From: a bacterium | GTDB taxonomy: Bacteria; Hydrothermota; 32-111 | Assembly (NCBI GenBank): GCA_046484245.1 | Contig: JAWOBN010000073.1 | Location: 19,465-83,464 of the forward strand | Direction of reading: 5' to 3' | Length of the DNA: 64,000 nt | Shown here: one piece after another, positions 1 to 64,000 of the stretch | How positions within the stretch are numbered: the first letter of the stretch is position 1 | Layout: each line of letters starts with the position of its first letter | Position numbers and translations under genes: made by a program | The notes under the pieces: model-generated | Seen by the model: the letters and a program-made list of their open reading frames with translations, nothing else | Told to the model about the DNA's origin: nothing | Database searches by the model: none

Positions 1-210
1 CTTCTTTTTCCTTGACTCCTTGATCAGCATCGGGATATTCTGATTATATGTGTAATAATTGACAAGCTCTTTGAGTATTAAAATAAGCTGATTATAATTT
101 TCCGATGTGGCATTGGTAATAAAATTCCACTGAACCTTATTCAGTTTTACTGTCAGCTCTTCTATTGTATCAGTTGTTTCCTTGAATATATCTATCAATT
201 TCTGATCCAT
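1..210 (-). CDS. Hypothetical protein, partial; the ORF starts at 210 and runs off the window edge
   Basis: Open minus-strand frame from ATG at 210-208 (MDQKLIDIFKETTDTIEEL...) with an AGGAG ribosome-binding site 7 nt upstream; no stop before position 1. It is absent from the ORF track because it is incomplete. Confidence 0.35.
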   Translation of the reverse strand, partial: MDQKLIDIFKETTDTIEELTVKLNKVQWNFITNATSENYNQLILILKELVNYYTYNQNIPMLIKESRKKK

Positions 211-325
211 GTTCAACTCCTCTTATTGTTATTTATTCTATTGTACTGAAAAAACAAAAAAATGCAAGAAATTTTCGTAAGATTAACAATAGCGTAGCTT
301 AAAAATATATGCTCAATGGAGACAG

Positions 326-356
326 TTGACAATTGAAAATTGGACATTATTATAAT
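326..356 (+). promoter_or_regulatory. Sigma70-like promoter, TTGACA-N17-ATTATA (or TATAAT at N19), upstream of the YbbR-like gene
   Basis: TTGACA at 326-331, 17-nt spacer, ATTATAAT at 349-356. The match is read directly from the sequence. The -10 element ends only about 5 nt before the ATG at 361. Confidence 0.35.
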
Positions 357-1293
357 CAATATGGATATAAAGAATATGTTGACGAGGAATCTCTATTTGA
401 AGATAATAGCTCTGGTGATTGCTGTTATAATCTGGTTCAATGCTGTTATCAACAGAACTGTTCAGATTGAGAGACCTATTGATGTTAATATATATGCTCT
501 TCCTGATTCAATGGCTTTCACGGATATATCAGACAGTGAGATTGATGTGCTGATGGAGGGAAGATCCAGTGAATTCATATCAATGAAACTCTTTAACAGA
601 TTCCCTGTTATTGAGATTAATATGTCCGAATACGAATCTGCTGATAACAGTTATACAATTGATATTGACAAGTCAATGTTCAACCTGCTTCCTGAAAGTA
701 ATATTGAAATTCTGAAAATTGAGGACAAGAGTATAAGATTCACCATTGATTCTCTCAGAAGCAAAGAGATCCCTGTTGTTCCCAGGACAGAGAATACACC
801 TGCTGAGAATTACACTATATCAAGCAGGGTGACAACAAAGCCTTCCCGCGTAGAAATAAGAGGAGGCAGGAGCAAGATAGAACCCGTCAATTATATTGAG
901 ACTGAGAAGATTGACCTCAGCGGATTATCATCTGATTATTCAAAAAATGTCCCTCTGAGCATCAAGGAATCATTTGTTGAGGTTGAACCCCGGTCTGTTT
1001 TGGTTAATATGCGAATTGAAAAACTCAGGAGCAAGGTGTTCACGGATGTCCCTGTTACCTATCTCAATTATCCCGTTAATATAGATATTGACTCCATAAC
1101 ACAGTCAGTTGATATTGAGATCAGGGGTCCTTCCGGAATTGTTCAAGAACTTCATTCAGGTGAATTCACCCCAATAATTGACCTTTCAGGTATCCGGGGA
1201 CCCGGTACATTCAAATATCCTGTGACAATTGACAGGGAAAGAATAGATGTAATATCAATCAAGCCTGAAACAGTCAGGGTGATTGTGAGATGA
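340..1293 (+). CDS. YbbR/CdaR-like domain protein; true start may be the ATG at 361 or 376
   Basis: 317-aa ORF with an N-terminal hydrophobic anchor (LYLKIIALVIAVIIWFNAV) followed by repeated beta-rich YbbR-like segments. Sits immediately upstream of tsaD with a 4-nt overlap. Confidence 0.5.
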   Translation: MDIIIINMDIKNMLTRNLYLKIIALVIAVIIWFNAVINRTVQIERPIDVNIYALPDSMAFTDISDSEIDVLMEGRSSEFISMKLFNRFPVIEINMSEYESADNSYTIDIDKSMFNLLPESNIEILKIEDKSIRFTIDSLRSKEIPVVPRTENTPAENYTISSRVTTKPSRVEIRGGRSKIEPVNYIETEKIDLSGLSSDYSKNVPLSIKESFVEVEPRSVLVNMRIEKLRSKVFTDVPVTYLNYPVNIDIDSITQSVDIEIRGPSGIVQELHSGEFTPIIDLSGIRGPGTFKYPVTIDRERIDVISIKPETVRVIVR

Positions 1294-2291
1294 CCTGTAT
1301 TATAGGAATAGAAACCTCCTGTGATGAAACAGCTGCAGCAATTGTAAAAGACGGCAGAGAGATCGTTTCATCTCAAATACATTCGCAATCCGTACATGCT
1401 CTTTACGGCGGTGTTGTCCCCGATCTTTCATCAAGGGAACATGTGAAACTGATTGACCGCATAGTGAACAAGACCCTTCAGAATGCCGGGCTCTCAGCCG
1501 GTGAGATTGACGCAGTGGCTGTCAATAACGGCCCGGGACTGATTCTGTCGCTCATGCCCGGTGTAATGTTCGCCAAGGGATTTGCAATGGCAGCAGGCAA
1601 ACCGCTTATTTCAATTGATCATATTGAGTCCCATATATATGCCATTGAGTTAAGCAATGACAGAACAGAGTATCCCATGATAGTCCTTGTGGCTTCAGGT
1701 GGCCATACAACTCTCTTTGAGGTTGACATTGAGTTCAATATGCATGTTCTGGGCAGTACAATGGATGATGCTGCAGGTGAGGCCTATGACAAATGCGGCA
1801 AGATGCTTGGATTTGATTATCCGGCAGGCCCCCGCATTGACAGGGAGTCGGATGACAATGCGGATTTTGCTGATTTCCCTGTCTCCAGATTGAAGGGATA
1901 TGATTTTTCATACAGTGGTCTCAAGACAGCGGTAATGTATTATCTCAGGGATAAAGACAATGAGACATTAAGGAAAAACAGAAATTCAATAGCAGCATCA
2001 GTCCAAAAAGCGATAAATGATCAGCTCATTGACCGCATATCAAAGGCAGTCAGGAACAGACACATAGAAAATATCGGTATTGCGGGCGGTGTTGCCGCGA
2101 ATTCCGATCTGAGGAAGAGGCTCGGGCAATATGCTGACAGGAGCAATATCAAATTATTCATGCCTGCAAAAAAGCTCTGCACAGATAATGCTGCAGGCAC
2201 AGCCGGTCTTGCATACAGGAAGTTTCTGAGGGGCGGGTTTGATGATATGTCAATGGATGTTTATACACAGATCAAGAAACATGTAATATAG
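1290..2291 (+). CDS. tsaD: tRNA N6-adenosine threonylcarbamoyltransferase TsaD (Kae1/Gcp family)
   Basis: The N-terminus MTCIIGIETSCDETAAAIV matches the Kae1/TsaD signature, and internal ASGGHT and GGVAAN motifs support it. Length is 333 aa. Confidence 0.9.
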   Translation: MTCIIGIETSCDETAAAIVKDGREIVSSQIHSQSVHALYGGVVPDLSSREHVKLIDRIVNKTLQNAGLSAGEIDAVAVNNGPGLILSLMPGVMFAKGFAMAAGKPLISIDHIESHIYAIELSNDRTEYPMIVLVASGGHTTLFEVDIEFNMHVLGSTMDDAAGEAYDKCGKMLGFDYPAGPRIDRESDDNADFADFPVSRLKGYDFSYSGLKTAVMYYLRDKDNETLRKNRNSIAASVQKAINDQLIDRISKAVRNRHIENIGIAGGVAANSDLRKRLGQYADRSNIKLFMPAKKLCTDNAAGTAGLAYRKFLRGGFDDMSMDVYTQIKKHVI

Positions 2292-2301
2292 AGGGGGTTT
2301 T

Positions 2302-2769
2302 ATGAAGTATTTTAAATGTTCTGTCTGCGGGTATCTGCATAGAGGGGAAGAACCGCCCGGACAATGTCCCAATTGCGGTGCTGCCCGGGAGCAATTCGCT
2401 CCTTCTGATAAACCGGATGAAAAGATACACATGTTCTACGGTGAGAAGATTGAATACGGGGATGAACCTGCTGTCAACCCGTTTTTCGGTAATTTCAAGT
2501 CATTATCGCCCTATATTTACAATCTCCCTCCCCGTAAAGGCATACCGCTGCACAAACATCCTTCAAATGATGAACTGTTTTTCATTATCAAGGGGAAGAT
2601 CAAATTTACAATTGGAGACAGGGTCATTGAAGCCGGTCAGGGTGATATACTGAAAGCAGATATGGGTACAGTACACGATTTTACAAATATTACAGGTGAG
2701 GCAGCCTCATTTTTGTCAGTGAAGGGGCCCAAACCTGTCAAGACAGTGAAAATTGAAAAGGAGGAATAG
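2302..2769 (+). CDS. Rubredoxin-like zinc-ribbon / cupin fusion protein
   Basis: N-terminal CSVCG...CPNCG rubredoxin-type four-Cys knuckle, then a cupin-like core (HKHPSNDELFFIIKGKIKF...AGQGDIL...GTVHDF). Lies 2 nt upstream of the dfx-like gene. Confidence 0.6.
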   Translation: MKYFKCSVCGYLHRGEEPPGQCPNCGAAREQFAPSDKPDEKIHMFYGEKIEYGDEPAVNPFFGNFKSLSPYIYNLPPRKGIPLHKHPSNDELFFIIKGKIKFTIGDRVIEAGQGDILKADMGTVHDFTNITGEAASFLSVKGPKPVKTVKIEKEE

Positions 2770-2770
2770 T

Positions 2771-3655
2771 ATGACAAAGAAATTGGAGATTTATAAATGC
2801 AATGTATGCGGAAATGTTGTTGAGGTGTTTACTGCAGGAGACGGAGCTCTTGTCTGCTGCGGAGAGGAGATGCAGCTTATGGAAGAAAAATTAACAGATG
2901 AGGGTGAAGAGAAACATGTGCCTTTCATAGACACACAGTCCGGTGAAACAGTTGTGAAAGTAGGTGAGGTTGCCCATCCCATGACAGATGAGCATCACAT
3001 AGAGTGGATAGAGGTCTATACAACAGATCACATGGAGAAGAAGTGTTTTCAGAGCGGTGACAAACCTGTCATAAAAATGCATTCTGATGATGAAATTGTA
3101 AAAGCGCGGTCTTACTGCAATATTCACGGTTTATGGGCAAAGGAGTCAGATGCATTGAAAATAATTGAAGTGGGAAATTATGAGAAGAATCAGCTGATTC
3201 TCATGGCACTCAAATCAGAGATTGATTCAGAGAAAATATACAGGGGTCTTGCAGAAAGAACTGAGAATGCATTTCTCAAAACAAAGATGACATTCCTTGC
3301 TGATGAAGAGAAAAAACACAAGGAATATTTTGAGGAATTGTTCAATGAGATGTTCCCGGAAAAGAATATTGAATTACCGGAGGATGATTTTGCGCCCGTG
3401 CCTGATATTGATCTGAATAAAGAGCAGCCTGTCAGTGAGATAATGAGGAAGGCAATGCTTGTAGAGGAAGCAGCCCATGATTTTTATATGGAATTGTCTC
3501 ATGTATTTGCAGAAAGCAAGAAGCTTGCCAATATGCTCAAATTCTTCGCATCAATGGAAATGATACATTATGCCATATTGAAGAATGAAGCTGAAAATAT
3601 TGAAAGAGATGAGGACTATCTTGCTGAGTGGCCGATGATACATGTCGGACCGTAA
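2771..3655 (+). CDS. Desulfoferrodoxin (2Fe superoxide reductase) fused to a C-terminal ferritin/rubrerythrin-like diiron domain
   Basis: GGAGG ribosome-binding site at 2759-2763 and ATG at 2771. The N-terminal desulforedoxin motif is CNVCGN...CCG. The SOR centre-II region runs HVPFIDT...HP...EHHIEWIEV...CNIHGLW. A roughly 170-aa C-terminal extension carries three ExxH motifs (EEKKH, EEAAH, EMIH) plus an upstream Glu, as expected for a four-helix diiron bundle. Confidence 0.75.
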   Translation: MTKKLEIYKCNVCGNVVEVFTAGDGALVCCGEEMQLMEEKLTDEGEEKHVPFIDTQSGETVVKVGEVAHPMTDEHHIEWIEVYTTDHMEKKCFQSGDKPVIKMHSDDEIVKARSYCNIHGLWAKESDALKIIEVGNYEKNQLILMALKSEIDSEKIYRGLAERTENAFLKTKMTFLADEEKKHKEYFEELFNEMFPEKNIELPEDDFAPVPDIDLNKEQPVSEIMRKAMLVEEAAHDFYMELSHVFAESKKLANMLKFFASMEMIHYAILKNEAENIERDEDYLAEWPMIHVGP

Positions 3656-3861
3656 ATATTATTGATATAGATGGGGTCTGCACAATCTCAGAGCAGTGAA
3701 TACCCGGTTATGGACAGGTTTTGTGCAAAGGCACTTAGAGAACTGTTCATCTCTTGAATTATTCACTATAAGCAGCCTATTCAATTGATTTAAGTTTGAA
3801 CAATGACTGCGGTCTTGATTTCTATCAATGGTAATATATAATCAATTTAAAAGGAATATCT

Positions 3862-5931
3862 ATGAACACAAAGAAATGGGAAAACACATTAAACAGGAAA
3901 TTCAAAAAGCCGTTAAGCAGAAAAGAGATTGCCGGTATATTGGGTGTCAGTCCGGATAATAAGACATTTCGTGAATATATTGAGACACTTATACTTACAG
4001 GAAAGATAATTGAGCTGAAGAACGGCAAACTCGGCTATGCATCAAAAATGAATATGATGAGCGGTATTATTGATGTCAATCCAAAGGGATTCGGATTTGT
4101 ATCACCTGATGACAGGAGTGAGGATATCTATATACCGATGCATAATATGTATACTGCAATGGACAAGGACAGGGTGCTTGTCAAGATAATACGCGATCAG
4201 GCTCACAAGAAGAGAGAGGGCAAGGTCGTGTCTGTCCTTGAAAGACATACTGACAAACTCACAGGGAAATTGATAAGGGGCAACAGATATCTCTATGTAA
4301 TCCCTGATGACAAGAATATTGTTAAGAATATATTTGTTGTCAATGAACCTGACAAGGATTGGATCAATAAGCGTGTTGTGGTAAATCTGCTTCAATGGAC
4401 AAGTCCCAAAAGAAATCCCGAAGGTGAGGTCACCGAACTCCTTGAGTTTGACAATAAAACAGACCTGCACAGCAAGATGATACTTATTGAAAATGGTTTT
4501 GACGATGCATTCCCCGGTGATGTGCTGGATTATACAGGGGACATTGAATTTGATGTCAATGAGGATTTGAAGAACAGGAGAGACCTCAGGGAAAAGACAG
4601 TCATGACAATTGACCCCAAGACAGCCAAGGATTTTGATGATGGTGTCTCTGTTGAAATGAAGGGGAATAATTACCTTATAGGTGTACATATTGCTGATGT
4701 GTCCTATTTTGTAAAGGAAAAATCCCCTGTTGACATTGAAGCTTACAAAAGAGCCACGAGTGTCTATCTTGTTGATAAGACAGTTCCCATGCTCCCCGAA
4801 AAACTCTCCAATGATCTGTGTTCCCTCAATCCTGAAGAGGATAAATACGCCATGACCTGTATGTTTGAGATGAATAATAATGGTGATATAGTTGATTATG
4901 AAATTTTCCCTTCAGTAATAAGGAGCAAGAAACGCTTTGATTACGAAGAGGCGCAGGATGTTATTGATTCAAAGACCTCCTCTCCATTCAGACAAGACCT
5001 TGTCCTGCTTAATGATGCTGCCTCAATACTGAGGAAGAAATACAAGGCTCAGGGCAAGATTGACTTTGATAAACCTGAAGCGGAAATTATTCTAAATGAG
5101 AATAAAGAACCGGTGGATATTCATCAGAAGAAACGGCTGGATACCCACAAATTGGTTGAGGACTTCATGGTCACTGCAAACAGCATTGTAGCCCGCCATA
5201 TCAGTGAGTCAAAAACACAGTCAATATACAGGACGCATGAAGTGCCTGATGAGGAAAAACTCAATGCCATGACGAATATAGTCAGCAAGTTCGGTTATAA
5301 ACTGAAGAAACCCACACCTGCAAATATACAGGCAATGCTGGAGAAATCAAATAATTCAACAAATGAATTTCTTATAAAAGAGACTGTGCTCAAATCAATG
5401 AAAAGGGCGAAATATTCAATAGACAATCCGGGGCATTACGGTCTGGGACTCCGCTTCTATACTCACTTCACATCCCCCATAAGGAGATATCCGGATCTGA
5501 TTATTCACAGGATACTGAGGTCATTGGACAGGGGCGGGAAATCTTCTGCAGGCAATCTGGAACTGACTGCAAAGCATTCGTCTGAGCGTGAATGGGCTGC
5601 GGAAAAAGCGGAGAATGATTCAGTTGATATTGCTAAAATGACTTTTATTGCAGAGAATGTCCAAAAGACATATGACGGCATAATAGCATCAGTGACATCA
5701 TTCGGTATATTTATCCGTCTTAGTGATATAATGACTGACGGCCTGGTGAGATTCCGCGATCTTGATGATGATTATTATAAGATAGAAGAAGACGGGTTCT
5801 CTGCAGAGGGTGTTCATACAGGCAAGAAGATAACAGTCGGTGATAATGTGACTGTATCAGTAAAGAGTATTGATCCTGAGAAGATGAAACTTGATCTGGC
5901 TATTGTAGATTATGACAAAAGGCAGCAATAA
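3862..5931 (+). CDS. rnr: Ribonuclease R (RNB family 3'-5' exoribonuclease) with a C-terminal S1 domain
   Basis: 689 aa with an N-terminal HTH/cold-shock region, an RNB catalytic core (DPKTAKDFDDGVSVE, YRTHEVPDEEKL, HFTSPIRRYPDLIIHR) and a C-terminal S1 domain (GIIASVTSFGIFIRL). Confidence 0.9.
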   Translation: MNTKKWENTLNRKFKKPLSRKEIAGILGVSPDNKTFREYIETLILTGKIIELKNGKLGYASKMNMMSGIIDVNPKGFGFVSPDDRSEDIYIPMHNMYTAMDKDRVLVKIIRDQAHKKREGKVVSVLERHTDKLTGKLIRGNRYLYVIPDDKNIVKNIFVVNEPDKDWINKRVVVNLLQWTSPKRNPEGEVTELLEFDNKTDLHSKMILIENGFDDAFPGDVLDYTGDIEFDVNEDLKNRRDLREKTVMTIDPKTAKDFDDGVSVEMKGNNYLIGVHIADVSYFVKEKSPVDIEAYKRATSVYLVDKTVPMLPEKLSNDLCSLNPEEDKYAMTCMFEMNNNGDIVDYEIFPSVIRSKKRFDYEEAQDVIDSKTSSPFRQDLVLLNDAASILRKKYKAQGKIDFDKPEAEIILNENKEPVDIHQKKRLDTHKLVEDFMVTANSIVARHISESKTQSIYRTHEVPDEEKLNAMTNIVSKFGYKLKKPTPANIQAMLEKSNNSTNEFLIKETVLKSMKRAKYSIDNPGHYGLGLRFYTHFTSPIRRYPDLIIHRILRSLDRGGKSSAGNLELTAKHSSEREWAAEKAENDSVDIAKMTFIAENVQKTYDGIIASVTSFGIFIRLSDIMTDGLVRFRDLDDDYYKIEEDGFSAEGVHTGKKITVGDNVTVSVKSIDPEKMKLDLAIVDYDKRQQ

Positions 5932-5941
5932 TGGAGGAATT

Positions 5942-7396
5942 ATGAAAGAGGGTTTGACATTTGATGATGTGCTTTTAATACCGGGACGGTCATCCGTATT
6001 GCCTTCCGATGTAAGTCTGAAGACATCATTTACCCGGAATATCAAGCTCAATATACCTGTTGTATCAGCTGCCATGGATACTGTGACTGACCATAATATG
6101 GCCATATCAATAGCCAAAGAGGGCGGCATAGGTGTGGTTCACAAGAATATGTCTATTGAAAGGCAGGCTGAGGAGATCAAAAAGGTGAAGAGGTATGAAT
6201 CAGGCATGATCACCAATCCTCTGACAGTCCGTCCTGATCACAGTCTGGCTCATGCAAAGGGAATAATGAAGGAATACCATATATCCGGTCTTCCTGTTGT
6301 GGACAGTGATAATGTTCTTGTGGGCATACTGACAAGAAGAGACCTTCAGCTGGAGGATCAGCTCAACAGGAAGGTCAAAGAGCGGATGACAACAGAGAAG
6401 CTCATAACAGCAGGGGAAGGAACAGGTATTGATGAAGCGAAGAATATTCTGAAGAAATACAAAGTGGAGAAACTGCCTATAGTTGATAAAGACGGCAGGC
6501 TCCTGGGCCTTATCACAATCAGGGATATTCTCAATGAAATAGAATTCCCATTTGCCTGCAAGGATTCAATGAGCAGGCTTATGGTGGCGGCAGCAGTAGG
6601 CCCCGGCAGTGATTCACTTCAGAGAGCTGATGCACTTGTGTCTTCAGGAGTTGACTGTCTTGTGATTGATACTGCCCACGGGCATTCTGAGAATGTGATG
6701 AAGACCATATCAACGATACGAAAGAAATACAGTGATATTGATATTGTTGCCGGCAATATAGCCACTGCAGAAGCTGCCAGGGATTTGATAGAACTGGGAG
6801 TGGATGGGCTGAAGGTGGGTATCGGGCCGGGATCAATCTGTACAACCAGGGTTATAGCAGGCATAGGCGTGCCGCAGCTGACAGCCATACTGGATGTTGT
6901 TGACGAAACCGGAGGTGATGTCCCGGTGATTGCAGACGGCGGGATAAAATATTCCGGTGATGCTGTAAAGGCGCTTGCAGCAGGTGCAGACAGTGTCATG
7001 ATAGGATCACTCTTGGCAGGAACAGATGAAGCTCCAGGAGAGACGGTGCTCATGGACGGAAGAAAATACAAGGTTTACAGGGGTATGGGCTCCATTGATG
7101 CCATGCGGGACGGTTCATCAGACAGATATTTTCAGAATGACACAAGCAAACTTGTCCCTGAGGGTATTGTGGGAAGAGTCCCTTATAATGGCCGTGTATC
7201 GGAGATTGTCTTTCAGCTGACAGGCGGGATCAGATCAGGTATGGGATACTGCGGTGCAGGAGATATTGCCGGTCTGCAGAAAATGAGGAAATTTGTGAGA
7301 ATCTCAGGCGCGGGATTAAAGGAATCACATCCGCATGATGTTATCATATCCAAGGAATCACCCAATTACGAACCGCCTGAGAGAAACAGGAGCTGA
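5942..7396 (+). CDS. guaB: Inosine-5'-monophosphate dehydrogenase
   Basis: GGAGG ribosome-binding site before the ATG at 5942 ([15 protein letters not shown]). Tandem CBS domains are present, and the catalytic loop [11 protein letters not shown] and GGIKYSGD motifs are characteristic of IMPDH. Confidence 0.92.
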
Positions 7397-7398
7397 GT

Positions 7399-7605
7399 AT
7401 GATAGACGGTGATATGTATGTTGAAGATATTGTCAGCAATTATCCGGATGCTGTCAAATTCCTCATGGAGAGGGATGTCATATGCATCAAATGCGGGGCA
7501 CCTGTATGGGGGACTCTCAATGAACTGCTTGCAGAACAGAATATTGAAAACCCCGATTCATTTATCCGGGAAATGAATGATCATATCCTGCATAAAGATG
7601 ATTAA
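7399..7605 (+). CDS. DUF1858-like small redox protein (hybrid-cluster-protein-associated CxxC family)
   Basis: 68 aa. The N-terminus (MIDGDMYVEDIVSNYPDAVKFLMERDVICIKCG) has the layout of the DUF1858 family, with a single CIKCG motif. Confidence 0.5.
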   Translation: MIDGDMYVEDIVSNYPDAVKFLMERDVICIKCGAPVWGTLNELLAEQNIENPDSFIREMNDHILHKDD

Positions 7606-7957
7606 GATAATTGTTGTTGAAAAACTCACGGATAAGACAATTCTCCAGACAACAGTCTGCCCGGAACAGTATAACAGTATAATTGAAAGATACACGGAAA
7701 TATTCCCCGGCAAATACTATGAAATAATCATTGCAAAGCATGAGGAGCATCTCAATGAGGAGGGGGACTCTACAGATATAAAAAGAATTATTTCACGCAT
7801 CCTCAAACCCCTGTGGTTTTTTGTTATTCCTCTCTTGAATATTGTCCTTATATATATTCTGGTGCACAGTGCTGATGTATTTTCAATCTCACTCATTATA
7901 ATACTCACAGTCATAATGATAATGGGCGGTATCCTCATTGTAAGGAGCGGGGATTGA
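7577..7957 (+). CDS. Hypothetical small membrane protein; start may be the internal ATG at 7598
   Basis: 126-aa ORF with two C-terminal hydrophobic helices. It overlaps the previous ORF by 29 nt, and its stop overlaps the start of the next gene. Confidence 0.4.
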   Translation: MIISCIKMIKIIVVEKLTDKTILQTTVCPEQYNSIIERYTEIFPGKYYEIIIAKHEEHLNEEGDSTDIKRIISRILKPLWFFVIPLLNIVLIYILVHSADVFSISLIIILTVIMIMGGILIVRSGD

Positions 7958-9057
7958 ATATTCTCATTATCAACTGGAGGGATATCTATAATCCCCTCTA
8001 TGGCGGTGCAGAGATACATATAACGAAAATAGCCGATTATCTGAAAAAGTCCGGCAATGTATTCTTTCTCACCTCTCATTACAGCGGAGCACCGTATTCT
8101 GAAAAACGCAATGGTATCAATTATATCAGAATGGGCAATGAATATCTCTTCAATTACTCGGTATATATGCATTTGAAAAAAATTATCAGATATTACGGTA
8201 TTGATTTTGTTATTGAGGATATAAATAAAATACCCTTCTACACTCCGCTTCTCACATCAAAACCGCAGCTTACTGTTGTGCCCCATATATTCGGGGAATC
8301 CATTTTTGAACAGACAAATTCCTTATTTGCATCCTATGTCTATCTGGCGGAAAAGCCCATACCTTATGTGTATAAGGACAAGCAGTTTGAGGTAATATCC
8401 CGGTCAACAATGAATGATCTTACAGGCAGGGGCATCCAGAGGGATAATATCACTGTTATTGAATGCGGTATTGACCGGACATATGCATATATGCGCAGGA
8501 TAAGGAAGTCGGATAAACCGCTCATTGTATATGTGGGAAGATTGAAGAAGTATAAATCCGTACAGCATATAATCAGGGCAATGGAGCATATCAAGATGGA
8601 ATTGCCGAGGTCAAAACTCATTATCGCAGGCAAGGGTGATTATGAGAGTGAATTAATTTATTTGACACAAAAGCTTGGTCTTGAAAAACATGTTGAATTT
8701 GCCGGGTATATTTCAGAGGAGAAGAAGTGGCAATTGCTTAGACAGGCCTGGGTCAGTGTGTATCCGTCATTGATAGAGGGGTGGGGTATTGTCAATATTG
8801 AAGCCAATCTTATGAAAACACCTGTTGTCTGTTCCGATGTAGAGGGTCTCAGGGATTCTGTCAAAAACAATTATTCCGGTATGCTCTATGAATACGGCAA
8901 TATCGGAGATCTCAGCAGCTCTATACTTGCACTATTGAAGAATGAGGGATTAAGGGCTCAGTATGAGAACAATGCCCTTGAATGGGCGGAAAATTTCACA
9001 TGGGAAAATACAGGGAAGCGGACAGAGATACTGATAAACAGTATTGCCGGATATTGA
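7954..9057 (+). CDS. Glycosyltransferase family 4 (GT-B fold, group 1)
   Basis: 367 aa. The C-terminal EGWGIVNIEANLMKTPVVCSDVEGLRDSV matches the E-x7-E GT4 signature, and the N-terminal domain binds the acceptor (NWRDIYNPLYGGAE). Confidence 0.75.
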   Translation: MNILIINWRDIYNPLYGGAEIHITKIADYLKKSGNVFFLTSHYSGAPYSEKRNGINYIRMGNEYLFNYSVYMHLKKIIRYYGIDFVIEDINKIPFYTPLLTSKPQLTVVPHIFGESIFEQTNSLFASYVYLAEKPIPYVYKDKQFEVISRSTMNDLTGRGIQRDNITVIECGIDRTYAYMRRIRKSDKPLIVYVGRLKKYKSVQHIIRAMEHIKMELPRSKLIIAGKGDYESELIYLTQKLGLEKHVEFAGYISEEKKWQLLRQAWVSVYPSLIEGWGIVNIEANLMKTPVVCSDVEGLRDSVKNNYSGMLYEYGNIGDLSSSILALLKNEGLRAQYENNALEWAENFTWENTGKRTEILINSIAGY

Positions 9058-9087
9058 CATTGATGTTATTCGCATTATAATTGTTCT

Positions 9088-10476
9088 ATGAAGAAAATAT
9101 TTGCAATAAGCGGAATATTTGTGTATGTATTCTTGATTGCACAGTGGACCGGGCCATTCCGTATAGGAGGCTATGCGTCTTCATTTTTCCCGCCTGTTAT
9201 GCTTAATTCATTTGTTTCCGACAATAATGGCAACAGCTACCTTGTCTGGCATGATAATTCTGCGGATTTCTATTTTAATATATCAATGAAAGAGTATGAC
9301 GGCAGTGCTTGGCAGCCGGGCCAGCGCATTGATGATCCGCTCAATGGACAGGGTGATTACGGGCTCTCTTGGATGCCCTCCATTTCCGTTTCGCCTGACG
9401 GCAAATACCTCATAGCATGGGAGGATTACAGGACAGGCAATTTTGAAATACACTCCAAGTACTATAATGGTTTGGATATACCTTCGCAGATACAGGTCAC
9501 AAGCGACTCATCATATTGCTGGTATCCCAAACTGCTCTATGGAGCAGGTGCTCATCATCTTTTCTATATCAGCAATAAGACAGGGTATTTCAATATCTAT
9601 CATTCAATTTTTGATTCCTCCTGGCAGACAGCAAAGCGTATTACTGATATGAATTTCAATATTCTGGATTTTCATTATACCGTCAATGCGGATTCGTCCA
9701 TTGATCTGGTTTTTACAGTTCAGAACGGGAATTATGCCAATCTCTATGGAGTATCCTATGACGGCAGTGTATGGGGCAATGCAGTGCCTCTTATTGAAGA
9801 GGACTACAATATATATAATCCTGTGATACTCACCGGTGACACAATGAGTATTATCATATTCAAATCAGAGGAAGAGGGTATAAGCAGGATAATGGGCATG
9901 AAGAATAATGGCTTGACTCCCGGCAATCCTGTTCCCCTGTCCGATAATTACTCCAATGCAATGTATCCTTCAGGATTTACTGCAGACAGCACTGTCTATC
10001 TCTATTATGTGTCTGATGAGAGTCCCACAGGTATATTTAAAGAGAGACAGTTTAAAGTGTCGGATATGAGCATGATAAGTGATACAGATCTTCTCAAGGA
10101 AAAGGGAGGAGAGATTTACTATCCCCAGTCAACAATCAATTCTTCCGGTGATATTGTCATTGCCTTTATGTGTGCAGATACAATACACTCTACAACACCC
10201 AATACTGTGTACTATATGAAGTACAGCAATGCCAAGAAGAGTAAAACAACTCAAAAGCCCTATGTTTACAATGAAAGGTCAGGCAAACTGATTTTTGACA
10301 ATGATGATATGTACAATATACGGATTATTTCCAAGACAGGAAGAATCATTATGGAACAATCCGGTATAACGGAAATATTTGAATTAAAAAAATATGGTAT
10401 CAACAGGGATATTTATTTTATGATAATATCAGACAATAAAAACCGATTCACTGAGAAAATACTATGGTTAGATTGA
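9088..10476 (+). CDS. Secreted hypothetical protein (signal peptide; beta-rich, possibly propeller-like)
   Basis: 462 aa with an N-terminal signal/anchor (MKKIFAISGIFVYVFLIAQ) and aromatic-rich repeats (YLVWHDN, YLIAWEDY). It overlaps the downstream giant protease gene by 13 nt, which suggests an operon. Confidence 0.55.
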   Translation: MKKIFAISGIFVYVFLIAQWTGPFRIGGYASSFFPPVMLNSFVSDNNGNSYLVWHDNSADFYFNISMKEYDGSAWQPGQRIDDPLNGQGDYGLSWMPSISVSPDGKYLIAWEDYRTGNFEIHSKYYNGLDIPSQIQVTSDSSYCWYPKLLYGAGAHHLFYISNKTGYFNIYHSIFDSSWQTAKRITDMNFNILDFHYTVNADSSIDLVFTVQNGNYANLYGVSYDGSVWGNAVPLIEEDYNIYNPVILTGDTMSIIIFKSEEEGISRIMGMKNNGLTPGNPVPLSDNYSNAMYPSGFTADSTVYLYYVSDESPTGIFKERQFKVSDMSMISDTDLLKEKGGEIYYPQSTINSSGDIVIAFMCADTIHSTTPNTVYYMKYSNAKKSKTTQKPYVYNERSGKLIFDNDDMYNIRIISKTGRIIMEQSGITEIFELKKYGINRDIYFMIISDNKNRFTEKILWLD

Positions 10477-13400
10477 TCAAGATATTCATACTGATATTGA
10501 TTATATTCACAAGTATTTGGCTTTTGGGTGATTTCCGGCTCTCTGATGAAGACGGCAGTATGACTGTTGTCTATACACCGGGGCCTGATTCATCGGGAAC
10601 AGGCATATTGCTGCCGCCCGGTGATGATTATTCAATTGATGTTAATCCGCAGTATCTCTATAGCAGTATCTCAGGGCGTGACATATGGTTTCAGGATTAT
10701 CATATACTGATGCTCCCTGCCTTGAATGAGAGGTATCAGGTTACTGTCAGGTACACAAAGGCATTACCTCAAGGGAGAATCATAAAACCGCACAATGAAA
10801 TAGCAAGGGGCCTTGAACATGCTGTTCTTAACAAGGGGCATATAGATAAATTCATTGAGGGCAGGAAGCCTGTCCCGGTCAATAATGCCAAGTCATCCGG
10901 GGAACCCATTGTTAAATTCACTGTGGATTCCACAGGATACTACAGGATATTCTATTCACAGATTCAAACCCATTCTCCCATTGACCTGCAGACAATTGAC
11001 CCGGATCTGATTCAGTTGTTCTGCAATGGGAATGAAATAGCAATCAATATAACCGGTGACAGCGACTCTGTATTCGGTCCGGGAGATTATATTGAATTTG
11101 CAGGTCACAGAAAGTACGGGGAAAACACATATTATGACAGGTACAATTTCAACAGGAATATCTACATACTTCATATAAACGGCAATACAGGGGCAAGGTA
11201 TATTATTGATAATCAGGCAGTACCGGACAGTCTGGTAAAGGATACAGTAGAGACAGCTATGAAAACACTGCATATTGAAAAGGACAGTATGTTCTACAGA
11301 TTGACGACATCAGACGCAGATACCAATGATTTCTGGTATGACAGTTATATTGTTGACCCGCAGGATTATGAGTTTAATGTCTATTTGAAAGACAGGTCAC
11401 AGTTATCGGACATTATTTCCTTCAGCACCCGGCTGCACGGTGTATCCCATCTCGGCATCAATCCGGATCATCCGACGGATATTTATATAAATAACTCCCT
11501 GATTGCTTCAGTAAACTGGAATGATCAGACACCCTATCTGTATGAGAATGATTCAGTATCAGTATCATCCCCAACACTCACTGTGCGCCTGCAGGCAAAC
11601 AGTGTCCCGGGAGATACATCAACAGGTGACTCAACCCTTTTCAATGCAATTCTCTTTGACTGGGCGGAGATATCCTATCTCTCTGAACTGAGGGCTGAAA
11701 ACGGCAGATGCATATTCTCCCCTGACAAGGAATACGGATACGGTTATTTCCAGTTCAATATAGGGGGATTCTCATCAGGTGATATTGTTATTGTAAAGAA
11801 TAATATGACGATTATAACAGATTATACTGTCTCCTATGATTCACTGAACAATTCCTATACAGTATTATTCAAAGACAGGGTCATGAGCCCCGGTATTGAG
11901 TATTTTGTCTATGAAAATCCGTCAGTGGACACGCCCCTAAAAATAGAGAGTGTGATTGATTCCAATCTCGCAAATGCAGGCAATAGAGGCAATACTGTTA
12001 TTATTGTACCTCAGGGTCTCAAGAGTGAAATGAATGGTATTGACCAGTTGATTGACGGGGATGTCTATATTGCAGGCACCCAGGAGATATACAATGAATT
12101 CTCACACGGTTTTGTATCCCCTGACGGTATCAGGGATTTCCTGAGAACTGCATATTATAACTGGGAGATACCCCCGATGTTTGTACTGCTTGCAGGTGAT
12201 GGTTCAAGGGACTGCAATAATCACAAGGAGATGAGAGAGCATTATATTCCCAATACCTATGTGTATGGCCTGACCGATTTCGGATATGCGCCTTCGGATA
12301 ATTATTATGCAAGAATAGTGGGGGATGATGTAATTGAAGATATAGGTGTGTCAAGATTTCCTGCAAGAAACAGTAATGACATAGAAACACTCAAAGCCAA
12401 GATAGTCAATTACTCTGATTCAAGGAATCAGGGGACACATTTTCTGCGCAGCATTATTGCCTATGATACTGTTGATTACATAAGATCCGAATATGATTCC
12501 AGAGAACTGGCTGAAATGCTGCCCCATTACCTGTATCGTGAATACATGCATACATTCCAGGACTGGAGCACTGATTTTCTCTATGAACTGGATCAGGGCG
12601 CCTCTATTGTCAATGTGATGTCTCACGGTGCTGCCCAGATGATAGGTTACGGTATGTTCTTAAGGAAATATGATGTTCTGCGATTGAAGAATATCAACAG
12701 AATGCCTTTTTTCACAGTTTATTCATGCAATACAGCTGAATATGATTATATTGACCCGGATTCACTGTCAATAGGAGAAGCTTATATGCTTGCTCCCCAT
12801 GGGGGTGCAATAGGGTATTACGGTTCTTCCGGCACTTCAGAAGCAGGCAGGAATGCAGTATTGTCAAAGTCCGTTTTCAAGCAGTTCACCCAGAGGGATA
12901 TATTCAATATGAGCAATATTGTGCGCCTCGGTGAACTGGATTACTTCTTCAAATCAAATCAGGATCCCAATGATCCTCATAATTACAGGTCCAGGGATAT
13001 TATCAATTATAATCTTTTCGGAATGGGATTCATGGATTTGAGGATTCCACCGATGTCATCTTCTCAACTCCAGATGTCATCCTATGAATTGTCTCCCGGT
13101 GACACACTGACTGTTCAGTACAGTGATTCTGCTGTATATCACGGCAATATGGAATCAATTATAATCAATTCGGATGATTATCCTGTTGTGAAGAATCATG
13201 CGGGGATAATCAATGGTACTGGTGAAAACTCCATGATCATACCTGATTCTGTGGAGACAGGCAATCTCCGGCTCTTTACAATTGCATATAATCCCGATAC
13301 AGCCATTATGTATGAATCCTATCCCTCAATCGGCAATATCGGCATTAAGCTTTTCGGACTTACACCGGAAAGCCCTGATACAAATGAATTATTCAGGGTC

Positions 13401-14951
13401 TTTGCCCGTGTCAATGATACAGTTATGCTTCAGTCAATGTCAGCTTTTCTCAAGAGGGATTATGAAAGCGTGTATCAGGATTATCCAATGGAATATAATA
13501 CAAATAATGTCAATAATTTCCTCTCAGATGAGATAAATCAATTAGCCCCCAGAGATAATGATTACAGTATATACTACTATGTGTCACTAACTGATACTGA
13601 GGGCAATATCTATACAACAGGCAGAAAGTCCTATTTTGTCAAATCCCTCCCTGACATTATGATTGATACATCGGATATTGAATTACTGTCAGTCAACAGG
13701 GAACCGTTTCTCTCTGCACTTGTTCTCAACTACAAGGAGTATCAGCTGAGCAATGTAAGATTTGATGCATATGCTGCAGATAATGCTGATACCTCAATGA
13801 TCGCTTTTTTATATAAGGATATTGCAGGTCAAAGAGACAGCCTTAATTTCAAAATTGAAGAGAATATCTATATCAATGACTTCCTGGTATTTGCAGATTC
13901 AGACAGTACTGTTCATGAAACGAATGAGGCAAATAATATATTCATGATTGATTCAATGAATCTGCTGATAAAATTGATTGACGGAGCATTGAGTGATTCA
14001 TTCTTCGGATTCTACGGTTCCAGCTGGCTTATAGGGGATAAAATGAGTCATCTCGGTTCCTTTATTGCATTTACAACAGACAGCATATTCCCGGACAGTA
14101 TTGTCAGCCCGCATGCAGTATCAGGTTATCCGGAACCATTCCAGTATGATGTGTTTAATGGTGATACCCAGGACATTGAGCTTTCAATGTTTCTGGATAA
14201 TCCGCCTGATGATGCTTCACTTGTCGGCCTGATGCGGTATAATGAGGCATACGGGGGTTATGAACTCATAAGCAGTAGTGTCAATGATACTCTCAGTATA
14301 ATTGCCAAGCCGGGGCATAATAAATACATTCTTGGTGAGCATTCTGATTCCACTGCTCCATCCATCCAGATATTCATTGAAAACAGGGAGTTCAGTGACA
14401 ATATCCTGCTCAGCAAGTACTGTGAGCTCTCAGTTGTAATTGAGGATAATGCCAATATTGATACGGAAAGTATTGTACTTCACTTGAATGATGATACACT
14501 CAAGCAGGATGAATATTCATTGAACTTAAGCAATAATGGCAGGAATGCATCCATCCGCATTAAAAAGGAATTGTCTGACGGTATGTACACCTTCACAGCA
14601 CAGGCATCCGACATATATAATAATACATCATCCCAGTCACTTGAATTCAGGGTGGAACAGTCATTTCTCATATCACGGTCAGGCAGTTTTCCCAATCCGG
14701 CATCAGGCAATAATGTGGTTTTTGCATGCAGGTTAACCCGGGAGGCAGCAGATATGGAGATACATATATTCAATTCATCGGGAAGAAGAATTGACAAGAT
14801 CTCAATGGGTCCTGTTGATGGACCAATTGTGTCATACAGATATGATGTATCAATGTATCCCAATGGCACATATTACTATTATTTCAAAGCAGCTGACGGG
14901 GATAATAAACAGATCAGGTCAAAAACCGGCAAGATGAGTGTTTTAAGATGA
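10464..14951 (+). CDS. Giant secreted peptidase, C25 (gingipain)-like catalytic domain, with a C-terminal T9SS sorting domain
   Basis: 1495 aa with an N-terminal signal anchor. The catalytic dyad is His-Gly (VMSHGAAQMIGYG) followed by Cys (FFTVYSCNTAEYD), with spacing and context as in clan CD C25 peptidases. The C-terminal roughly 90 aa (FPNPASGNNVVFACRL...YYYFKAADG...KMSVLR) resembles a Por-secretion tail. Confidence 0.6.
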   Translation: MVRLIKIFILILIIFTSIWLLGDFRLSDEDGSMTVVYTPGPDSSGTGILLPPGDDYSIDVNPQYLYSSISGRDIWFQDYHILMLPALNERYQVTVRYTKALPQGRIIKPHNEIARGLEHAVLNKGHIDKFIEGRKPVPVNNAKSSGEPIVKFTVDSTGYYRIFYSQIQTHSPIDLQTIDPDLIQLFCNGNEIAINITGDSDSVFGPGDYIEFAGHRKYGENTYYDRYNFNRNIYILHINGNTGARYIIDNQAVPDSLVKDTVETAMKTLHIEKDSMFYRLTTSDADTNDFWYDSYIVDPQDYEFNVYLKDRSQLSDIISFSTRLHGVSHLGINPDHPTDIYINNSLIASVNWNDQTPYLYENDSVSVSSPTLTVRLQANSVPGDTSTGDSTLFNAILFDWAEISYLSELRAENGRCIFSPDKEYGYGYFQFNIGGFSSGDIVIVKNNMTIITDYTVSYDSLNNSYTVLFKDRVMSPGIEYFVYENPSVDTPLKIESVIDSNLANAGNRGNTVIIVPQGLKSEMNGIDQLIDGDVYIAGTQEIYNEFSHGFVSPDGIRDFLRTAYYNWEIPPMFVLLAGDGSRDCNNHKEMREHYIPNTYVYGLTDFGYAPSDNYYARIVGDDVIEDIGVSRFPARNSNDIETLKAKIVNYSDSRNQGTHFLRSIIAYDTVDYIRSEYDSRELAEMLPHYLYREYMHTFQDWSTDFLYELDQGASIVNVMSHGAAQMIGYGMFLRKYDVLRLKNINRMPFFTVYSCNTAEYDYIDPDSLSIGEAYMLAPHGGAIGYYGSSGTSEAGRNAVLSKSVFKQFTQRDIFNMSNIVRLGELDYFFKSNQDPNDPHNYRSRDIINYNLFGMGFMDLRIPPMSSSQLQMSSYELSPGDTLTVQYSDSAVYHGNMESIIINSDDYPVVKNHAGIINGTGENSMIIPDSVETGNLRLFTIAYNPDTAIMYESYPSIGNIGIKLFGLTPESPDTNELFRVFARVNDTVMLQSMSAFLKRDYESVYQDYPMEYNTNNVNNFLSDEINQLAPRDNDYSIYYYVSLTDTEGNIYTTGRKSYFVKSLPDIMIDTSDIELLSVNREPFLSALVLNYKEYQLSNVRFDAYAADNADTSMIAFLYKDIAGQRDSLNFKIEENIYINDFLVFADSDSTVHETNEANNIFMIDSMNLLIKLIDGALSDSFFGFYGSSWLIGDKMSHLGSFIAFTTDSIFPDSIVSPHAVSGYPEPFQYDVFNGDTQDIELSMFLDNPPDDASLVGLMRYNEAYGGYELISSSVNDTLSIIAKPGHNKYILGEHSDSTAPSIQIFIENREFSDNILLSKYCELSVVIEDNANIDTESIVLHLNDDTLKQDEYSLNLSNNGRNASIRIKKELSDGMYTFTAQASDIYNNTSSQSLEFRVEQSFLISRSGSFPNPASGNNVVFACRLTREAADMEIHIFNSSGRRIDKISMGPVDGPIVSYRYDVSMYPNGTYYYYFKAADGDNKQIRSKTGKMSVLR

Positions 14952-15925
14952 AGAGAATATTATTGCTCTTATCACTGATTCTCTTTATTACGGGTCTTTA
15001 CCCGGATACTGAAGGGATACTGGAAATATATCCCACTTCAGCAGGCATGGCAATGTCAGGCAATACAATAAGCAGTGAATTTGCCGGATACGGTGTATTC
15101 TTCTACAACCCTGCATTGAGACATAAAGATCATTCAATGAGCATATACTATGAGCACAAATTCCTCACAGGGAATCTGTCTCAGTACAATTCAGCCTTTA
15201 TTACACTGCCTTCAATCAAGAATATCAATGCACAGATAGGTTATCTAAATCAAATTATAGGGGATATACCTGTCTATCCAGAATTCCCCACAGATGTGGA
15301 TTCTGTTGATTTTGACCCTCTGGGGTATTTTTCCGACAATGCCAATATCATTCTTTTCAATATAGGGTATGACCTTGATCCCGGAGAGTACAGTGTATAT
15401 GACATTAGTGCAGGATTCAATATCAAATATATCTATCATAGGATTTATGACTATACGGGACAGGGATCTTCTATTGATGCCGGCAGCATAGTGAGATTGT
15501 ATCCCGGCCGTTTCACCTCTAAAATAGGAGGTGTGATAAAATGGTCATTAGTTGTGAAAAACCCCGGCGGCCTGTCAGTAAAATGGGACACCCCGTCAGC
15601 AACAGTCAATAGAAGAAACATGAATATTTTTACAGGACTGGGTTATTCCAATGAGATAAGAATGATTGATTCGGAGGTTTACACTGAAGTCAATTATTCA
15701 ACTGCAGAGAATGCTATGCTGGGTATATCAGGCGGTTTGACATTCCGTCAATTCATCAGTGTTTATTCCGGATTGAATATAAGAAAGGATTATTCGGATG
15801 ATTATGCCATATCCGCCCCGGGTGGAGGAATCAGTATAAGCACTATCGGATTTGATGTCTATTATTCTATATCAGGTTCGGATCTGGGAATGAATCACTC
15901 AATCGGAATTGGCTATTCACTATGA
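14948..15925 (+). CDS. Outer-membrane beta-barrel protein, possibly T9SS-associated (PorP/SprF- or PorQ-like)
   Basis: 325 aa with a signal peptide (MKRILLLLSLILFITG), alternating amphipathic beta-strands and a C-terminal aromatic-rich barrel closure (IGIGYSL). It overlaps the upstream T9SS cargo gene by 4 nt. Confidence 0.45.
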   Translation: MKRILLLLSLILFITGLYPDTEGILEIYPTSAGMAMSGNTISSEFAGYGVFFYNPALRHKDHSMSIYYEHKFLTGNLSQYNSAFITLPSIKNINAQIGYLNQIIGDIPVYPEFPTDVDSVDFDPLGYFSDNANIILFNIGYDLDPGEYSVYDISAGFNIKYIYHRIYDYTGQGSSIDAGSIVRLYPGRFTSKIGGVIKWSLVVKNPGGLSVKWDTPSATVNRRNMNIFTGLGYSNEIRMIDSEVYTEVNYSTAENAMLGISGGLTFRQFISVYSGLNIRKDYSDDYAISAPGGGISISTIGFDVYYSISGSDLGMNHSIGIGYSL

Positions 15926-16914
15926 ACAAACAGATGAATGATAAGCTGATAGTGATTGCAGGCAATAATCCCGATGAGGCAAAACCCCTTATCAAAAGGA
16001 TGAAGGAACAGTATATTGACCCCGGTTTTACTGAATTTGATTTCCTGGAAGTTTACGGTGATGATATTGAAATTGAGGAATTGAGCAATACACTGTTGTC
16101 CATTCCCATGGTATCAAGCAGGAGAATTGCAGTAATACTGAAAGGATTCTCTATTACTGATAGCCAGGCAGCTGATATTACACACACAGTAGATGAAATG
16201 CCTGAGTGCAATACATTGATAATAAATTATGCTGATGAAGAATCCACATACTCCTCCAATATGAGAGAAGCAGCCGGAATGTTCCCCGATGCGCGCTTTG
16301 TGAAGACATACAGGCAGGACACAGTGGACGAGGGATTTGTGCGCAGAGCAATGAATGCAGAAGGAATAGAACTCTCCAATGACAGTATTGAAACCATTAT
16401 GCATATATCAGACGGTGACCGCATAATAGCTGATAATCTTATCAAGATAGCCTGGATGGTAAACAGCAATGATACATTCAGACGGATTGTGGATGATAAG
16501 ACAACATTTGATTCTGCTCCATTCATGCATTATGATTTCCTCAGCAGTTTTTTCCTCAAAAACCCAAATAGATGCTTTACATTTTACAGAAAACTTGTAA
16601 AATGGAATGTGCTGGATGAGGACAGGATAGTCATGATGCTTCTTTCCAATATCAAGAAGACCATGACTCTCAAGTTTAATTATGAAACAATAGATAAGGA
16701 AAGTATTGATTTGACAATACCGGTGAAGAACAAGAGTTCCGGGAAATACTCCCAGCTGAGAAGAGAAAAGGAAATCATTCTCAGCAAATGGGGCATGGAT
16801 GAACTGCAGCATGCATACTGCAGAATATATGATGTGCTGAGAAAGTTCAGGACAATACCGAAGAAATTTGCAATTCTGAATTTTGAAGAAACATTAATTG
16901 ATATATTAAATTAG
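15922..16914 (+). CDS. holA: DNA polymerase III delta subunit-like protein
   Basis: 330 aa. The N-terminus (LIVIAGNNPDEAKPLIKRM...EFDFLEVYGDD...EELSNTLLSIPMVSSRRIAVILKGF) follows the HolA pattern. Not verified by search. Confidence 0.5.
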   Translation: MNKQMNDKLIVIAGNNPDEAKPLIKRMKEQYIDPGFTEFDFLEVYGDDIEIEELSNTLLSIPMVSSRRIAVILKGFSITDSQAADITHTVDEMPECNTLIINYADEESTYSSNMREAAGMFPDARFVKTYRQDTVDEGFVRRAMNAEGIELSNDSIETIMHISDGDRIIADNLIKIAWMVNSNDTFRRIVDDKTTFDSAPFMHYDFLSSFFLKNPNRCFTFYRKLVKWNVLDEDRIVMMLLSNIKKTMTLKFNYETIDKESIDLTIPVKNKSSGKYSQLRREKEIILSKWGMDELQHAYCRIYDVLRKFRTIPKKFAILNFEETLIDILN

Positions 16915-16923
16915 GGGGCAAGT

Positions 16924-17805
16924 ATGGATTTTAAACAATTGATGCAGGAGAAACAGGATATAGAGAATAAAATCCGTAAACTGGAGAATATGAAGCAGGA
17001 CATAAAACCTCAGGTTTATGAGAAGATCAAGAGTGATTATAATGACAGACTCAATGACCTTGAGAATAATATCAAACAGAATACTGAAGCGATTATGCAG
17101 GAGAAAGCCAATATTGAGCATGAGATTGAGGAACTGGACAATTTGTCGGAAGAGCTTGAGACAGAATTGCAGGAGATAAGGGTAAGGATACAGCTTGGTG
17201 AATACAGTGAGGAAGAATATACAGATAAACTGAAAGAGAAAGAAGAAAAACTCAATGACTATAAATTACGCAGGGATCAGCTCACAATCAAGCTCAATGA
17301 ATACAGTATGATAATTGAGCAGGAAGGGGTGCCGGATGAAGATAATGAAATTCCCGAGGATGCCTCTGCTGCTATTATGCCGGAAGAAGATAAAACCGAA
17401 GAAACAGAAGAATTGGAAGAGAGTATTCCCGATATTGCAGAGCAGACTGCAGATGAGGATCAGCTTGGAGCAGAGCCGGTCAGTGATGTGGGCAGTGAGA
17501 TAAGGGAAGAAGAAGATATAAACGAGGATGAAGAAAATCCCCTCAATGACATACTTCAGCCCGCACTGCAGGAGAATGACAATGAGGATGCTGATGAGAG
17601 TGCGGAATACACTGAAGATGACGATAAGGATGAATCAGAGGGAATTGAACCCATAGACACGGGTCTGGACCAGTTCCTTGAAGAGGAGAATGAAGGGGAT
17701 GAAGAAGATAAGACAATGGAGGGCCTGAAGTGTCCAAAATGCGGGCATATCAATGACCCCAACAGTATTACCTGTGAGAAATGCGGAACTGATCTTTTCT
17801 CTTAA
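16924..17805 (+). CDS. Hypothetical coiled-coil, highly acidic protein with a C-terminal zinc ribbon
   Basis: 293 aa: an N-terminal heptad-rich coiled coil, an Asp/Glu-rich low-complexity middle, and a C-terminal CPKCG...CEKCG zinc ribbon. An AGGGGGCA ribosome-binding site lies upstream. Confidence 0.6.
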   Translation: MDFKQLMQEKQDIENKIRKLENMKQDIKPQVYEKIKSDYNDRLNDLENNIKQNTEAIMQEKANIEHEIEELDNLSEELETELQEIRVRIQLGEYSEEEYTDKLKEKEEKLNDYKLRRDQLTIKLNEYSMIIEQEGVPDEDNEIPEDASAAIMPEEDKTEETEELEESIPDIAEQTADEDQLGAEPVSDVGSEIREEEDINEDEENPLNDILQPALQENDNEDADESAEYTEDDDKDESEGIEPIDTGLDQFLEEENEGDEEDKTMEGLKCPKCGHINDPNSITCEKCGTDLFS

Positions 17806-17810
17806 AATGG

Positions 17811-19172
17811 ATGATATCTAAGAAAGCTTCCTTCTATACATTCAGTATTTACATAAATACTGTTCTGGGCGCATTACAGGGAATTGTAGCAGCCCGGCTC
17901 CTTGATCAGTATTACATGGGGTATTTCTCCCAGATCAAGGTAATCCTCTCATATCTGCTCATGATAAATTTCGGCATAATCAATGGATTGCTTATTGTTC
18001 TTCCCAAAGCAGACAAACAGAAGAGGATGGAGTATGTATCAACTGCATTCTGGCTCAGTCTGGGGCTATATGCAGTCGGTGCAGCCGCATTTCTGATTGT
18101 ATTCTTTATCACAGGCGATTATATTCATCTCTATATTGCATTGATATTCCCTATTTACGGAATTAAAGAGGTTCCTGTCTATATAATGAGGGGCAAGGGG
18201 GATTTCCGCAAACTTGCAGTATTGTATATACTGATTTCATCCATCTCTTTTCTATCCATTTCCCTGTTCATATATTTCTTTAAATTCAAGGGCGCATTGG
18301 CAGCACTGGCTTTTAATGTGACTGCCTATCTTGTACTGGGAATTATTACAGGCCGCATTGATATTAAATTTAAGATAATAAAAGACAGGGCTAAGGAATT
18401 ACTGAAGAGAGGCATTTACATTTATCTTATTGAATTCTTCAGATTCATCAAACGGTCAATGGAAAAATTTGTAATGATATTCATTATTTCGCGTGAGGTA
18501 TATGCAGTATATACTGTCGGAATAGTCATGGTGTCATTCTTTGATATTATGCCTTCCACAATCTTCCAGTATCTGCTCCCTGATTTTATTAGGGAGAATA
18601 AGAAATGGTCACTGGAAAAAATGGGCACTATGATATCATTTGTAACAGCAATTATGACTGTGCTGCTTCTTATCGGAATGTATTTATTCACAATACTGGT
18701 ACCGCTTATTATACCGGGTTATGAGCAGTCACTCAGCATATTCTATCTGCTCACGTTTACATCCCTTATCAATATATGGAATTATATTATTTACAATAAA
18801 TTTGTTTCCGAAAACAAGATAAAATATATGTATATATCCCAGTTTACAGGCCTCTTTGTCCTTCTGGGACTTATAGGACTGGGTTATTTTATTTTCAATA
18901 CTGATTTCTCCAATATTATTATTATTGCAGCACTGATTCTTACTGCCCGCTCATCGTATATTGTATCTCTGGTTTTTCTCTTTATAAAAAAGACAAAGAT
19001 CAATATACTGAGCACCTTTTCCTTTCCCATGACAATAATCAGCATATTGACAATAGTGCTGGCAATATACCTTATATATAATTTCATACATATTCTCCCT
19101 ATTGTAATCATTGCTTATATCATTCTATTTTACAGAAGGTTTTTCAGATGGAAAGAACAGTTGACCTCATAG
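17811..19172 (+). CDS. Polysaccharide flippase (Wzx/MOP superfamily)
   Basis: 453 aa with about 12-14 predicted TM helices and a Wzx-like N-terminal region. Located in a glycosyltransferase cluster. Confidence 0.5.
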   Translation: MISKKASFYTFSIYINTVLGALQGIVAARLLDQYYMGYFSQIKVILSYLLMINFGIINGLLIVLPKADKQKRMEYVSTAFWLSLGLYAVGAAAFLIVFFITGDYIHLYIALIFPIYGIKEVPVYIMRGKGDFRKLAVLYILISSISFLSISLFIYFFKFKGALAALAFNVTAYLVLGIITGRIDIKFKIIKDRAKELLKRGIYIYLIEFFRFIKRSMEKFVMIFIISREVYAVYTVGIVMVSFFDIMPSTIFQYLLPDFIRENKKWSLEKMGTMISFVTAIMTVLLLIGMYLFTILVPLIIPGYEQSLSIFYLLTFTSLINIWNYIIYNKFVSENKIKYMYISQFTGLFVLLGLIGLGYFIFNTDFSNIIIIAALILTARSSYIVSLVFLFIKKTKINILSTFSFPMTIISILTIVLAIYLIYNFIHILPIVIIAYIILFYRRFFRWKEQLTS

Positions 19173-20008
19173 TTGTCCTGTACAATAATGCGGAGTTCTT
19201 TTTCAGGAACAATTACAGTACACTGACAAATAATAATATCAATATCATTGCTGTGGACAATAATGACAACAGCAGACTTATGGAGGAATATACTGATATT
19301 CAGTATATTAAACCGCGCGGCAATATCGGCTACGGCAGTGCTGTCAATGCGGGGTTCTCCGAGGTCAGATCCCCATACACTATTGTATGCAATGATGATA
19401 TTGTAATATCCCCCGGCAGTATAGAGCACATTGTTGAAAGGATTCCCTATTACAGCAGAAACGGATACTCAATAGTAGGATTCAATGTATATTCGCCTGA
19501 TTCCCGGCGCAGAGGCGTGCATAGAGCAATCTACAATCCTTATGTCATCCTGTATCACAATTCATTTATACCTGCAATTCTCTCACTCTTTTCCGGTCAA
19601 TCAGGATATGCCGGTGTATTTGAGACAATGCATTATCACAAATCATCCAAACATGTACGCGGTGTATCCGGTTCATGCTTTATGGTCAGCAGCAGTGATT
19701 TCAGGGCATTGAATGGTTTTGACAGCAATTACTTTCTCACATATGAGGAGATTGATCTCTTCAGGCGGTTCACATTGAATAAACGCATTATATACTATGA
19801 CAGAGATATACTGATCAAACATCTGCACGGATTCACCTCACAGAGAATAATGCTTACCCAGGCATACAGGTCAATGTCCTATTTCCTCTCCAAATACTAT
19901 AAGAATATCAAAAATCCCGTGGAGATACTTGTTCTTTTCTGGTTAATAATAAAATCATTCCTCACAGGTGACACATATGCATTCAGGAATTTTCTTAACA
20001 GAAAATAG
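19148..20008 (+). CDS. Glycosyltransferase family 2
   Basis: The N-terminal VDLIVVLYNN and a DxD-like motif (VCNDDIV) are typical of GT2 Rossmann-type enzymes. Length 286 aa. Confidence 0.6.
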   Translation: MERTVDLIVVLYNNAEFFFRNNYSTLTNNNINIIAVDNNDNSRLMEEYTDIQYIKPRGNIGYGSAVNAGFSEVRSPYTIVCNDDIVISPGSIEHIVERIPYYSRNGYSIVGFNVYSPDSRRRGVHRAIYNPYVILYHNSFIPAILSLFSGQSGYAGVFETMHYHKSSKHVRGVSGSCFMVSSSDFRALNGFDSNYFLTYEEIDLFRRFTLNKRIIYYDRDILIKHLHGFTSQRIMLTQAYRSMSYFLSKYYKNIKNPVEILVLFWLIIKSFLTGDTYAFRNFLNRK

Positions 20009-21308
20009 ATACCGGCTCATACTGCTGATACTGATTACAGCTGTAAGCCCCCTGCTTCCCGTTCGGGGTATGACAGAGGGTATGTTCATTATTGCATTTC
20101 TACTGCTCATTCTCATTGTGTCACGGCACCTGCTGGGCAATCATTCACTGTTCATTGTTATTATGCTTCTATACGGCATATTCTCCCGCCTTATATTCTA
20201 CAGTGCAGGGGGTATGCAGTACAATCCCGTATTCCTCCTTCCTGATATATATATAATTATGTATATAGATGAATTGATTCATGCGCTGAAGGATATGAAT
20301 AGATACAAGAGGGCGGGCCTTCTGGCATTTATAATACTATCTGCAGTTTACTCCACATTGCTCAGTCCCGGAGATATTATTGTTCAGGCGATTTCACTGA
20401 ATATACTGATAATACCCCTGCTGTTCTTTCTGATAGTAGGCAGTGTCAAGAAAATTATTGACATAATGGAGATAATGGCGCCATTTATAATCGGATACGC
20501 AGTACTGCACTTTGCAGGCATACTGCCTGTATTTGATGCTTACTGGATTGATGTGAATCATATGAATACATTTGACTCAATTAAAGTGGGTGGTATTATG
20601 CGGCCCCTTGCATCATTTACATCTGTTGAAGAACTCGGCATATTTCTCATGCTGCTGATGGTAATCCCCTTTTACAGAAGGACAAAATATACTCTTATAA
20701 TGGGAATAACCGCATTATCAATGCTGCTCATATTCTCCATACGCATGCCCTTGATGATTTTTTTGGCTTTCGTGGTTTTATTCCTCATAAGCAGGCGGCA
20801 GTATAAGATTCTCGGTGTCACAGTACTTATAATTACAGGAATATCAATAATGGTCAGCCGTTCTGATATAATGAAACCCATTCATTCCAGTGAAACGGGT
20901 ATGGATGTTATTGTAAGACATACACTGGAGCCATTTGGCAATATATTCTCATCCTATTCCCTGGAGAAGAGGATTGTAACAGCACACAGGAATATTGAGA
21001 TAATAATGGAAAATCCCGCGGGCCTGGGTTTCAATGCAAACCCGAGGATTATGGAACATAAGAAAAATATACACGAAGCTGAAAGCAGTTTCATCCAGCT
21101 TGTATTGGGAGGCGGCATACCAATGCTGATATTCCTTGCAGGCGTATATATTGTATCCGGGATAAGTATCTTGAGAAGCAGATTCGGATTAAAAAGCGGT
21201 CTGCTTTTTATCTCTCTTCTCCTTATAATGTTCACGCATGCACTATCCCTTCATTTTATAGGTCCGCTGGTATATCTTTGTATAATAAGGGGGAATTATT
21301 TTGAATAG
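19968..21308 (+). CDS. Polytopic membrane protein, O-antigen polymerase/ligase (Wzy/WaaL)-like
   Basis: 446 aa with about 10-12 TM helices and a larger loop near the C-terminal third. Assigned from its position within the polysaccharide locus. Confidence 0.4.
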   Translation: MTHMHSGIFLTENRYRLILLILITAVSPLLPVRGMTEGMFIIAFLLLILIVSRHLLGNHSLFIVIMLLYGIFSRLIFYSAGGMQYNPVFLLPDIYIIMYIDELIHALKDMNRYKRAGLLAFIILSAVYSTLLSPGDIIVQAISLNILIIPLLFFLIVGSVKKIIDIMEIMAPFIIGYAVLHFAGILPVFDAYWIDVNHMNTFDSIKVGGIMRPLASFTSVEELGIFLMLLMVIPFYRRTKYTLIMGITALSMLLIFSIRMPLMIFLAFVVLFLISRRQYKILGVTVLIITGISIMVSRSDIMKPIHSSETGMDVIVRHTLEPFGNIFSSYSLEKRIVTAHRNIEIIMENPAGLGFNANPRIMEHKKNIHEAESSFIQLVLGGGIPMLIFLAGVYIVSGISILRSRFGLKSGLLFISLLLIMFTHALSLHFIGPLVYLCIIRGNYFE

Positions 21309-22578
21309 ACCAATGGAAATACTGGAGAGACAGAGACAGGCAACTGCACGGAGTATTGAATATACCGACAATTTGATTCAACCGAGCAGTCAGCTGAAAA
21401 TATTCCAATATTCATTATTATGGACAGTTTACAGAACAATCACTGATGAGGACTACAGGTTCAGGCCGAAAATGTCCAGACCGGCAATACTTTTCAGCGG
21501 GCAGTTGCCGCCTGACAGGTATTATCTGCATTCAGGCAATATCCCCGGGAGTATTATTGAAGCATTTGAAAAGAACCATATTCACGGTATGGACCTGAGA
21601 CTGACGGGAATGGGAATTGGTTATATTATTTCCGGAGCCCTTAAATTCCCCCGTTCATTCAAGTATAAAAATATCTATCAGATAAAAGACAGTATAGAGA
21701 CAGAGCGCAGTATCAGAGACCTTATCAATTCAAATATTGTTGATATTGAGAGATTCTCATCAGTATTGGACAAATTGTTCTGTGAGAAAAAACCCCTCTT
21801 CATACTGCTTGACCAGGACAGGACAAAATTCAGACGGATTATTGCAATGAAGGCGCATCAGCATTCAATTCCTGTCTATGTGATTCAGCACGGGATGACA
21901 CCTGCCTGCACTGACAACAGTATCCCGTTTGCAAATGAATCATTCTTTCCCATTCACTGTGACAAAATCTTCACCTGGGGCAGACATGCTGCTCAATACC
22001 TGATAGAGGGCGGGGTAAATCCCGAAAATATCATTGAGGCGGGCAATCCGTATATACCCGATATTGATGACAGTATCCGCCCTTCAGGGGAACTGCTTGT
22101 TATTGACCAGCAGTTTGAGGGCCAGGAGGAGGAGAGAGAATTCTCATACAGAAAGCTCACGGATGCTCTGGAGTCATCAGGCAGAGAATACAGCATATAT
22201 CTGCGCAATGATTATAACCGGGAGTTCCTTACGAAGATAGCAGGCAAGGGAAGAGTGCTTTCATGGTCAAAGGACAGTGCAGCAGCAAATATGCTGAAGC
22301 ACTGTATCACACTGGGGTTTTACTCATCTGCATTAATAGAATCCATTGCTCTTAACAGACCTGCTGTTGCATGCGACTTTATGGGCAGAGGCAATGTAAT
22401 GGGATTTGAGGGCAGGGGACTGTTCTATGCAGACAGCAGTGATTTTGAAAGGAGTATAGAGCAGGCGCTGGAAATATCAGGAAGAGCAGATCTCAGCCGG
22501 ACACTGCAGAGATTCTGTACCAGAAGAGGTCCGGATGCGGGGAGATTCATTGCACGGAGTATCATGGAGATGTTATGA
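21301..22578 (+). CDS. Uncharacterised polysaccharide-biosynthesis protein (possible GT-B-like or capsule-biosynthesis fold)
   Basis: 425-aa soluble protein embedded between Wzy-like and GT4 genes, with start and stop overlaps on both sides. I recognised no clear motif. Confidence 0.45.
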   Translation: MNRPMEILERQRQATARSIEYTDNLIQPSSQLKIFQYSLLWTVYRTITDEDYRFRPKMSRPAILFSGQLPPDRYYLHSGNIPGSIIEAFEKNHIHGMDLRLTGMGIGYIISGALKFPRSFKYKNIYQIKDSIETERSIRDLINSNIVDIERFSSVLDKLFCEKKPLFILLDQDRTKFRRIIAMKAHQHSIPVYVIQHGMTPACTDNSIPFANESFFPIHCDKIFTWGRHAAQYLIEGGVNPENIIEAGNPYIPDIDDSIRPSGELLVIDQQFEGQEEEREFSYRKLTDALESSGREYSIYLRNDYNREFLTKIAGKGRVLSWSKDSAAANMLKHCITLGFYSSALIESIALNRPAVACDFMGRGNVMGFEGRGLFYADSSDFERSIEQALEISGRADLSRTLQRFCTRRGPDAGRFIARSIMEML

Positions 22579-23612
22579 ATATAACATTCATTGACCTTTC
22601 CGTGCACAGAGGCGGAGCAGAGCTGTCACTGGAGAGTCTTGCGCATGCACTGGAAAAAAAACATAATATTACAATTATTGCTCCCCGGGGGACCCGGATC
22701 AATGCTGACACCGGATTCATACTGCTGAGAGGCAGCAGGTGTTTTACTCAATCCAAGAGAGGCGCACGCGCACTGCTTGCAGGATTAAAAATACTAATGC
22801 TCGGCATGACATCCAAGTGCCGTAATCTGATCATAAGCAATACATTCAAGGCTCACATAATGGGAGCAGGCATGAAGCTGACAGGCAGGGCTGAACACTG
22901 GATTATTATTGAGAGGGATGTGCCGGAGAATATCATCATACGGTTGATCAAACGGATACTGCATTATGCTGCAGACAGCACTGTTTTTATATCAGAATTT
23001 CTGAGAAAACAGTATGGCAAAAGTGATGGTATTGTTATCGGCAATATTGTAGAATCCGTAGAGTGCAGTAAAGAGTACCGCAGCCCGTACAGGCTTCTCT
23101 TTGCCGGGGATCTCACCTATCAGAAGGGGCTGGACAGGGCAATTGAGGTATTTGACGAATTGAGAAAGACAGACAGACGGTTTGAACTGACAGTAGCGGG
23201 CGCATCTGTCTCATATTCCGGGCAATCGCCTGTAAAAATAAAAAGAGGTATTCATTATGAGGGTTATACGGATAGGTCCCGACTTTACTCCAATGCAGGT
23301 TTTATCATTCTGCTCAACAGGAAAACAGAGAGCTTCTCCAGGGTTGTTTTTGAGGCAATGAAATGCGGCATTGTCCCTGTGATTTTGAAGGGCAATGGTA
23401 TGGATGACTATACAACTGATAATGTCAATGCACTCAAGTTCACCGGGTATCTGCCTGATGAAATAAGCCGGCGGATTATCAGCACAATTGAATCCGGTGA
23501 TTATGAGAAGATGAGGAATAATCTGGGGCATGCATTTGAGTACAGAGAGGGTGTTCATGTGAAAGAACAATGGCTGGAATTGATTGAACAATTCAGTACC
23601 GGGCAAACTTGA
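22575..23612 (+). CDS. Glycosyltransferase family 4
   Basis: The C-terminal ESFSRVVFEAMKCGIVPVI matches the GT4 E-x7-E region. Length 345 aa. Confidence 0.65.
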   Translation: MNITFIDLSVHRGGAELSLESLAHALEKKHNITIIAPRGTRINADTGFILLRGSRCFTQSKRGARALLAGLKILMLGMTSKCRNLIISNTFKAHIMGAGMKLTGRAEHWIIIERDVPENIIIRLIKRILHYAADSTVFISEFLRKQYGKSDGIVIGNIVESVECSKEYRSPYRLLFAGDLTYQKGLDRAIEVFDELRKTDRRFELTVAGASVSYSGQSPVKIKRGIHYEGYTDRSRLYSNAGFIILLNRKTESFSRVVFEAMKCGIVPVILKGNGMDDYTTDNVNALKFTGYLPDEISRRIISTIESGDYEKMRNNLGHAFEYREGVHVKEQWLELIEQFSTGQT

Positions 23613-23655
23613 CAAAAACATATTAATTGATACTCTTAAATAAAAAGGAGGATAC

Positions 23656-24123
23656 ATGAAGAGATTCACTTTACCGGCAATTGTAGTACTCATTATTGCA
23701 GGTTGCACTTTACTCAATTTCCTTCCCTCAGGTGAACTGACATTTGATAAATTCTACGACTTGGACAATGGGGTGCAGATTGACCCTAATGGTGATAATC
23801 TCAGTGACGCTGACCTGATACTTGAGCCATGGTATAAAGACGGCGAACCTGCACCTGCTCTGCAGCTCTACAGCTGGGGCGACAATGCCACATTCATTCA
23901 TGATCTCGGCGAGATATCACTGGACAAGGCGCTGAGTATGTCAGACAGTGAGATTGAACCTGACAGTATTGAGTGGGATGTATATGTTAACCAGTCACAT
24001 ACCTACTATATTGTAACATCCGAGATGAATGAATTTTTCCTCTATGTCTCTGATGTGGAGATTCAGGAGGATGAAACCACATACGAAGCCACAGTAAAAT
24101 TCAATTATCAGCAGAGAAATTAA
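23656..24123 (+). CDS. Hypothetical lipoprotein
   Basis: Signal peptide with lipobox (LIIAGC); AGGAGG ribosome-binding site upstream; 155-aa acidic protein. Confidence 0.55.
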   Translation: MKRFTLPAIVVLIIAGCTLLNFLPSGELTFDKFYDLDNGVQIDPNGDNLSDADLILEPWYKDGEPAPALQLYSWGDNATFIHDLGEISLDKALSMSDSEIEPDSIEWDVYVNQSHTYYIVTSEMNEFFLYVSDVEIQEDETTYEATVKFNYQQRN

Positions 24124-24127
24124 CAGA

Positions 24128-24147
24128 GGGCGGCCTGCCGCCCTTTT
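24128..24147 (+). terminator. Rho-independent terminator (GGGCGGCctGCCGCCC + TTTT)
   Basis: A GC hairpin at 24128-24143 followed by TTTT, immediately after the lipoprotein stop. Confidence 0.55.
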
Positions 24148-24941
24148 CATTTAATTGCTTTCATGGAAAACATCAGGGGTATCTTCTTCTTAAAACCCGG
24201 TATATGCCAGTATCCGTCTTTATTCTGTTTCATGAACTGAGTTGTTTTATAGAATGTATGGTCAAATTCATTGAAAAACTCTACTCTAAGACAGGCTGTT
24301 GATGCAGCATTGATGATGTCCGAAACAGACCATATCCACTCATACGAAGGATATGAGAGTTTTCTGTCCTCAGCTGAATAATCCGCATTATCATCCCATT
24401 TTACCGGATTTTCATTGTGGAAATAATCCATTGATATTCTGACTGATGCATCCTCTTCATCAATAGTCATCAGCACGGGATGCGTATCCCTCACATAGAC
24501 AAATCCCCCCGGTTTCAGTAGTGATCCAAGGTCCCTGAACAATCCGTATAGATCACTGTTCCAGCATAATACTCCCCGGCTTAAATATACTATATCAAAA
24601 GTGCTGTCAATAACTTCCGTTAGCTCACTGTTATCTGACACAATAAATTTGCTATTGCTGTTTGTTTTTACAGCAAGTTCTCTTGCAATATCTATTGATT
24701 TCTCGGAAAAATCCGTTCCTGTAACATGAGCACCTTCATATGCAAGTGAAATGGAATCTGTTCCAATATGGCATTGGATATGAAGAAGTGCTTTATCCCT
24801 GATATCACCGAGTTCATTTTTTTCATTCTCTTTTATGATGCTTTTGCCTGACAGCACTGTTTTGATCTCATCATATGAGTTTCTGTGAATTTCAGCCATC
24901 TCATCCCACATCTCTCTATTGTTTCTGATAAAATCATTCAT
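24147..24941 (-). CDS. Class I SAM-dependent methyltransferase
   Basis: Motif I (HIQCHIGTDSISLAYEGAHVTGTDFSEKSIDIAR) and a post-I acidic residue identify the Rossmann-fold methyltransferase family. Length 264 aa. Confidence 0.7.
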   Translation of the reverse strand: MNDFIRNNREMWDEMAEIHRNSYDEIKTVLSGKSIIKENEKNELGDIRDKALLHIQCHIGTDSISLAYEGAHVTGTDFSEKSIDIARELAVKTNSNSKFIVSDNSELTEVIDSTFDIVYLSRGVLCWNSDLYGLFRDLGSLLKPGGFVYVRDTHPVLMTIDEEDASVRISMDYFHNENPVKWDDNADYSAEDRKLSYPSYEWIWSVSDIINAASTACLRVEFFNEFDHTFYKTTQFMKQNKDGYWHIPGFKKKIPLMFSMKAIK

Positions 24942-25104
24942 GATATTCCTTTTTAGAGTATTATATCATTGATCTCCATTTGTTCAATATTATATCTTTC
25001 CTCATCAAAAAATCATATAAAACCATATAGATGTCACCTGCCCCCCTCTTCTTTGCATGATGAATTCTCAATAATCATCAGTCAGTCTATCATATACCTT
25101 CAAT

Positions 25105-25144
25105 CCAAATCCCGGGGACGACCCTTGCAATTCATGCAAATTGC
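25105..25144 (+). repeat. Intergenic repeat copy 1 (core CCAAATCCCGGGGACGACCCTTGCAA)
   Basis: Near-exact reverse complement of copy 4 at 25699-25740, which reads ...CAAGGGTCGTCCCCGGGATTTGG. Confidence 0.8.
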
Positions 25145-25355
25145 GGTTCTTCTCCAAAATAGTTGGCTGATTCATCCGGAAACACTTATTATTCATTAAA
25201 TTAAGCAGTATTACAAATCGCAAGTACTATATGTACTCTCATAATTTTTCTTTAGCTTCTTAATTATACAGAACGATCATGATTATGCATGACCAGCCCG
25301 CATCTTAAATCTAATTTCAACATCTGTCCTTTTGTCCCATATTTTGTAAAAACAC

Positions 25356-25396
25356 CCTCCAAATCCCAGGGACGTCCCTTTATATCTGCAACTTCT
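25356..25396 (+). repeat. Intergenic repeat copy 2 (CCTCCAAATCCCAGGGACGTCCCTTTAT)
   Basis: Same core as copy 1 with one A/G difference. It forms an inverted pair with copy 3, about 125 bp away. Confidence 0.8.
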
Positions 25397-25480
25397 ATGT
25401 TAAATTATTACTCAACTTATGATTCGCTGTTTTCTAATTAAAGTTATTGTATAACTTACAATTACTTAATTTTGTAAATT

Positions 25481-25522
25481 CTTGCAATTGTAAAGGAACG
25501 TCCCCGGGATTTGGGCAAAATG
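25481..25522 (-). repeat. Intergenic repeat copy 3, inverted orientation (TTGCAATTGTAAAGGAACGTCCCCGGGATTTGGGC)
   Basis: Reverse complement of the core seen in copies 1, 2 and 5. Confidence 0.8.
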
Positions 25523-25698
25523 TTATGTAATTTTATAAATAACTGGTTTTAGGGTGTGTTTTCAGCCGTTTTACAGTTTATTCTCTAATATTTCACGCTT
25601 TGTTCATTGAGAAGTCATCTTTCTTGTATTCTGTATCTCTTTTTACCAACTCTTTTGGAGAAGAACCTTAACAATGTAAGTTAATAATAGCAGAACTA

Positions 25699-25767
25699 AA
25701 ATTGCATGAATTACAAGGGTCGTCCCCGGGATTTGGCAGGTAGTTTTGACCAAAAAAGGGTAAAAGG
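25699..25767 (-). repeat. Intergenic repeat copy 4, inverted, with an extended roughly 50-nt block (…GTCCCCGGGATTTGGCAGGTAGTTTTGACCAAAAAAGGGTAAAAGG)
   Basis: Core plus a downstream block shared with copy 6 at 35355-35420. Ends about 75 bp upstream of the ORF starting at 25841. Confidence 0.8.
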
Positions 25768-25840
25768 ACAAATGTGAAAATAGACTTGTGATGCATTGAC
25801 TACTCTGCTGTATTGATTAAAATAATGGAAAAGAGGATAT

Positions 25841-27037
25841 ATGATAATACCGTTGTGTATCAGGGATACTGTTGAGAGGATCCCTCTATTTTCAATAATA
25901 ATAATCTTAATGATCATATTTGTGTTCTGGCAATATCCTGCATTGAGATATATACCCTGGATTGAACATGAATTCATTCAGAATCTTGAAACAGAAAAAT
26001 TTATCAAGATAACCGGAATGTCTCATCTGCTCTCCCGAAGCAATGGATTCAATACATCAAATATCCTGCTGTCACTATTCAGCAGTCAGTATATACCTCA
26101 ATTCATTCTGAATCTATGGCTTGCCGCTGTTCTGCTTCCATTTATTGAAAACCGCACAGGCAGGGTTCCTTTTGTATTACTCTATATGTTTTTCTTCATG
26201 ATTGTATATGCAGTTGCGCGGACAGGCCTTTATTACAATGATTACCCTTTTCCCTTCAATCAGGGTATTTTACTGCTTTTTACAGGGTATTTCTATTCAA
26301 TGTATTTCTCCATGAAAATAAGGGTATTGTATTTCCTGGGTCCATTGAAATCACTTAAGGGTATAGTCGATTATCCTGCATCTGCTGTTATACTGCCACT
26401 CTATTTTGTTGTTCAGATCATAATTATAAGCATAGTAATGTTACGCAGGGATATACTTTTCCTTCCTACAGCCGGAATGCTGGTCAATATGTTATTTTGT
26501 CCTGTAATAGGTGCAATGACAGGATATATCATAAAGCGTATTCCCACTGTTAAGGTCATTGATAAATATCTAAGAAGACCGGATTCCTATCTCACTGCTG
26601 TAGATGAGAAAGAACAGGAGAATATTGAACTGTTGATTAATGGTGATAAAGAACAGAAAAAAACTGCCCTGAATAGCCTGGAAAGCAGTTTCATATCTAA
26701 ACCGGATACCAATATATTGAGTACATTATTTGAATATCACTGTAAGAAAGGCAATAAAGAGCATGCATTGAAATTGATCAGGTATTTCCTCAGTAAACCG
26801 GATAGTGATGATATATCAGAGCTCAGTGATATTATCAGCATCATTGAAAAGAATGCGGGCATTGATTTCATAAACAGCTTGGATGTAAAAAGCAGGATCA
26901 AAATCATCAAGGCATATTATCTGCTAAACAGATACGAGGAGGCACGGCAGCTCATGAGGTATCAGGAGGATAGTGAAAACAGTAAATCATATCAGTCATT
27001 AGTGAAGTTTTTTGAAAAGGAATATTTTATATGGTGA
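25841..27037 (+). CDS. Polytopic membrane protein with a C-terminal TPR-like soluble domain (hypothetical)
   Basis: 398 aa: about 7 N-terminal TM helices, then a soluble region with TPR-like helical pairs (KIIKAYYLLNRYEEARQLMRY). Confidence 0.5.
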   Translation: MIIPLCIRDTVERIPLFSIIIILMIIFVFWQYPALRYIPWIEHEFIQNLETEKFIKITGMSHLLSRSNGFNTSNILLSLFSSQYIPQFILNLWLAAVLLPFIENRTGRVPFVLLYMFFFMIVYAVARTGLYYNDYPFPFNQGILLLFTGYFYSMYFSMKIRVLYFLGPLKSLKGIVDYPASAVILPLYFVVQIIIISIVMLRRDILFLPTAGMLVNMLFCPVIGAMTGYIIKRIPTVKVIDKYLRRPDSYLTAVDEKEQENIELLINGDKEQKKTALNSLESSFISKPDTNILSTLFEYHCKKGNKEHALKLIRYFLSKPDSDDISELSDIISIIEKNAGIDFINSLDVKSRIKIIKAYYLLNRYEEARQLMRYQEDSENSKSYQSLVKFFEKEYFIW

Positions 27038-27171
27038 CATATCATTGCAGTTGTAACAATTTGTCATAATCCTCTATTTATAAACCTTATTATAATACAG
27101 CTTATGAAAGGCATTGATTTTGCAAGGGTAAATGGTGTTGAACTTTAAATCATAAAGGATATATTTAATAT

Positions 27172-27852
27172 ATGACTGGAACATTAATAAATGCAGGAGC
27201 TGTAATAGCCGGCTCAATCATAGGACTTCTATTGAACAGAAGATTGCCTGAGAAAATAACAAAGGCTGTATTTATACCAATAGGTCTCTTTACAATTTTT
27301 CTCGGTATCAAGATGACAATCAATACACCGAATATATTAATACTTGTTTTATCTGCTGTGAGCGGTACTTTGATAGGTGTCCTTATCAATCTCAATCATG
27401 CAATTGACAGCATTGGAGAGAAATTGAAGCAACTGTTAAAGGCAACAAATAAACATTTTACAGAGGGGCTTGTAACTGCTTTCCTCATTTTCTGCATGGG
27501 TTCACTGACAGTTCTCGGTGCATTTGAGGAGGGGACAGGCAATTTCCCCGATATACTGCTGACCAAATCCATAATGGACGGCTTTACCTCAGTAATACTT
27601 GCTGCTTCAATGGGCATTGGTGTAATGCTCTCTGCAATCCCCCTGCTTATATATCAGGGACTTCTCACCTTGTTTGCGGGTTCACTCACCGGTCTTATTA
27701 CTCCTGATACTGTCAGTCAGATATCAGGTGCAGGCGGCCTGATGCTTCTGGGACTCGGTATTGAGATACTGGAAATTAAAAAACTGAATATTGTCAATAT
27801 GCTGCCCTCACTTATTATTGCAGGGGTTCTGGCATATTTCTTTGTGGGGTGA
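27172..27852 (+). CDS. DUF554 (YqgA-like) family membrane protein
   Basis: The N-terminus MTGTLINAGAVIAGSIIGLLLNRRLPEKI and overall 226-aa six-TM layout match the DUF554 family. Confidence 0.65.
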   Translation: MTGTLINAGAVIAGSIIGLLLNRRLPEKITKAVFIPIGLFTIFLGIKMTINTPNILILVLSAVSGTLIGVLINLNHAIDSIGEKLKQLLKATNKHFTEGLVTAFLIFCMGSLTVLGAFEEGTGNFPDILLTKSIMDGFTSVILAASMGIGVMLSAIPLLIYQGLLTLFAGSLTGLITPDTVSQISGAGGLMLLGLGIEILEIKKLNIVNMLPSLIIAGVLAYFFVG

Positions 27853-28532
27853 TTATGAAAAAAATGATATTACTGATGCTTATCATTATTTCAACAGCAG
27901 TGCACTCACTGGAAATAACTTCATATGAGATACCTGATTACAGTAATGATCTGCCGCTTGACAGTTTCACTGACATGGCAATAGACGGAAGTACAGGGAA
28001 TCTATGCCTTACAGGACCGGGGGTGTGGTGTGAAATACCACTGAAGGGTAATGAGCCTGATTGGGATAGATCTTTTACTGCATCAACAGGGGAGTATCAA
28101 TTGACAGTTGTTGCAGGCAGGAACAATGGTGTGACTGTTTTTGACAGGTATAATTATTCAGTAATGGATGAAGAGAATGTATATGCAGCAGACCACTGGG
28201 GTATTGAACCATCCTGTATGGAATATTCCGGTTATGTTCTGCTTATCGGCAACAAGGAGGGTACTGTGTCCTCATGGGAAATAAGGAGAGGTACAATTGA
28301 GATGATTTCCCATACAGATTGTTCAATAATACTTACAGGCATTGCATCTGCAGTGAATACTGTCTTTCTCTCTGATTCCAATTATATATACAGATGCGAC
28401 AGTGACTACAATATTGAGAAACGGTTTGAGACGGATTTTGCAATAAACGGTATTGCTGCATCTGACAGTGTACTCTGGGCTGTTGGTATGAATGAGAATA
28501 GAATCTACAGGATAGAGGGAGTGTATCAGTGA
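27849..28532 (+). CDS. Secreted hypothetical protein
   Basis: Signal peptide (MKKMILLMLIIISTAVHS), Cys-containing and beta-rich, 227 aa. It overlaps the neighbouring genes at both ends. Confidence 0.5.
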   Translation: MIMKKMILLMLIIISTAVHSLEITSYEIPDYSNDLPLDSFTDMAIDGSTGNLCLTGPGVWCEIPLKGNEPDWDRSFTASTGEYQLTVVAGRNNGVTVFDRYNYSVMDEENVYAADHWGIEPSCMEYSGYVLLIGNKEGTVSSWEIRRGTIEMISHTDCSIILTGIASAVNTVFLSDSNYIYRCDSDYNIEKRFETDFAINGIAASDSVLWAVGMNENRIYRIEGVYQ

Positions 28533-29410
28533 CACATTCTCATGAACACAGTGGAGAAATAAGGAATGTGGGAATTGCATTCATACTTAACTTTGTTTTT
28601 ACAATCATTGAAATTGCCGGGGGGCTATGGACAAATTCAACTGCAGTACTTGCAGACGCATTGCATGATCTGGGTGATTCACTGTCAATAGGCCTTGCAT
28701 TTATAATGGAGAAATTGTCCGGCAGGAGCAGGGATGAGCATTTTTCCTATGGTTACGGCAGATTCTCGCTCCTCTCTGCTTTGATAAACGGCATTGTTCT
28801 GATAAGCGGGTCTGTTATCATACTTGTTCATGCTGTACCGAGAATCATTGATCCGCCTGATGTGAATCCGCAAGGAATGATTCTGCTGGCAGTAATGGGC
28901 ATTATATTCAATGGCATAGGCGTCCTGCTTATGAAGAGAGGCAGTACTGTCAATCAGCAGATGCTTGTGCTTCATCTGCTTGAGGATTTGCTCGGATGGG
29001 CAAGTTTGCTCATTATAAGTATTATCATGGCTATTTGGTATATACCTGTGCTTGATCCGGTATTCTCTGTTATTTATACTCTGGTAATACTTGTTAATGT
29101 CGGCAAATTGCTCTACAAGACAATGAAGCTCTTTCTTCAGGGCATACCTGCTGATGTTGATATTGATACCATAGAGGAGAATATACTCTCACTGGAGGGT
29201 GTTGAGGATGTGCACGATATTCATGTCTGGTCCCTCAATGGCAGGGAGAATATTCTGAGTCTTCATGTAGCTGTCTCGTGTGATGTCAGGAGGCATCAAT
29301 TCCCGGAATTGAAGGACAGTATAAGGCAGATATTGAGTAAGGAATCCATAGATCATTCAACAATTGAGATTGATGTTGAAGATGAGAGCTGCAGTTTCAG
29401 GACATGCTGA
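28529..29410 (+). CDS. Cation diffusion facilitator (CzcD/ZitB-like) metal efflux transporter
   Basis: His-rich N-terminus (MTHSHEHSGE), the TM2 motif ADALHDLGDS, six TM helices and a C-terminal cytoplasmic domain. Confidence 0.85.
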   Translation: MTHSHEHSGEIRNVGIAFILNFVFTIIEIAGGLWTNSTAVLADALHDLGDSLSIGLAFIMEKLSGRSRDEHFSYGYGRFSLLSALINGIVLISGSVIILVHAVPRIIDPPDVNPQGMILLAVMGIIFNGIGVLLMKRGSTVNQQMLVLHLLEDLLGWASLLIISIIMAIWYIPVLDPVFSVIYTLVILVNVGKLLYKTMKLFLQGIPADVDIDTIEENILSLEGVEDVHDIHVWSLNGRENILSLHVAVSCDVRRHQFPELKDSIRQILSKESIDHSTIEIDVEDESCSFRTC

Positions 29411-30831
29411 TGAATAGAATGAACAATATATTCTCTTCAAAGGACCGTAATCTTACTGAGGGCAGTATATGGAAGAATCTCCTCATATTGTCCCTGCCCA
29501 TTATTCTGTCCAATATGTTTCAGACCTTTTATAATATGGCTGATGCATTCTGGCTGGGTAAACTGGGCAAGACAGCACTGGCTGCGCCTACAATTACCTT
29601 CAATGTTGTGTTTACAATAATAGCACTAGCAGGCGGTCTCGCAATGGGAGGTACAACACTTGTCGGTCAGTATAAGGGGGCAAAAGATGAGAAAATGGTC
29701 AACAGGGCTGCAGGCAATACATACAGTATGATTTTTATTATTGCATTGATGCTGGCAGCAATAGGATTTATTTTCTCACCGCAGATACTGCGTTTGCTGC
29801 AGACACCCCATGAGGCATACAGTGACACATTGGTTTATATGCGCATAACCTTCATAGGCATGCCCTTTGTTTTCGGATATTTCATATTCCAGGGCATACT
29901 CCAGGGGTACGGTAATACAATAAGCCCGATGAAACTCAATGCATTCACTGTAATACTCAATGTTGTTCTGGACCCTCTGCTCATATTCGGATGGGGTCCT
30001 TTCCCTGCAATGGGTGTAGCAGGAGCAGGCATCGCCACTGTGTTCTCGCAATTTACAGCATCAATGATAGGAACAATTCATCTCTTCTCCGGCAGATACG
30101 GTGTAAAAATTTCTCTTAAGACAATGATGCCGGACATGGAGATAATCAAGAATATATTAAGAATAGGACTGCCCATATCCCTGGGACAGACAGGCACTTC
30201 TTTCGGTTTCACAATACTTATGGGTATTGTCAATACTCTGGGGACAGCAACAGTCGGTGCTTTCGGGATAGGCAACAGGATAATATCCCTGCTTGTAATG
30301 CCTGCAATGGGACTTGCGAGAGGCAACAGCATAATGGTAGCGCAGAACATCGGTGCGGACAAGGTGAAGAGGGCAGAGAGAACAGTATGGACAAGTGTTG
30401 CAATAAATTCAGTAATCCTCTTTATATTCACGACACTGCTCTTCTTCTTCGGCGGCTATGTTGTCAAATTCTTCATTAATGATCCTGAAGTGATAAAAAT
30501 AGGAACACAGATGTTCAGAATTACGGCTTACTCTGTTCTGTTCTTTTCAATCATGATTGTCTTCAATGGAGCATTTCAGGGTTCAGGTCATACAATGCCT
30601 GTTTTTGTATTGCAATTGGCAAGGTTGTGGTTATTCCGTCTGCCATTTGCATACCTCTTTACAAAGATAATGGATATGGGATATAATGGTATCTTCTGGG
30701 CAATGTTCATATCCAACAGTGTCATTGCTGTTGCATCCTTTATATGGTTTAGCAGAGGAACATGGAAAGAAAGAATTATTCACAAAGAACCTGTTGAAAC
30801 AGAAGACATTATTGTCTCTGTAAGTGATTAA
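29404..30831 (+). CDS. MATE family efflux transporter
   Basis: 475 aa with 12 TM helices. The N-terminal SIWKNLLILSLPIILSNMFQTFYNMADAFWLGKLG is typical of MATE/NorM proteins. Confidence 0.85.
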   Translation: MLMNRMNNIFSSKDRNLTEGSIWKNLLILSLPIILSNMFQTFYNMADAFWLGKLGKTALAAPTITFNVVFTIIALAGGLAMGGTTLVGQYKGAKDEKMVNRAAGNTYSMIFIIALMLAAIGFIFSPQILRLLQTPHEAYSDTLVYMRITFIGMPFVFGYFIFQGILQGYGNTISPMKLNAFTVILNVVLDPLLIFGWGPFPAMGVAGAGIATVFSQFTASMIGTIHLFSGRYGVKISLKTMMPDMEIIKNILRIGLPISLGQTGTSFGFTILMGIVNTLGTATVGAFGIGNRIISLLVMPAMGLARGNSIMVAQNIGADKVKRAERTVWTSVAINSVILFIFTTLLFFFGGYVVKFFINDPEVIKIGTQMFRITAYSVLFFSIMIVFNGAFQGSGHTMPVFVLQLARLWLFRLPFAYLFTKIMDMGYNGIFWAMFISNSVIAVASFIWFSRGTWKERIIHKEPVETEDIIVSVSD

Positions 30832-30841
30832 GGAGAAAAAC

Positions 30842-32938
30842 ATGAAAAGAATACTGCTGATACTGTCTCTTCTAATAATAATTGCAGGATGTGCCAAAAG
30901 AGAAGCAGAGGGTTACAATGCGCCTCAAAGTGAACCGGAAGCTGTAAAAATCAAGACTCAGAGAGCTATTCATGACACTGTTGTGACTGACTATTATAAA
31001 TGGATGGAGGCAAAAGACGAGAGAACAATTGATTATATTGAGAGGGAGAATGCTTACACAAAAGCCCGTACAGAAGATCTGAGGGAATTGAGAGATAGTC
31101 TTTATGATGAAATGCTTTCAAGGATTAAGCAGACAGATCTCTCTGTACCTTACAGAATGGGGGATTATCTCTATTACTCCAAGACCCTGGAGGGTAAACA
31201 GTACAGTATTTACTGCAGAAGAAGATATCCTGACGGTAAGGAGGAAATACTGCTTGACAAAAATACAATGGCAGAGGGCAAGATATATTTTTCTGTCGGA
31301 GTATTTGAGGTCAGTCCCAGCCAGAACCTTATTGCCTATGCAGTTGATACCCTGGGAAATGAGAACTATCATCTCATAATAAAGGACATTAATGCCAATG
31401 AGATTGAAGATACAGGTATAAACAGAATATCATCTGTTGAGTGGTCTGCTTCAGACAGTATGTTCTACTATACTGTTGAGAATAATGCAAGAAGACCGTA
31501 TATTGTCAAAAGGCATATAAGGGGAACGGACCCGGAGGATGACCGGGTGCTTTTCACTGATGACAATGAAAGGTTCTGGGTATGGCTCTCATCATCAAAG
31601 GACAACAGATATGTCTTCTGCGGTTCTTCAAGTAAGATTACATCAATTATGGGTTATATTGAGAAATCCGGTTCAGCTGATTCATTTACTTTTCCATATC
31701 CGAAGAGAGACAGTGTTGAGTATTATATTAAGCATAATAATGGTATCTTTTATATACTGTCAAACAGGAATGCCTATAATTACAGAATTGATGCAGCGCC
31801 TGTCGGTTCTCCACAGGATACAACATGCATTGTACCCGAATCTTCCAATACAACACTGATACGTCTGGAGATGTTCAGTGATTACCTTGTTATCTCTGAG
31901 AGAAGAGACGGTTTCCCTGCATTGCGGGTACTCACCATCGGCAGTAATGATATGCATTATATTGATTTCCCCGATGATGCATATTCGGTCTGGCTTGAGA
32001 ACAACAGGTATTTCCCGTCCGATTCATTACGGTATTCCTATTCATCATATAAAACACCATTCACCATCTTTGATTATAATATGAAGACAAGAGAAAAGAG
32101 AATGATTAAACAGCAGGAGGTCACAGGATATGACCCTGATATTTATGAGACAAAGAGGATTGACATAATTGTGCGTGACGGCGAGAGTGTGCCGCTTACA
32201 ATAATGTACCGGAAGGACATTGACTTGAGAGGAGACAACCCCTTTATCCTTGACGGATATGGTGCATACGGTTCAGCAAGCGACCCGTACTTTTCCTCAT
32301 TGCGTCTCTCCCTTGTCAACAGGGGAGTAATCATAGGAACTGCGCATATAAGAGGCGGGGGTGAAAAGGGAAGACAGTGGTATGAAGCAGGTAAATTGCT
32401 CAATAAGAAGAACACATTCCATGATTTTATTGATATTGCAGAATATATTGTTGACAGCAATTACACATCAACCCGCAAACTCGTTATCAGGGGAGGCAGT
32501 GCAGGCGGACTCCTTATGGGTGCAGTTGTCAATATGAGACCTGAGCTCTTCAGGGGCGCGGTTGCTTCAGTGCCTTTTGTTGATCTCATCAATTCAATGC
32601 TCAATCCGGAACTCCCTCTCACAGTACCAGAATATGAGGAGTGGGGTGATCCTGATGATAAAGAATATTTCAGGTATATGCTCTCATATTCACCCTATGA
32701 CAATGTCAGGTCTCAGGATTATCCCCATATGCTGATAATGGCGGGTATAAATGACAGCCGTGTTGCATACTGGGAAGCCCTTAAATGGACAGCAAAACTC
32801 AGGGACTACAATACCTCGTCAAGCGAAATCCTGCTTAGGATGAATATGGGCAGCGGACACGGGGGGTCATCCGGCAGATATGATTTCTACAGTGATGTTG
32901 CTTTTGAATATGCGTGGATAATAGATCTGCTGAAATAA
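30842..32938 (+). CDS. ptrB: Prolyl oligopeptidase family S9A serine peptidase (oligopeptidase B / protease II-like), lipoprotein
   Basis: AAGGAG ribosome-binding site and ATG at 30842; lipobox LLIIIAGC. The catalytic Ser lies in GGSAGGLLMG, and the C-terminal Asp/His region (GINDSRVAYWEALKW...GSGHGG) completes the triad. Confidence 0.85.
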   Translation: MKRILLILSLLIIIAGCAKREAEGYNAPQSEPEAVKIKTQRAIHDTVVTDYYKWMEAKDERTIDYIERENAYTKARTEDLRELRDSLYDEMLSRIKQTDLSVPYRMGDYLYYSKTLEGKQYSIYCRRRYPDGKEEILLDKNTMAEGKIYFSVGVFEVSPSQNLIAYAVDTLGNENYHLIIKDINANEIEDTGINRISSVEWSASDSMFYYTVENNARRPYIVKRHIRGTDPEDDRVLFTDDNERFWVWLSSSKDNRYVFCGSSSKITSIMGYIEKSGSADSFTFPYPKRDSVEYYIKHNNGIFYILSNRNAYNYRIDAAPVGSPQDTTCIVPESSNTTLIRLEMFSDYLVISERRDGFPALRVLTIGSNDMHYIDFPDDAYSVWLENNRYFPSDSLRYSYSSYKTPFTIFDYNMKTREKRMIKQQEVTGYDPDIYETKRIDIIVRDGESVPLTIMYRKDIDLRGDNPFILDGYGAYGSASDPYFSSLRLSLVNRGVIIGTAHIRGGGEKGRQWYEAGKLLNKKNTFHDFIDIAEYIVDSNYTSTRKLVIRGGSAGGLLMGAVVNMRPELFRGAVASVPFVDLINSMLNPELPLTVPEYEEWGDPDDKEYFRYMLSYSPYDNVRSQDYPHMLIMAGINDSRVAYWEALKWTAKLRDYNTSSSEILLRMNMGSGHGGSSGRYDFYSDVAFEYAWIIDLLK

Positions 32939-32942
32939 AAAA

Positions 32943-32968
32943 AGAGGGGTGCTTGCAAGCACCCCTCT
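32943..32968. terminator. Bidirectional Rho-independent terminator (AGAGGGGTGCTTGCAAGCACCCCTCT)
   Basis: A 12-bp perfect GC-rich stem flanked by an A-run on the + side (a T-run for the minus-strand DUF2188 gene) and TTATAATT downstream. It sits between the convergent ptrB and DUF2188 genes. Confidence 0.8.
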
Positions 32969-32993
32969 TATAATTCATCTGTTCAAAGTATTA

Positions 32994-33212
32994 TTACTTC
33001 TTACACTTGAATTTTTTCTTTCTCATAACAGAGCCGTCTTTTTTATAAGTCACGAGTGTTGCCTCGTGTTTCTCTGCAAGATCCTTTGCAAAGTTTACTG
33101 CCTCTGCTTTCTTGTCAAAGTTCTTCATTGAACGGCCGCGTTTGGATGTTGTAACAATCCATTTTTTGTCATCATCACGATGCGGTTGTACATGATAAGT
33201 TTTTTTAGCCAT
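32994..33212 (-). CDS. DUF2188-like small basic protein
   Basis: 72 aa (MAKKTYHVQPHRDDDKKWIVTTSKRGRSMKNFDKKAEAVNFAKDLAEK...) with DUF2188 layout; AGGAGG ribosome-binding site upstream (minus strand). Confidence 0.6.
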   Translation of the reverse strand: MAKKTYHVQPHRDDDKKWIVTTSKRGRSMKNFDKKAEAVNFAKDLAEKHEATLVTYKKDGSVMRKKKFKCKK

Positions 33213-33376
33213 AAAGCCTCCTTAAAGAATTTATGTTACAGAAAAAATAAATAGTACGATGTTATATATGGTGACACTGATCTCTTCTCCGAAAGTTTTC
33301 CCTTCAATCATATTTTTATTTTACACATAATCAGATATTTTTCAACCACTAATTTGAGTAATATGACAAAACATCA

Positions 33377-34873
33377 TTATTCAATTAAAGTGAGTTTCTC
33401 ACAAAATCCACTTTGCGCATCATTGATAAAATAGATGCCTGCAGGGAGACTGAGTTCTTTTGTGATGTCTCTTTCTCCTGAGACACTGCCGTCAAATATA
33501 TGAGTCACCTTTCTGCCCTTTATATCATAGAGATTGATATTATAGTAATGATTTGAACTACTTATTGACAGAGAGAGTCTGTTGTCAGTGATAACATTAT
33601 TCATAATGATTTTATTACGGGTGTTTTTGCTCTCATCAATGCCCAGCACACCTGTCTCCCAGAACTCCATTAAGCTCAGTGTATTGGGCACAATGTCAGA
33701 GGGCTGCTGGTTGATTACAAAAGCAATGGTCACAATAGTGGAATCACCGTAATCAAGATCAAAGGGACCGGAAGACACAATGAACCTCTTGTCACCTGCT
33801 CTGGTGGAGTCCTCTGCTGTTCCCGGATATCCGGACGGCTTGTTCCCCCAGTCATTCTGTAATGGGAATGGTTTATATGACTCTTCGGGGTTACTGGGAT
33901 CAAATGTTAAATAGTCATAACCCGCATGCACTTGATACCTCTCTTCGTCTGTTGGCGGGTCTGTAGCAAGTGTCAAATATCTGTAGGATGTCATTCCGAG
34001 TTCACTGAATGGAGCAATATAAAAACTGCCATCATGATACAGATCAACCAATTGCTCAGTAATGGGTGTTTCAAGCATGACAAGAGAGATAATGCGCGGC
34101 TCATGCACCCAGGTTGTCTCTGGCTCCAGCTGGAATTGATATGCAGTATTGAGCTGCATCAGTGTATCTGACGCGCCCATGTAATCAACTGTCATTGTGT
34201 CAATGAATCCAGCCAGATCATTGGTATAGTCGCCAATATCTGCGTCAACAGAAAAGGCATAGTAGCAGTTGTATAAATCTAGGGAATCCTCATTCTCATT
34301 CTTTATCACATGCCTTATGAATACAACATTATTCAGAAGACCTGTTGTCCACTGATATGTCCACTGTTTGACTGTTATTCCCATAGGCAGGGTCTCAGCT
34401 GTAAAATGCTGGCCAGGATCCTTATCCGAGAAGAAGCAATATGTGTCATAACCGGAGAATGTGGAGTCAAACCATACTGTGCTGTCTGCTTTCATTGGCG
34501 GCCAGTCATCAGCTGAATTATACACCCTCTCCAGTTCATTGTCATACTCAGGTGCGTCACTGCCGTCACCGGGGCAGAATTCACTTGAACCTCCACCGGG
34601 TTTATATCCTGTTGAAACGAGTGTATCACAATATACAAAAAATGTATCCATCAGTCCCGCAAACCATATCCCGCTGCCGTAAATATAATTTTCCTCAGGA
34701 TAACCGCTGGGCCAGTAGCCGCCGTCATTACCTGTAGTTACGTCGTGGCCGATTATACCGTAATTTGATACTGTTATATTGAGATTATTGTAATCAGACC
34801 ATATCATATCCCACTTGGCAAAGATACCTGTAAACAGTAAAAGTGCAGAAATAAAAACCAAAATCCTCTTCAT
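33377..34873 (-). CDS. Secreted T9SS cargo protein of unknown function
   Basis: 498 aa with a signal peptide (MKRILVFISALLLFTGIFA). The C-terminal roughly 80 aa (…LYDIKGRKVTHIFDGSVSGERDITKELSLPAGIYFINDAQSGFCEKLTLIE) resembles a Por_Secre_tail sorting domain. AGGAGG ribosome-binding site upstream. Confidence 0.65.
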   Translation of the reverse strand: MKRILVFISALLLFTGIFAKWDMIWSDYNNLNITVSNYGIIGHDVTTGNDGGYWPSGYPEENYIYGSGIWFAGLMDTFFVYCDTLVSTGYKPGGGSSEFCPGDGSDAPEYDNELERVYNSADDWPPMKADSTVWFDSTFSGYDTYCFFSDKDPGQHFTAETLPMGITVKQWTYQWTTGLLNNVVFIRHVIKNENEDSLDLYNCYYAFSVDADIGDYTNDLAGFIDTMTVDYMGASDTLMQLNTAYQFQLEPETTWVHEPRIISLVMLETPITEQLVDLYHDGSFYIAPFSELGMTSYRYLTLATDPPTDEERYQVHAGYDYLTFDPSNPEESYKPFPLQNDWGNKPSGYPGTAEDSTRAGDKRFIVSSGPFDLDYGDSTIVTIAFVINQQPSDIVPNTLSLMEFWETGVLGIDESKNTRNKIIMNNVITDNRLSLSISSSNHYYNINLYDIKGRKVTHIFDGSVSGERDITKELSLPAGIYFINDAQSGFCEKLTLIE

Positions 34874-35225
34874 TTGTCCTCCTTATATTAAATTAATTAT
34901 ACGGATTGATGAAAATTTATCAACATAAAATAACTATATGTAATTCCCCAAAAAAAATGTCCCCTTAAATTACTATTAAAAAATGTCCCTTTTTGAGAAA
35001 AAGGATATCCCATCACCACACAATATATACGGATAATGCACTAAGTATCACAATAAATGGTAGGGGTTCAACAATTTGAACCTGATCCAAATTTCCCGAC
35101 GCATCACGCAAAACGCAGTTCGCACAACGATAATGGACGGAGGGTTAAGATACAAATGGATTCTATGCGAAACTGCACAAAACCCTCTGCAACCTCAGTT
35201 AAAACTTAAATTACATACTATTCTC

Positions 35226-35278
35226 TCCAAATCCCAGGGACAGCCCTTTACATTATTTACGTTTGACAAAATAAACGG
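35226..35278 (+). repeat. Intergenic repeat copy 5 (CTCCAAATCCCAGGGACAGCCCTTTACAT + TTTGACAAAAT)
   Basis: Same core as copies 1 and 2. Reverse complement of the core of copy 6, about 130 bp downstream. Confidence 0.8.
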
Positions 35279-35354
35279 AATATAAATGCTGCAATAAATA
35301 AATTTAGAAAATATGGTATTGTAAGTTCAGAAATAATTAAATATAATTGTAAAC

Positions 35355-35420
35355 GATGTAAAGGGCTGTCCCCGGGATTTGGAGGTTTGTTTTGACAAAA
35401 TGAGGTGAAGAGGCAGATGG
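35355..35420 (-). repeat. Intergenic repeat copy 6, inverted, with extended block (ATGTAAAGGGCTGTCCCCGGGATTTGGAGGTTTGTTTTGACAAAATGAGGTGAAGAGG)
   Basis: Shares about 50 nt with copy 4, including a TTGAC(A/C)AAAA box. Lies about 160 bp upstream of the GGDEF-NTPase-TPR gene. Confidence 0.8.
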
Positions 35421-35581
35421 AAGTATCCGCATATACTGCAAACCGAATGACAGAAAGGTGTAATAAAGTCAAAGAGGCAGGCACGCGATAGCTATCTGTA
35501 TGACTCAGGGGACATTTTATGAGGGTTAATATATTATTAAAATGGTATTGAAATAATTTACTAAATCAATATAATGTATCT

Positions 35582-38041
35582 ATGGGAGACAAAGAAGTAA
35601 AGGGAGTTGTTGATCCTCTCTACAGGGATGACCTGTCAGAATTGTATAATAAGAGATTCTACCGCAATATAGGTAAATTCATTCAGGCAGAGCAGATTAT
35701 ATTTTCCATATTTGACATTGATGATTTCAAGTATGTCAATGATGTCTATGGCCATCATACAGGTGACAGAATCATAGGACAGGTGGGCAGAACAGTATCT
35801 ATGATGCTTGAGAAGAGTGAATTGGGTATCCGCTTCGGCGGGGATGAATTCATTATTATATTTACACAGTCAAATCTTGGAAAGGCACTGGAAAAACTGG
35901 AGGCAATAAGGAACAGTATAAAGAACAATCTGCTGGAAATTGAGAGCAGAATGCCTGATATAACATGTTCATTCGGTGTTGCATCAGGCGCATTGAGGGA
36001 AATTGATCAATTGATGAAGAAAGCTGACAGGGCACTGTATGGAGCAAAAGCCTCAGGCAAGGATAATATAACAGTTTTCCGGAATAATATGCAAGAGAAG
36101 AGATATATGCCTGTTGATATTGAGCGCAAAGTGAAGAATGAAATGGCAGGCAGCAGGAATGTCATTGTAAAGGGCGGATTTTCAACAGGCAAGACATTCC
36201 TTATCCAGAATCTGAAGAATAATTTCAGGAATTATCATTATTACAATCTGGACCTTCACTATCCCGGTACATTGGAACAGCCGTTTCTCATTACAATTAA
36301 TCCTGCTGCTTTATATAAAGACAAGGTGAAGAATTTGCTGCTCAAATCAATATATGAGGATTTCAAACCTGCTGAATTCCGTCTGTCAAATTTTGACAAG
36401 TCATCAGTGATTGAATTATTCAATATGTATGAAAAGGAATCCACACTGTTCAGTGTCAATTTTGTTGACCTTGTCACTTCGGGTAATCCTGGAGTTCTTA
36501 AGAGAATATTTGCTGCTGATTCCCTATTTGATCTGTCACCTGTATTCAATGATAATATATCAGTCATTCTTTCCATGATGGACAGTGAGATAATTGAGTT
36601 TCTCAATGATGTGCACTGTCTCGGATTGAGATTTACGCAGAAGGAAGCTGAAAGCAAGGGGCTCAGTCAAAAAGTCAAATTCCTTACAGACCTCATGCTC
36701 CTTTCCCGCAGGAACAATTCCTACTCTTATACATATACACCGGTCTATTTTAATAATAATAATGTCAGTGCGGCAGATAAGGCAGGCAATGATTACGGAT
36801 ACATATTCAAAACAGCGGAAAAACTCAACAATGTAATAAATAATTCAGACAGGGAGAATGCTGAGCTTGCTGAATTCCTCATTGATTACGGTGATCTGCA
36901 TTATGGTGAATATGTCCTGAAGAGAATACCGATGAAGAGCGACAAGATTGTAAAACTCAATGTCTGCCTGATGATGGAGAAGCATTCACTCCCGGAGGCA
37001 TATAATCTCCTGAAGAATATAGATTCAGACAAGACACGGGAGGAATTGAAACTGCGTCTTGACGCAAAATCAGGCAAGGACATAGTAATTGAAAACCCCC
37101 GGACACCGATTGAGAAACTGCTCTGCCTCTATCAGGCAATCAAGCATAATGAGCAAGAAGAGGTCAGAAGAATACTTGAGATCATTGATGCAGATGAACT
37201 TGATGATTCACAGAAGAATTCCTACTATCATATTCTCTGCGGACATATGACAGCAACCCATCAGTTTGACAGGGCAATGGACTGTCTCAACAAGGCATCG
37301 CGTATAAGCAGGGATAATCATTTTATTGCATCATACGGAAAGATTCTGATGAACAAGGGGCTTATCTATCTTGCAGTTAACAGGCCCCAGCGTGCACTGA
37401 ATTATCTGAAGCGCTCACTCAATATAATCCGGCTGACCGGTTTTGCGGACAGTCTTATCAGTGTGAAATTCAATATTGCTGTAATATATACAGGTCTGGG
37501 GAATTTCAACAAGGCACTTCAGATATATTCTGAAATGCTCACCAATGAGATACTTGCCGGTAATTTCTACTACAGGGCTATTATACTGCACAATATGGCG
37601 GAAATACACCTCCGTTCCTGGGATATGGAAGAGGCGCGCAGGCTCTCCATGAGGGCAGAGGAGCTTATGGATGAATGCGGCAGGCAGATACCTGTATCAA
37701 TGAAGATTCAGAAATCAAAGATTGCAGCAATTGTGTCAGGTAATTATAATAAACTTGATAAAGATGATAATACTGATATAATTGACAAGGTTGATATTGA
37801 TATACTGGAATTATTAAGCAGGAGCAATGAGATTTCAGACAGCAGCATTAAGAAGTTCTTTGCAGGATTGAGAGAGAAACATAATTATGATGAATTGCCC
37901 GAGCAATTTGTATTTGCTGCTCTTGCATTGAAAGAGAGGAAAAATATCAAACACTATCTGCTCAAAGAAGCATTGGAGCTGACAGGGAAAAAATCTTATC
38001 TGAGAAGCAGTCAGATCAGGAAAATAATGGAGGAAAAATGA
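35582..38041 (+). CDS. GGDEF (diguanylate cyclase) – P-loop NTPase – TPR multidomain signalling protein
   Basis: 819 aa. An N-terminal intact GGDEF domain ([24 protein letters not shown]...[11 protein letters not shown]) begins at residue about 30 with no upstream sensor. The central Walker A GGFSTGKT has candidate Walker B motifs VNFVDLV and ILSMMDSE. The C-terminal roughly 300 aa contain several TPR-like helical repeats. The stop TGA overlaps the hslV ATG (ATGA). Confidence 0.75.
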
Positions 38042-38568
38042 AAATCAATTCAACGACAATACTGGGTGTAAGGAAAGACGGCAAGACAGCAATCGGAGGC
38101 GACGGGCAGGTAACACTGGACAAGACTGTTATCAAGCACTCTGCAAATAAGATAAGACGCCTCTACAATGACAAGGTGCTGGCGGGTTTTGCCGGGTCTG
38201 TGGCAGATGCAATAACCCTGTTTGACAAATTTGAGAAATATATTGAAAAGGACAAGGGCGATCTCCTCAGGGCATCCATTGACCTGACCAAGGAGTGGAG
38301 GCAGGATAAATTCCTCAGGCGTCTTGAGGCAATGCTGATTGTAATGGACAGTGAACATTCTCTCATAATCTCAGGTAATGGTGATGTCATTGAACCGGAT
38401 GACGGTGTTGTATCCATTGGTTCAGGCAGCCCCTATGCATATGCTGCTTCACGCGCACTCATTAAGCACTCAGAACTCACTGCAGAGGATATTGTAAAGG
38501 AATCCCTCTCAATTGTTGCCGATATATGCATTTATACAAACAACAGGATTATACTGGAAACACTCTGA
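38038..38568 (+). CDS. hslV: ATP-dependent protease subunit HslV
   Basis: [22 protein letters not shown]...[19 protein letters not shown]...GSGSPYA...ICIYTNN is a close match to HslV. The catalytic Thr is preceded by 5 residues (MKINS), so a propeptide or an alternative start is needed. Confidence 0.9.
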
Positions 38569-38799
38569 CACAGGATTGTCTCTGATAAAGATGTATTGGC
38601 AGATACGCTTCAAGCCGGACCTGCGCGCAGTATTTTACCCTATGATATTGAAAAAAAATATTGACTGCTCAATTTTCATATATTCCGGATATTTCAAGTC
38701 AGACATGGGTATTCGGCTTTAGAATTTACAGTATATACGATTAACTTGATTAAAGGCAAATAATAATTATAATAAATAAATATTTATAATGGAGTAATA

Positions 38800-40107
38800 A
38801 TGGAATTTAATTTGAAAGCAGCGGAAATTGTCAGAGAACTTGATAAATACATAGTGGGTCAGGATGATGCCAAGCGGCTCGTTGCCATTGCACTGAGAAA
38901 CAGATGGAGACGCATGCATGTCACTGATGATATCCGCGATGATATTATACCCTCTAATATAATAATGATTGGGCCTACGGGTGTGGGCAAGACAGAGATT
39001 GCCAGAAGGCTTGCAAAGATGGTCAGGGCACCGTTTGTCAAAATTGAGGCAAGCAAATTCACTGAAGTGGGTTATGTGGGCAAGGATGTGGAGTCCATTA
39101 TCAGAGACCTCATGAGGGCATCATACAGTATAATTGAAAATGAGACAGCTGAAGAGGTGAGGGATGCAGCCCGGAAATCTGTTGAAGACAGGATACTGGA
39201 CAGTCTGCTGCCGGGAAGCGACAGGGCGGAGCCGGACACTGTGGAGAAATTCAGGGATATGCTCCGGAGGGGCATACTTGATGAGAGAGAAATTGAGATA
39301 GAGATAACAGAGAACCCCGGTTCAAAGATAGATGTGTTTTCAATGGGCGGCGGTGATGCATTTGAGGGACTGCAGGATATGTTTGAGAATCTTACGCCCA
39401 ATAAGACAAAGAAGAAAAAGGTCACAGTCAAACAGGCAAGAGGCCTGCTGCTTGAAGACGAGATAAACAAACGCATAGACAAAGAGACAGTAAAGGAAAA
39501 GGCGAGGGAGAGGGCTGAGCAGCACGGGATTGTCTTTGTTGATGAAATTGACAAGATAATCACAACAGGCAATAATCAGGGTGTTGATGTATCAAGAAGC
39601 GGTGTACAGAGAGACCTTCTGCCTATTGTTGAAGGTACGAATGTCAATACAAAACACGGTATGATAAAGACAGATTATATTCTCTTTATTGCAGCAGGAG
39701 CTTTTTCCAATGTTTCTGTTTCCGATCTGATGCCTGAACTGCAGGGCAGATTCCCGGTACGGGTTGAGCTTTCATCACTCACAGCAGAGCATTTCAGAAG
39801 AATCCTGGAGGAGCCGGATAATGCAATAACAAAGCAGTACTATTACCTGATGAAGACAGAGAATATTGAAATACAGTTCAGTGATGATGCATTGGAGAGA
39901 ATTGCGGATATATCCTATAAAGCCAATCAGAAGATTGAGGATATCGGTGCAAGACGGCTCAGAACAATAATGACGAAGGTTCTGGAGGACATAATGTACA
40001 GGGCTCCTGATATTGACAGTAAGACCATTGTTATTGACAAGGCATTTGTTGACAATGCAGTGGGAGATATATTTGAAGACAAGGATTTGAAGAAATATAT
40101 ACTATGA
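38800..40107 (+). CDS. hslU: ATP-dependent protease ATPase subunit HslU
   Basis: Shows the expected HslU motifs: LDKYIVGQDDAKR, Walker [16 protein letters not shown], the I-domain insertion, Walker B IVFVDEIDKI and sensor-2. Confidence 0.92.
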   Translation: MEFNLKAAEIVRELDKYIVGQDDAKRLVAIALRNRWRRMHVTDDIRDDIIPSNIIMIGPTGVGKTEIARRLAKMVRAPFVKIEASKFTEVGYVGKDVESIIRDLMRASYSIIENETAEEVRDAARKSVEDRILDSLLPGSDRAEPDTVEKFRDMLRRGILDEREIEIEITENPGSKIDVFSMGGGDAFEGLQDMFENLTPNKTKKKKVTVKQARGLLLEDEINKRIDKETVKEKARERAEQHGIVFVDEIDKIITTGNNQGVDVSRSGVQRDLLPIVEGTNVNTKHGMIKTDYILFIAAGAFSNVSVSDLMPELQGRFPVRVELSSLTAEHFRRILEEPDNAITKQYYYLMKTENIEIQFSDDALERIADISYKANQKIEDIGARRLRTIMTKVLEDIMYRAPDIDSKTIVIDKAFVDNAVGDIFEDKDLKKYIL

Positions 40108-40556
40108 TAACAGAACAGATAATAAAGTATATTGATTATATCAGGCTTCATACAAGTGATATGGACCAGGTTTATACCAGGATAATGGATATGGAGCATT
40201 TTGACAGGGAAAGTGAAGAAAGGATAATATCCCTGATGAAGCAGAATGAGAAGATCCTTTCAACAAATAACGGCAATAATGTGATATTCCCAAGATACTG
40301 TCTTGAAGACAGGGATAATTATTTCAGAATAATTATCGGAGTGAACAATCAGGTCTTTGAATATGCAGGCAAGACAGTCGGGATTATTGTCATGATACTG
40401 TACAGTGAGGATAAAAGAGAGCTTTTTATTGATTCACTGGCATATCTCATACGGATATTCCAGCACAAATCACTTCCGGGTAAGCTTATTGAAATGGACA
40501 GTGAAAGTGAAATAGAGGAAATAATTGAAAAATTACTAAAGGAAATTGAAGATTAA
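40104..40556 (+). CDS. Hypothetical protein (weak resemblance to the PTS EIIA-2 fold)
   Basis: 150 aa, overlapping the hslU stop. The segment NVIFPRYCLEDRD...GKTVGIIVMILYSED loosely resembles the EIIA-2 core, but the His is replaced. Confidence 0.4.
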   Translation: MITEQIIKYIDYIRLHTSDMDQVYTRIMDMEHFDRESEERIISLMKQNEKILSTNNGNNVIFPRYCLEDRDNYFRIIIGVNNQVFEYAGKTVGIIVMILYSEDKRELFIDSLAYLIRIFQHKSLPGKLIEMDSESEIEEIIEKLLKEIED

Positions 40557-41016
40557 ATTAAAAAAACTGATTTACTGGATACCAACTGCTGTATGGCTCA
40601 TTTTTATGTTTATTGCCAGTTCGTTTACTGTTGACGAAACAAGCGGCAGGAATATATTCGGGATAATCGGGAGTTTTATCAGGCGTAATCTGTACAGGTT
40701 TGACAATGAGTTTCTCCATTTGATTGCCGGTAATACTGACAAGGTTTATCATTCAGCAGAGTATCTGGTATTCAGCATTTTGCTCTATCGTTCCCTGTCC
40801 GGTTCTTTTGATTATCCTGTCTCAAAAAACATTACAATTGCCGCATCATCTGTTATAACCATTGCCGCAATTGATGAGATGCATCAGATATTCATCAAAT
40901 CGCGGTCATGCACACTGGGCGATTTCTTTGCTGACCTGATAGGCATGATGATAGTGTATATAATAATCGGTCTTATTAATATCAAACGGAGAAATAATGA
41001 ATTACAGGCGCATTAA
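40546..41016 (+). CDS. VanZ-like family membrane protein
   Basis: 156 aa with 4 TM helices. The AIDEMHQIF...GDFFADLIGM motifs match the VanZ-like family. Confidence 0.6.
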   Translation: MKIKLKKLIYWIPTAVWLIFMFIASSFTVDETSGRNIFGIIGSFIRRNLYRFDNEFLHLIAGNTDKVYHSAEYLVFSILLYRSLSGSFDYPVSKNITIAASSVITIAAIDEMHQIFIKSRSCTLGDFFADLIGMMIVYIIIGLINIKRRNNELQAH

Positions 41017-42265
41017 AGGCACAAACGACTATCTGCCCCAGCAGTCCATTCTGATAAAGAGTATTGACAGGGAGCTCTACACAATCTTTGAGTCATACGG
41101 ATACAAATGGGAGATAACACCGGTACTGGAACCGTATGAATTATTCGTAAGAAGTATAGGGCAGTCCAGTGACATAGTAAGCAAAGAGATGTTTGTTATT
41201 GATTCGTCAAAGAGTAAAATTGCTCTCAAACCCGAGGAGACAGCACCACTATTCAGGAGTGTTATTGAGAATAATTATATATCAGACAGTTCAGTGAAGA
41301 AATTATGTTATATTACCCCGATATTCCGCCATGAAAGACCGCAGAAGGGCAGATACAGGGAATTCTATCAATACGGCATTGAAGCTATCAACACAGATTC
41401 CCCGAGAAGGGATGCTGAGATCATTGAGGTCGGCAGCAATATAATAAAGCATTTCCAAATAGAAAATATTGAGCTGAATATCAATTCAATAGGATGCAGA
41501 AAGTGCAGACCGTCATACAGGGAAGGCCTTGTGCAGTATCTCACAGGAGTGGAGAATAAATTGTGCGGCAATTGTTCCAAGAGGATAGGGTCCAATCCCC
41601 TCAGGGTATTTGACTGTAAAAACAGGAGCTGCATCAATGCTCTGGAGAAAGCCCCGAAGATAACGGATTATCTCTGTGAAACATGCTCAGACCATTTTGA
41701 GGATGTGAAGAACGGACTGGATGAGAGGGATATAAAGTTCACGGTAAATCCGCGTATTGTGAGGGGGCTTGACTATTATTCCCGAACAGTATTTGAATTC
41801 ATTGAAAGGGGGGATAAACTCGGTGCCCAGTCAACTATCATAGCAGGCGGAAGATATGATTATCTCGGAGATGAAATAGCAGGCAGGGAGATCAGGGCAG
41901 TCGGTTTTGCCGGAGGACTGGAAAGACTTGTTATGTCATTGCCTCCTCATGTCAGGGAGAAGATGCTTGCAGAGAAGAGAACGGATATTGTGATTGCCTA
42001 TTTTGACAAGAAAGCATTGAAATATGCAATGAAAACAGCGGATATGCTGAGGAAGAATAATATATCTGTTGAAATTGCCTATGAATTTGATAAAATAGGC
42101 AAGCAGATCAAATTTGCATCCAGAATAGATGCAAGATATGTTATGGTCATTGGAGATAATGAAGTAGATACAAATCAGGTGACATTGAAGCATCTGGATT
42201 CCGGCAGGCAGCAGACAATTGAAAACAGTATTGAAGCAATAAAAGAGGTTATAAATGGAGAATGA
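40997..42265 (+). CDS. hisS: Histidine--tRNA ligase
   Basis: Class II aaRS motifs (GTNDYLP; motif 2 FRHERPQKGRYREFYQ; motif 3 GGGRYD), the HisRS insertion and an anticodon-binding domain. Length 422 aa. Confidence 0.9.
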   Translation: MNYRRIKGTNDYLPQQSILIKSIDRELYTIFESYGYKWEITPVLEPYELFVRSIGQSSDIVSKEMFVIDSSKSKIALKPEETAPLFRSVIENNYISDSSVKKLCYITPIFRHERPQKGRYREFYQYGIEAINTDSPRRDAEIIEVGSNIIKHFQIENIELNINSIGCRKCRPSYREGLVQYLTGVENKLCGNCSKRIGSNPLRVFDCKNRSCINALEKAPKITDYLCETCSDHFEDVKNGLDERDIKFTVNPRIVRGLDYYSRTVFEFIERGDKLGAQSTIIAGGRYDYLGDEIAGREIRAVGFAGGLERLVMSLPPHVREKMLAEKRTDIVIAYFDKKALKYAMKTADMLRKNNISVEIAYEFDKIGKQIKFASRIDARYVMVIGDNEVDTNQVTLKHLDSGRQQTIENSIEAIKEVINGE

Positions 42266-43994
42266 TTACAAGACAGCAATGAGGACAATTCTATGCGGGC
42301 ATGCGGATTCTGCAATGGAAGGCAGCACTGTAAGTGTCTGCGGATGGGTCAATAAGACACGCGATCACGGCAATCTCATATTTATTGATGTGAGAGACAG
42401 GAGCGGCATTGTCCAGGTATTCTCCAATGACAAGTCCATTGCAAGCCTGCTCTCTGAGCTCAGGCTTGAGGATGTTGTGCAGATAACAGGCACAGTGAGG
42501 AAGAGACCGGATGAAATGATAAACAGGGAGATACCGACAGGCTCTATAGAGATTGAATGCAGCAACCTCAAGGTGCTTGCCAAAAGCAGTGTACCGCCCT
42601 TTGTTGTTGAGGATGATGTCAAGGCATCTGAGAACCTGAGGCTTAAATACAGATATCTTGACCTGAGAAGGCCTACAATGCAGGAAATACTGAAGAAACG
42701 CAGTGACACATACAGGGCAATGAGAAACTATCTGACGGATAAGGGTTTCATGGAAATTGAAACACCTGTTATGTCCAGAAGCACACCCGAGGGTGCGCGT
42801 GACTATATAGTGCCTTCAAGGGTTCACCCGGGTAAATTCTATGCACTGGTGCAGTCCCCCCAGCTGTATAAACAGCTTCTTATGGTCTCGGGCATAGACA
42901 GGTATTTCCAGTTTGCACGGTGTTTCCGTGATGAGGATCTCAGAGCAGACAGGCAGCCGGAACATACACAGATTGACATGGAGATGAGTTTTGTTGAGAG
43001 GGAAGACATATTCCGCATTGTTGAAGGATTAATGAAACACACATTCAGCAGTGTAATTGACACTGAGCTGAAAATCCCTTTCCCTGTAATGAGTTACCGG
43101 GAGGCAATGGATAGATTCGGAACAGATAAACCGGATTTGAGGTTTTCACTTGAACTGATTGACATAACTCCAAAGGCGCGCGCATCAGATTCCAATATAC
43201 TGAAGGACAATGAATATACCGGAGGTATATTTGTCACTGAGTCCCTGTCACGCAAAGAGATAGACCGGTTAACTGATTTCATAAAATCTGCAGGTGCTGC
43301 GGGTCTGGGTTATATCAAAGTGAAAGAGGACAAGAACAGCGGTCCGTTTGCAAAATTCCTTGAAGTGGATGATATCTTCAATTCACAGGAAGGTGTATTC
43401 TTTATTATGTCCGGCAAGAAACGGAGGACTCAGGAGTATCTCGGGATGCTGAGAAACAGGATTGCTGCAATGAAAGATATACGCCGGAACAATGATTTTA
43501 ATTTTCTCTGGGTAACGGATTTCCCGTTATTTGATTGGGATGAGGAAGAAGAGAGATATGAACCGTTTCATCATCTCTTCACAATGCCGTCCAAACAGTT
43601 TATAGGGAGGATTGCAGAAAATCCCCTGGAAGTGACAGGGGAACTGTATGATCTTGTCTGTAATGGAGTGGAACTTGCTTCGGGAAGTATAAGGATACAT
43701 GAATACGAGATCCAGAAAGAGGTTATGGAGATAATCGGTATAGGAGAGGAAGAACTGGAAAGTAAATTCGGTTTCCTGATGGAAGCATTCAAATACGGCG
43801 CGCCCCCGCACGGAGGTATTGCGCCCGGTCTTGACAGGCTTATTATGACTATGATGGGACTGGACAATATACGCGATACAATAGCTTTCCCCAAGACCCT
43901 TAATGCAGTGGGATTGATGGAGGAATGCCCTTCCTCTGTTGACAGGAAACAGACCGATGAACTGCATATAATCGTCAAAGAGGATAAGAAATGA
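42255..43994 (+). CDS. aspS: Aspartate--tRNA ligase
   Basis: An N-terminal OB-fold (VCGWVNKTRDHGNLIFIDVRD), class II motifs (FRDEDLRADRQPEHTQID; GGIAPGLDRLIM), the GAD insertion and QSPQLYKQ together identify AspRS. Confidence 0.92.
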   Translation: MENDYKTAMRTILCGHADSAMEGSTVSVCGWVNKTRDHGNLIFIDVRDRSGIVQVFSNDKSIASLLSELRLEDVVQITGTVRKRPDEMINREIPTGSIEIECSNLKVLAKSSVPPFVVEDDVKASENLRLKYRYLDLRRPTMQEILKKRSDTYRAMRNYLTDKGFMEIETPVMSRSTPEGARDYIVPSRVHPGKFYALVQSPQLYKQLLMVSGIDRYFQFARCFRDEDLRADRQPEHTQIDMEMSFVEREDIFRIVEGLMKHTFSSVIDTELKIPFPVMSYREAMDRFGTDKPDLRFSLELIDITPKARASDSNILKDNEYTGGIFVTESLSRKEIDRLTDFIKSAGAAGLGYIKVKEDKNSGPFAKFLEVDDIFNSQEGVFFIMSGKKRRTQEYLGMLRNRIAAMKDIRRNNDFNFLWVTDFPLFDWDEEEERYEPFHHLFTMPSKQFIGRIAENPLEVTGELYDLVCNGVELASGSIRIHEYEIQKEVMEIIGIGEEELESKFGFLMEAFKYGAPPHGGIAPGLDRLIMTMMGLDNIRDTIAFPKTLNAVGLMEECPSSVDRKQTDELHIIVKEDKK

Positions 43995-44470
43995 ATATGA
44001 GATATTACCCTGACCCTGCTCTGAGGATAAAGTCCTCAAGTATTGAAAGCATAGACAAATATATCAGAAGAGTAATAAGGGAGATGAAGGATACAATGAT
44101 TCTTGAAGAAGGTATAGGGCTTGCAGCCAATCAGGTGGGGATTACAAAGCGTATTATTATAGTGGATTTCCTGGACAAAAAAGAGGCGCTTATCAATCCC
44201 CGGATAATTGAACATTCTGCTGAGAAGGAGAAAGGAATGGAGGGATGTCTCTCATTCCCGGGTCTTCAGGTAAATATTGAGAGACATAAATCATTGACTA
44301 TCAGTTATATCAATGAAGATGGCATGGAAGAGACAAGGGAATTACAGGGTCTCAATGCTATCGCCATTCAGCATGAGATTGACCATTTGAACGGGAAGCT
44401 GATCATTGACTATATGGCCCCGCGCGAGAGGCTTGAATATAATCTTAGAGTAAATTCAAAGGAGTTATGA
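43991..44470 (+). CDS. def: Peptide deformylase
   Basis: GIGLAANQVG, EGCLSFPG and HEIDHLNG are the three deformylase signature motifs. Confidence 0.9.
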   Translation: MNMRYYPDPALRIKSSSIESIDKYIRRVIREMKDTMILEEGIGLAANQVGITKRIIIVDFLDKKEALINPRIIEHSAEKEKGMEGCLSFPGLQVNIERHKSLTISYINEDGMEETRELQGLNAIAIQHEIDHLNGKLIIDYMAPRERLEYNLRVNSKEL

Positions 44471-44886
44471 TGATGGAAGTGCAATTACTCAAAGACATGA
44501 CATTTATCGGTAAATCAGCAACAGGGCATTCTGTTGTTATGGATACCAGTGAGAAATCAGGCGGCAATCAGTCAGCACCCACCCCCATGGAGATGGTGCT
44601 TTTCGGTCTGGGGGGATGCACGGGCATGGATGTCATCTCAATACTGAGAAAGATGAGACAGGATGTGACGGGCTTCAGAATTGAGATTGAAAAGAAGAAT
44701 GCTGATGAGCATCCCAAGGTCTATACGGAGATCAATATGAAATACATCTTCTCGGGCAGACAGCTGGATGAAAAGAAAATCGCCAGGGCAATAGAACTCT
44801 CACAGGACAGATATTGTTCAGTGTCAGCAATGCTCGGTAAGACAGCATCCATAAGCCACACTTATGAAATAGAAGAGGAACAATAA
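44467..44886 (+). CDS. OsmC/Ohr family peroxiredoxin-like protein
   Basis: 139 aa with the conserved Cys pair in the context GLGGCTGMD and RYCSVSAML, as in OsmC. Confidence 0.7.
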   Translation: MMMEVQLLKDMTFIGKSATGHSVVMDTSEKSGGNQSAPTPMEMVLFGLGGCTGMDVISILRKMRQDVTGFRIEIEKKNADEHPKVYTEINMKYIFSGRQLDEKKIARAIELSQDRYCSVSAMLGKTASISHTYEIEEEQ

Positions 44887-46523
44887 TGAATAGAATCCTT
44901 TTGATTTGCCTTATCACACTCACTGCTCTCACACTGTACAGTGAGGAGAATTATAACCAGGGTTTGAAATACTATGAGAATAATGATTTCTCCAGAGCCC
45001 GGGCATATTTCAAAAAATACCTTGAGGAGAATCCTGCAGGTGAATTGAGAAAAGAGGCTATGCTCAAGATATACCAGTCATATTCCTTCAGCAAAGAGGA
45101 GGAAAAGACAGCCATAGCTGAGATGATATCCCAGATATATCCATTTGAGAAAGAAACCGAGTTTATGCGCATAGAGATGGCAAATCATTATATCAATGAT
45201 GATGAATATTTTGAAGCTGCAAAATGGCTCATGGAAATAGTGCTTTTCTCGGACAAGGGGTCAAAGGCGAGGAATACTGCTGTTGAGAGGATCAAGAGAT
45301 ATATAAGCACCAGACTGGAACCCAGAGAGATTGAATTTCTGCTCTATAATTATCCTTCAAAATCCTTTGCCCCCCTGATGCTTTTCAGGCTTTTCGGCAT
45401 ATATCATGAAGAGGGTGAATATGAAAAGTCGGAATTCTTCAGGAAAAAGCTGATTCTGGATTATCCTGATTCCTATTACACAAAGAATTTTATTCTTGAA
45501 CTTGAAAACACACCTCAGGCAAGAAACAAGATTGCAATACTTCTCCCCCAGACAGGAGACCTCTCACCTTACGGGGAATCTGTAAGAAAGGGCATTGTCA
45601 TAGCATCATCAGAGGAGGATGTTGATTTTGTATTGTTCAATACAATGTCCAATGCGGTTACTGTTACAAAATTGATTGACTCAATATATAATGACGGCAG
45701 TTTTACCGCAGTTATAGGCCCGATCGGGTCCTCTGAGGCAATTGCTGCAGGTGCATATCTCTATGACAGTAAAAGCATACCGGTTCTTCCCCCCATTGTC
45801 ACTGACGGAGACCTCCTGGCATTCAGTGAGGATCTTTTCCTTGTCAATAAGACACTGATTGAACAGGCAAAATTCACTGTGGATTTTATCAGTAAGACGG
45901 ATACAGTGAAGACCGCAGGTATTATATATCCTGATAATTCATACGGTAAGACACTGGCTGATGCATTCATTGAGGGAGTGGAGAAAACAGATATTGAATT
46001 GATGTTTGATTTTTCTTATATACCGGGAACCTCGGATTTCACGGACAGGCTCACATCAGTGAAGGAGATGAATGTGGATGTCATCTATCTCCCTGTATCT
46101 GCAGAGGATGCTATACTTCTCTCCACACAGATTGCATATAATGATATTGAAGCGAGAATAATAGGTTCAGACACATGGTACAGTGATGATCTGATGCGTC
46201 TTGCAAGGGACTATATTGAAGAGGCAATTGTCATAAAACCGAAGGAAATAGACCGTTATTCGGATGAATATGTTAATTTCAAGTTGAAATTCATGAAGAA
46301 GTACAACAGGGAGCCTGACAGATATTCAATGCTGGGATATGATACTTTCAAAATGCTTGCAAGAATCATACGTCTGGGCTATAATAACAGAAACAAGATA
46401 AACAGATATCTGAAAAGCATGGATTATTACAATGGTGTCTCCGGTCAGATAACCTTTACTGGAAACCGTGAAGAATTTGATGTGTATCAGATAATAGATT
46501 CAGAGTTCAAAAAGAGGAGATAA
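44886..46523 (+). CDS. Secreted TPR-repeat + type I periplasmic-binding-protein (LivK-like) domain protein (LpoA-like architecture)
   Basis: Signal peptide; an N-terminal roughly 200 aa with TPR-like pairs (YNQGLKYYENNDFSRARAYFKKYL); a C-terminal PBP-I-like Rossmann repeats (AVIGPIGSSEAIAAGAY, VDVIYLPV). Confidence 0.5.
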   Translation: MNRILLICLITLTALTLYSEENYNQGLKYYENNDFSRARAYFKKYLEENPAGELRKEAMLKIYQSYSFSKEEEKTAIAEMISQIYPFEKETEFMRIEMANHYINDDEYFEAAKWLMEIVLFSDKGSKARNTAVERIKRYISTRLEPREIEFLLYNYPSKSFAPLMLFRLFGIYHEEGEYEKSEFFRKKLILDYPDSYYTKNFILELENTPQARNKIAILLPQTGDLSPYGESVRKGIVIASSEEDVDFVLFNTMSNAVTVTKLIDSIYNDGSFTAVIGPIGSSEAIAAGAYLYDSKSIPVLPPIVTDGDLLAFSEDLFLVNKTLIEQAKFTVDFISKTDTVKTAGIIYPDNSYGKTLADAFIEGVEKTDIELMFDFSYIPGTSDFTDRLTSVKEMNVDVIYLPVSAEDAILLSTQIAYNDIEARIIGSDTWYSDDLMRLARDYIEEAIVIKPKEIDRYSDEYVNFKLKFMKKYNREPDRYSMLGYDTFKMLARIIRLGYNNRNKINRYLKSMDYYNGVSGQITFTGNREEFDVYQIIDSEFKKRR

Positions 46524-46526
46524 TTA

Positions 46527-46730
46527 ATGAGTAAAGAGAGAAAACAGTCAACAGATAATAAGGATTTTCCCACAAAGTTTTCCAAAAAAAGTCTCATAGT
46601 TCTTGCTGCTGCTCTTTTCACAATAGTACTGGGATTTATTCTTATGAGCACAGGTGAAATAGTTGTATCCCCGCTTCTTCTTGTCATAGGGTATATGGTG
46701 CTCGTGCCTGTAGCATTATTGAAAAAATGA
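46527..46730 (+). CDS. Small membrane protein, 2 TM (hypothetical)
   Basis: 67 aa with a basic N-terminus then two hydrophobic helices. It overlaps the next gene by 4 nt. Confidence 0.45.
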   Translation: MSKERKQSTDNKDFPTKFSKKSLIVLAAALFTIVLGFILMSTGEIVVSPLLLVIGYMVLVPVALLKK

Positions 46731-48796
46731 AGAAAATAATTCTGATAGCTGCAATTATCCTGCTGTTCTCTTCCATTAATGCGGAAGTATTGACGGATAA
46801 TTACAAGCAGGCAGTTGAACTGGAGAATACCGCTTTCTCAAGAATTTCCGGTTTCGGAGATATCCTCAGAGGAGAGGGGTATCTGCCTGATATGGATTTT
46901 GATTTTGTAATAAGCTATTACAGGGATTCTCTTATAGGATTTACGGATAATCCGTTCCACTCTGCTGCATACGGTATTGCTCACTATTACAAGAATAATG
47001 AGGATTCTGCCCAATATTATTTTGAGGAGGCAAGGGAAAGAGCGGGCCTTAATCCTGCTGTTCAGTTGAGATTATTCCAGTTATTTGTACTGCATGATAT
47101 TGATTATGCTGTTGACAGCCAGCTTGATGAACTGATTACACTCAAGTACAGAATCGGCGCTGTCTCCATTCCTGAAGCAGGGGAATACCTGAATTATACT
47201 GCTGTTGATAAATTCAAGAACAATGAAGATGCTGCTGTGATTGAGAATATACTCATCAGTGCAAACAGGGTTGATCCCTATAATCCCGAGATTATAATGA
47301 ATCTCCTCAAGGTGTCACTGTTGAAACTCAGACCCGGGAATTTCTATATTATTATCAAAATGATAAGCAATTCACTGCATGATATTTTCAATAAATTTGT
47401 TTTGCTCCATAATATTCTGGTATTTGTCAGATATGCGTCACTGGCAGTATTCCTCATACTCACACTTCTGCTCTTTATCAAGAATATAAAGAAGATGTTT
47501 TTCGCAATCAGGAATAATCTGTCCGGCAGACTGACAGGTTTCCAGAAAACACTGATTGTGCTCTTCATAATCGCACTGCCTCTCATACTTGAATTACATC
47601 CCCTTATCTGGATATTTTATATATCTGTGATCAATTTCTTCTTCATAAGAAGAAGAGAAAAGATACTCATAGGCATATTAATGCTGATCATTATTATGAT
47701 GCCTCTGTTCTTCTATGTTGAGAATCATGTAGTAAGCAAAATGACACCCTCGGACAATCTGTCCGTTATTGTGAAAGCCAATTATTCGGGATGGAATAAG
47801 GACCTGGTGGAGAAAATAGATGGATTGATTGAGGAGCAGCCGCTGAACAACGGATTGTTCTTTGCAAAAGCCATGCTGTATAAGAAAGGCGGATATTTCA
47901 CAGAGGCTGAAGAGGAATACAATAAAATACTTCTGACAGGCGAATCCAATGCCCAGTTATACAATAATCTGGGGAATGTACTGTATTTGAAAGGACTGCA
48001 GTCAAAGGCAGAGGAGTATTACAGGAAAGCCATAGAGATCTCCGATAAACTTCCCGAACCCTATTTTAATCTTGCGCAGATATATATTAACAGGATGAAA
48101 CTCACTGAGTCGGACAATTTCATGGATATGGCTGCTGCAATTGATAATGAAAAGATAAGCCGTTTTATAGATAATTCTGCTGAGGGTTATTTCAATACTG
48201 AGGTAATGGACTGCAATATACCGGAAGCATATCTGTGGAATGAATTCTACAAGAGAAGTGAATTGAGCAATGAACCTGTAATAATGGGTCTGAAGATCAA
48301 TATCCTTGTCATGATAGCCGGTATTGCACTGCTGCTGTCAGGGATTCTCGGTTCTATGATAAAACATCATATGCGTATAATGAAATGTTTTACATGCGGA
48401 ACATACATATATCCTGTTGATTCAAGGGAGTACAATGAGCAGAGGGTATGCAGCAAATGCTTCAAGATGCTTGATTCCACTGTGTCTGATTCACTGAGAG
48501 CAAGAAAATACGAGAGTCTCATAAGACTCAAAGAGAGGAGTTTTGCAAGAATAACCCGCATTATGAGTTTCATATTCCCGGGAGGCGGCAAGCTACATCA
48601 GGAGAGGTTGTTCAAGGGTATGATGTTCATAATCCTGACAGTATTTGCCATACTGCTTATTTTTGCGGATAGTATCTTTATTGTGAGGAATCCGCATATC
48701 AATTATACTGTTGATTTCAATAATGACATGATACTGATAATTATTGCGGGTTTGCTCTATATCATTAATCTCGCTGTAACAAGGAATAGGCAATGA
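46727..48796 (+). CDS. Large TPR-containing polytopic membrane protein with an internal zinc ribbon (hypothetical)
   Basis: 689 aa. It has a signal peptide, an N-terminal TPR-like periplasmic region and a block of about 4 TM helices. These are followed by cytoplasmic TPR repeats (YNNLGNVLYLKGLQSKAEEYYRKAIEI...YFNLAQIY), another TM, CFTCG...CSKCF and two final TMs. Confidence 0.55.
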   Translation: MKKIILIAAIILLFSSINAEVLTDNYKQAVELENTAFSRISGFGDILRGEGYLPDMDFDFVISYYRDSLIGFTDNPFHSAAYGIAHYYKNNEDSAQYYFEEARERAGLNPAVQLRLFQLFVLHDIDYAVDSQLDELITLKYRIGAVSIPEAGEYLNYTAVDKFKNNEDAAVIENILISANRVDPYNPEIIMNLLKVSLLKLRPGNFYIIIKMISNSLHDIFNKFVLLHNILVFVRYASLAVFLILTLLLFIKNIKKMFFAIRNNLSGRLTGFQKTLIVLFIIALPLILELHPLIWIFYISVINFFFIRRREKILIGILMLIIIMMPLFFYVENHVVSKMTPSDNLSVIVKANYSGWNKDLVEKIDGLIEEQPLNNGLFFAKAMLYKKGGYFTEAEEEYNKILLTGESNAQLYNNLGNVLYLKGLQSKAEEYYRKAIEISDKLPEPYFNLAQIYINRMKLTESDNFMDMAAAIDNEKISRFIDNSAEGYFNTEVMDCNIPEAYLWNEFYKRSELSNEPVIMGLKINILVMIAGIALLLSGILGSMIKHHMRIMKCFTCGTYIYPVDSREYNEQRVCSKCFKMLDSTVSDSLRARKYESLIRLKERSFARITRIMSFIFPGGGKLHQERLFKGMMFIILTVFAILLIFADSIFIVRNPHINYTVDFNNDMILIIIAGLLYIINLAVTRNRQ

Positions 48797-49848
48797 AGGG
48801 TAATATAAAGAATAGAGAAGACATTCCGAATATTCTCGGATTCATCAATCAGACAGACAAGACAGGTGTCCTTACACTGGTCAATAAAGGGGAACAGATA
48901 GAGATCGGCTTTATCAAGGGTAATGTCAATGCTGCTGTTCATAAGAGATCAGGTGTGCAGGAGCTCATAAAGGAATATCTTGTAAATAGCGGAAAGATAT
49001 CAAAGGATGCATTTGAGAGGATAAAGGGCCTGCACAAGGATACCAGAAAACCCTATGAAGAGATACTGATTGACGAAAAATTCATTACAGAGAAGGAATG
49101 GAAGGATATCATTCATTTCAAGATACAGGAGATAATGGATGAGCTCTTTAATTGGGACAGCGGGTCATATGAATTCCTGGAAGATATTATCATGTATGAG
49201 AATTCCAGTGTCAAGATATCCATCAATACCCAGGGTCTTATTATGGAGGGGATGAGGCGCATAGATGAATGGCCTCAGATAAGGACAGCCCTGCCGTCCG
49301 ACTCTCTTGTATTCGCAATGGCTGAAGACAAGGAAATACCCGACAACATTGGAGCAGAGGAGAAGAGACTCATAGAGATAATTGACGGGTCAAAGGATTT
49401 GAAGACACTGGCTGAGATCTCGGGACTGGGCAAATTCCTCACCTATCAGGCAGTTCACAATCTCAAGAAAATGGGTCTCATTAAAACAATCAAGAGGAAG
49501 AGAAGACCTGCAAAACACAAACCGAGAAAGAAGGTCACTGTCAACAAATATCTTGTATTCTCATGGATAGCAATACTGATTGTTATTATTCTTACAGGAT
49601 ATGCAGGCAGACTGGCATTCCCCTATACCAGTTCCTTTACAGGATCACAGAGTATCGGCAACAGGGCATATGACTCATACAATATGCAGACAATCAATTA
49701 TGTACTTAGAATATTCTATCTCAAAAACAGTTATTATCCGGAGTCACTGGAAATCCTGGCTGAAGACGGATGGATACCTCAAAACATTATATCCCGCTAT
49801 ATATACTTCAGAAACAAGGATGATTACACACTCAAGGTGAAGAATTAA
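48793..49848 (+). CDS. DUF4388 (PATAN-like) domain protein with a C-terminal TM segment
   Basis: The N-terminus (NILGFINQTDKTGVLTLVNKGEQIEIGFIKGNV) resembles DUF4388. There is a basic linker (KRKRRPAKHKPRKK) and a single TM (LVFSWIAILIVIILTGY); the start overlaps the upstream stop. Confidence 0.5.
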   Translation: MKGNIKNREDIPNILGFINQTDKTGVLTLVNKGEQIEIGFIKGNVNAAVHKRSGVQELIKEYLVNSGKISKDAFERIKGLHKDTRKPYEEILIDEKFITEKEWKDIIHFKIQEIMDELFNWDSGSYEFLEDIIMYENSSVKISINTQGLIMEGMRRIDEWPQIRTALPSDSLVFAMAEDKEIPDNIGAEEKRLIEIIDGSKDLKTLAEISGLGKFLTYQAVHNLKKMGLIKTIKRKRRPAKHKPRKKVTVNKYLVFSWIAILIVIILTGYAGRLAFPYTSSFTGSQSIGNRAYDSYNMQTINYVLRIFYLKNSYYPESLEILAEDGWIPQNIISRYIYFRNKDDYTLKVKN

Positions 49849-51107
49849 TCCAGCTCTTTCCTGTATTTTTCAGCAGCATTATCCAGTGTTTTCTGGGGGT
49901 CAGTATTCCCCTTTACAATATATTCAAGGGCTTCCCCGAGTATCTGTCTGCCCAGATACCATATATTTGCCTGTGGCTCCATATGGGCATAATTCAGCTG
50001 ATTGTACACATCCTCAAGTCCCGGGTTATTCTCAAAATGCTCCCGGAGAACAGGGGATTCGTATGCCAGGGGAGTAACAGGAACATAACCGGTCTTTGCA
50101 GACCATATTGCCTGAATCTCCGGTGATATAAACCATTTGATGAATTTATACGCTGCTTTTTTCTGACTGTCTGTTGCATTCTTGAAGACAGATACATTTG
50201 TGCCTGATATGAGCACAGCATCCCTCTCCCCTGACGGCACAGGGGCAACACCCAGTTCAAATGTCGGTTCATTATCCCTTATAAATGAAAGTGAAACACT
50301 GGACCCGTAAACTGTTGCGACCTTCTCTCCTATAAAATCATCCTGATGCTGATATCCTGTTGTGAGATAACCTGTTTTGTCATCAAGAATTGTTTTGTCA
50401 ATACTCAGTGCCTTAATTGCAGCAGGGGAATTGAACTCAGGGTTGAGGTCTTCATCAACAAGCCTGCCGTTAAACTGCAGGAGACGGGTCTCAAACATCC
50501 ATGTGTTTATATTGAATGCAGTACCGTATATATCCGTTTTGCCGTCATTGTCAATATCAGCAGTGAGCCTGCGCATGGTCTTGAAGAATTCATCCCATGT
50601 TTCCGGGAATTCTTCTATGGAGAATTCATCAAACCGGTCCTTATTGTAGAAGAATGTCGGGACTGATTTATTGAACGGGAGTGAGACGAGTGTGCCGTTG
50701 AATGTATTGTCCTCAACAAATATCTCAAATAGATCTTCCTCAATCTCACTGATATCCTCCTGAGGGGCAATGTTCTCAATGGGCTCAAGCCGGTCACCCA
50801 TAAAGAGTTCCATGGTCCATGATTCATACATCTGCGATATCACTGGGGGATTGTTGACTGAAGCCATTATTTTCTGTGACAATGCATTGTAATTGCCCAC
50901 TGATATAGGAACGACTCTGATATCGGGATTCAATGTATTAAAACTGTCAACAAGTTCATCCAGCACGTCGCCTATAGGACCGCCCATTACATGCCAGAAT
51001 ACAACCTCTGTTCTGTCCGGAGATGCATTGCTGTCCCCGCATCCTGTCATAACAAGACCCAGTATGAGAATCAGCAGTAATGTAAATATTACAATGTTCC
51101 TTTTCAT
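49845..51107 (-). CDS. ABC transporter extracellular solute-binding protein (family 1, sugar-type), lipoprotein
   Basis: Start chosen at MKRNIVIFTLLLILILGLVMTGC (lipobox). The overall SBP_bac_1 layout is present (VVFWHVMGGPIG...), and the gene is convergent with the upstream operon. Confidence 0.7.
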   Translation of the reverse strand: MKRNIVIFTLLLILILGLVMTGCGDSNASPDRTEVVFWHVMGGPIGDVLDELVDSFNTLNPDIRVVPISVGNYNALSQKIMASVNNPPVISQMYESWTMELFMGDRLEPIENIAPQEDISEIEEDLFEIFVEDNTFNGTLVSLPFNKSVPTFFYNKDRFDEFSIEEFPETWDEFFKTMRRLTADIDNDGKTDIYGTAFNINTWMFETRLLQFNGRLVDEDLNPEFNSPAAIKALSIDKTILDDKTGYLTTGYQHQDDFIGEKVATVYGSSVSLSFIRDNEPTFELGVAPVPSGERDAVLISGTNVSVFKNATDSQKKAAYKFIKWFISPEIQAIWSAKTGYVPVTPLAYESPVLREHFENNPGLEDVYNQLNYAHMEPQANIWYLGRQILGEALEYIVKGNTDPQKTLDNAAEKYRKELD

Positions 51108-51276
51108 TTGAAGCTCCCTGTTAAATTCACAATGAAATATCAATAACTTTACAATAAATTCACTATAATGATAATATAAAACAGAATGAAAATATAATCA
51201 ATAGTAAAACAGCCGGTATTCCGGCGGGAATATATACTGAATTGAATATTATGGAAAAACCATAATAAAATAACAC

Positions 51277-51305
51277 TTGACAAAATCCGGTAATTATGAT
51301 ATAAA
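51277..51305 (+). promoter_or_regulatory. Sigma70-like promoter, TTGACA-N17-TATAAA, upstream of tRNA-Leu and the tig-clpPX-lon cluster
   Basis: TTGACA at 51277-51282, a 17-nt spacer, and TATAAA at 51300-51305, read directly from the sequence. Confidence 0.4.
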
Positions 51306-51425
51306 ATATACAATGCATCCGGTTAGGGCAGGGCTTTCCTCTTGTATTTTCCCTTTGAAACATTATAATAAATGCATCAAATATAATAGGCATTAATGAT
51401 TAATTATATAACACTAAAATAGTGC

Positions 51426-51507
51426 GCGAGAGTGGCGGAACGGCAGACGCGCTGGATTTAGGATCCAGTAGGTATTCCCTGTGGGGGTTCAAATCCCCCC
51501 TCTCGCA
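51426..51507 (+). tRNA. tRNA-Leu (anticodon UAG), class II with a long variable arm
   Basis: Acceptor stem GCGAGAG/CTCTCGC with discriminator A. Anticodon stem CTGGA/TCCAG with loop TTTAGGA, so the anticodon is TAG. A 14-nt variable arm with an AGG/CCT stem is present, and the T-arm is GGGGG-TTCAAAT-CCCCC. Confidence 0.85.
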
Positions 51508-51522
51508 GAATAAGGAGTAATA

Positions 51523-52836
51523 ATGGATTACAATGCAGAAGTTGACAAAAAATGGAAGTGCACTATCAATCTGACTATTGATAAGAAGGAATTTGAGGAT
51601 ACTTACAGGAATATCCTCTCTGAATTCAGGAAAGAATCCGATATAAAGGGATTCAGAAAGGGCAAAGCGCCCATAAAGATCATAGAGAAGAAATATGGTC
51701 CGGAGATTGAGAATGAGACAATAAACAGGATCATTCCGGGTAAATACAGGGAAATTATAATGAATGAGGATATTCACCCTATAACCCAGCCCCTGATAAC
51801 AGATATGAAAAAGGATGACAGTAATATCAATATTGAAATGACCATTGAAACATATCCTGATGTGACAATAGACAATTACAGGGATATTGAAATAGAACTG
51901 GAAAGAAAGACTGCTGACGGGGAAATGGTGGAAGAGGAATTGAAGAGGCTCAGCAAGAATCAGGCTGATATGGATGAAAAAGAGGATGCTCTTTCAACTG
52001 ATGATGTTGCTATCATTGATCTCAAGGTATTTGACAGTAATGGTGAGGAGATGGAAGAACTTGAGACAAAGGATTATTCACTTGAGATAGGCAGTCCCAA
52101 GGTGTATCCCGAGATAACCAAAGCTGTGGAAGGCAAGAAGCCCGGAGACAGTGTTGAGGTGCCGTACACATATCCCGATGATTTTGATGATGAGAAACTT
52201 CAGGGCGAGGAGGTTCTCTTCAAGATTGACATCAAGAAGGGATTCAGGAGAATTCTCCCTGAAATGGATGAGAAGTTTGCTGAGAATTTCGGCATGAAGA
52301 ATATGAAGCAGATGAGAGAAGCTGTAAAGAACAGTCTCCAGAATAAATTTGACAAGGATTATGAAGCGCAGAAGGAAGAGAAGGTCATTGACAGTATTAT
52401 TGAGAAAAACCCGTTTGAAGTGCCCGGTTCACTGATCAATGCTCATCTCAAATCCCTTGTTAATAATATAATGAGGGGTGAGGAGACAGAGATAACAGAA
52501 GAGATGAAGAAGATTTACGGTCCTTATGCTGAATGGAGAGCCAAAAGGGAGATTATTCTCAGCTCCATAATCAAAGAGGAGAATCTGGAAATAGATGATG
52601 AGAAGGTTGAAGAAGAGATAGCCAAATTCAAGAATCACCCCAATAAGCAGATGAGAGAATATGCTGAGAATCAGTCAATAAGGAATGATATAAGAACAGA
52701 TATGCTGTACAATAAAGCAAGGGAGTTCATCTTTGATGCAGTTACTGTAAAGGGTGATGATACGGGGAAAGAGAAGCCTGAGAGTAATGAAGAAGACAAA
52801 GACAAAAGTAAAGAAACAGAGAAAGGAGAAGAATAA
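51523..52836 (+). CDS. tig: Trigger factor
   Basis: An N-terminal ribosome-binding domain with the GFRKGKAP motif, a central PPIase-like domain, and a C-terminal helical arm that includes an acidic tail. Sits upstream of clpP in the conserved order. Confidence 0.9.
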
Positions 52837-53432
52837 TGCCTTTAATTCCAATGGTAGTTGAGAAAACAGGAAGGGGCGAAAGGGGTTATGACATATACTC
52901 ACGCCTTCTTGTTGACAGGATTATTTTCCTGGGAAGCCCTGTAACGGATGAGGTTGCCAATCTCATTATTGCCCAGATGCTGTTCCTTGAAGCAGATGAT
53001 CCTGACAAGGATATACATCTCTATATCAATACTCCCGGTGGAAGTGTCACTGCGGGACTGGCTGTTTATGACACAATGCAGTATATCAGATGTCCTGTTT
53101 CAACAATATGCATGGGCATTGCGGCAAGCATGGGCGCTGTGATACTGGCAGCAGGTCAAGAGGGCAAGAGATTTGCACTGCCCAATGCCAAGACACTCAT
53201 ACATCAGCCAATGGGCGGAGCCCAGGGACAGGCATCGGATATTGAGATACAGGCGCAGGAGATCCTCAAGACCAAGGAGAATATCATAAAGATCCTCGCA
53301 GATCACACAGGCCGTGATTATGAAGAGATATACAGGGATTCCGACAGGGATTTCTGGATGAATGCCGAGGAATCAAGGGACTACGGTCTTATTGATACTG
53401 TGATTGCCAGCAGGAAAGAAGATGACAGATAA
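52836..53432 (+). CDS. clpP: ATP-dependent Clp protease proteolytic subunit
   Basis: [11 protein letters not shown]...[11 protein letters not shown]...[12 protein letters not shown]...LIHQP show the Ser-His-Asp triad context. Confidence 0.95.
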
Positions 53433-54609
53433 GTGTTATTTCTGCAGCAGAAAACTGGACAATGAAACAGCCCTCATGATAAATGAGGACATTAAATTGT
53501 GCAGACAGTGCACTGAGAAATTTGCAGAACTCACAATAGATGAAAGGGATAAGAGTGACAGTGAAATACTCTCCGATATACCCTCCCCCTCATCTATAAA
53601 GGCAGCTCTGGATAAACATATAATAGGCCAGGAATATGCCAAGAAGGTTGTGTCAGTAGGTGTTTACAATCACTACAAGAGAGTGAAATACGCGGACAGC
53701 GGCAAAATGGAGAAATCCAATATATTACTCTTCGGACCCACAGGTGTGGGCAAGACACTAATAGCAAGGACACTGGCTGAAATACTCCATGTACCGTTTT
53801 CAATATCGGATGCCACCACGCTTACAGAAGCCGGATATGTGGGAGAGGATGTAGAGAATATACTGCTGCGGCTTATTATTGCTGCTGACGGCAATATAAA
53901 GAAAGCGGGTGTGGGTATTGTCTATATTGACGAGATAGATAAAATAGGCAATAAGAATACGGATAATCCCTCAATAACAAGGGATGTTTCAGGTGAAGGC
54001 GTGCAGCAGGCATTACTCAAGATAATTGAGGGCACTGTTGCCAATATACCGCCTCAGGGGGGCAGGAAACACCCCAATCAGCAGTATGTTCCATTGGATA
54101 CGAGCAATATACTGTTTATTGTCGGCGGGGCATTCAATTCACTGGATGGTATAATAGAGAGGCGCCTGAACAGCAGATCAATAGGATTCAGGCAGGAAGA
54201 TCCGGAGGCGGATGAGAAGAGGGAAATATTCAAGAAAGCAGGACCGAGGGATTTTGTCCATTACGGTCTTATCCCCGAACTGGTCGGCAGGATACCGGTA
54301 TTCGCCCCACTATTTGAATTGAAGAAGGATGAACTGAAGGATATACTTACAAAACCGGATAATGCCATTATCACGCAGTACAGGGAATTGCTGTCCTATG
54401 ACGGTATAGAACTTGAATTCACTGATGACTGCCTTGATTATATTGCCGGTGAGGCAATGCATCTGAAGACAGGCGCCAGAGGGCTGAGAAATTTACTTGA
54501 GGATTATATGCTTGATATAATGTATGAACTTCCAGACAGGGATAATGTCAGTAAGGTTATTATCAGCAGGGAAGTGTTTGAGAAAAAGGAAATGCCTCTT
54601 CTAAAATAA
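53422..54609 (+). CDS. clpX: ATP-dependent Clp protease ATP-binding subunit ClpX
   Basis: Start at MTDKCYFC, like E. coli MTDK. The zinc-binding domain CYFC...CRQC, Walker A GPTGVGKT, the GYVG pore loop and [10 protein letters not shown] are all present. Confidence 0.93.
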
Positions 54610-54618
54610 GGAGGGCTT

Positions 54619-56925
54619 TTGAAGTCTGTTAATCCGAAGAAACTCTATGTACTGATTGATTATGATCAGTTTATGGAGAGTGATATTATCATACCCGGCA
54701 AGATAGGGTCTTTTATTGTAAGTGAGGATGATTTCCCCTTCAAGGCATCCGGATTGAAAGAGAATGATTATATAGCAGTGAAATACGGCAATAATGATGA
54801 GCTGCTCAGCGGTCTGCTCTGCAGAATTGTCAATATTGATATTATTGGCGGGAGCACTGCCAAGATTGCTTTCTATCCGGAGCATTATATTTCATTTACA
54901 AAGATAATTGATTATAATCATTATAAGAAGGCGAGGGTCAGGCAGGTCCAGTTCAGCAATTATCCTGAGGGGAAACATGCAGATGCATTGATGGAAATAC
55001 TGAGAGAAAAAGCAATGACAATGATGAAATACCTTAAAAGAGAAGTAAGCAGTGAAGTCAGGTTGTCAGTAATGAATGAGAATAATATACTCGCACTCTC
55101 CGATATCATACTTTCATTTATACCTGCTGAGCAGCAGGATATCAAAGCAGTGCTCAGTAATACGGATATTGAAGAGAGAATAAATCTTCTTCTGAAGATC
55201 ATGGAAGAGAGACTCTCTGTTTATGAGGAGAAGGAGAGGATATCCCTGCTGGTGAAATCCAATGTATCGGATAATCAGAAGAAGTACTTTCTCAATGAAC
55301 AGCTCAAGGTGATAAAGAAGGAATTGGGGTATTCAACAGGCATAATTGACGAGAATAAGGATCTCAAGGAGAAGATATACAAGGCAAATATGAGTGAAGA
55401 GGCGAATGATAAGGCAATGTATGAACTCAAGCGTCTTGTAGCAATGAACCCCTCTTCACCTGAGGCTACTGTCATACGCAATTATCTTGACTGGCTTATC
55501 CATGTGCCCTGGCATGAGAAGACAGAGGATAACCTCAATATAGCTCTAGCTGACGAGATACTGGATAAGAATCATTACGGACTTAAAAAAATAAAGGAGA
55601 GAGTGCTTGAATATCTTGCTGTCCTTAAACTCTCCGACAATGTGAGGGGGCAGATACTCTGTTTCGTTGGGCCTCCCGGTGTAGGCAAGACATCACTGGG
55701 CCGTTCCATTGCCCAGTCAATGAACAGGGGTTTTGTCCGCATATCACTCGGCGGTGTGAGGGATGAGGCGGAGATAAGGGGCCACAGAAAGACCTATATA
55801 GGTTCAATGCCGGGCAAGATCATTCAGATGATGAGAAGAGCTGAGGTCGTCAACCCTGTTTTCATGCTTGATGAAGTGGACAAACTGGGGTCTGATTTCA
55901 GGGGAGACCCGTCCAGTGCTCTACTGGAGGTGCTGGATCCGCAGCTCAATAATGCCTTTATGGATCATTATCTTGAAGTGGAATATGATCTCTCCAATGT
56001 GCTGTTTATATGCACTGCAAATATCATACATACAATTCCGCCTGCCCTGAGAGACAGGATGGAGATTATCAATCTTCCGGGTTATCTTGAATATGAAAAA
56101 TATAATATAGCAAAGAAGTTTCTCATACCGAAGAGTCTCAGCCAGTCGGGTCTGAAACATTCTGATGTGAAGATACATAATGCATCAGTTAAGGCAATAG
56201 TGAAAAACTACACAATGGAAGCAGGTGTCAGGAATCTGGAGAAACAGATCAACAAGATACACAGGAAGGTTGCAAAGAAGATGGCAATGGGGGAAGGCAA
56301 GGGTAAATTCTCAATCAGTAAAAAACAGCTCTCCAAGTATCTCGGTCCACCGCCGAGGAAGGAGAATCAGCTGAGGAATAAGAAAATGCCCGGTATTGTG
56401 AATGGGCTTGCGTGGACGAGTTTCGGAGGCAATGTCATGACAGTTGAGGTGCTGGTTCTGCCCGGAACAGGCAAGATGCATCTGACAGGCCAGCTCGGTG
56501 ATGTATTGAAGGAATCAGCAAGGGCAGCTGTATCCTATCTGAGAAAATATGCAGACAAGTACAGTATTGAAGAAGATTTCCACAAGACAAAGGATATACA
56601 TATTCATATTCCGGAAGGGGCAATACCCAAAGAGGGCCCTTCAGCAGGCATTACAATAGTGACTGCCCTGTATTCCGCTCTCAAGGAGAAATCCGTCAGG
56701 AGGAATTTTGCAATGACAGGCGAGATAACACTCAAGGGCATTGTATTGCCCATCGGAGGTCTTGCAGAAAAGATCGTTGCTGCCCAGTCAGCAGGCATGG
56801 AAAATGTGATAATACCCTTTGATAATAAACCTGATTTCAATGAATTGTCCAAGGAGGCAAAGAAAAACCTTAATGTGCATTTCATCAAGACTGTTGATGA
56901 TGCATTCACATTATTGTTTAATTAA
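54619..56925 (+). CDS. lon: Lon protease (LonA), probable TTG start
   Basis: The frame opens at 54610 after the clpX stop. TTG at 54619 is preceded by AAGGAGGG, and the next in-frame ATG is at 54673. Lon N-domain, Walker A GPPGVGKTS and the S16 catalytic Ser/Lys motifs (PKEGPSAGITIVTAL ... K) are present. Confidence 0.88.
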   Translation: MKSVNPKKLYVLIDYDQFMESDIIIPGKIGSFIVSEDDFPFKASGLKENDYIAVKYGNNDELLSGLLCRIVNIDIIGGSTAKIAFYPEHYISFTKIIDYNHYKKARVRQVQFSNYPEGKHADALMEILREKAMTMMKYLKREVSSEVRLSVMNENNILALSDIILSFIPAEQQDIKAVLSNTDIEERINLLLKIMEERLSVYEEKERISLLVKSNVSDNQKKYFLNEQLKVIKKELGYSTGIIDENKDLKEKIYKANMSEEANDKAMYELKRLVAMNPSSPEATVIRNYLDWLIHVPWHEKTEDNLNIALADEILDKNHYGLKKIKERVLEYLAVLKLSDNVRGQILCFVGPPGVGKTSLGRSIAQSMNRGFVRISLGGVRDEAEIRGHRKTYIGSMPGKIIQMMRRAEVVNPVFMLDEVDKLGSDFRGDPSSALLEVLDPQLNNAFMDHYLEVEYDLSNVLFICTANIIHTIPPALRDRMEIINLPGYLEYEKYNIAKKFLIPKSLSQSGLKHSDVKIHNASVKAIVKNYTMEAGVRNLEKQINKIHRKVAKKMAMGEGKGKFSISKKQLSKYLGPPPRKENQLRNKKMPGIVNGLAWTSFGGNVMTVEVLVLPGTGKMHLTGQLGDVLKESARAAVSYLRKYADKYSIEEDFHKTKDIHIHIPEGAIPKEGPSAGITIVTALYSALKEKSVRRNFAMTGEITLKGIVLPIGGLAEKIVAAQSAGMENVIIPFDNKPDFNELSKEAKKNLNVHFIKTVDDAFTLLFN

Positions 56926-56927
56926 TT

Positions 56928-58280
56928 ATGGTGAGTAATTACAGAACCTCCCCGGAAAAAATAATACTGGTAGGGTATATAACCATTATACTGGTCGGGA
57001 CTCTATTCCTCACACTGCCTGTTTCAGTGACTGAGGGCAATCCTATTTCATTCATTGATGCATTGTTTACATCAACATCAGCTGTTTGTGTTACCGGTCT
57101 TATTGTCAGGGACACAGAACTGGCATTCACCTCTTTCGGGCAATCCATAATACTGATACTGCTGCAGCTTGGAGGTCTCGGTTACATGACGATTTCAACT
57201 GCTCTGCTTCTTCTCATAGGAAAGAACATGACCAGTGAGACCAAGCAGCAGACACAGAATGAGTATCAGAGATTCACTGCAAGGGATATCAAGAGTTTTG
57301 TTATCAGGATTATACAATTCACATTCATTGTTGAGGCAATAGGGGCAGTCATACTGTTCCCCCGTATGCATGCTGTAATAGGCAGTACGGGGAAAGCTGT
57401 GTGGTATTCTGTATTTCATTCAGTCAGTGCATTCTGTAATGCGGGATTCAGTGTGTTTTCCAATAATCTGCTGCCTTTTATGAATGACCCTTATGTGAAT
57501 ATTGTCATTGCATTACTCATTATAACAGGCGGGCTGGGATTTATTGTTCTCGGAGACATCTTCAGGAATATCAATCATAAGAGAAAACAGCTTTCTGTTC
57601 ACACGAGAATAGTCCTTATAACAACACTTATCCTGATTGTTGTGCCATTCATTATATTCCTCTTTCTTGAGAGGAATAATTCACTGATGGAACTTTCACT
57701 AATGAACAAAATCTCCACAGCACTCTTCCAGGTTATCACACCCAGAACAGCCGGATTCAATACACTGGATATACCCGCACTCTCAATGCCCGCATTATTC
57801 CTCATAATAATGCTGATGTTCATAGGCGGTTCCCCCGGCAGTACTGCAGGCGGTATAAAGACAACAACCTTTTTCACAATTGTTTATGCAATATTTGAAA
57901 AGATGCGCGGCAAGAGAAATGTCAATGTGATGTTCAGGCGAATATCAACTGAGACAATACTCAAGTCATTTTTCATATTCACACTGTCAATCATGGTGAT
58001 ATTCTCCAATATATTCCTTCTCACAGTACTGGAGAAAGGCTCATTTATCAAGATAATCTTTGAGGTCTTCTCCGCATACGGCACTGTGGGGCTTTCAACA
58101 GGTTCAGTGACAGGGGGCAATGTCTCATTTGCGGGGGATTTTACAACGTGGGGCAAATTCATTATAATTATAACAATGTTCACCGGAAGAGTGGGTATCT
58201 TGACTGCTGCCAATGCATTCATCAGTAAATCCAGCAGGGATACTGTTAATTATCCTGATACCAAGATAATTGTAGGATAG
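56928..58280 (+). CDS. trkH: Potassium uptake protein, TrkH/KtrB family
   Basis: 450 aa with four MPM repeats and selectivity-filter-like glycine motifs (SAVCVTGL, SAFCNAGF, GGSPGSTAGG, TVGLSTG). Confidence 0.85.
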   Translation: MVSNYRTSPEKIILVGYITIILVGTLFLTLPVSVTEGNPISFIDALFTSTSAVCVTGLIVRDTELAFTSFGQSIILILLQLGGLGYMTISTALLLLIGKNMTSETKQQTQNEYQRFTARDIKSFVIRIIQFTFIVEAIGAVILFPRMHAVIGSTGKAVWYSVFHSVSAFCNAGFSVFSNNLLPFMNDPYVNIVIALLIITGGLGFIVLGDIFRNINHKRKQLSVHTRIVLITTLILIVVPFIIFLFLERNNSLMELSLMNKISTALFQVITPRTAGFNTLDIPALSMPALFLIIMLMFIGGSPGSTAGGIKTTTFFTIVYAIFEKMRGKRNVNVMFRRISTETILKSFFIFTLSIMVIFSNIFLLTVLEKGSFIKIIFEVFSAYGTVGLSTGSVTGGNVSFAGDFTTWGKFIIIITMFTGRVGILTAANAFISKSSRDTVNYPDTKIIVG

Positions 58281-58288
58281 GAGGCAAA

Positions 58289-58987
58289 ATGAAGAACAAC
58301 AATATGTTTGCTGTAATAGGACTGGGAAGATTCGGACAGGCTGTAGCTGAGAAGCTGGCAGAGATGAATGTTGATGTTATGGCAATTGACAAGGATGAAC
58401 AGAGAGTTGAGGAGGTTGCCAATACAGTGAGTCATTCTGTTCAGCTCAATGCAACAAATGAGAGCAGTTTGAAGGAAGTGGGCATAGAGGATGTCGGGAC
58501 TGCCATAGTCGCTGTGGGAGAGGATGTTGCTTCCAGTATTCTTATATGCTCCTATCTGAAGAATGACGCACACATTCCGAGAGTTATTGCAAAGGCAATT
58601 GATACCCGTCATGGTGCTGTCCTGTCAAAACTATCTGTTGATACTGTCATATACCCCGAAAAGGAATCGGGCAGGCGGCTTGCAGAGAGGCTTGTTTCAA
58701 AGAATATATTTGACCTCATAGACCTTTCCGACTCACATTCAATTGTTGAACTGAGGGCTCCGGAACTGTTTGTTGACAGAACAATTGCTGATCTTGACCT
58801 GCGGAAGAAGTATGATGTGAATGTCATTGCCATAAAGAGAAAGACCCCCATTATTGACAGTGAATCCCTGGCTGATTTCAAGGAGGAAACAGTCATTTCC
58901 CCGAGAGCAGATGAAACAATTATCAAGGGCGATATTATTGTGATTATCGGAGAGAGAAAGAACCTTGAAATAATCAGGAATATATAA
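58289..58987 (+). CDS. trkA: Potassium uptake regulatory protein TrkA/KtrA (RCK_N + RCK_C)
   Basis: The Rossmann motif VIGLGRFGQAVAEKL (GxGxxG) and a C-terminal TrkA-C domain; immediately downstream of trkH. Confidence 0.85.
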   Translation: MKNNNMFAVIGLGRFGQAVAEKLAEMNVDVMAIDKDEQRVEEVANTVSHSVQLNATNESSLKEVGIEDVGTAIVAVGEDVASSILICSYLKNDAHIPRVIAKAIDTRHGAVLSKLSVDTVIYPEKESGRRLAERLVSKNIFDLIDLSDSHSIVELRAPELFVDRTIADLDLRKKYDVNVIAIKRKTPIIDSESLADFKEETVISPRADETIIKGDIIVIIGERKNLEIIRNI

Positions 58988-59000
58988 TATTATATAAGAT

Positions 59001-59258
59001 ATGGAAGAGAAAAAAGAATCTATACTGGAAACTGCCAAATTCTATTTCCTTAATCAGAAATACGACAAGGCAATTGAGATATACAGGGAAGGTCTGGAGT
59101 CATATCCTGACGAACCCCAGTTGTATTTCAATTTAGGGGTTGTATATGAGAGTATCAATGACTTGGAGAATGCCAAGGAGTGTTTTGAGAAGGTTCTCTC
59201 CCTGGATAAGGATTTCAAAGCTGCAAGTGATCATCTCAAAGAAATAATCGGTAATTAG
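59001..59258 (+). CDS. Small TPR-repeat protein
   Basis: 85 aa with two TPR-like motifs (AKFYFLNQKYDKAIEIYREGLE; LYFNLGVVYESINDLENAKECFEKVL). Confidence 0.5.
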   Translation: MEEKKESILETAKFYFLNQKYDKAIEIYREGLESYPDEPQLYFNLGVVYESINDLENAKECFEKVLSLDKDFKAASDHLKEIIGN

Positions 59259-59270
59259 AAGAGAGGTCAA

Positions 59271-62200
59271 ATGGAGGATAAATATTCCGATTTCCTGCTT
59301 CTTTTAGATATTGAGAATATTGATTATATTATCACTGACTCTGATTTCAGTATCATTGAAGATCATTCCCGTGATTCGGGAGCATTGAAGGATGTAAGCA
59401 AGGAGACACTGAAGGACCTTGCCGCATCCGTGATAGAGGGCGGCTGCACTGCATATACAGCAGAGTTGTCACTGTTTGCCTTCAGGGAGAAATCCGCCTA
59501 TGTTATTGTTGACAACAGTTCACTGACATCCGGATTCTCCAATTACCTCTTTATCATAAGCAGTATGCTCAGGACAATTGATGAATCGGTGCTTATCCTT
59601 GACAGTGAAAACCGCATTGAATTCATCAATCATTCCTTCCGCGACAATTATGACTACAGTATTGATGAGATAAGGGATATGCTTATTACAGAGATAGTAA
59701 ACCCCGAATATATAGAACAGATACTGGAGGGCCTCAAATCCAGGACAGAAACAACAGTTGAATCGGAGATATACTCAAATGCCGGTAAATCCCTGCCGGT
59801 AATCATAGATATATGCGCATTAGGCAGCAAGACACTGATCATGGTGAAGGACAGACAGGAAGAGGAGATATACAGCAGGGAGATAGAGGGTCTCAAGAGA
59901 ATGCAGAAAATGGTCTTTGATTCAATCGGCCAGGGCATACTTGTACTGGACAGGACTGGAGGTATTCTCCAGTTCAATCAGTTTATGGAGCAGAAATACC
60001 GGTTCACCCGTTCCAAGATGATAGGCCGCAATATATTTGATATTGTGACTGACCTGACTGAGCTCAAACCGGTTTTCCATGATATTGTTGAGGAGAAGAA
60101 GGTTAAGAAAGTGACCAATATGAAGAGATTCTCTCACAGACTGGATGAGGAACTGGTCCAGAATTTTTACGGTTATCCCCTTATTGAAAACAATGAAGCA
60201 GTAGGTGTTGTTGTAGTTATTGAGGATTTGACTGAGAAGAAACAGCTTGAGGATGAGTATGAGTCCACCAGGAAGAGAAATGAAATGATCAATGCACTCA
60301 ATATGATACTGTCAAGGGGACTGCAGATAGATTTTGTACTGAGGGAGATCGGGGACTATGTATTGTCCAGGACATCTGCGGACAGAATTACTGTGTACAA
60401 TAAACAGCAGAGCAAATTCATTGAACTGAAGAAATCCGGGGATAAAGTGACCTACAGGGTGCTGCCTGACACCAGAAGGATACTCGGTGCTGTTTCAAAG
60501 GTGTCTGACAAGATTCACATAGTCGGGAAAAAGGAGAGAATAGTTGAGATTACGGGGAGAAAAACGCCTGCAGAACTCTGTGTTTTCCCGCTGTATTTCA
60601 ATGACAATTTACTGAGTTATTTTATACTTGAATCCAATAAGAAAGGCAGTTTTGAGAGTCAAAAGGAGTTTTTGTCAGGCATAAAGGAATATGCTGTTCA
60701 TATTATTGATAAGGCTATTCTATATGAAGAAAAAATATCCAATCTTCAGAAACTTGAGCTGACACTTAAAATTTCCCGGCTCCTTTCCAGAACAAAGGAG
60801 CCCAAGAAGGCATTTGAAGGCCTTATCACCATTCTCAGTTCACAGATCAATGCTGATAATGCATTATTGATGATAAAGTCGGAAGATGACGAAGGGCTGA
60901 TAATCAAATCAATTGTCGGAGAAAATGCAGAGAATATTGACAGCGAAGACATTGATACTGACGTGCTGCATGAGTATTTCAGTGTTAACAGTGAAACTGT
61001 TTTTATCAATGACTTTGACAAAGAGGAGGAGCATGATTCATGCAGCTGCTTCTCAAAGATAGGCAAATCCGTTATATGTTCACCGATCCGCTATAAGAAT
61101 GAGCTTCTGGGTATTGTTGTATTCATAAACAAGGCAAAGAATTCTTTCAGGGACAATGATTTTGATTTGATAAATATTATTGCCACATCGTCATCAAGTT
61201 ATTTGAAAAACCTGCATCTACAGATGAAAATGGCGCAGAAAATAGAGCAGCTCTCTGTACTCTATAAGATATCAACAAGTATCAGGCCTGTTATTAATTA
61301 CAGTTTTCTCAAAAAAGCTGTAATCAGTTCTCTCGGTTCACTTTCACGGGCAGATTTTGTTCTGATGCTTACAAGAACAGACAGTACATATGATATTGAA
61401 CATTCATATTTCAAATCAATTGATCTCAAAAAGAAGTTTGCTGATATCAGCCAGCTGCCTGATGATGTGATTGATGGTTCGGATGCAGGCATCAAGCATT
61501 ACAATGGCAGCTCCCGATTGTGCTCAGAGACCTTTCCCGATAAACTCAAAGGTGCAACCCTGCTGAGGGTGAAGACAAGCAGAGAGACAATAACCATTCT
61601 CTCCGGATATATGGACAGATTCAACAGGAATATATCTGATGAGACCTATATGGCAATAATGAATGAATTGTCCATATCATTTGAGAATTCAATACTATTT
61701 GACCAGAATGAGAAACGCCTGAAACAGTTCAGCTCAATCGGTGCAATAACAAAGAAACTGGCTCATCTCAATATTCAGAGTCTGGATGAATACTATCAGT
61801 ATATTGTTGATGCTGCCAGGGAACTTCTCCAATGTGAATATGCTTCACTGCTTATGAGAACAGACAACAAGCTCCAGTTCAAGGCAGTATCGGGAATTGA
61901 TATAAAGAAATTGAGTAATTATGATATAAATATTGGAGAGGGTATTGCCGGGTATGTTGCCCAGACAGGCAAACCCGTAATTGAGAATGATACCTCAAAT
62001 TCCGAGTATTTCAAGGAATTGGAATTCAGTTCTGTTTACAGTGTGAGAAATCTTGTCAATATACCGCTGAAATACAAGGACAGGGTAATAGGTGTCCTCT
62101 GTGCTGACAATAAACTGAAGGGTAAGTTTGATCAGAATGATGTAGTGCTGATGAAAATACTGGGCAACAGCACATTAATTGCATTTGAGCATTTCATGGA

Positions 62201-63245
62201 CATTGAGATGGGCGCTAAACTCTCCGATATAATACTTGACACAATTCCCAGCGGCGTGATCTATATAGACAGAGACGGTCTTGTACAGTATATCAATGAG
62301 GGCTTCACAAAGATATCGGGATATACCCATGAACGCATATTCAACAAGCATTTCACCAAGATATTCATTGACGAGGATAATATTATTACCCGGTCCATAG
62401 ACAAATCCGAAAGTGCAATGAGGAAAGAGGTGGAGCTGATAAAGCATGACAAAGAGAAAATACCCTGCGGTATCAGCATTACCCCTGTTAAATCCAATGA
62501 CAATGTGGATATTGTTGCCATAATACAGGACCTCTCTGAAATCAAGAGTATGAGAAGGGAACTGAAGGACAAGGAGAATCTCGCCCTGCTCGGGCAGATG
62601 GCTGCAGGAATGGCGCATGAGATCAAAAACCCCATTGCAGGCATTCTCACGGGCCTGGAATTTCTATATATGCAGATTGCAGAAAAGAATGATACACACA
62701 GACAGTCACTGGAAATGGTTATCAAAGAGGTTAAGCGTCTTGACCGTCTTGTCAATGACATGACCTCATTTGCGAAATCAAAGGTAAGGATACTCTCTGA
62801 AGTGAATATTGATGAACTGGTGGAACGCGCCATTCATCTTGCAAAGGATAAATCACAGATCAAGAAAATTGACATTGTGACAAATTTCCCTGACAACATA
62901 AAGAAAATGAAGATTGACGAGGAGCAGATACTTGAAGTCCTCCTCAATATAATCCTCAATGCCAATCAGGCAATTGAGGAGAACGGGAAGATTGAAATCA
63001 ATGTGAAGCAGGACAATGGCCGCTGTATTATATCAATACAGAATGACGGGCCGCCGATACCGGGTGATGTTATTGATAAGATATTCACGCCGTTCTTCAC
63101 AACAAAGAGCGGTGGCACGGGCCTGGGTCTGGCTATTTCCTACAATATTGTCAAAGAGCATAAAGGCAGAATGACAGTACAGAATACTGATGAAGGTGTG
63201 GAGTTCAAAATAATTCTGCCATTGAGAGATGACAGTGATGCCTGA
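59271..63245 (+). CDS. Multi-sensor (PAS/GAF-rich) histidine kinase
   Basis: 1324 aa. The long N-terminal region has several PAS-like and GAF-like segments. A C-terminal HisKA (LGQMAAGMAHEIKNPIAGI) and HATPase_c (N-box LLNIILNANQAI; G-boxes DDGPPIP and GGTGLGLAISYNIV) complete the kinase. No TM segments are obvious, so it is probably cytoplasmic. Confidence 0.85.
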   Translation: MEDKYSDFLLLLDIENIDYIITDSDFSIIEDHSRDSGALKDVSKETLKDLAASVIEGGCTAYTAELSLFAFREKSAYVIVDNSSLTSGFSNYLFIISSMLRTIDESVLILDSENRIEFINHSFRDNYDYSIDEIRDMLITEIVNPEYIEQILEGLKSRTETTVESEIYSNAGKSLPVIIDICALGSKTLIMVKDRQEEEIYSREIEGLKRMQKMVFDSIGQGILVLDRTGGILQFNQFMEQKYRFTRSKMIGRNIFDIVTDLTELKPVFHDIVEEKKVKKVTNMKRFSHRLDEELVQNFYGYPLIENNEAVGVVVVIEDLTEKKQLEDEYESTRKRNEMINALNMILSRGLQIDFVLREIGDYVLSRTSADRITVYNKQQSKFIELKKSGDKVTYRVLPDTRRILGAVSKVSDKIHIVGKKERIVEITGRKTPAELCVFPLYFNDNLLSYFILESNKKGSFESQKEFLSGIKEYAVHIIDKAILYEEKISNLQKLELTLKISRLLSRTKEPKKAFEGLITILSSQINADNALLMIKSEDDEGLIIKSIVGENAENIDSEDIDTDVLHEYFSVNSETVFINDFDKEEEHDSCSCFSKIGKSVICSPIRYKNELLGIVVFINKAKNSFRDNDFDLINIIATSSSSYLKNLHLQMKMAQKIEQLSVLYKISTSIRPVINYSFLKKAVISSLGSLSRADFVLMLTRTDSTYDIEHSYFKSIDLKKKFADISQLPDDVIDGSDAGIKHYNGSSRLCSETFPDKLKGATLLRVKTSRETITILSGYMDRFNRNISDETYMAIMNELSISFENSILFDQNEKRLKQFSSIGAITKKLAHLNIQSLDEYYQYIVDAARELLQCEYASLLMRTDNKLQFKAVSGIDIKKLSNYDINIGEGIAGYVAQTGKPVIENDTSNSEYFKELEFSSVYSVRNLVNIPLKYKDRVIGVLCADNKLKGKFDQNDVVLMKILGNSTLIAFEHFMDIEMGAKLSDIILDTIPSGVIYIDRDGLVQYINEGFTKISGYTHERIFNKHFTKIFIDEDNIITRSIDKSESAMRKEVELIKHDKEKIPCGISITPVKSNDNVDIVAIIQDLSEIKSMRRELKDKENLALLGQMAAGMAHEIKNPIAGILTGLEFLYMQIAEKNDTHRQSLEMVIKEVKRLDRLVNDMTSFAKSKVRILSEVNIDELVERAIHLAKDKSQIKKIDIVTNFPDNIKKMKIDEEQILEVLLNIILNANQAIEENGKIEINVKQDNGRCIISIQNDGPPIPGDVIDKIFTPFFTTKSGGTGLGLAISYNIVKEHKGRMTVQNTDEGVEFKIILPLRDDSDA

Positions 63246-64000
63246 ACTTATTCTTGTAGCAGATAATGAGCAGACAGTCAGCACATTTGTTAAGAAAATT
63301 ATAGAATACGACAAGAGCAATAATGCTGAGGTGCATATTGCAAATGATGTTAAAGCATTCAATACATATCTCTCAGAGAATAAGTATTCTGCAATAATCA
63401 TTGACCTGAATTTCGGCAATCAGAATGTCACTGATTTCATTTCAAAATATTCCTCAGAACACCCACTTGTGCCTGTTATAGCAATGTCAGCCAATATCAG
63501 TGTTGATATTGCCATTAATGCAATCAGAAGCGGGGCATATGACTTTATATCCAAACCATTCACATCAGAGACAATAATGCTTGTGGTGAAGAATGCAGTG
63601 GAGAGAAGGCAGCTCATATCTGATAAGGAAAAACTCAACAAGGACCTCTCTGAGGTGAATGATGAGCTTATTGAGGCAAATAAGATGATAACAAAGCAGA
63701 AGGAACAGCTGGACAATTATCTCAATAATATACTGGAGGGTATAGAGAAGATAAAGGATGTTTCTGTAGCAGTGGGAAGGGTCAAGTCATTTGAGACCAA
63801 TCTAAACCTCCTCTTTGATAAACTCAATGAAATATACTCTCCTGAGGCATCTGTCCTGCTCATGTATGAAAAGGATACAGGCAAATTCATTGTGAAGAAG
63901 GAGAATAATTACGGTGAAAATTTCTCCGAGGGTGTTGAGCTGTCAGAGAGTGTATTTGAGAAGTATTTCAGTAAAGGGAGTATTTCCATTGATGAGGGGA
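63238..64000 (+). CDS. Response regulator receiver-domain protein (3' partial; continues past the window end)
   Basis: ATG at 63238 overlaps the kinase stop by 8 nt. A REC domain is present, with phospho-acceptor Asp in IIIDLNF and Lys in FISKPF, followed by a coiled-coil region. No stop before position 64000. Confidence 0.75.
   Translation, partial: MPELILVADNEQTVSTFVKKIIEYDKSNNAEVHIANDVKAFNTYLSENKYSAIIIDLNFGNQNVTDFISKYSSEHPLVPVIAMSANISVDIAINAIRSGAYDFISKPFTSETIMLVVKNAVERRQLISDKEKLNKDLSEVNDELIEANKMITKQKEQLDNYLNNILEGIEKIKDVSVAVGRVKSFETNLNLLFDKLNEIYSPEASVLLMYEKDTGKFIVKKENNYGENFSEGVELSESVFEKYFSKGSISIDEG

Follow-up and report, generated by a model that had tools for sequence, protein, structure and literature searches.

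Among the described systems of short palindromic repeats, proteobacterial REP sequences are defined by a 5′ GTAG or GTGG tetranucleotide beside an individually palindromic REP, and the BIMEs of Escherichia coli are mosaic combinations of repeat modules. The Correia elements of Neisseria are extragenic, about 100 to 156 bp long, bounded by inverted termini, often situated near promoters, and duplicate TA; to our knowledge, they have no known Y1 partner, and we know of no sequence relationship between either Correia elements or BIMEs and the repeats reported here. Insertion sequences of the IS200/IS605 type carry differing subterminal hairpins, insert 3′ of a fixed tetra- or pentanucleotide, and often encode tnpB. 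RAYT genes, which encode the REP-associated tyrosine transposases, are single or low-copy and housekeeping-like (PMC5581495), and autonomous IS3 and IS110 insertion sequences target REP/BIME palindromes (Tobes & Pareja 2006, PMC1525189; ISPpu9, PMC8450116).

Here, we consider a 64-kb stretch of DNA (the window) from a bacterium that is a close relative of MAG71, a genome of the barely studied candidate division WOR-3. One of its intergenic regions is filled with inverted repeats that very probably belong to two nested families of non-autonomous mobile DNA: REPIN-like doublets (paired inverted arms around a loop) and an ISL3-type MITE that sits in the loop of a doublet. The elements are selfish DNA of a known general kind. 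Our comparator consists of the syntenic MAG71 contigs, at 83 to 86% nucleotide identity to the window; the 398-aa protein encoded beside the repeats has just two relatives among 5.8 billion proteins, which leaves MAG71 as the sole comparator.

Layout of the divergent intergenic region

The intergenic region (24942-25840, 899 bp, close to the 900 bp given by a previous reading of the sequence alone) separates two divergent genes: a minus-strand methyltransferase gene on the left (24147-24941; Pfam Methyltransf_25) and, on the right, the 398-aa ORF that starts at 25841. The sequence-only reading had counted four copies of a core in this region, the first two direct and the last two inverted, and the exact core, CCAAATCCCRGGGAC, is indeed found at 25105-25119 (+), 25359-25373 (+), 25500-25514 (-), and 25722-25736 (-). 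Copies 1 and 4 belong to an outer pair of 38-nt arms (25105-25142 and 25699-25736) that are 95% complementary, as befits their earlier description as near-exact reverse complements, with 556 nt between them; TTGCAATTCATGCAA, common to these two copies, falls within the arms. Copies 2 and 3 belong to an inner pair of 33-nt arms (25359-25391 and 25482-25514; 85% complementary, 90 nt between). A third inverted pair of cores is located elsewhere in the window (35227+ and 35368-), where it forms a doublet of exactly 156 bp, the same size as the inner pair. Exact cores number six in the window, against 0.16 expected, and nine matches are recovered when up to two mismatches are allowed (0.16 expected), a count reached by none of 100 shuffles.

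A second inverted repeat, GGTTCTTCTCCAAAATAGTTGG, is unrelated to the core (22 nt, 95% between its two copies; Table 1) and is the real terminus of an inserted element. In this respect, the earlier suggestion of miniature elements, one inside another, holds, but the inserted unit had been thought to be bounded by the inner pair, whereas it is the 22-bp repeat that bounds it, at 25145-25667. Conservation also extends past the arms of the doublets, into an A flank of about 40 nt and, on the opposite side, a B flank of up to about 100 nt, and repeated DNA makes up almost all of 25104-25795. The A flank also adjoins arms in independent settings, among them those that lie beside Y1 genes. In the outer unit, it stops just short of the conserved promoter sequence ahead of the 25841 gene: the number of matches with MAG71 loci drops between 25780 and 25797, and the promoter-like site of the gene lies at 25796-25823. 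At the third element, the match count reaches zero at 35420, and the B-side end (..ATTTGTATCTTAACCCTCCGTCC) is common to L001, L008, L013, and L038 (L numbers designate the loci used for comparison).

The sequence-only reading had passed over the third pair (35227-35382), the 22-bp repeat, the conservation outside the arms, and the near-total repeat content. We also considered, and rejected, a CRISPR-, tracrRNA-, or omega-RNA-like role for the A flank (GTTTTGAC...GTTGAAAT), which is a transposon module accompanied by no cas, tnpB, or iscB.

Table 1. Repeat elements in the window, with their positions, strands, and distinguishing features
Feature	Position	Strand	Remarks
Outer doublet, left arm and 2-nt loop stub	25105-25144	-	Core 25105-25126 invariant; arm to 25142
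Probable ISL3-derived MITE, 523 bp, inserted element	25145-25667	-	22-bp terminal inverted repeats
MITE terminal inverted repeat GGTTCTTCTCCAAAATAGTTGG	25145-25166	+	End beside former transposase 3′ end
A flank of inner doublet (..CATCTGTCC..TATTTTGTAAAAACACCCT)	25314-25358	+	19-20 matches among MAG71 loci
Inner doublet, exactly 156 bp, MITE passenger	25359-25514	+	Arms 25359-25391 and 25482-25514
B flank of inner doublet, outer limit approximate	25515-25597	+	15-22 matches among MAG71 loci
MITE terminal inverted repeat, reverse complement GGTTCTTCTCCAAAAGAGTTGG	25646-25667	-	22/22 to consensus
Outer doublet, remaining loop and right arm (25699-25736)	25668-25736	-	Collinear with L003 3805-3874
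A flank of outer doublet (CAGGTAGTTTTGACCAAAAAAGGGTAAAAGGACAAATGTG)	25737-25781	-	73% to reverse complement of 25314-25358
Third element, uninterrupted	35136-35419	-	B-side end 35136-35226, doublet 35227-35382, A flank 35383-35419
Empty target site TAATCCTC	27067-27074	.	Filled by sister MITE in MAG71 L003

Hairpin doublets and RAYT-like Y1 genes

Followed by a downstream CCTT, the core occurs in 33 contigs of MAG71, with many matches at contig ends, and in 7 unrelated contigs; about 4 chance matches are estimated for a collection of that size. None of 67 cores lies inside an open frame of at least 150 codons, though such frames span 83% of the sequence examined, and searches for these elements among viral contigs, plasmids, and phages returned no match. 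The repeat is dispersed and strictly extragenic, not a local regulatory palindrome. Counting copies beyond the locus, a check proposed by the sequence-only reading, reveals a multi-copy family, and its statement that no protein-coding feature explains the repeats is borne out.

Uninterrupted inverted pairs number 17, of which 14 are exactly 156 bp long. Their arms start with an invariant CCAAATCCCRGGGAC-NN(N)-CC(C)TT, and the loop is AT-rich (TTGACA boxes raised the possibility of a promoter in the loop, which was rejected for want of a -10 element at proper spacing). When folded as single-stranded DNA, the inner doublet is predicted to reach -25.8 kcal/mol (z = -5.25) and the third doublet -35 kcal/mol (z = -8.06). 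Across the arms of 13 units, the core is invariant and the distal stem covaries: 82.5% of cells pair, versus 75.5% in shuffles (0 of 500 shuffles equal the observed value), 13 of 36 pairs differ in both members, and slid registers pair at no more than 53%. Some doublets are chimeric, combining arms of different subtypes that pair poorly past the core, meaning that not every unit keeps a long perfect hairpin. No target duplications were found around doublets, the outer and inner pairs included; the sequence-only reading had looked to such duplications at each core pair as a sign of mobility, and their lack at these two pairs is as expected for the REPIN-like Y1 class.

The doublets can be regarded as gene-less REPIN-like derivatives because arms of the same lineage bracket Y1 transposase genes. 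A query with E. coli RayT led to an incomplete gene at one end of L010; the stop codon of this gene lies about 30 nt from a core, and its product has NF047646 (REP-associated tyrosine transposase) as its sole NCBIfam match. Full-length relatives match Pfam PF01797. In MAG71 L162, a gene (525-1337) is enclosed by a perfect 38-nt inverted repeat whose start reads TCCAAATCCCAGG (TCCAAATCCC), and the arm beside it contains a good promoter (TTGCAT-17-TATAAT). The Y1 genes of L163, L164, and L168 are also bracketed by inverted repeats (28 to 60 nt), a core-bearing arm abuts the end of the Y1 gene in each of L019, L021, L022, and L035, and the arm of the L021 gene is almost identical to the arms of a gene-less unit in L027. 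The quasi-palindromic repeat, earlier read as the terminus of a classical MITE, is instead the inverted repeat bracketing these RAYT-like Y1 (HUH) genes. No tnpB was seen in L162 or L163, and the 64-kb window itself contains no transposase of either class (Y1 or ISL3).

The Y1 proteins are about 270 aa in size, with a C-terminal HTH beyond the catalytic domain, and their HUH histidines and catalytic tyrosine align with those of RayT. A phmmer search against PDB sequences gave no match, and the relationship became visible only at the level of the fold: the top PDB match of the AlphaFold model is 4er8 (RayT with a REP hairpin; E = 3.4e-7, target TM 0.72), with the IS608, ISDra2, and IS200 TnpA structures ranking behind it. 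The NF047646 match spans the whole profile but scores 60 to 72 bits, versus a cut-off of 80 bits. The MAG71 sequence examined holds Y1 paralogs with at least six distinct C-termini (45 to 78% mutual identity), and at least seven Y1 ORFs seem to be present in the assembly from which the window comes; the copies are diverged paralogs and not recent duplicates.

Several features are held in common with REP/REPIN-RAYT systems: short, invariant extragenic repeats arranged as inverted, spaced doublets that form long hairpins; a fixed doublet size; inverted copies of these repeats on either side of the cognate HUH-Y1 gene; multiple arm subtypes and transposase paralogs within one genome; the persistence of units at orthologous sites across species; and RayT as both the best structural (4er8) and the NCBIfam match of the Y1 protein. 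There are, however, multiple differences. The described cases are mostly from Proteobacteria, whereas these are from WOR-3; the Y1 protein has an extra HTH and falls below the RAYT equivalog cut-off; and each genome contains at least six diverged paralogs in place of one to three, at variance with the low copy number ascribed to RAYT genes (PMC5581495). No GTAG or GTGG tetranucleotide is present, the arms beginning with CCAAATCCC, and the individual arms are palindromic only to a minimal extent (CCC-R-GGG and GGGAC..GTCCC are the only palindromes inside them). The simple REPIN model offers no counterpart to the A and B flanks, and many copies here have spread as passengers of another transposon.

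The IS200/IS605 elements and their palindrome-associated derivatives (PATEs) likewise have a Y1 HUH fold, hairpin-defined rather than DDE-type termini, no target duplication, and functional ends that probably lie outside the hairpins. In those elements, the hairpins of the left and right ends do not form long, mutually inverted copies that adjoin the start and stop codons, whereas the arms described here are near-perfect inverted copies, abutting the Y1 gene. No tnpB partner was seen here either, and the Y1 genes are old, diverged paralogs in contrast with near-identical IS copies.

The MITE and its landing sites

The MITEs range from about 480 to 610 bp in size and end in the 22-bp terminal inverted repeat GGTTCTTCTCCAAAAGAGTTGG. 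The window copy has the same order of modules as at least eight sister copies in MAG71, to which it is 72 to 84% identical, and the inner-type doublet is always embedded in this same larger unit. Perfect 8-bp duplications flank the MITEs in L029, L034, and L003, and 15 of 34 pairs bounded by the MITE terminal repeat display an 8-bp duplication with at most one mismatch. The window MITE has no target duplication (CAAATTGC versus TTAACAAT, with 6 of 8 positions mismatched), and the outer loop around it lacks about 45 nt, for which reasons we invoke a secondary rearrangement or a misassembly at the repeats of this metagenome-assembled contig. Target duplications of 8 bp that are AT-rich are a hallmark of the ISL3 family (ISfinder).

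Terminal repeats of the MITE type, GGTTCTTCTCCAATTTAGTTGG and GGCTCATCTCCAAATTAGTTGG, also bound an ISL3 transposase gene (PF01610, E = 6.7e-69; Pfam domains DDE_Tnp_ISL3, HTH_Tnp_ISL3, and Zn_ribbon_ISL3) in L160, which is from an unrelated metagenome, and a repeat of this type adjoins the 3′ end of an ISL3 gene in several metagenome contigs. Sister MITEs retain a reading frame (..AYGYIDIQYFELKAKQAFQGKSTN*) that matches the ISL3 C-terminus and has its stop codon inside the terminal repeat. For example, the frame in L033 (..NKKFIKRHAYGYIDIQYFELKAKQAFQGKSTN) and the gene in L160 (..NNKIKVIKRKAYGFHDLRYFTLKIYQAFSN) both stop within the terminal repeat, and the two match in tblastn at 48.6% over 35 aa (E = 0.014). 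In the window MITE, the remnant is degenerate; the sense of the lost transposase gene is from right to left, with the repeat at 25646-25667 being the end upstream of the former gene. The MITE is thus ISL3-like in its terminal repeats, in its 8-bp AT-rich target duplications, and in the remnant of a transposase C-terminus that stops in the terminal repeat. It differs from known ISL3 elements in that no autonomous partner was found in WOR-3 genomes (neither the window nor the 174 kb of MAG71 sequence examined yielded one with matching subterminal sequence, and a 40-aa remnant query for the parent ISL3 produced no candidates), and in that it holds a foreign hairpin element and prefers the loops of that same element.

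Comparison with MAG71 reveals that MITE insertion polymorphism runs in both directions between the genomes. At 27067-27074 the window has an empty site, whereas L003 carries at 5203-5816 a MITE with these 8 bp duplicated. A MITE splits the outer doublet in the window, and L003 has this doublet unbroken: after removal of 25145-25667, the left-arm segment 25105-25144 aligns to the intact orthologous unit at L003 3719-3874. Conversely, the third unit is uninterrupted in the window, and its counterpart in L015 is broken up by a MITE. The synteny check that had been proposed for this locus therefore finds a difference between relatives, in that MITEs are present or absent at orthologous MAG71 sites. 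The two doublets that allow comparison occupy matching sites in both genomes, so all evidence of presence and absence concerns the MITE.

The loops of doublets are favored landing sites for the MITE. An outward-lying core is located within 130 nt of 16 of 28 MITE ends, versus a background of 2%, and junctions between MITE and doublet recur in both orientations. A comparable situation exists in the insertion sequences that target REP/BIME palindromes, where a transposable element also prefers the palindromic repeat units of its host and nesting results; here, by contrast, the invading element is an ISL3 MITE, non-autonomous and itself carrying a copy of its target.

Origin of the nesting and its significance

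We propose that the outer pair is the older doublet and that the 523-bp MITE, with the inner pair inside it, came to sit in the outer loop; a MITE carrying the inner doublet within the outer loop yields the nested inverted pairs. The MITE itself probably derives from an ISL3-family insertion sequence by internal deletion, and its WOR-3 version carries one doublet plus its flanks. We infer the biochemical steps, along with any current activity or effect on neighboring genes: a Y1 enzyme acting in trans would recognize the folded arms in single-stranded DNA, then cut and rejoin them, a process that would leave no target duplication, and an ISL3 DDE transposase, also in trans, would move the MITE. 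More tentatively, the MITE may have captured a REPIN-like hairpin and home to the loops of other copies of the same hairpin, a two-level parasitism that we consider possible but somewhat doubtful. If true, two unrelated enzymes could mobilize the composite (a DDE transposase through its termini and a Y1 HUH enzyme through its internal hairpin), the hairpin family would spread mainly by hitch-hiking, and REPIN/RAYT-type systems would extend to WOR-3, with at least six Y1-HTH paralogs, each having its own arm subtype.

Inverted termini, a constant 156 bp, many copies, and an extragenic distribution would also be anticipated if the 30-mers were the termini of classical DDE MITEs, with 25359-25514 itself transposed into an element delimited by the outer pair. 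We view this arrangement as quite unlikely: no doublet is flanked by a target duplication, conservation continues for 40 to 100 nt past the arms, the inner pair is always within a larger unit that has another terminal repeat and 8-bp duplications, and the only genes bracketed by arms encode Y1 (HUH) and not DDE transposases.

The sequence-only reading had named a structured RNA locus and a cluster of regulator sites as alternatives, the latter of which does not fit the dispersed, transposase-linked distribution of the repeat. Structured noncoding RNA genes, or bidirectional terminator or attenuator hairpins kept for their function, with mobility being incidental, would account for the strong hairpins (z = -5 to -8) and the covariation of the arms, as well as for a small hairpin, likewise covarying, that precedes a T-rich tract at the B side of solitary units and for the A flanks of the outer and third units, which face the start of a downstream gene. 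But no Rfam family is recognized: in the window, only a tRNA at 51426 reaches threshold in Rfam 15, and the doublets match only models of plant miRNA precursors, generically, far below threshold, and on both strands. G-T and A-C mismatches have no consistent strand bias across subfamilies, chimeric units with badly pairing arms persist, and the invariant part is a specific sequence, not a shape, that is common to the arms around transposase genes, all of which makes a functional RNA decidedly improbable as the basis of the repeats. It is highly improbable that the repeats are regulator sites (palindrome TCCCRGGGA) or the recombinase sites of an invertible promoter switch serving the divergent genes. 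The core does hold the overlapping short palindromes CCC-R-GGG and GGGAC..GTCCC, and pairs occur in promoter-bearing intergenic regions upstream of operons; yet dozens of copies adjoin unrelated genes, with no recombinase or regulator gene nearby, neither flanking gene has its promoter-like site within the repeats, and the repeat is tied to transposase genes. The roughly 90 nt of AT-rich DNA with promoter-like hexamers between inverted repeats had suggested an invertible promoter switch, which was rejected on the lack of a nearby recombinase, the dispersal of copies, and the orthologous outer unit having the same orientation in both genomes.

With the repeats read as nested REPIN-like doublets and an ISL3-type MITE, about 700 bp of seemingly structured intergenic DNA, together with 35136-35419, can be annotated as selfish DNA instead of as a regulatory or RNA feature. 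The frequent assembly breaks in this lineage are also explained, many MAG71 contigs ending in these repeats, and the polymorphic insertions are possible strain markers for these uncultured bacteria. Although no general principle is altered by these findings, the bias of the ISL3 MITE toward loops, coupled with its carriage of a hairpin, provides a clean case of transposon nesting and hitch-hiking. Beyond the well-studied Proteobacteria, the lineage offers a sequence-defined REPIN/RAYT-like system that features a fused HTH, many diverged paralogs, and matching arm subtypes, and that is potentially a natural test bed for how Y1 enzymes recognize their own hairpins.

Two repeat families in a divergent intergenic region

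The 899-bp spacer between the methyltransferase gene and the 398-aa ORF at 25841 holds four exact copies of the core CCAAATCCCRGGGAC (25105+, 25359+, 25500−, and 25722−; pattern search of the window). This bears out the two direct and two inverted copies of the sequence-only reading, whose list lacked a third inverted pair of exact cores (35227+/35368−). With ≤2 mismatches allowed, there are nine core matches in the window versus 0.16 expected. Each pair forms a doublet (two inverted arms, each starting with the core, around an AT-rich loop); from one end to the other, the inner and third doublets are each exactly 156 bp. The nesting is explained by a second inverted repeat, unrelated to the core (GGTTCTTCTCCAAAATAGTTGG).

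Coordinates of repeats and associated genes (window positions unless a contig is named)
Feature	Location	Description	Basis
Outer pair arms	25105-25142 / 25699-25736	38 nt, 95% complementary	repeat finder
Inner pair arms	25359-25391 / 25482-25514	33 nt, 85% complementary	repeat finder
Third pair arms	35225-35260 / 35349-35384	36 nt, 92% complementary	repeat finder
Second inverted repeat	25145-25166 / 25646-25667	22 nt, 95%	repeat finder
T-bounded copy	25145-25667	523 bp, inner pair within	
Divergent methyltransferase gene	24147-24941	minus strand; borders the 899-bp spacer	
Y1 gene, L162 (MAG71 contig)	525-1337	between perfect 38-nt inverted repeats TCCAAATCCCAGGTCCGGTAGTTGCATAGGTTGCAGAA	
Y1 gene, L163		60% identical protein; between CCAAATCCCAAGTACAGTAGTTGAAT... 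repeats	
Y1 genes, L164 and L168		31-40% identical proteins; 41-nt and 28-nt inverted repeats, respectively, of differing sequence	

A genome-wide copy count had been proposed as a check. The core family proves dispersed: scanning a collection with one genome per species for CCAAATCCCRGGGACNNYCCTT returned 40 contigs, of which 33 belong to just one assembly, that of candidate division WOR-3 bacterium MAG71_tar_biofilm (JAXHVG01; here MAG71), where many matches lie within ~150 nt of a contig end. The remaining seven contigs belong to unrelated organisms, and ~4 chance matches are estimated for a collection of this size. None of the 67 cores in the window and the MAG71-scan contigs falls inside an open frame of ≥150 codons, though such frames make up 83% of this sequence. 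From 25104 to ~25795, nearly each base of the window has 2 to 38 matches in MAG71 contigs, so the whole block is repeat-derived, beyond the four 30-mers.

Pfam annotation marks the window as ordinary chromosomal DNA (TsaD, RNase R, IMPDH, a glycosyltransferase cluster, HslVU, two aminoacyl-tRNA synthetases, trigger factor, ClpP/ClpX, and Lon), with no transposase or recombinase genes among its 64 kb. Among 5.8 billion proteins, just two are relatives of the 398-aa protein, namely, itself (in a MAG labelled “bacterium”; locus tag R6U31_05465) and an 80%-identical protein of MAG71, which leaves MAG71 as the only available comparator. Its ORF (25841-27037), a lineage-restricted orphan without a Pfam domain, lies downstream of the repeats and heads an operon encoding DUF554, a cation-efflux protein, a MATE transporter, and a prolyl oligopeptidase. 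Two short direct repeats, tandem or near-tandem, share intergenic regions with the mobile families and belong to neither: a pair of 29-nt units with 72% identity just upstream of the methyltransferase start (24941-24998), and AAAAAATGTCCCYTT, present twice, 26 nt apart (34952-34992). Elsewhere in the window, neighbouring oxidative-stress genes (2302-3655) contain unusual fusions, of a rubredoxin-like domain with a cupin (155 aa) and of desulfoferrodoxin with rubrerythrin (a single 300-aa ORF). Glycosyltransferase genes and Pfam-less ORFs, all on one strand, form a long cluster (7954-24123) around a 1495-aa protein with a gingipain-like Peptidase_C25 domain (10464-14951). At 35582-40107, an 819-aa GGDEF-TPR gene overlaps the start of hslV (38038-38568) by 4 nt and is followed by an HslU-like AAA+ gene; such linkage of a diguanylate cyclase to the HslVU protease operon is unusual.

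An internally deleted ISL3 element and its insertion sites

Module order, read from the flanks of every core and by module mapping, is as follows: terminal repeat T (GGTTCTTCTCCAAAAGAGTTGG), ~110 to 250 nt of variable sequence, an “A flank” (..CATCTGTCCCTTTACCCTTATTTTGTCAAAACAACCCT), core (+), the 156-bp unit, core (−), a “B flank” (ACAGAATGTTATGTAATTGCATAAATAAC...), ~100 nt more, and inverse T. Complete T-bounded copies span 479 to 614 bp, and their two ends diverge just inside T. The outer pair directly flanks the window's copy on both sides; one miniature element does sit within another, as the sequence-only reading had proposed, but the ends of the inserted element are T, and the inner pair is internal to it.

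Perfect 8-bp target duplications surround complete copies on three MAG71 contigs (TGATGATA on L029, TAAAGTAT on L034, and TAATCCTC on L003), and across all collected sequence, an 8-bp AT-rich duplication with ≤1 mismatch accompanies 15 of 34 T-bounded pairs (nine of the 15 being perfect). T also occurs on at least 120 metagenome contigs, mostly from sediment (L041-L160). On L160, from an unrelated metagenome, T-type repeats surround a 424-aa ORF with DDE_Tnp_ISL3 (E 6.7e-69), HTH_Tnp_ISL3, and ISL3 zinc ribbon domains; on others, T adjoins the 3′ end of ISL3 genes. A coding remnant at one WOR-3 element end reads ..NKKFIKRHAYGYIDIQYFELKAKQAFQGKSTN up to its stop, versus ..NNKIKVIKRKAYGFHDLRYFTLKIYQAFSN in L160, and the stop codon of each falls within its terminal repeat. 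The target duplications, the link to ISL3 transposases, and the coding remnant together identify the T-bounded element as an ISL3 insertion sequence with an internal deletion, hereafter the MITE. Its metagenome relatives are mostly 200 to 320 bp and devoid of the core, A, and B modules, which makes the hairpin unit a passenger specific to this lineage. Another autonomous T-bounded copy may be present on metagenome contig L063 (2842-4429, 1588 bp, target duplication TTATTTAT/TTATTTCT).

The suggested presence/absence comparison with a related genome shows the MITE differing between the window and MAG71 at three orthologous sites. Contig L003, collinear with window 21114-29250 at 83 to 86% identity, carries a 614-bp MITE flanked by TAATCCTC in the spacer separating the genes for the 398-aa protein and DUF554, where the window has the single unbroken site CATAATCCTCTATTTATAAACC (27065-27086). 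The reverse holds for the window's outer unit, which is split by the MITE: its L003 ortholog (3719-3874) is unbroken, measures 156 bp, and shares its arms (GGGACGACCCTTGCAATTCATGC) and A flank. On L015, collinear with both sides of window spacer 34874-35581, the MAG71 unit is broken by a MITE end, and the window's third unit is intact. Because doublets occupy orthologous sites in both genomes and MITEs are polymorphic, the doublets are older than the divergence of the two genomes, and the MITEs were inserted more recently. No target duplication flanks the window's own MITE, and ~45 nt are also absent from the outer loop, so a secondary event is needed, e.g., a deletion next to the element or a recombination joining two insertions, the alternative being an assembly artefact at the repeats. 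In the same region of MAG71 (L003 3390-3720, equivalent to window 24611-25104), alignment of the methyltransferase ortholog ends at the equivalent of 24611 and is followed by a decayed hairpin unit with a degenerate core (L003 3501); this gene appears to have been truncated by a repeat-associated rearrangement.

Of the 28 MITE ends from the window and MAG71, 16 have a core ≤130 nt outside with its arm opening toward the MITE; the background is 2% of positions, even though the sample is enriched in cores. These distances take discrete values (31, 40, 50, and 70 nt), and identical junctions occur with opposite MITE ends: ..ACAAAAATAAG joined to GGTTC (MAG71 contig L005 versus L033 and L037) and ..TTTACATCTGC joined to GGTTC (L012 versus L020). 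That either MITE end is found at the same junction points to doublet loops as insertion hot spots rather than to one amplified composite. Insertion sequences targeting REP palindromes are well documented (PMC1525189, PMC8450116).

Doublets and Y1 transposase genes

Fourteen of 17 doublets are exactly 156 bp long. Across 13 units, the first 15 arm positions and CC(C)TT are invariant, and positions 16-18, 23-25, and 32-33 covary, with both sides changed in 13 of 36 arm pairs; 82.5% of arm cells pair, compared with 75.5% in shuffles (0 of 500 reach 82.5%) and ≤53% in slid registers. Some units combine arms of differing subtypes that pair weakly past the core, making the family a mosaic; the B-side arm is frequently CCAATTCCC. 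The conserved A flank (~40 nt) is present also beside arms adjoining Y1 genes, and solitary units are marked by a longer B-side end (..AGAATCYATTTGTATCTTAACC), which suggests that the functional ends may lie outside the hairpin, a probable likeness to IS200/IS605, whose functional ends do.

With E. coli RayT as a tblastn query, we recovered a match at the end of MAG71 contig L010, in an open frame (..GHVFQGRFGSEP..NYIHYNPVKASIV.., then a helix-turn-helix [HTH]) whose stop lies ~30 nt from a core and whose sole NCBIfam match is NF047646, “REP-associated tyrosine transposase.” Its relatives are ~270 aa with Pfam Y1_Tnp; full-length ones span the whole RAYT profile at 60 to 72 bits, under the 80-bit cut-off, and the HUH histidines and catalytic tyrosine align with those of RayT. 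The best PDB match of an AlphaFold model (mean pLDDT 72.9) is 4er8 (E 3.4e-7, target TM 0.72), the structure of RayT bound to a REP hairpin, followed by the IS608, ISDra2, and IS200 transposases. Seemingly single cores in MAG71 (L010, L019, L021, L022, and L035) are all arms abutting a Y1 gene cut by the contig end, and the L021 arm almost exactly matches the arms of a gene-less unit (L027). MAG71 encodes at least six diverged Y1 paralogs (45 to 78% mutual identity), and the window's own assembly apparently has at least seven such ORFs, a count based on accessions from one block and a common organism label. The wider superfamily comprises 21,943 representatives at E ≤0.001, of which only 33 reach E 1e-30.

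Good sigma-70-like promoters that read into the gene occur in the arm upstream of each Y1 gene (L162 470-524, with TTGCAT-17-TATAAT; L163 2640-2696; and L021 4495-4568), so that the inverted repeat doubles as the promoter of the gene. In the Paludibacteraceae MAG contig L164 (1439-2443), a distant Y1-HTH member lies within 41-nt arms, each palindromic (ACTACCAA..TTGGTAGT), and a third arm copy (1977-2020) is inside the annotated gene.

Proposed mobilisation and alternative readings

We thus describe two non-autonomous families in terms of anatomy, cognate transposase classes, MITE polymorphism, target duplications, and target bias. The substrates of the HUH Y1 enzymes RayT and IS608 TnpA are hairpins in single-stranded DNA, and by analogy, the Y1-HTH enzymes would mobilise doublets in trans as single-stranded hairpins; similarly, judging from DDE transposases of this family, an ISL3 transposase would move the MITE in trans.

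The sequence-only reading had likened the arrangement to the terminal inverted repeats of a miniature mobile element, possibly with one inserted in another. Taken as classical nested MITEs with the cores as DDE termini, this fails for the doublets, which have no target duplications around them, conserved flanks outside their arms, and arms associated with Y1 genes. For a structured RNA gene, the sole argument is generic hairpin evidence, and the doublets match no Rfam family. Palindromic regulator sites, or an invertible switch, do not fit the dispersed distribution of the copies.

REPIN/RAYT systems, ISL3 MITEs, and REP-targeting insertion sequences are all known kinds. New are the lineage (WOR-3); the Y1-HTH domain arrangement, found in numerous diverged paralogs with arm subtypes to match; a doublet of 156 bp whose outer flanks are conserved; and a MITE that contains a doublet of this type and also favours such doublets as landing sites. 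Promoter-like sites of both genes neighbouring the repeats lie just outside them and are conserved in MAG71, and the elements therefore seem to be tolerated between these promoters rather than to substitute for them.

Follow-up and report, generated by a model that had tools for sequence, protein, structure and literature searches.

Inverted-Repeat Pairs and a Shared Upstream Block in a WOR-3 Bacterium Are Probable Copies of Nested Mobile Elements

The stretch of DNA analyzed here (64 kb, hereafter the window) carries inverted copies of one repeat in two intergenic regions, upstream of the gene starting at 25841 and of the GGDEF gene starting at 35582. Judged by sequence comparison, the TTTGACAAAA block and the inverted pair are copies of mobile elements, and not a control element shared by the two genes. 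We consider it probable (about 0.72) that the repeats represent lineage-specific, non-autonomous mobile DNA of a WOR-3 bacterium, made up of repeat doublets linked to a transposase of the TIRYT type and of a second, nested miniature element (MITE), designated E.

The proposed system has two layers. In the first, a doublet of ~170 bp consists of two inverted arms of 33–38 nt (TCCAAATCCCrGGGAC...) around an AT-rich spacer of ~90 nt. Since the same arms bracket Y1/HUH transposase genes in a related metagenome-assembled genome (MAG), the doublet can be interpreted as the gene-less form of a TIRYT-type element. By analogy with proposals made for REPINs and TIR repeats, the Y1 transposase would recognize and cut the arms on single-stranded DNA and would act in trans to copy or move doublets. 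In the second layer, E carries one doublet together with two flanking blocks (flanks A and B) and would repeatedly insert into the spacers of other doublets. Effects on neighboring genes, such as a read-out promoter or a hairpin in the transcript, would be incidental.

Repeat Copies in the Window

A search of the window with the core GTCCCyGGGATTTGG, allowing at most one mismatch, returned six copies, numbered 1 to 6 in order: 25105 (−), 25359 (−), 25500 (+), 25722 (+), 35227 (−) and 35368 (+). With up to three mismatches there were nine matches, compared with 0.88 expected from shuffled sequences; a match at 30173, inside a MatE gene, looks like a chance occurrence. The six copies make up three inverted pairs, namely an outer pair (1 and 4), an inner pair enclosed by it (2 and 3) and a separate pair (5 and 6).

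The original prediction had recognized the region around copies 5 and 6 as a second locus of the same repeat family and these copies as an inverted pair, and both statements hold. The two 36-nt arms (35225–35260 and 35349–35384) are 92% complementary and stand 88 nt apart; which of them is labeled plus or minus hinges on the strand chosen for the reference motif. The inner pair is equivalent, with 90 nt between its arms, and the arms of the outer pair are 38 nt long and 95% complementary. Inward of the outer-pair arms lies a further inverted repeat of 22 nt (25145–25166 and 25646–25667). The features of the second locus are as follows.

35170–35224 (+): flank B remnant; in E-type elements this conserved block precedes the left arm (BLAST with the E copies of the MAG, alignments)
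35225–35260 (−): left arm, copy 5, core 35227–35241; pairs with 35349–35384 in a predicted single-stranded DNA hairpin
35261–35348 (+): AT-rich pair spacer, 88 nt, co-linear with that of 15 other pairs
35261–35272: GTTTGACAAAAT box within the pair spacer
35319–35347: sigma-70-like site TTGTAA-17-TATAAT in the spacer, directed across the right arm (sigma-70 scan)
35349–35384 (+): right arm, copy 6, core 35368–35382 (core search, inverted-repeat analysis, predicted hairpin)
35385–35419 (+): flank A block (AGGTTTGTTTTGACAAAATGAGGTGAAGAGGCAGATG), the shared block of the original prediction; flank A follows 19 arms with right-hand spacer sequence

The extended block that had been described for copies 4 and 6 aligns over 53 nt (25715–25767 with 35361–35413) at 77% identity. 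As stated earlier, it is directed at the two plus-strand genes, ending 74 nt before the ATG of the 25841 gene and 169 nt before that of the 35582 GGDEF gene. The TTTGACAAAAT motif said to follow copy 5 is found at 35261–35272, and both the dyad GGTTCAA-N4-TTGAACC at 35065–35082 and the degenerate half-core at 35088 are present. Small direct repeats had also been reported for 34875–35100; they correspond to AAAATGTCCCyT at 34954 and 34980, and a third, inverted copy lies at 35507, with 0.03 matches expected by chance. Alignment with the related genome indicates that the repeat unit is far larger than the core, possessing asymmetric conserved flanks and lying inside an element of roughly 520 bp.

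The Repeat Family in a Related WOR-3 Genome

When one genome per species was scanned with the core pattern, a single MAG, candidate division WOR-3 bacterium MAG71_tar_biofilm (JAXHVG01), had the core on 34 of its contigs, frequently at their ends. This MAG (its loci are given below by L numbers) holds about 65 core copies in addition to the six of the window, and the other genomes in the scan gave scattered single core matches only. A scan of a metagenome collection with the same pattern yielded 14 single matches only, all looking like chance, so the family appears to be restricted to this lineage. Syntenic stretches (L003, corresponding to window 21114–24611, 25668–27078 and 27067–29250; L020, corresponding to 32662–34936) are 83–86% identical between the MAG and the window, which places the window in a close relative of the MAG. 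Many contigs break at these repeats, which helps to explain the short contigs of related WOR-3 MAGs.

The window and the MAG loci together contain 71 core copies, which include 17 inverted pairs of the (−,+) type. Core start-to-start spacing is exactly 141 nt in 13 of the 17, among them window pairs 2 + 3 and 5 + 6, and falls within 140–142 nt in 15. On alignment the pairs are co-linear with asymmetric conserved flanks, the order of the unit being flank B (~150 nt), left arm, a ~90-nt spacer with conserved boxes, right arm and flank A (GGAGGGTTGTTTTGACAAAATAAGGGTAAAGGGACAGATGTTGAAAATAGAT...). The shared block of the original prediction corresponds to the initial 35–50 nt of flank A. Stop-free stretches of at least 150 codons cover 83% of the sequence, and yet 70 of the 71 arms lie outside them; the only arm inside such a stretch is the 30173 match in the MatE gene.

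The predicted single-stranded DNA fold of a whole pair is one long hairpin (z = −7.9 for copies 5 and 6 and −5.6 for the inner pair), whereas single arms are not palindromic, with predicted folding energies of −1.7 to −2.6 kcal/mol and z values of −1.2 to +1.3 relative to shuffled sequences. Compensatory changes occur at 10 of the 27 stem pairs across 16 repeat pairs. Conservation is higher in the arms than in the spacer (majority-base frequencies of 0.83 and 0.69, respectively).

A Y1 Transposase Gene Bracketed by the Same Arms

Several MAG copies of the core adjoin genes for a Y1 transposase. A copy lies directly after the stop codon of such a gene at L013, L025, L028 and L045, and about 60 nt upstream of the ATG at L027. 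At L053, in the same MAG, and at L052, full-length paralogues of the gene are enclosed on both sides by perfect inverted arms of 37–38 nt beginning with TCCAAATCCCA. The gene-flanking arms are identical to arms of gene-less pairs of the same MAG at 36–37 of 38 nt.

The gene is about 0.8 kb long and encodes a protein of ~270 aa with the motifs NHFHLL, GHVFQGRF and YIHYNP. Among Pfam profiles, Y1_Tnp matches it at 47 bits, and HTH_38, HTH_23 and HTH_28 match its last 40 residues. Of three proteins compared with NCBIfam, two matched a single model, ‘REP-associated tyrosine transposase’, and the third matched this model much better than any other; its score of 61 bits lies below the equivalog cut-off of 80. 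The AlphaFold model (pLDDT 90.7) has a helical C-terminal domain, and its top fold match in the PDB is 4ER8, E. coli TnpA-REP bound to a REP hairpin (E = 1.8e-8), with IS608 and ISDra2 TnpA ranking behind. In alignment with TnpA-REP (4ER8), the HUH motif NHFHLL corresponds to HMH, and YIHYNP, with the catalytic Tyr, to the region of Y115. Arms of the family are accordingly seen around Y1 + HTH genes in the related genome, with the identity of the encoded protein supported at fold level by a predicted structure.

The MAG possesses at least six paralogous Y1 loci. The 3′ parts of the L028 and L045 genes are 97.1% identical over 239 nt and have different downstream flanks. The L001 copy (P0008) has a lost or degenerate HUH motif, and several other copies have intact motifs. 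The GGGGWSAS motif is complete in 8 of 70 arms, GGGGAC occurs in 43 of 70, and the L053 and L052 arms lack the motif.

No Y1 transposase gene was detected in the 64-kb window by tblastn with the Y1 proteins or by Pfam, and a Pfam scan of 20 window ORFs, including the neighbors of the repeats, returned housekeeping genes, three ORFs without a match and no recombinase or transposase. The link between the window repeats and TIRYTs is for this reason drawn through the related genome.

Element E and Its Insertion into Doublets

Element E measures 481–614 bp, ends on both sides in 22-bp terminal inverted repeats (GGTTCTTCTCCAAAAGAGTTGG) and contains one arm pair. These ends occur in the window at 25145–25166 and 25646–25667 and at 26 further positions in the MAG loci; overall identity among E copies is 62–71%. 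The features of the first window locus, which contains a copy of E, are the following.

25105–25142 (−): outer pair, left arm (copy 1) of 38 nt, with 95% complementarity to 25699–25736 and 100% identity to MAG L003 3723–3758
25145–25667 (−): element E, a 523-bp TIR-type MITE with 22-bp TIRs at 25145–25166 and 25646–25667, inside the outer-pair spacer
25314–25358 (−): flank A block of the inner pair (alignment; minus-strand reading)
25359–25391 (−): inner-pair arm, copy 2, within E (core search, inverted-repeat analysis, predicted fold)
25482–25514 (+): inner-pair arm, copy 3, within E (core search, inverted-repeat analysis, predicted fold)
25699–25736 (+): right arm of the outer pair, copy 4; the orthologous arm is MAG L003 3837–3874
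25737–25784 (+): flank A block adjoining copy 4 (CAGGTAGTTTTGACCAAAAAAGGGTAAAAGGACAAATGTGAAAATAG), present apart from 10 deleted nt at the orthologous site of the MAG

Filled and empty sites can be compared directly between the two genomes. At L003 5203–5816 a copy of E lies between a gene for a 398-aa protein and a DUF554 gene, and the corresponding empty site is window 27067–27078. This insertion is accompanied by an 8-bp target duplication (TAATCCTC), and 8-bp duplications likewise border E at L044 (TAAAGTAT) and L036 (TGATGATA). A 12-bp duplication at L003 was considered and rejected, as comparison with the two other insertions gives 8 bp, the 4 nt that follow being part of a degenerate end of the element. 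The window copy of E is, conversely, absent from the orthologous MAG pair, which constitutes a second empty site: nothing interrupts the pair at L003 3720–3874, and its two arms match copies 1 and 4 at 100% and 97% identity, respectively. The window E has taken the place of ~50 nt of the outer-pair spacer and has no target duplication. The L003 copy of E matches the flank of this site as well (positions 258–371 with window 25784–25672, 90% identity by BLAST). By comparison with the uninterrupted orthologue, window 25105–25736 is an old doublet with E inserted.

The same arrangement recurs elsewhere: about 15 of the 26 E ends in the MAG lie 10–100 nt inward of an outer arm. At L036, removal of E and its duplication restores the 141-nt spacing of the outer pair, from which it follows that E entered the spacer of a pre-existing pair. 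These alignments establish, at the level of sequence, that E is mobile and that it is nested inside pairs. In view of the 22-bp TIRs and 8-bp duplications, E is presumably moved by a different transposase, of the DDE type. Its 8-bp duplication and GGTTCTTCTCC... ends recall ISL3-type elements. No autonomous insertion sequence with matching ends was found in the window or the MAG loci examined, and the window copy of E (25145–25667) contains no ORF of at least 80 aa. The conserved GGACAGATG of flank A was also considered as the start of a small ORF and rejected, since the ATG is replaced by CCCG in several copies.

The second window locus belongs to the same element. Window 35170–35419 aligns to E copies over that stretch only, comprising the flank B remnant, the pair and flank A (in BLAST of the MAG E copies against the window, E of L044, positions 135–384, matches window 35419–35170 at 69% identity). 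On these matches it is an internal fragment of E that has lost both ends. The MAG orthologue of this intergenic region lacks the inverted pair and has a different E fragment and a solo arm instead, suggesting that these intergenic regions are hot spots of repeat turnover. Together, the natural empty and filled sites and the nested MITE insertions offer a system for studying the interplay of hairpin repeats and MITEs.

A more ambitious reading, which we regard as unlikely, is that the two layers are interlocked: doublets maintained by the TIRYT would serve as landing pads for the doublet-carrying, DDE-type MITE, and would in addition have been co-opted for regulation. Nesting would then be self-reinforcing, since each MITE insertion brings a new doublet as a landing pad, and doublets may be preferred as harmless sites. 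They may also persist at orthologous sites, the arms being 97–100% identical, compared with ~83% in neighboring genes. Finally, the transposase HTH domain and the boxes of the spacer or flank A could have been co-opted, turning gene-adjacent doublets into regulated read-out promoters.

Another reading, which is quite unlikely in our estimate, treats the pairs as passengers, that is, inert relics of a dead Y1 element that were captured once by E and have been spread recently by its DDE-type transposase. E-type flanks A and B on 15 of the 17 pairs, the clear target duplications and presence/absence of E between genomes and the L001 Y1 copy without an HUH motif are all compatible with it, and much of the family copy number could be due to transposition of E and not to the Y1 enzyme, as most doublets seen sit inside E. 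A clean presence/absence case of a doublet alone was not found between the two genomes. However, some pairs have flanks unrelated to those of E (the outer pairs of L036, L008 and the window, and the pair at L003 3720–3874). Inert passengers are also difficult to reconcile with arms that are better conserved than the spacer and with compensatory changes in the stem, and at least two Y1 copies, 97% identical, appear to be recent duplicates in differing flanks, with several motifs intact.

The Shared Upstream Block

The original prediction regarded the block common to copies 4 and 6 as a cis-regulatory module or a repeat-borne promoter. What remains of this proposal is that the block is borne by the repeat; its restriction to two genes was lost in the search of the related MAG, where flank A is present on 19 further arms.

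In its regulatory form, the proposal holds that a TCCCnGGGA palindrome acts as operator next to a TTGACA −35 element, so that one regulator would govern the 25841 and GGDEF genes. This is very improbable, even though the block lies upstream of both genes and is directed at them, and the arm and flank A upstream of 25841 have been kept at the orthologous site, where the two species are ~84% identical. The HTH domain of the transposase family could also bind the arms, and co-option of RAYT DNA binding for regulation has been speculated upon (PMC3337134). Nevertheless, the block is flanking sequence of an element that occurs in many copies, and the orientation of the block relative to genes is random: among 17 pairs, flank A is co-directional with the neighboring gene (at its 5′ end) in seven, convergent (at its 3′ end) in six and not assignable in four. 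The sigma-70 scan found no −10 hexamer 16–18 nt downstream of either TTGAC box, and the TTGACA boxes were therefore rejected as −35 elements, contrary to the original prediction. Better promoter-like sites lie nearer each ATG, at 25796–25823 for the 25841 gene (10 of 12 matches) and at 35548–35575 for the 35582 gene (11 of 12), and both are conserved in the MAG orthologues; upstream of the MAG GGDEF gene the proximal site is retained although the pair is absent. The spacer site TTGTAA-17-TATAAT (35319–35347) could act as an incidental outward promoter and is kept as a candidate. The block shared by the two genes appears to be transposon-borne and provides no evidence of co-regulation, so that a false lead can be removed.

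Still less probable is an inverton, in which a site-specific recombinase would flip the ~90-nt spacer and switch transcription between the neighboring genes. The architecture is suggestive, with inverted repeats of 33–38 nt around a short AT-rich segment that contains the sigma-70-like site at 35319–35347 and with pairs in divergent intergenic regions, and contig breaks at the repeats could mean mixed orientations in the population. In the assembled consensus sequences, however, 34 arms can be classified, and flank A always adjoins the right spacer end (19 arms) and flank B the left (15 arms), with no mixed case. The outer pair and its orthologue are oriented alike in the two species, the 20 scanned ORFs, including the neighbors, contain no recombinase, and the same arms bracket the ~0.8-kb transposase gene in place of a promoter.

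A structured non-coding RNA gene or leader, suggested by the strong predicted hairpin, the covarying stem and the conserved flanks, can be practically dismissed, as an Rfam scan of the window gave one tRNA above threshold and nothing else, the long near-perfect stems, target duplications, nesting and transposase link are signatures of DNA elements, and orientation relative to genes is random.

Comparison with Known Systems

The mobile elements proposed here represent biology of a known type, and their value lies mainly in annotation and comparison. The nearest described relatives are TIRtrons, in which long terminal inverted repeats, rather than palindromic REPs, border the RAYT-like genes (TIRYTs; Di Nocera et al. 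2013, PMC3733652). For some TIRYTs, the TIRs also make up dispersed repeat families with a dimeric arrangement, and GGGGWSAS is a motif common to the majority, with exceptions; the biochemistry of TIRYT action on TIR repeats was named as future work (PMC3733652). Most TIRYTs belong to TnpA-Y1 subclass 2.1, with C-terminal Bac_DnaA_C, HTH_23 or HTH_28 domains (Quentin et al. 2018, PMC6006769). The WOR-3 Y1/HUH transposase resembles them in being RAYT-like, longer than RAYTs and equipped with a C-terminal HTH. Its gene is likewise bracketed by long TIRs whose single arms are not self-palindromic and which are dispersed as a repeat family, often in dimers. Part of the arms hold the start of GGGGWSAS, although the full motif occurs in 8 of 70 only.

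Unlike the described TIRYTs, the genes reside in an uncultured WOR-3 host and occur in several paralogous copies, one pair of them 97% identical. The dimers also differ in their very uniform 141-nt spacing and conserved spacer, and most of them travel inside a second, TIR/TSD-type MITE. The system extends to an uncultured phylum the small set of dispersed dimer families formed by TIRYT-flanking repeats.

REPIN-RAYT systems are known from Pseudomonas and E. coli (Bertels and Rainey 2011, PMC3116915, PMC3337134), the REPIN concept being set out in PMC3337134. The WOR-3 doublets share with REPINs an extragenic inverted arrangement with fixed spacing, a single long predicted hairpin, an IS200-related Y1 transposase flanked by the same repeat, with TnpA-REP as its best structural match, and persistence at an orthologous site across species. 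In contrast to REPs, which have an imperfect palindromic core, single WOR-3 arms are not palindromes; they lack the GTAG tag, and the spacer is AT-rich and largely unpaired. The transposase is longer (~270 aa plus HTH, compared with ~165 aa) and is not single-copy. As the arms are non-palindromic and the transposase is not single-copy, we class the system with TIRYT/TIR repeats rather than with REPINs proper.

Among bacterial MITEs of the TIR type are the Correia/NEMIS elements of Neisseria, and IS1397 is an insertion sequence that targets REPs in BIME/REP loops. E resembles the former in being short, non-coding and intergenic, with TIRs and target duplications, and resembles IS1397 in often landing inside another hairpin-forming repeat. 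Unlike either, E carries a complete doublet of another element family as cargo.

Conservation of arms and spacers

The arms are the inverted repeats that hold the core GTCCCyGGGATTTGG. At the outer pair, the arm at window positions 25108–25143 is 100% identical between two species (compared with 3723–3758 of the orthologous locus L003), while the coding DNA beside the pair is only ~83% identical between the same two species. This suggests that the arms are under selection or that copies have been homogenised with one another.

The AT-rich spacer between paired arms has a conserved element of its own, a ~17-nt motif (rTAAGTnnATAAATAr) present as two direct copies (e.g., window 35288–35335) that occupy columns 66–85 and 105–121 of pair alignment A2. 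TAAGTT is almost invariant across 16 pairs, and the motif could be a protein-binding site.

One further match to the core was considered and rejected as a family member:
30173–30187, (−) strand, core match with 2 mismatches inside the MatE transporter gene
It is devoid of any family flanks and was taken as a chance match.

Sequences flanking the repeat locus

The intergenic region upstream of the GGDEF gene contains additional short repeats next to the repeat locus:
34954–34965, (+) strand, AAAATGTCCCyT
34980–34991, (+) strand, AAAATGTCCCyT
35507–35518, (−) strand, AAAATGTCCCyT
35065–35082, dyad GGTTCAA-N4-TTGAACC
35088, degenerate half-core CCAAATTTCCCGAC

All three AAAATGTCCCyT copies of the window are confined to this region (0.03 matches expected by chance); the two direct copies and the inverted one, ~540 nt apart, enclose the repeat locus between them. 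The orthologous region of the related MAG (L020) has no copy of this motif. The copies could be an operator in their own right, or they could form the termini of a further small insert.

The dyad and the half-core lie within a segment of ~167 nt (34928–35096) lacking a counterpart in L020, in which ...ATAACTAC is joined directly to AATGCAAAACGC... at the corresponding site. This window-only segment may be a decayed repeat fragment.

The region's best sigma-70-like site (TTGAAA-16-TATAAT, 35548–35575; 11/12 matches) is retained in the MAG (L020 2627–2655), and the annotated GGDEF start codon (ATG, 35582) follows just 6 nt past its end. Such close spacing implies either a leaderless mRNA or a real start codon downstream of the annotated one. 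The same layout of TATAAT followed by ATG is also seen at the Y1 transposase genes of loci L053 and L052.

Repeat elements at other loci

In locus L043, ~2 kb flanking one side of a pair (1–2150) contains no ORF of at least 100 aa. Ends of the MITE E are found at 1985, 2442 and 2645, so an array of repeat elements, nested or in tandem, may lie here.

Locus L001 carries a degenerate Y1 paralogue:
L001 4166–4975, (−) strand, gene of protein P0008
P0008 has lost the HUH motif (IEYQLL in place of NHFHLL of the other copies), and its GHVFQGRF and YIHYNP motifs are also changed. The gene still has an arm on one side and a complete pair on the other; this copy is probably inactive.
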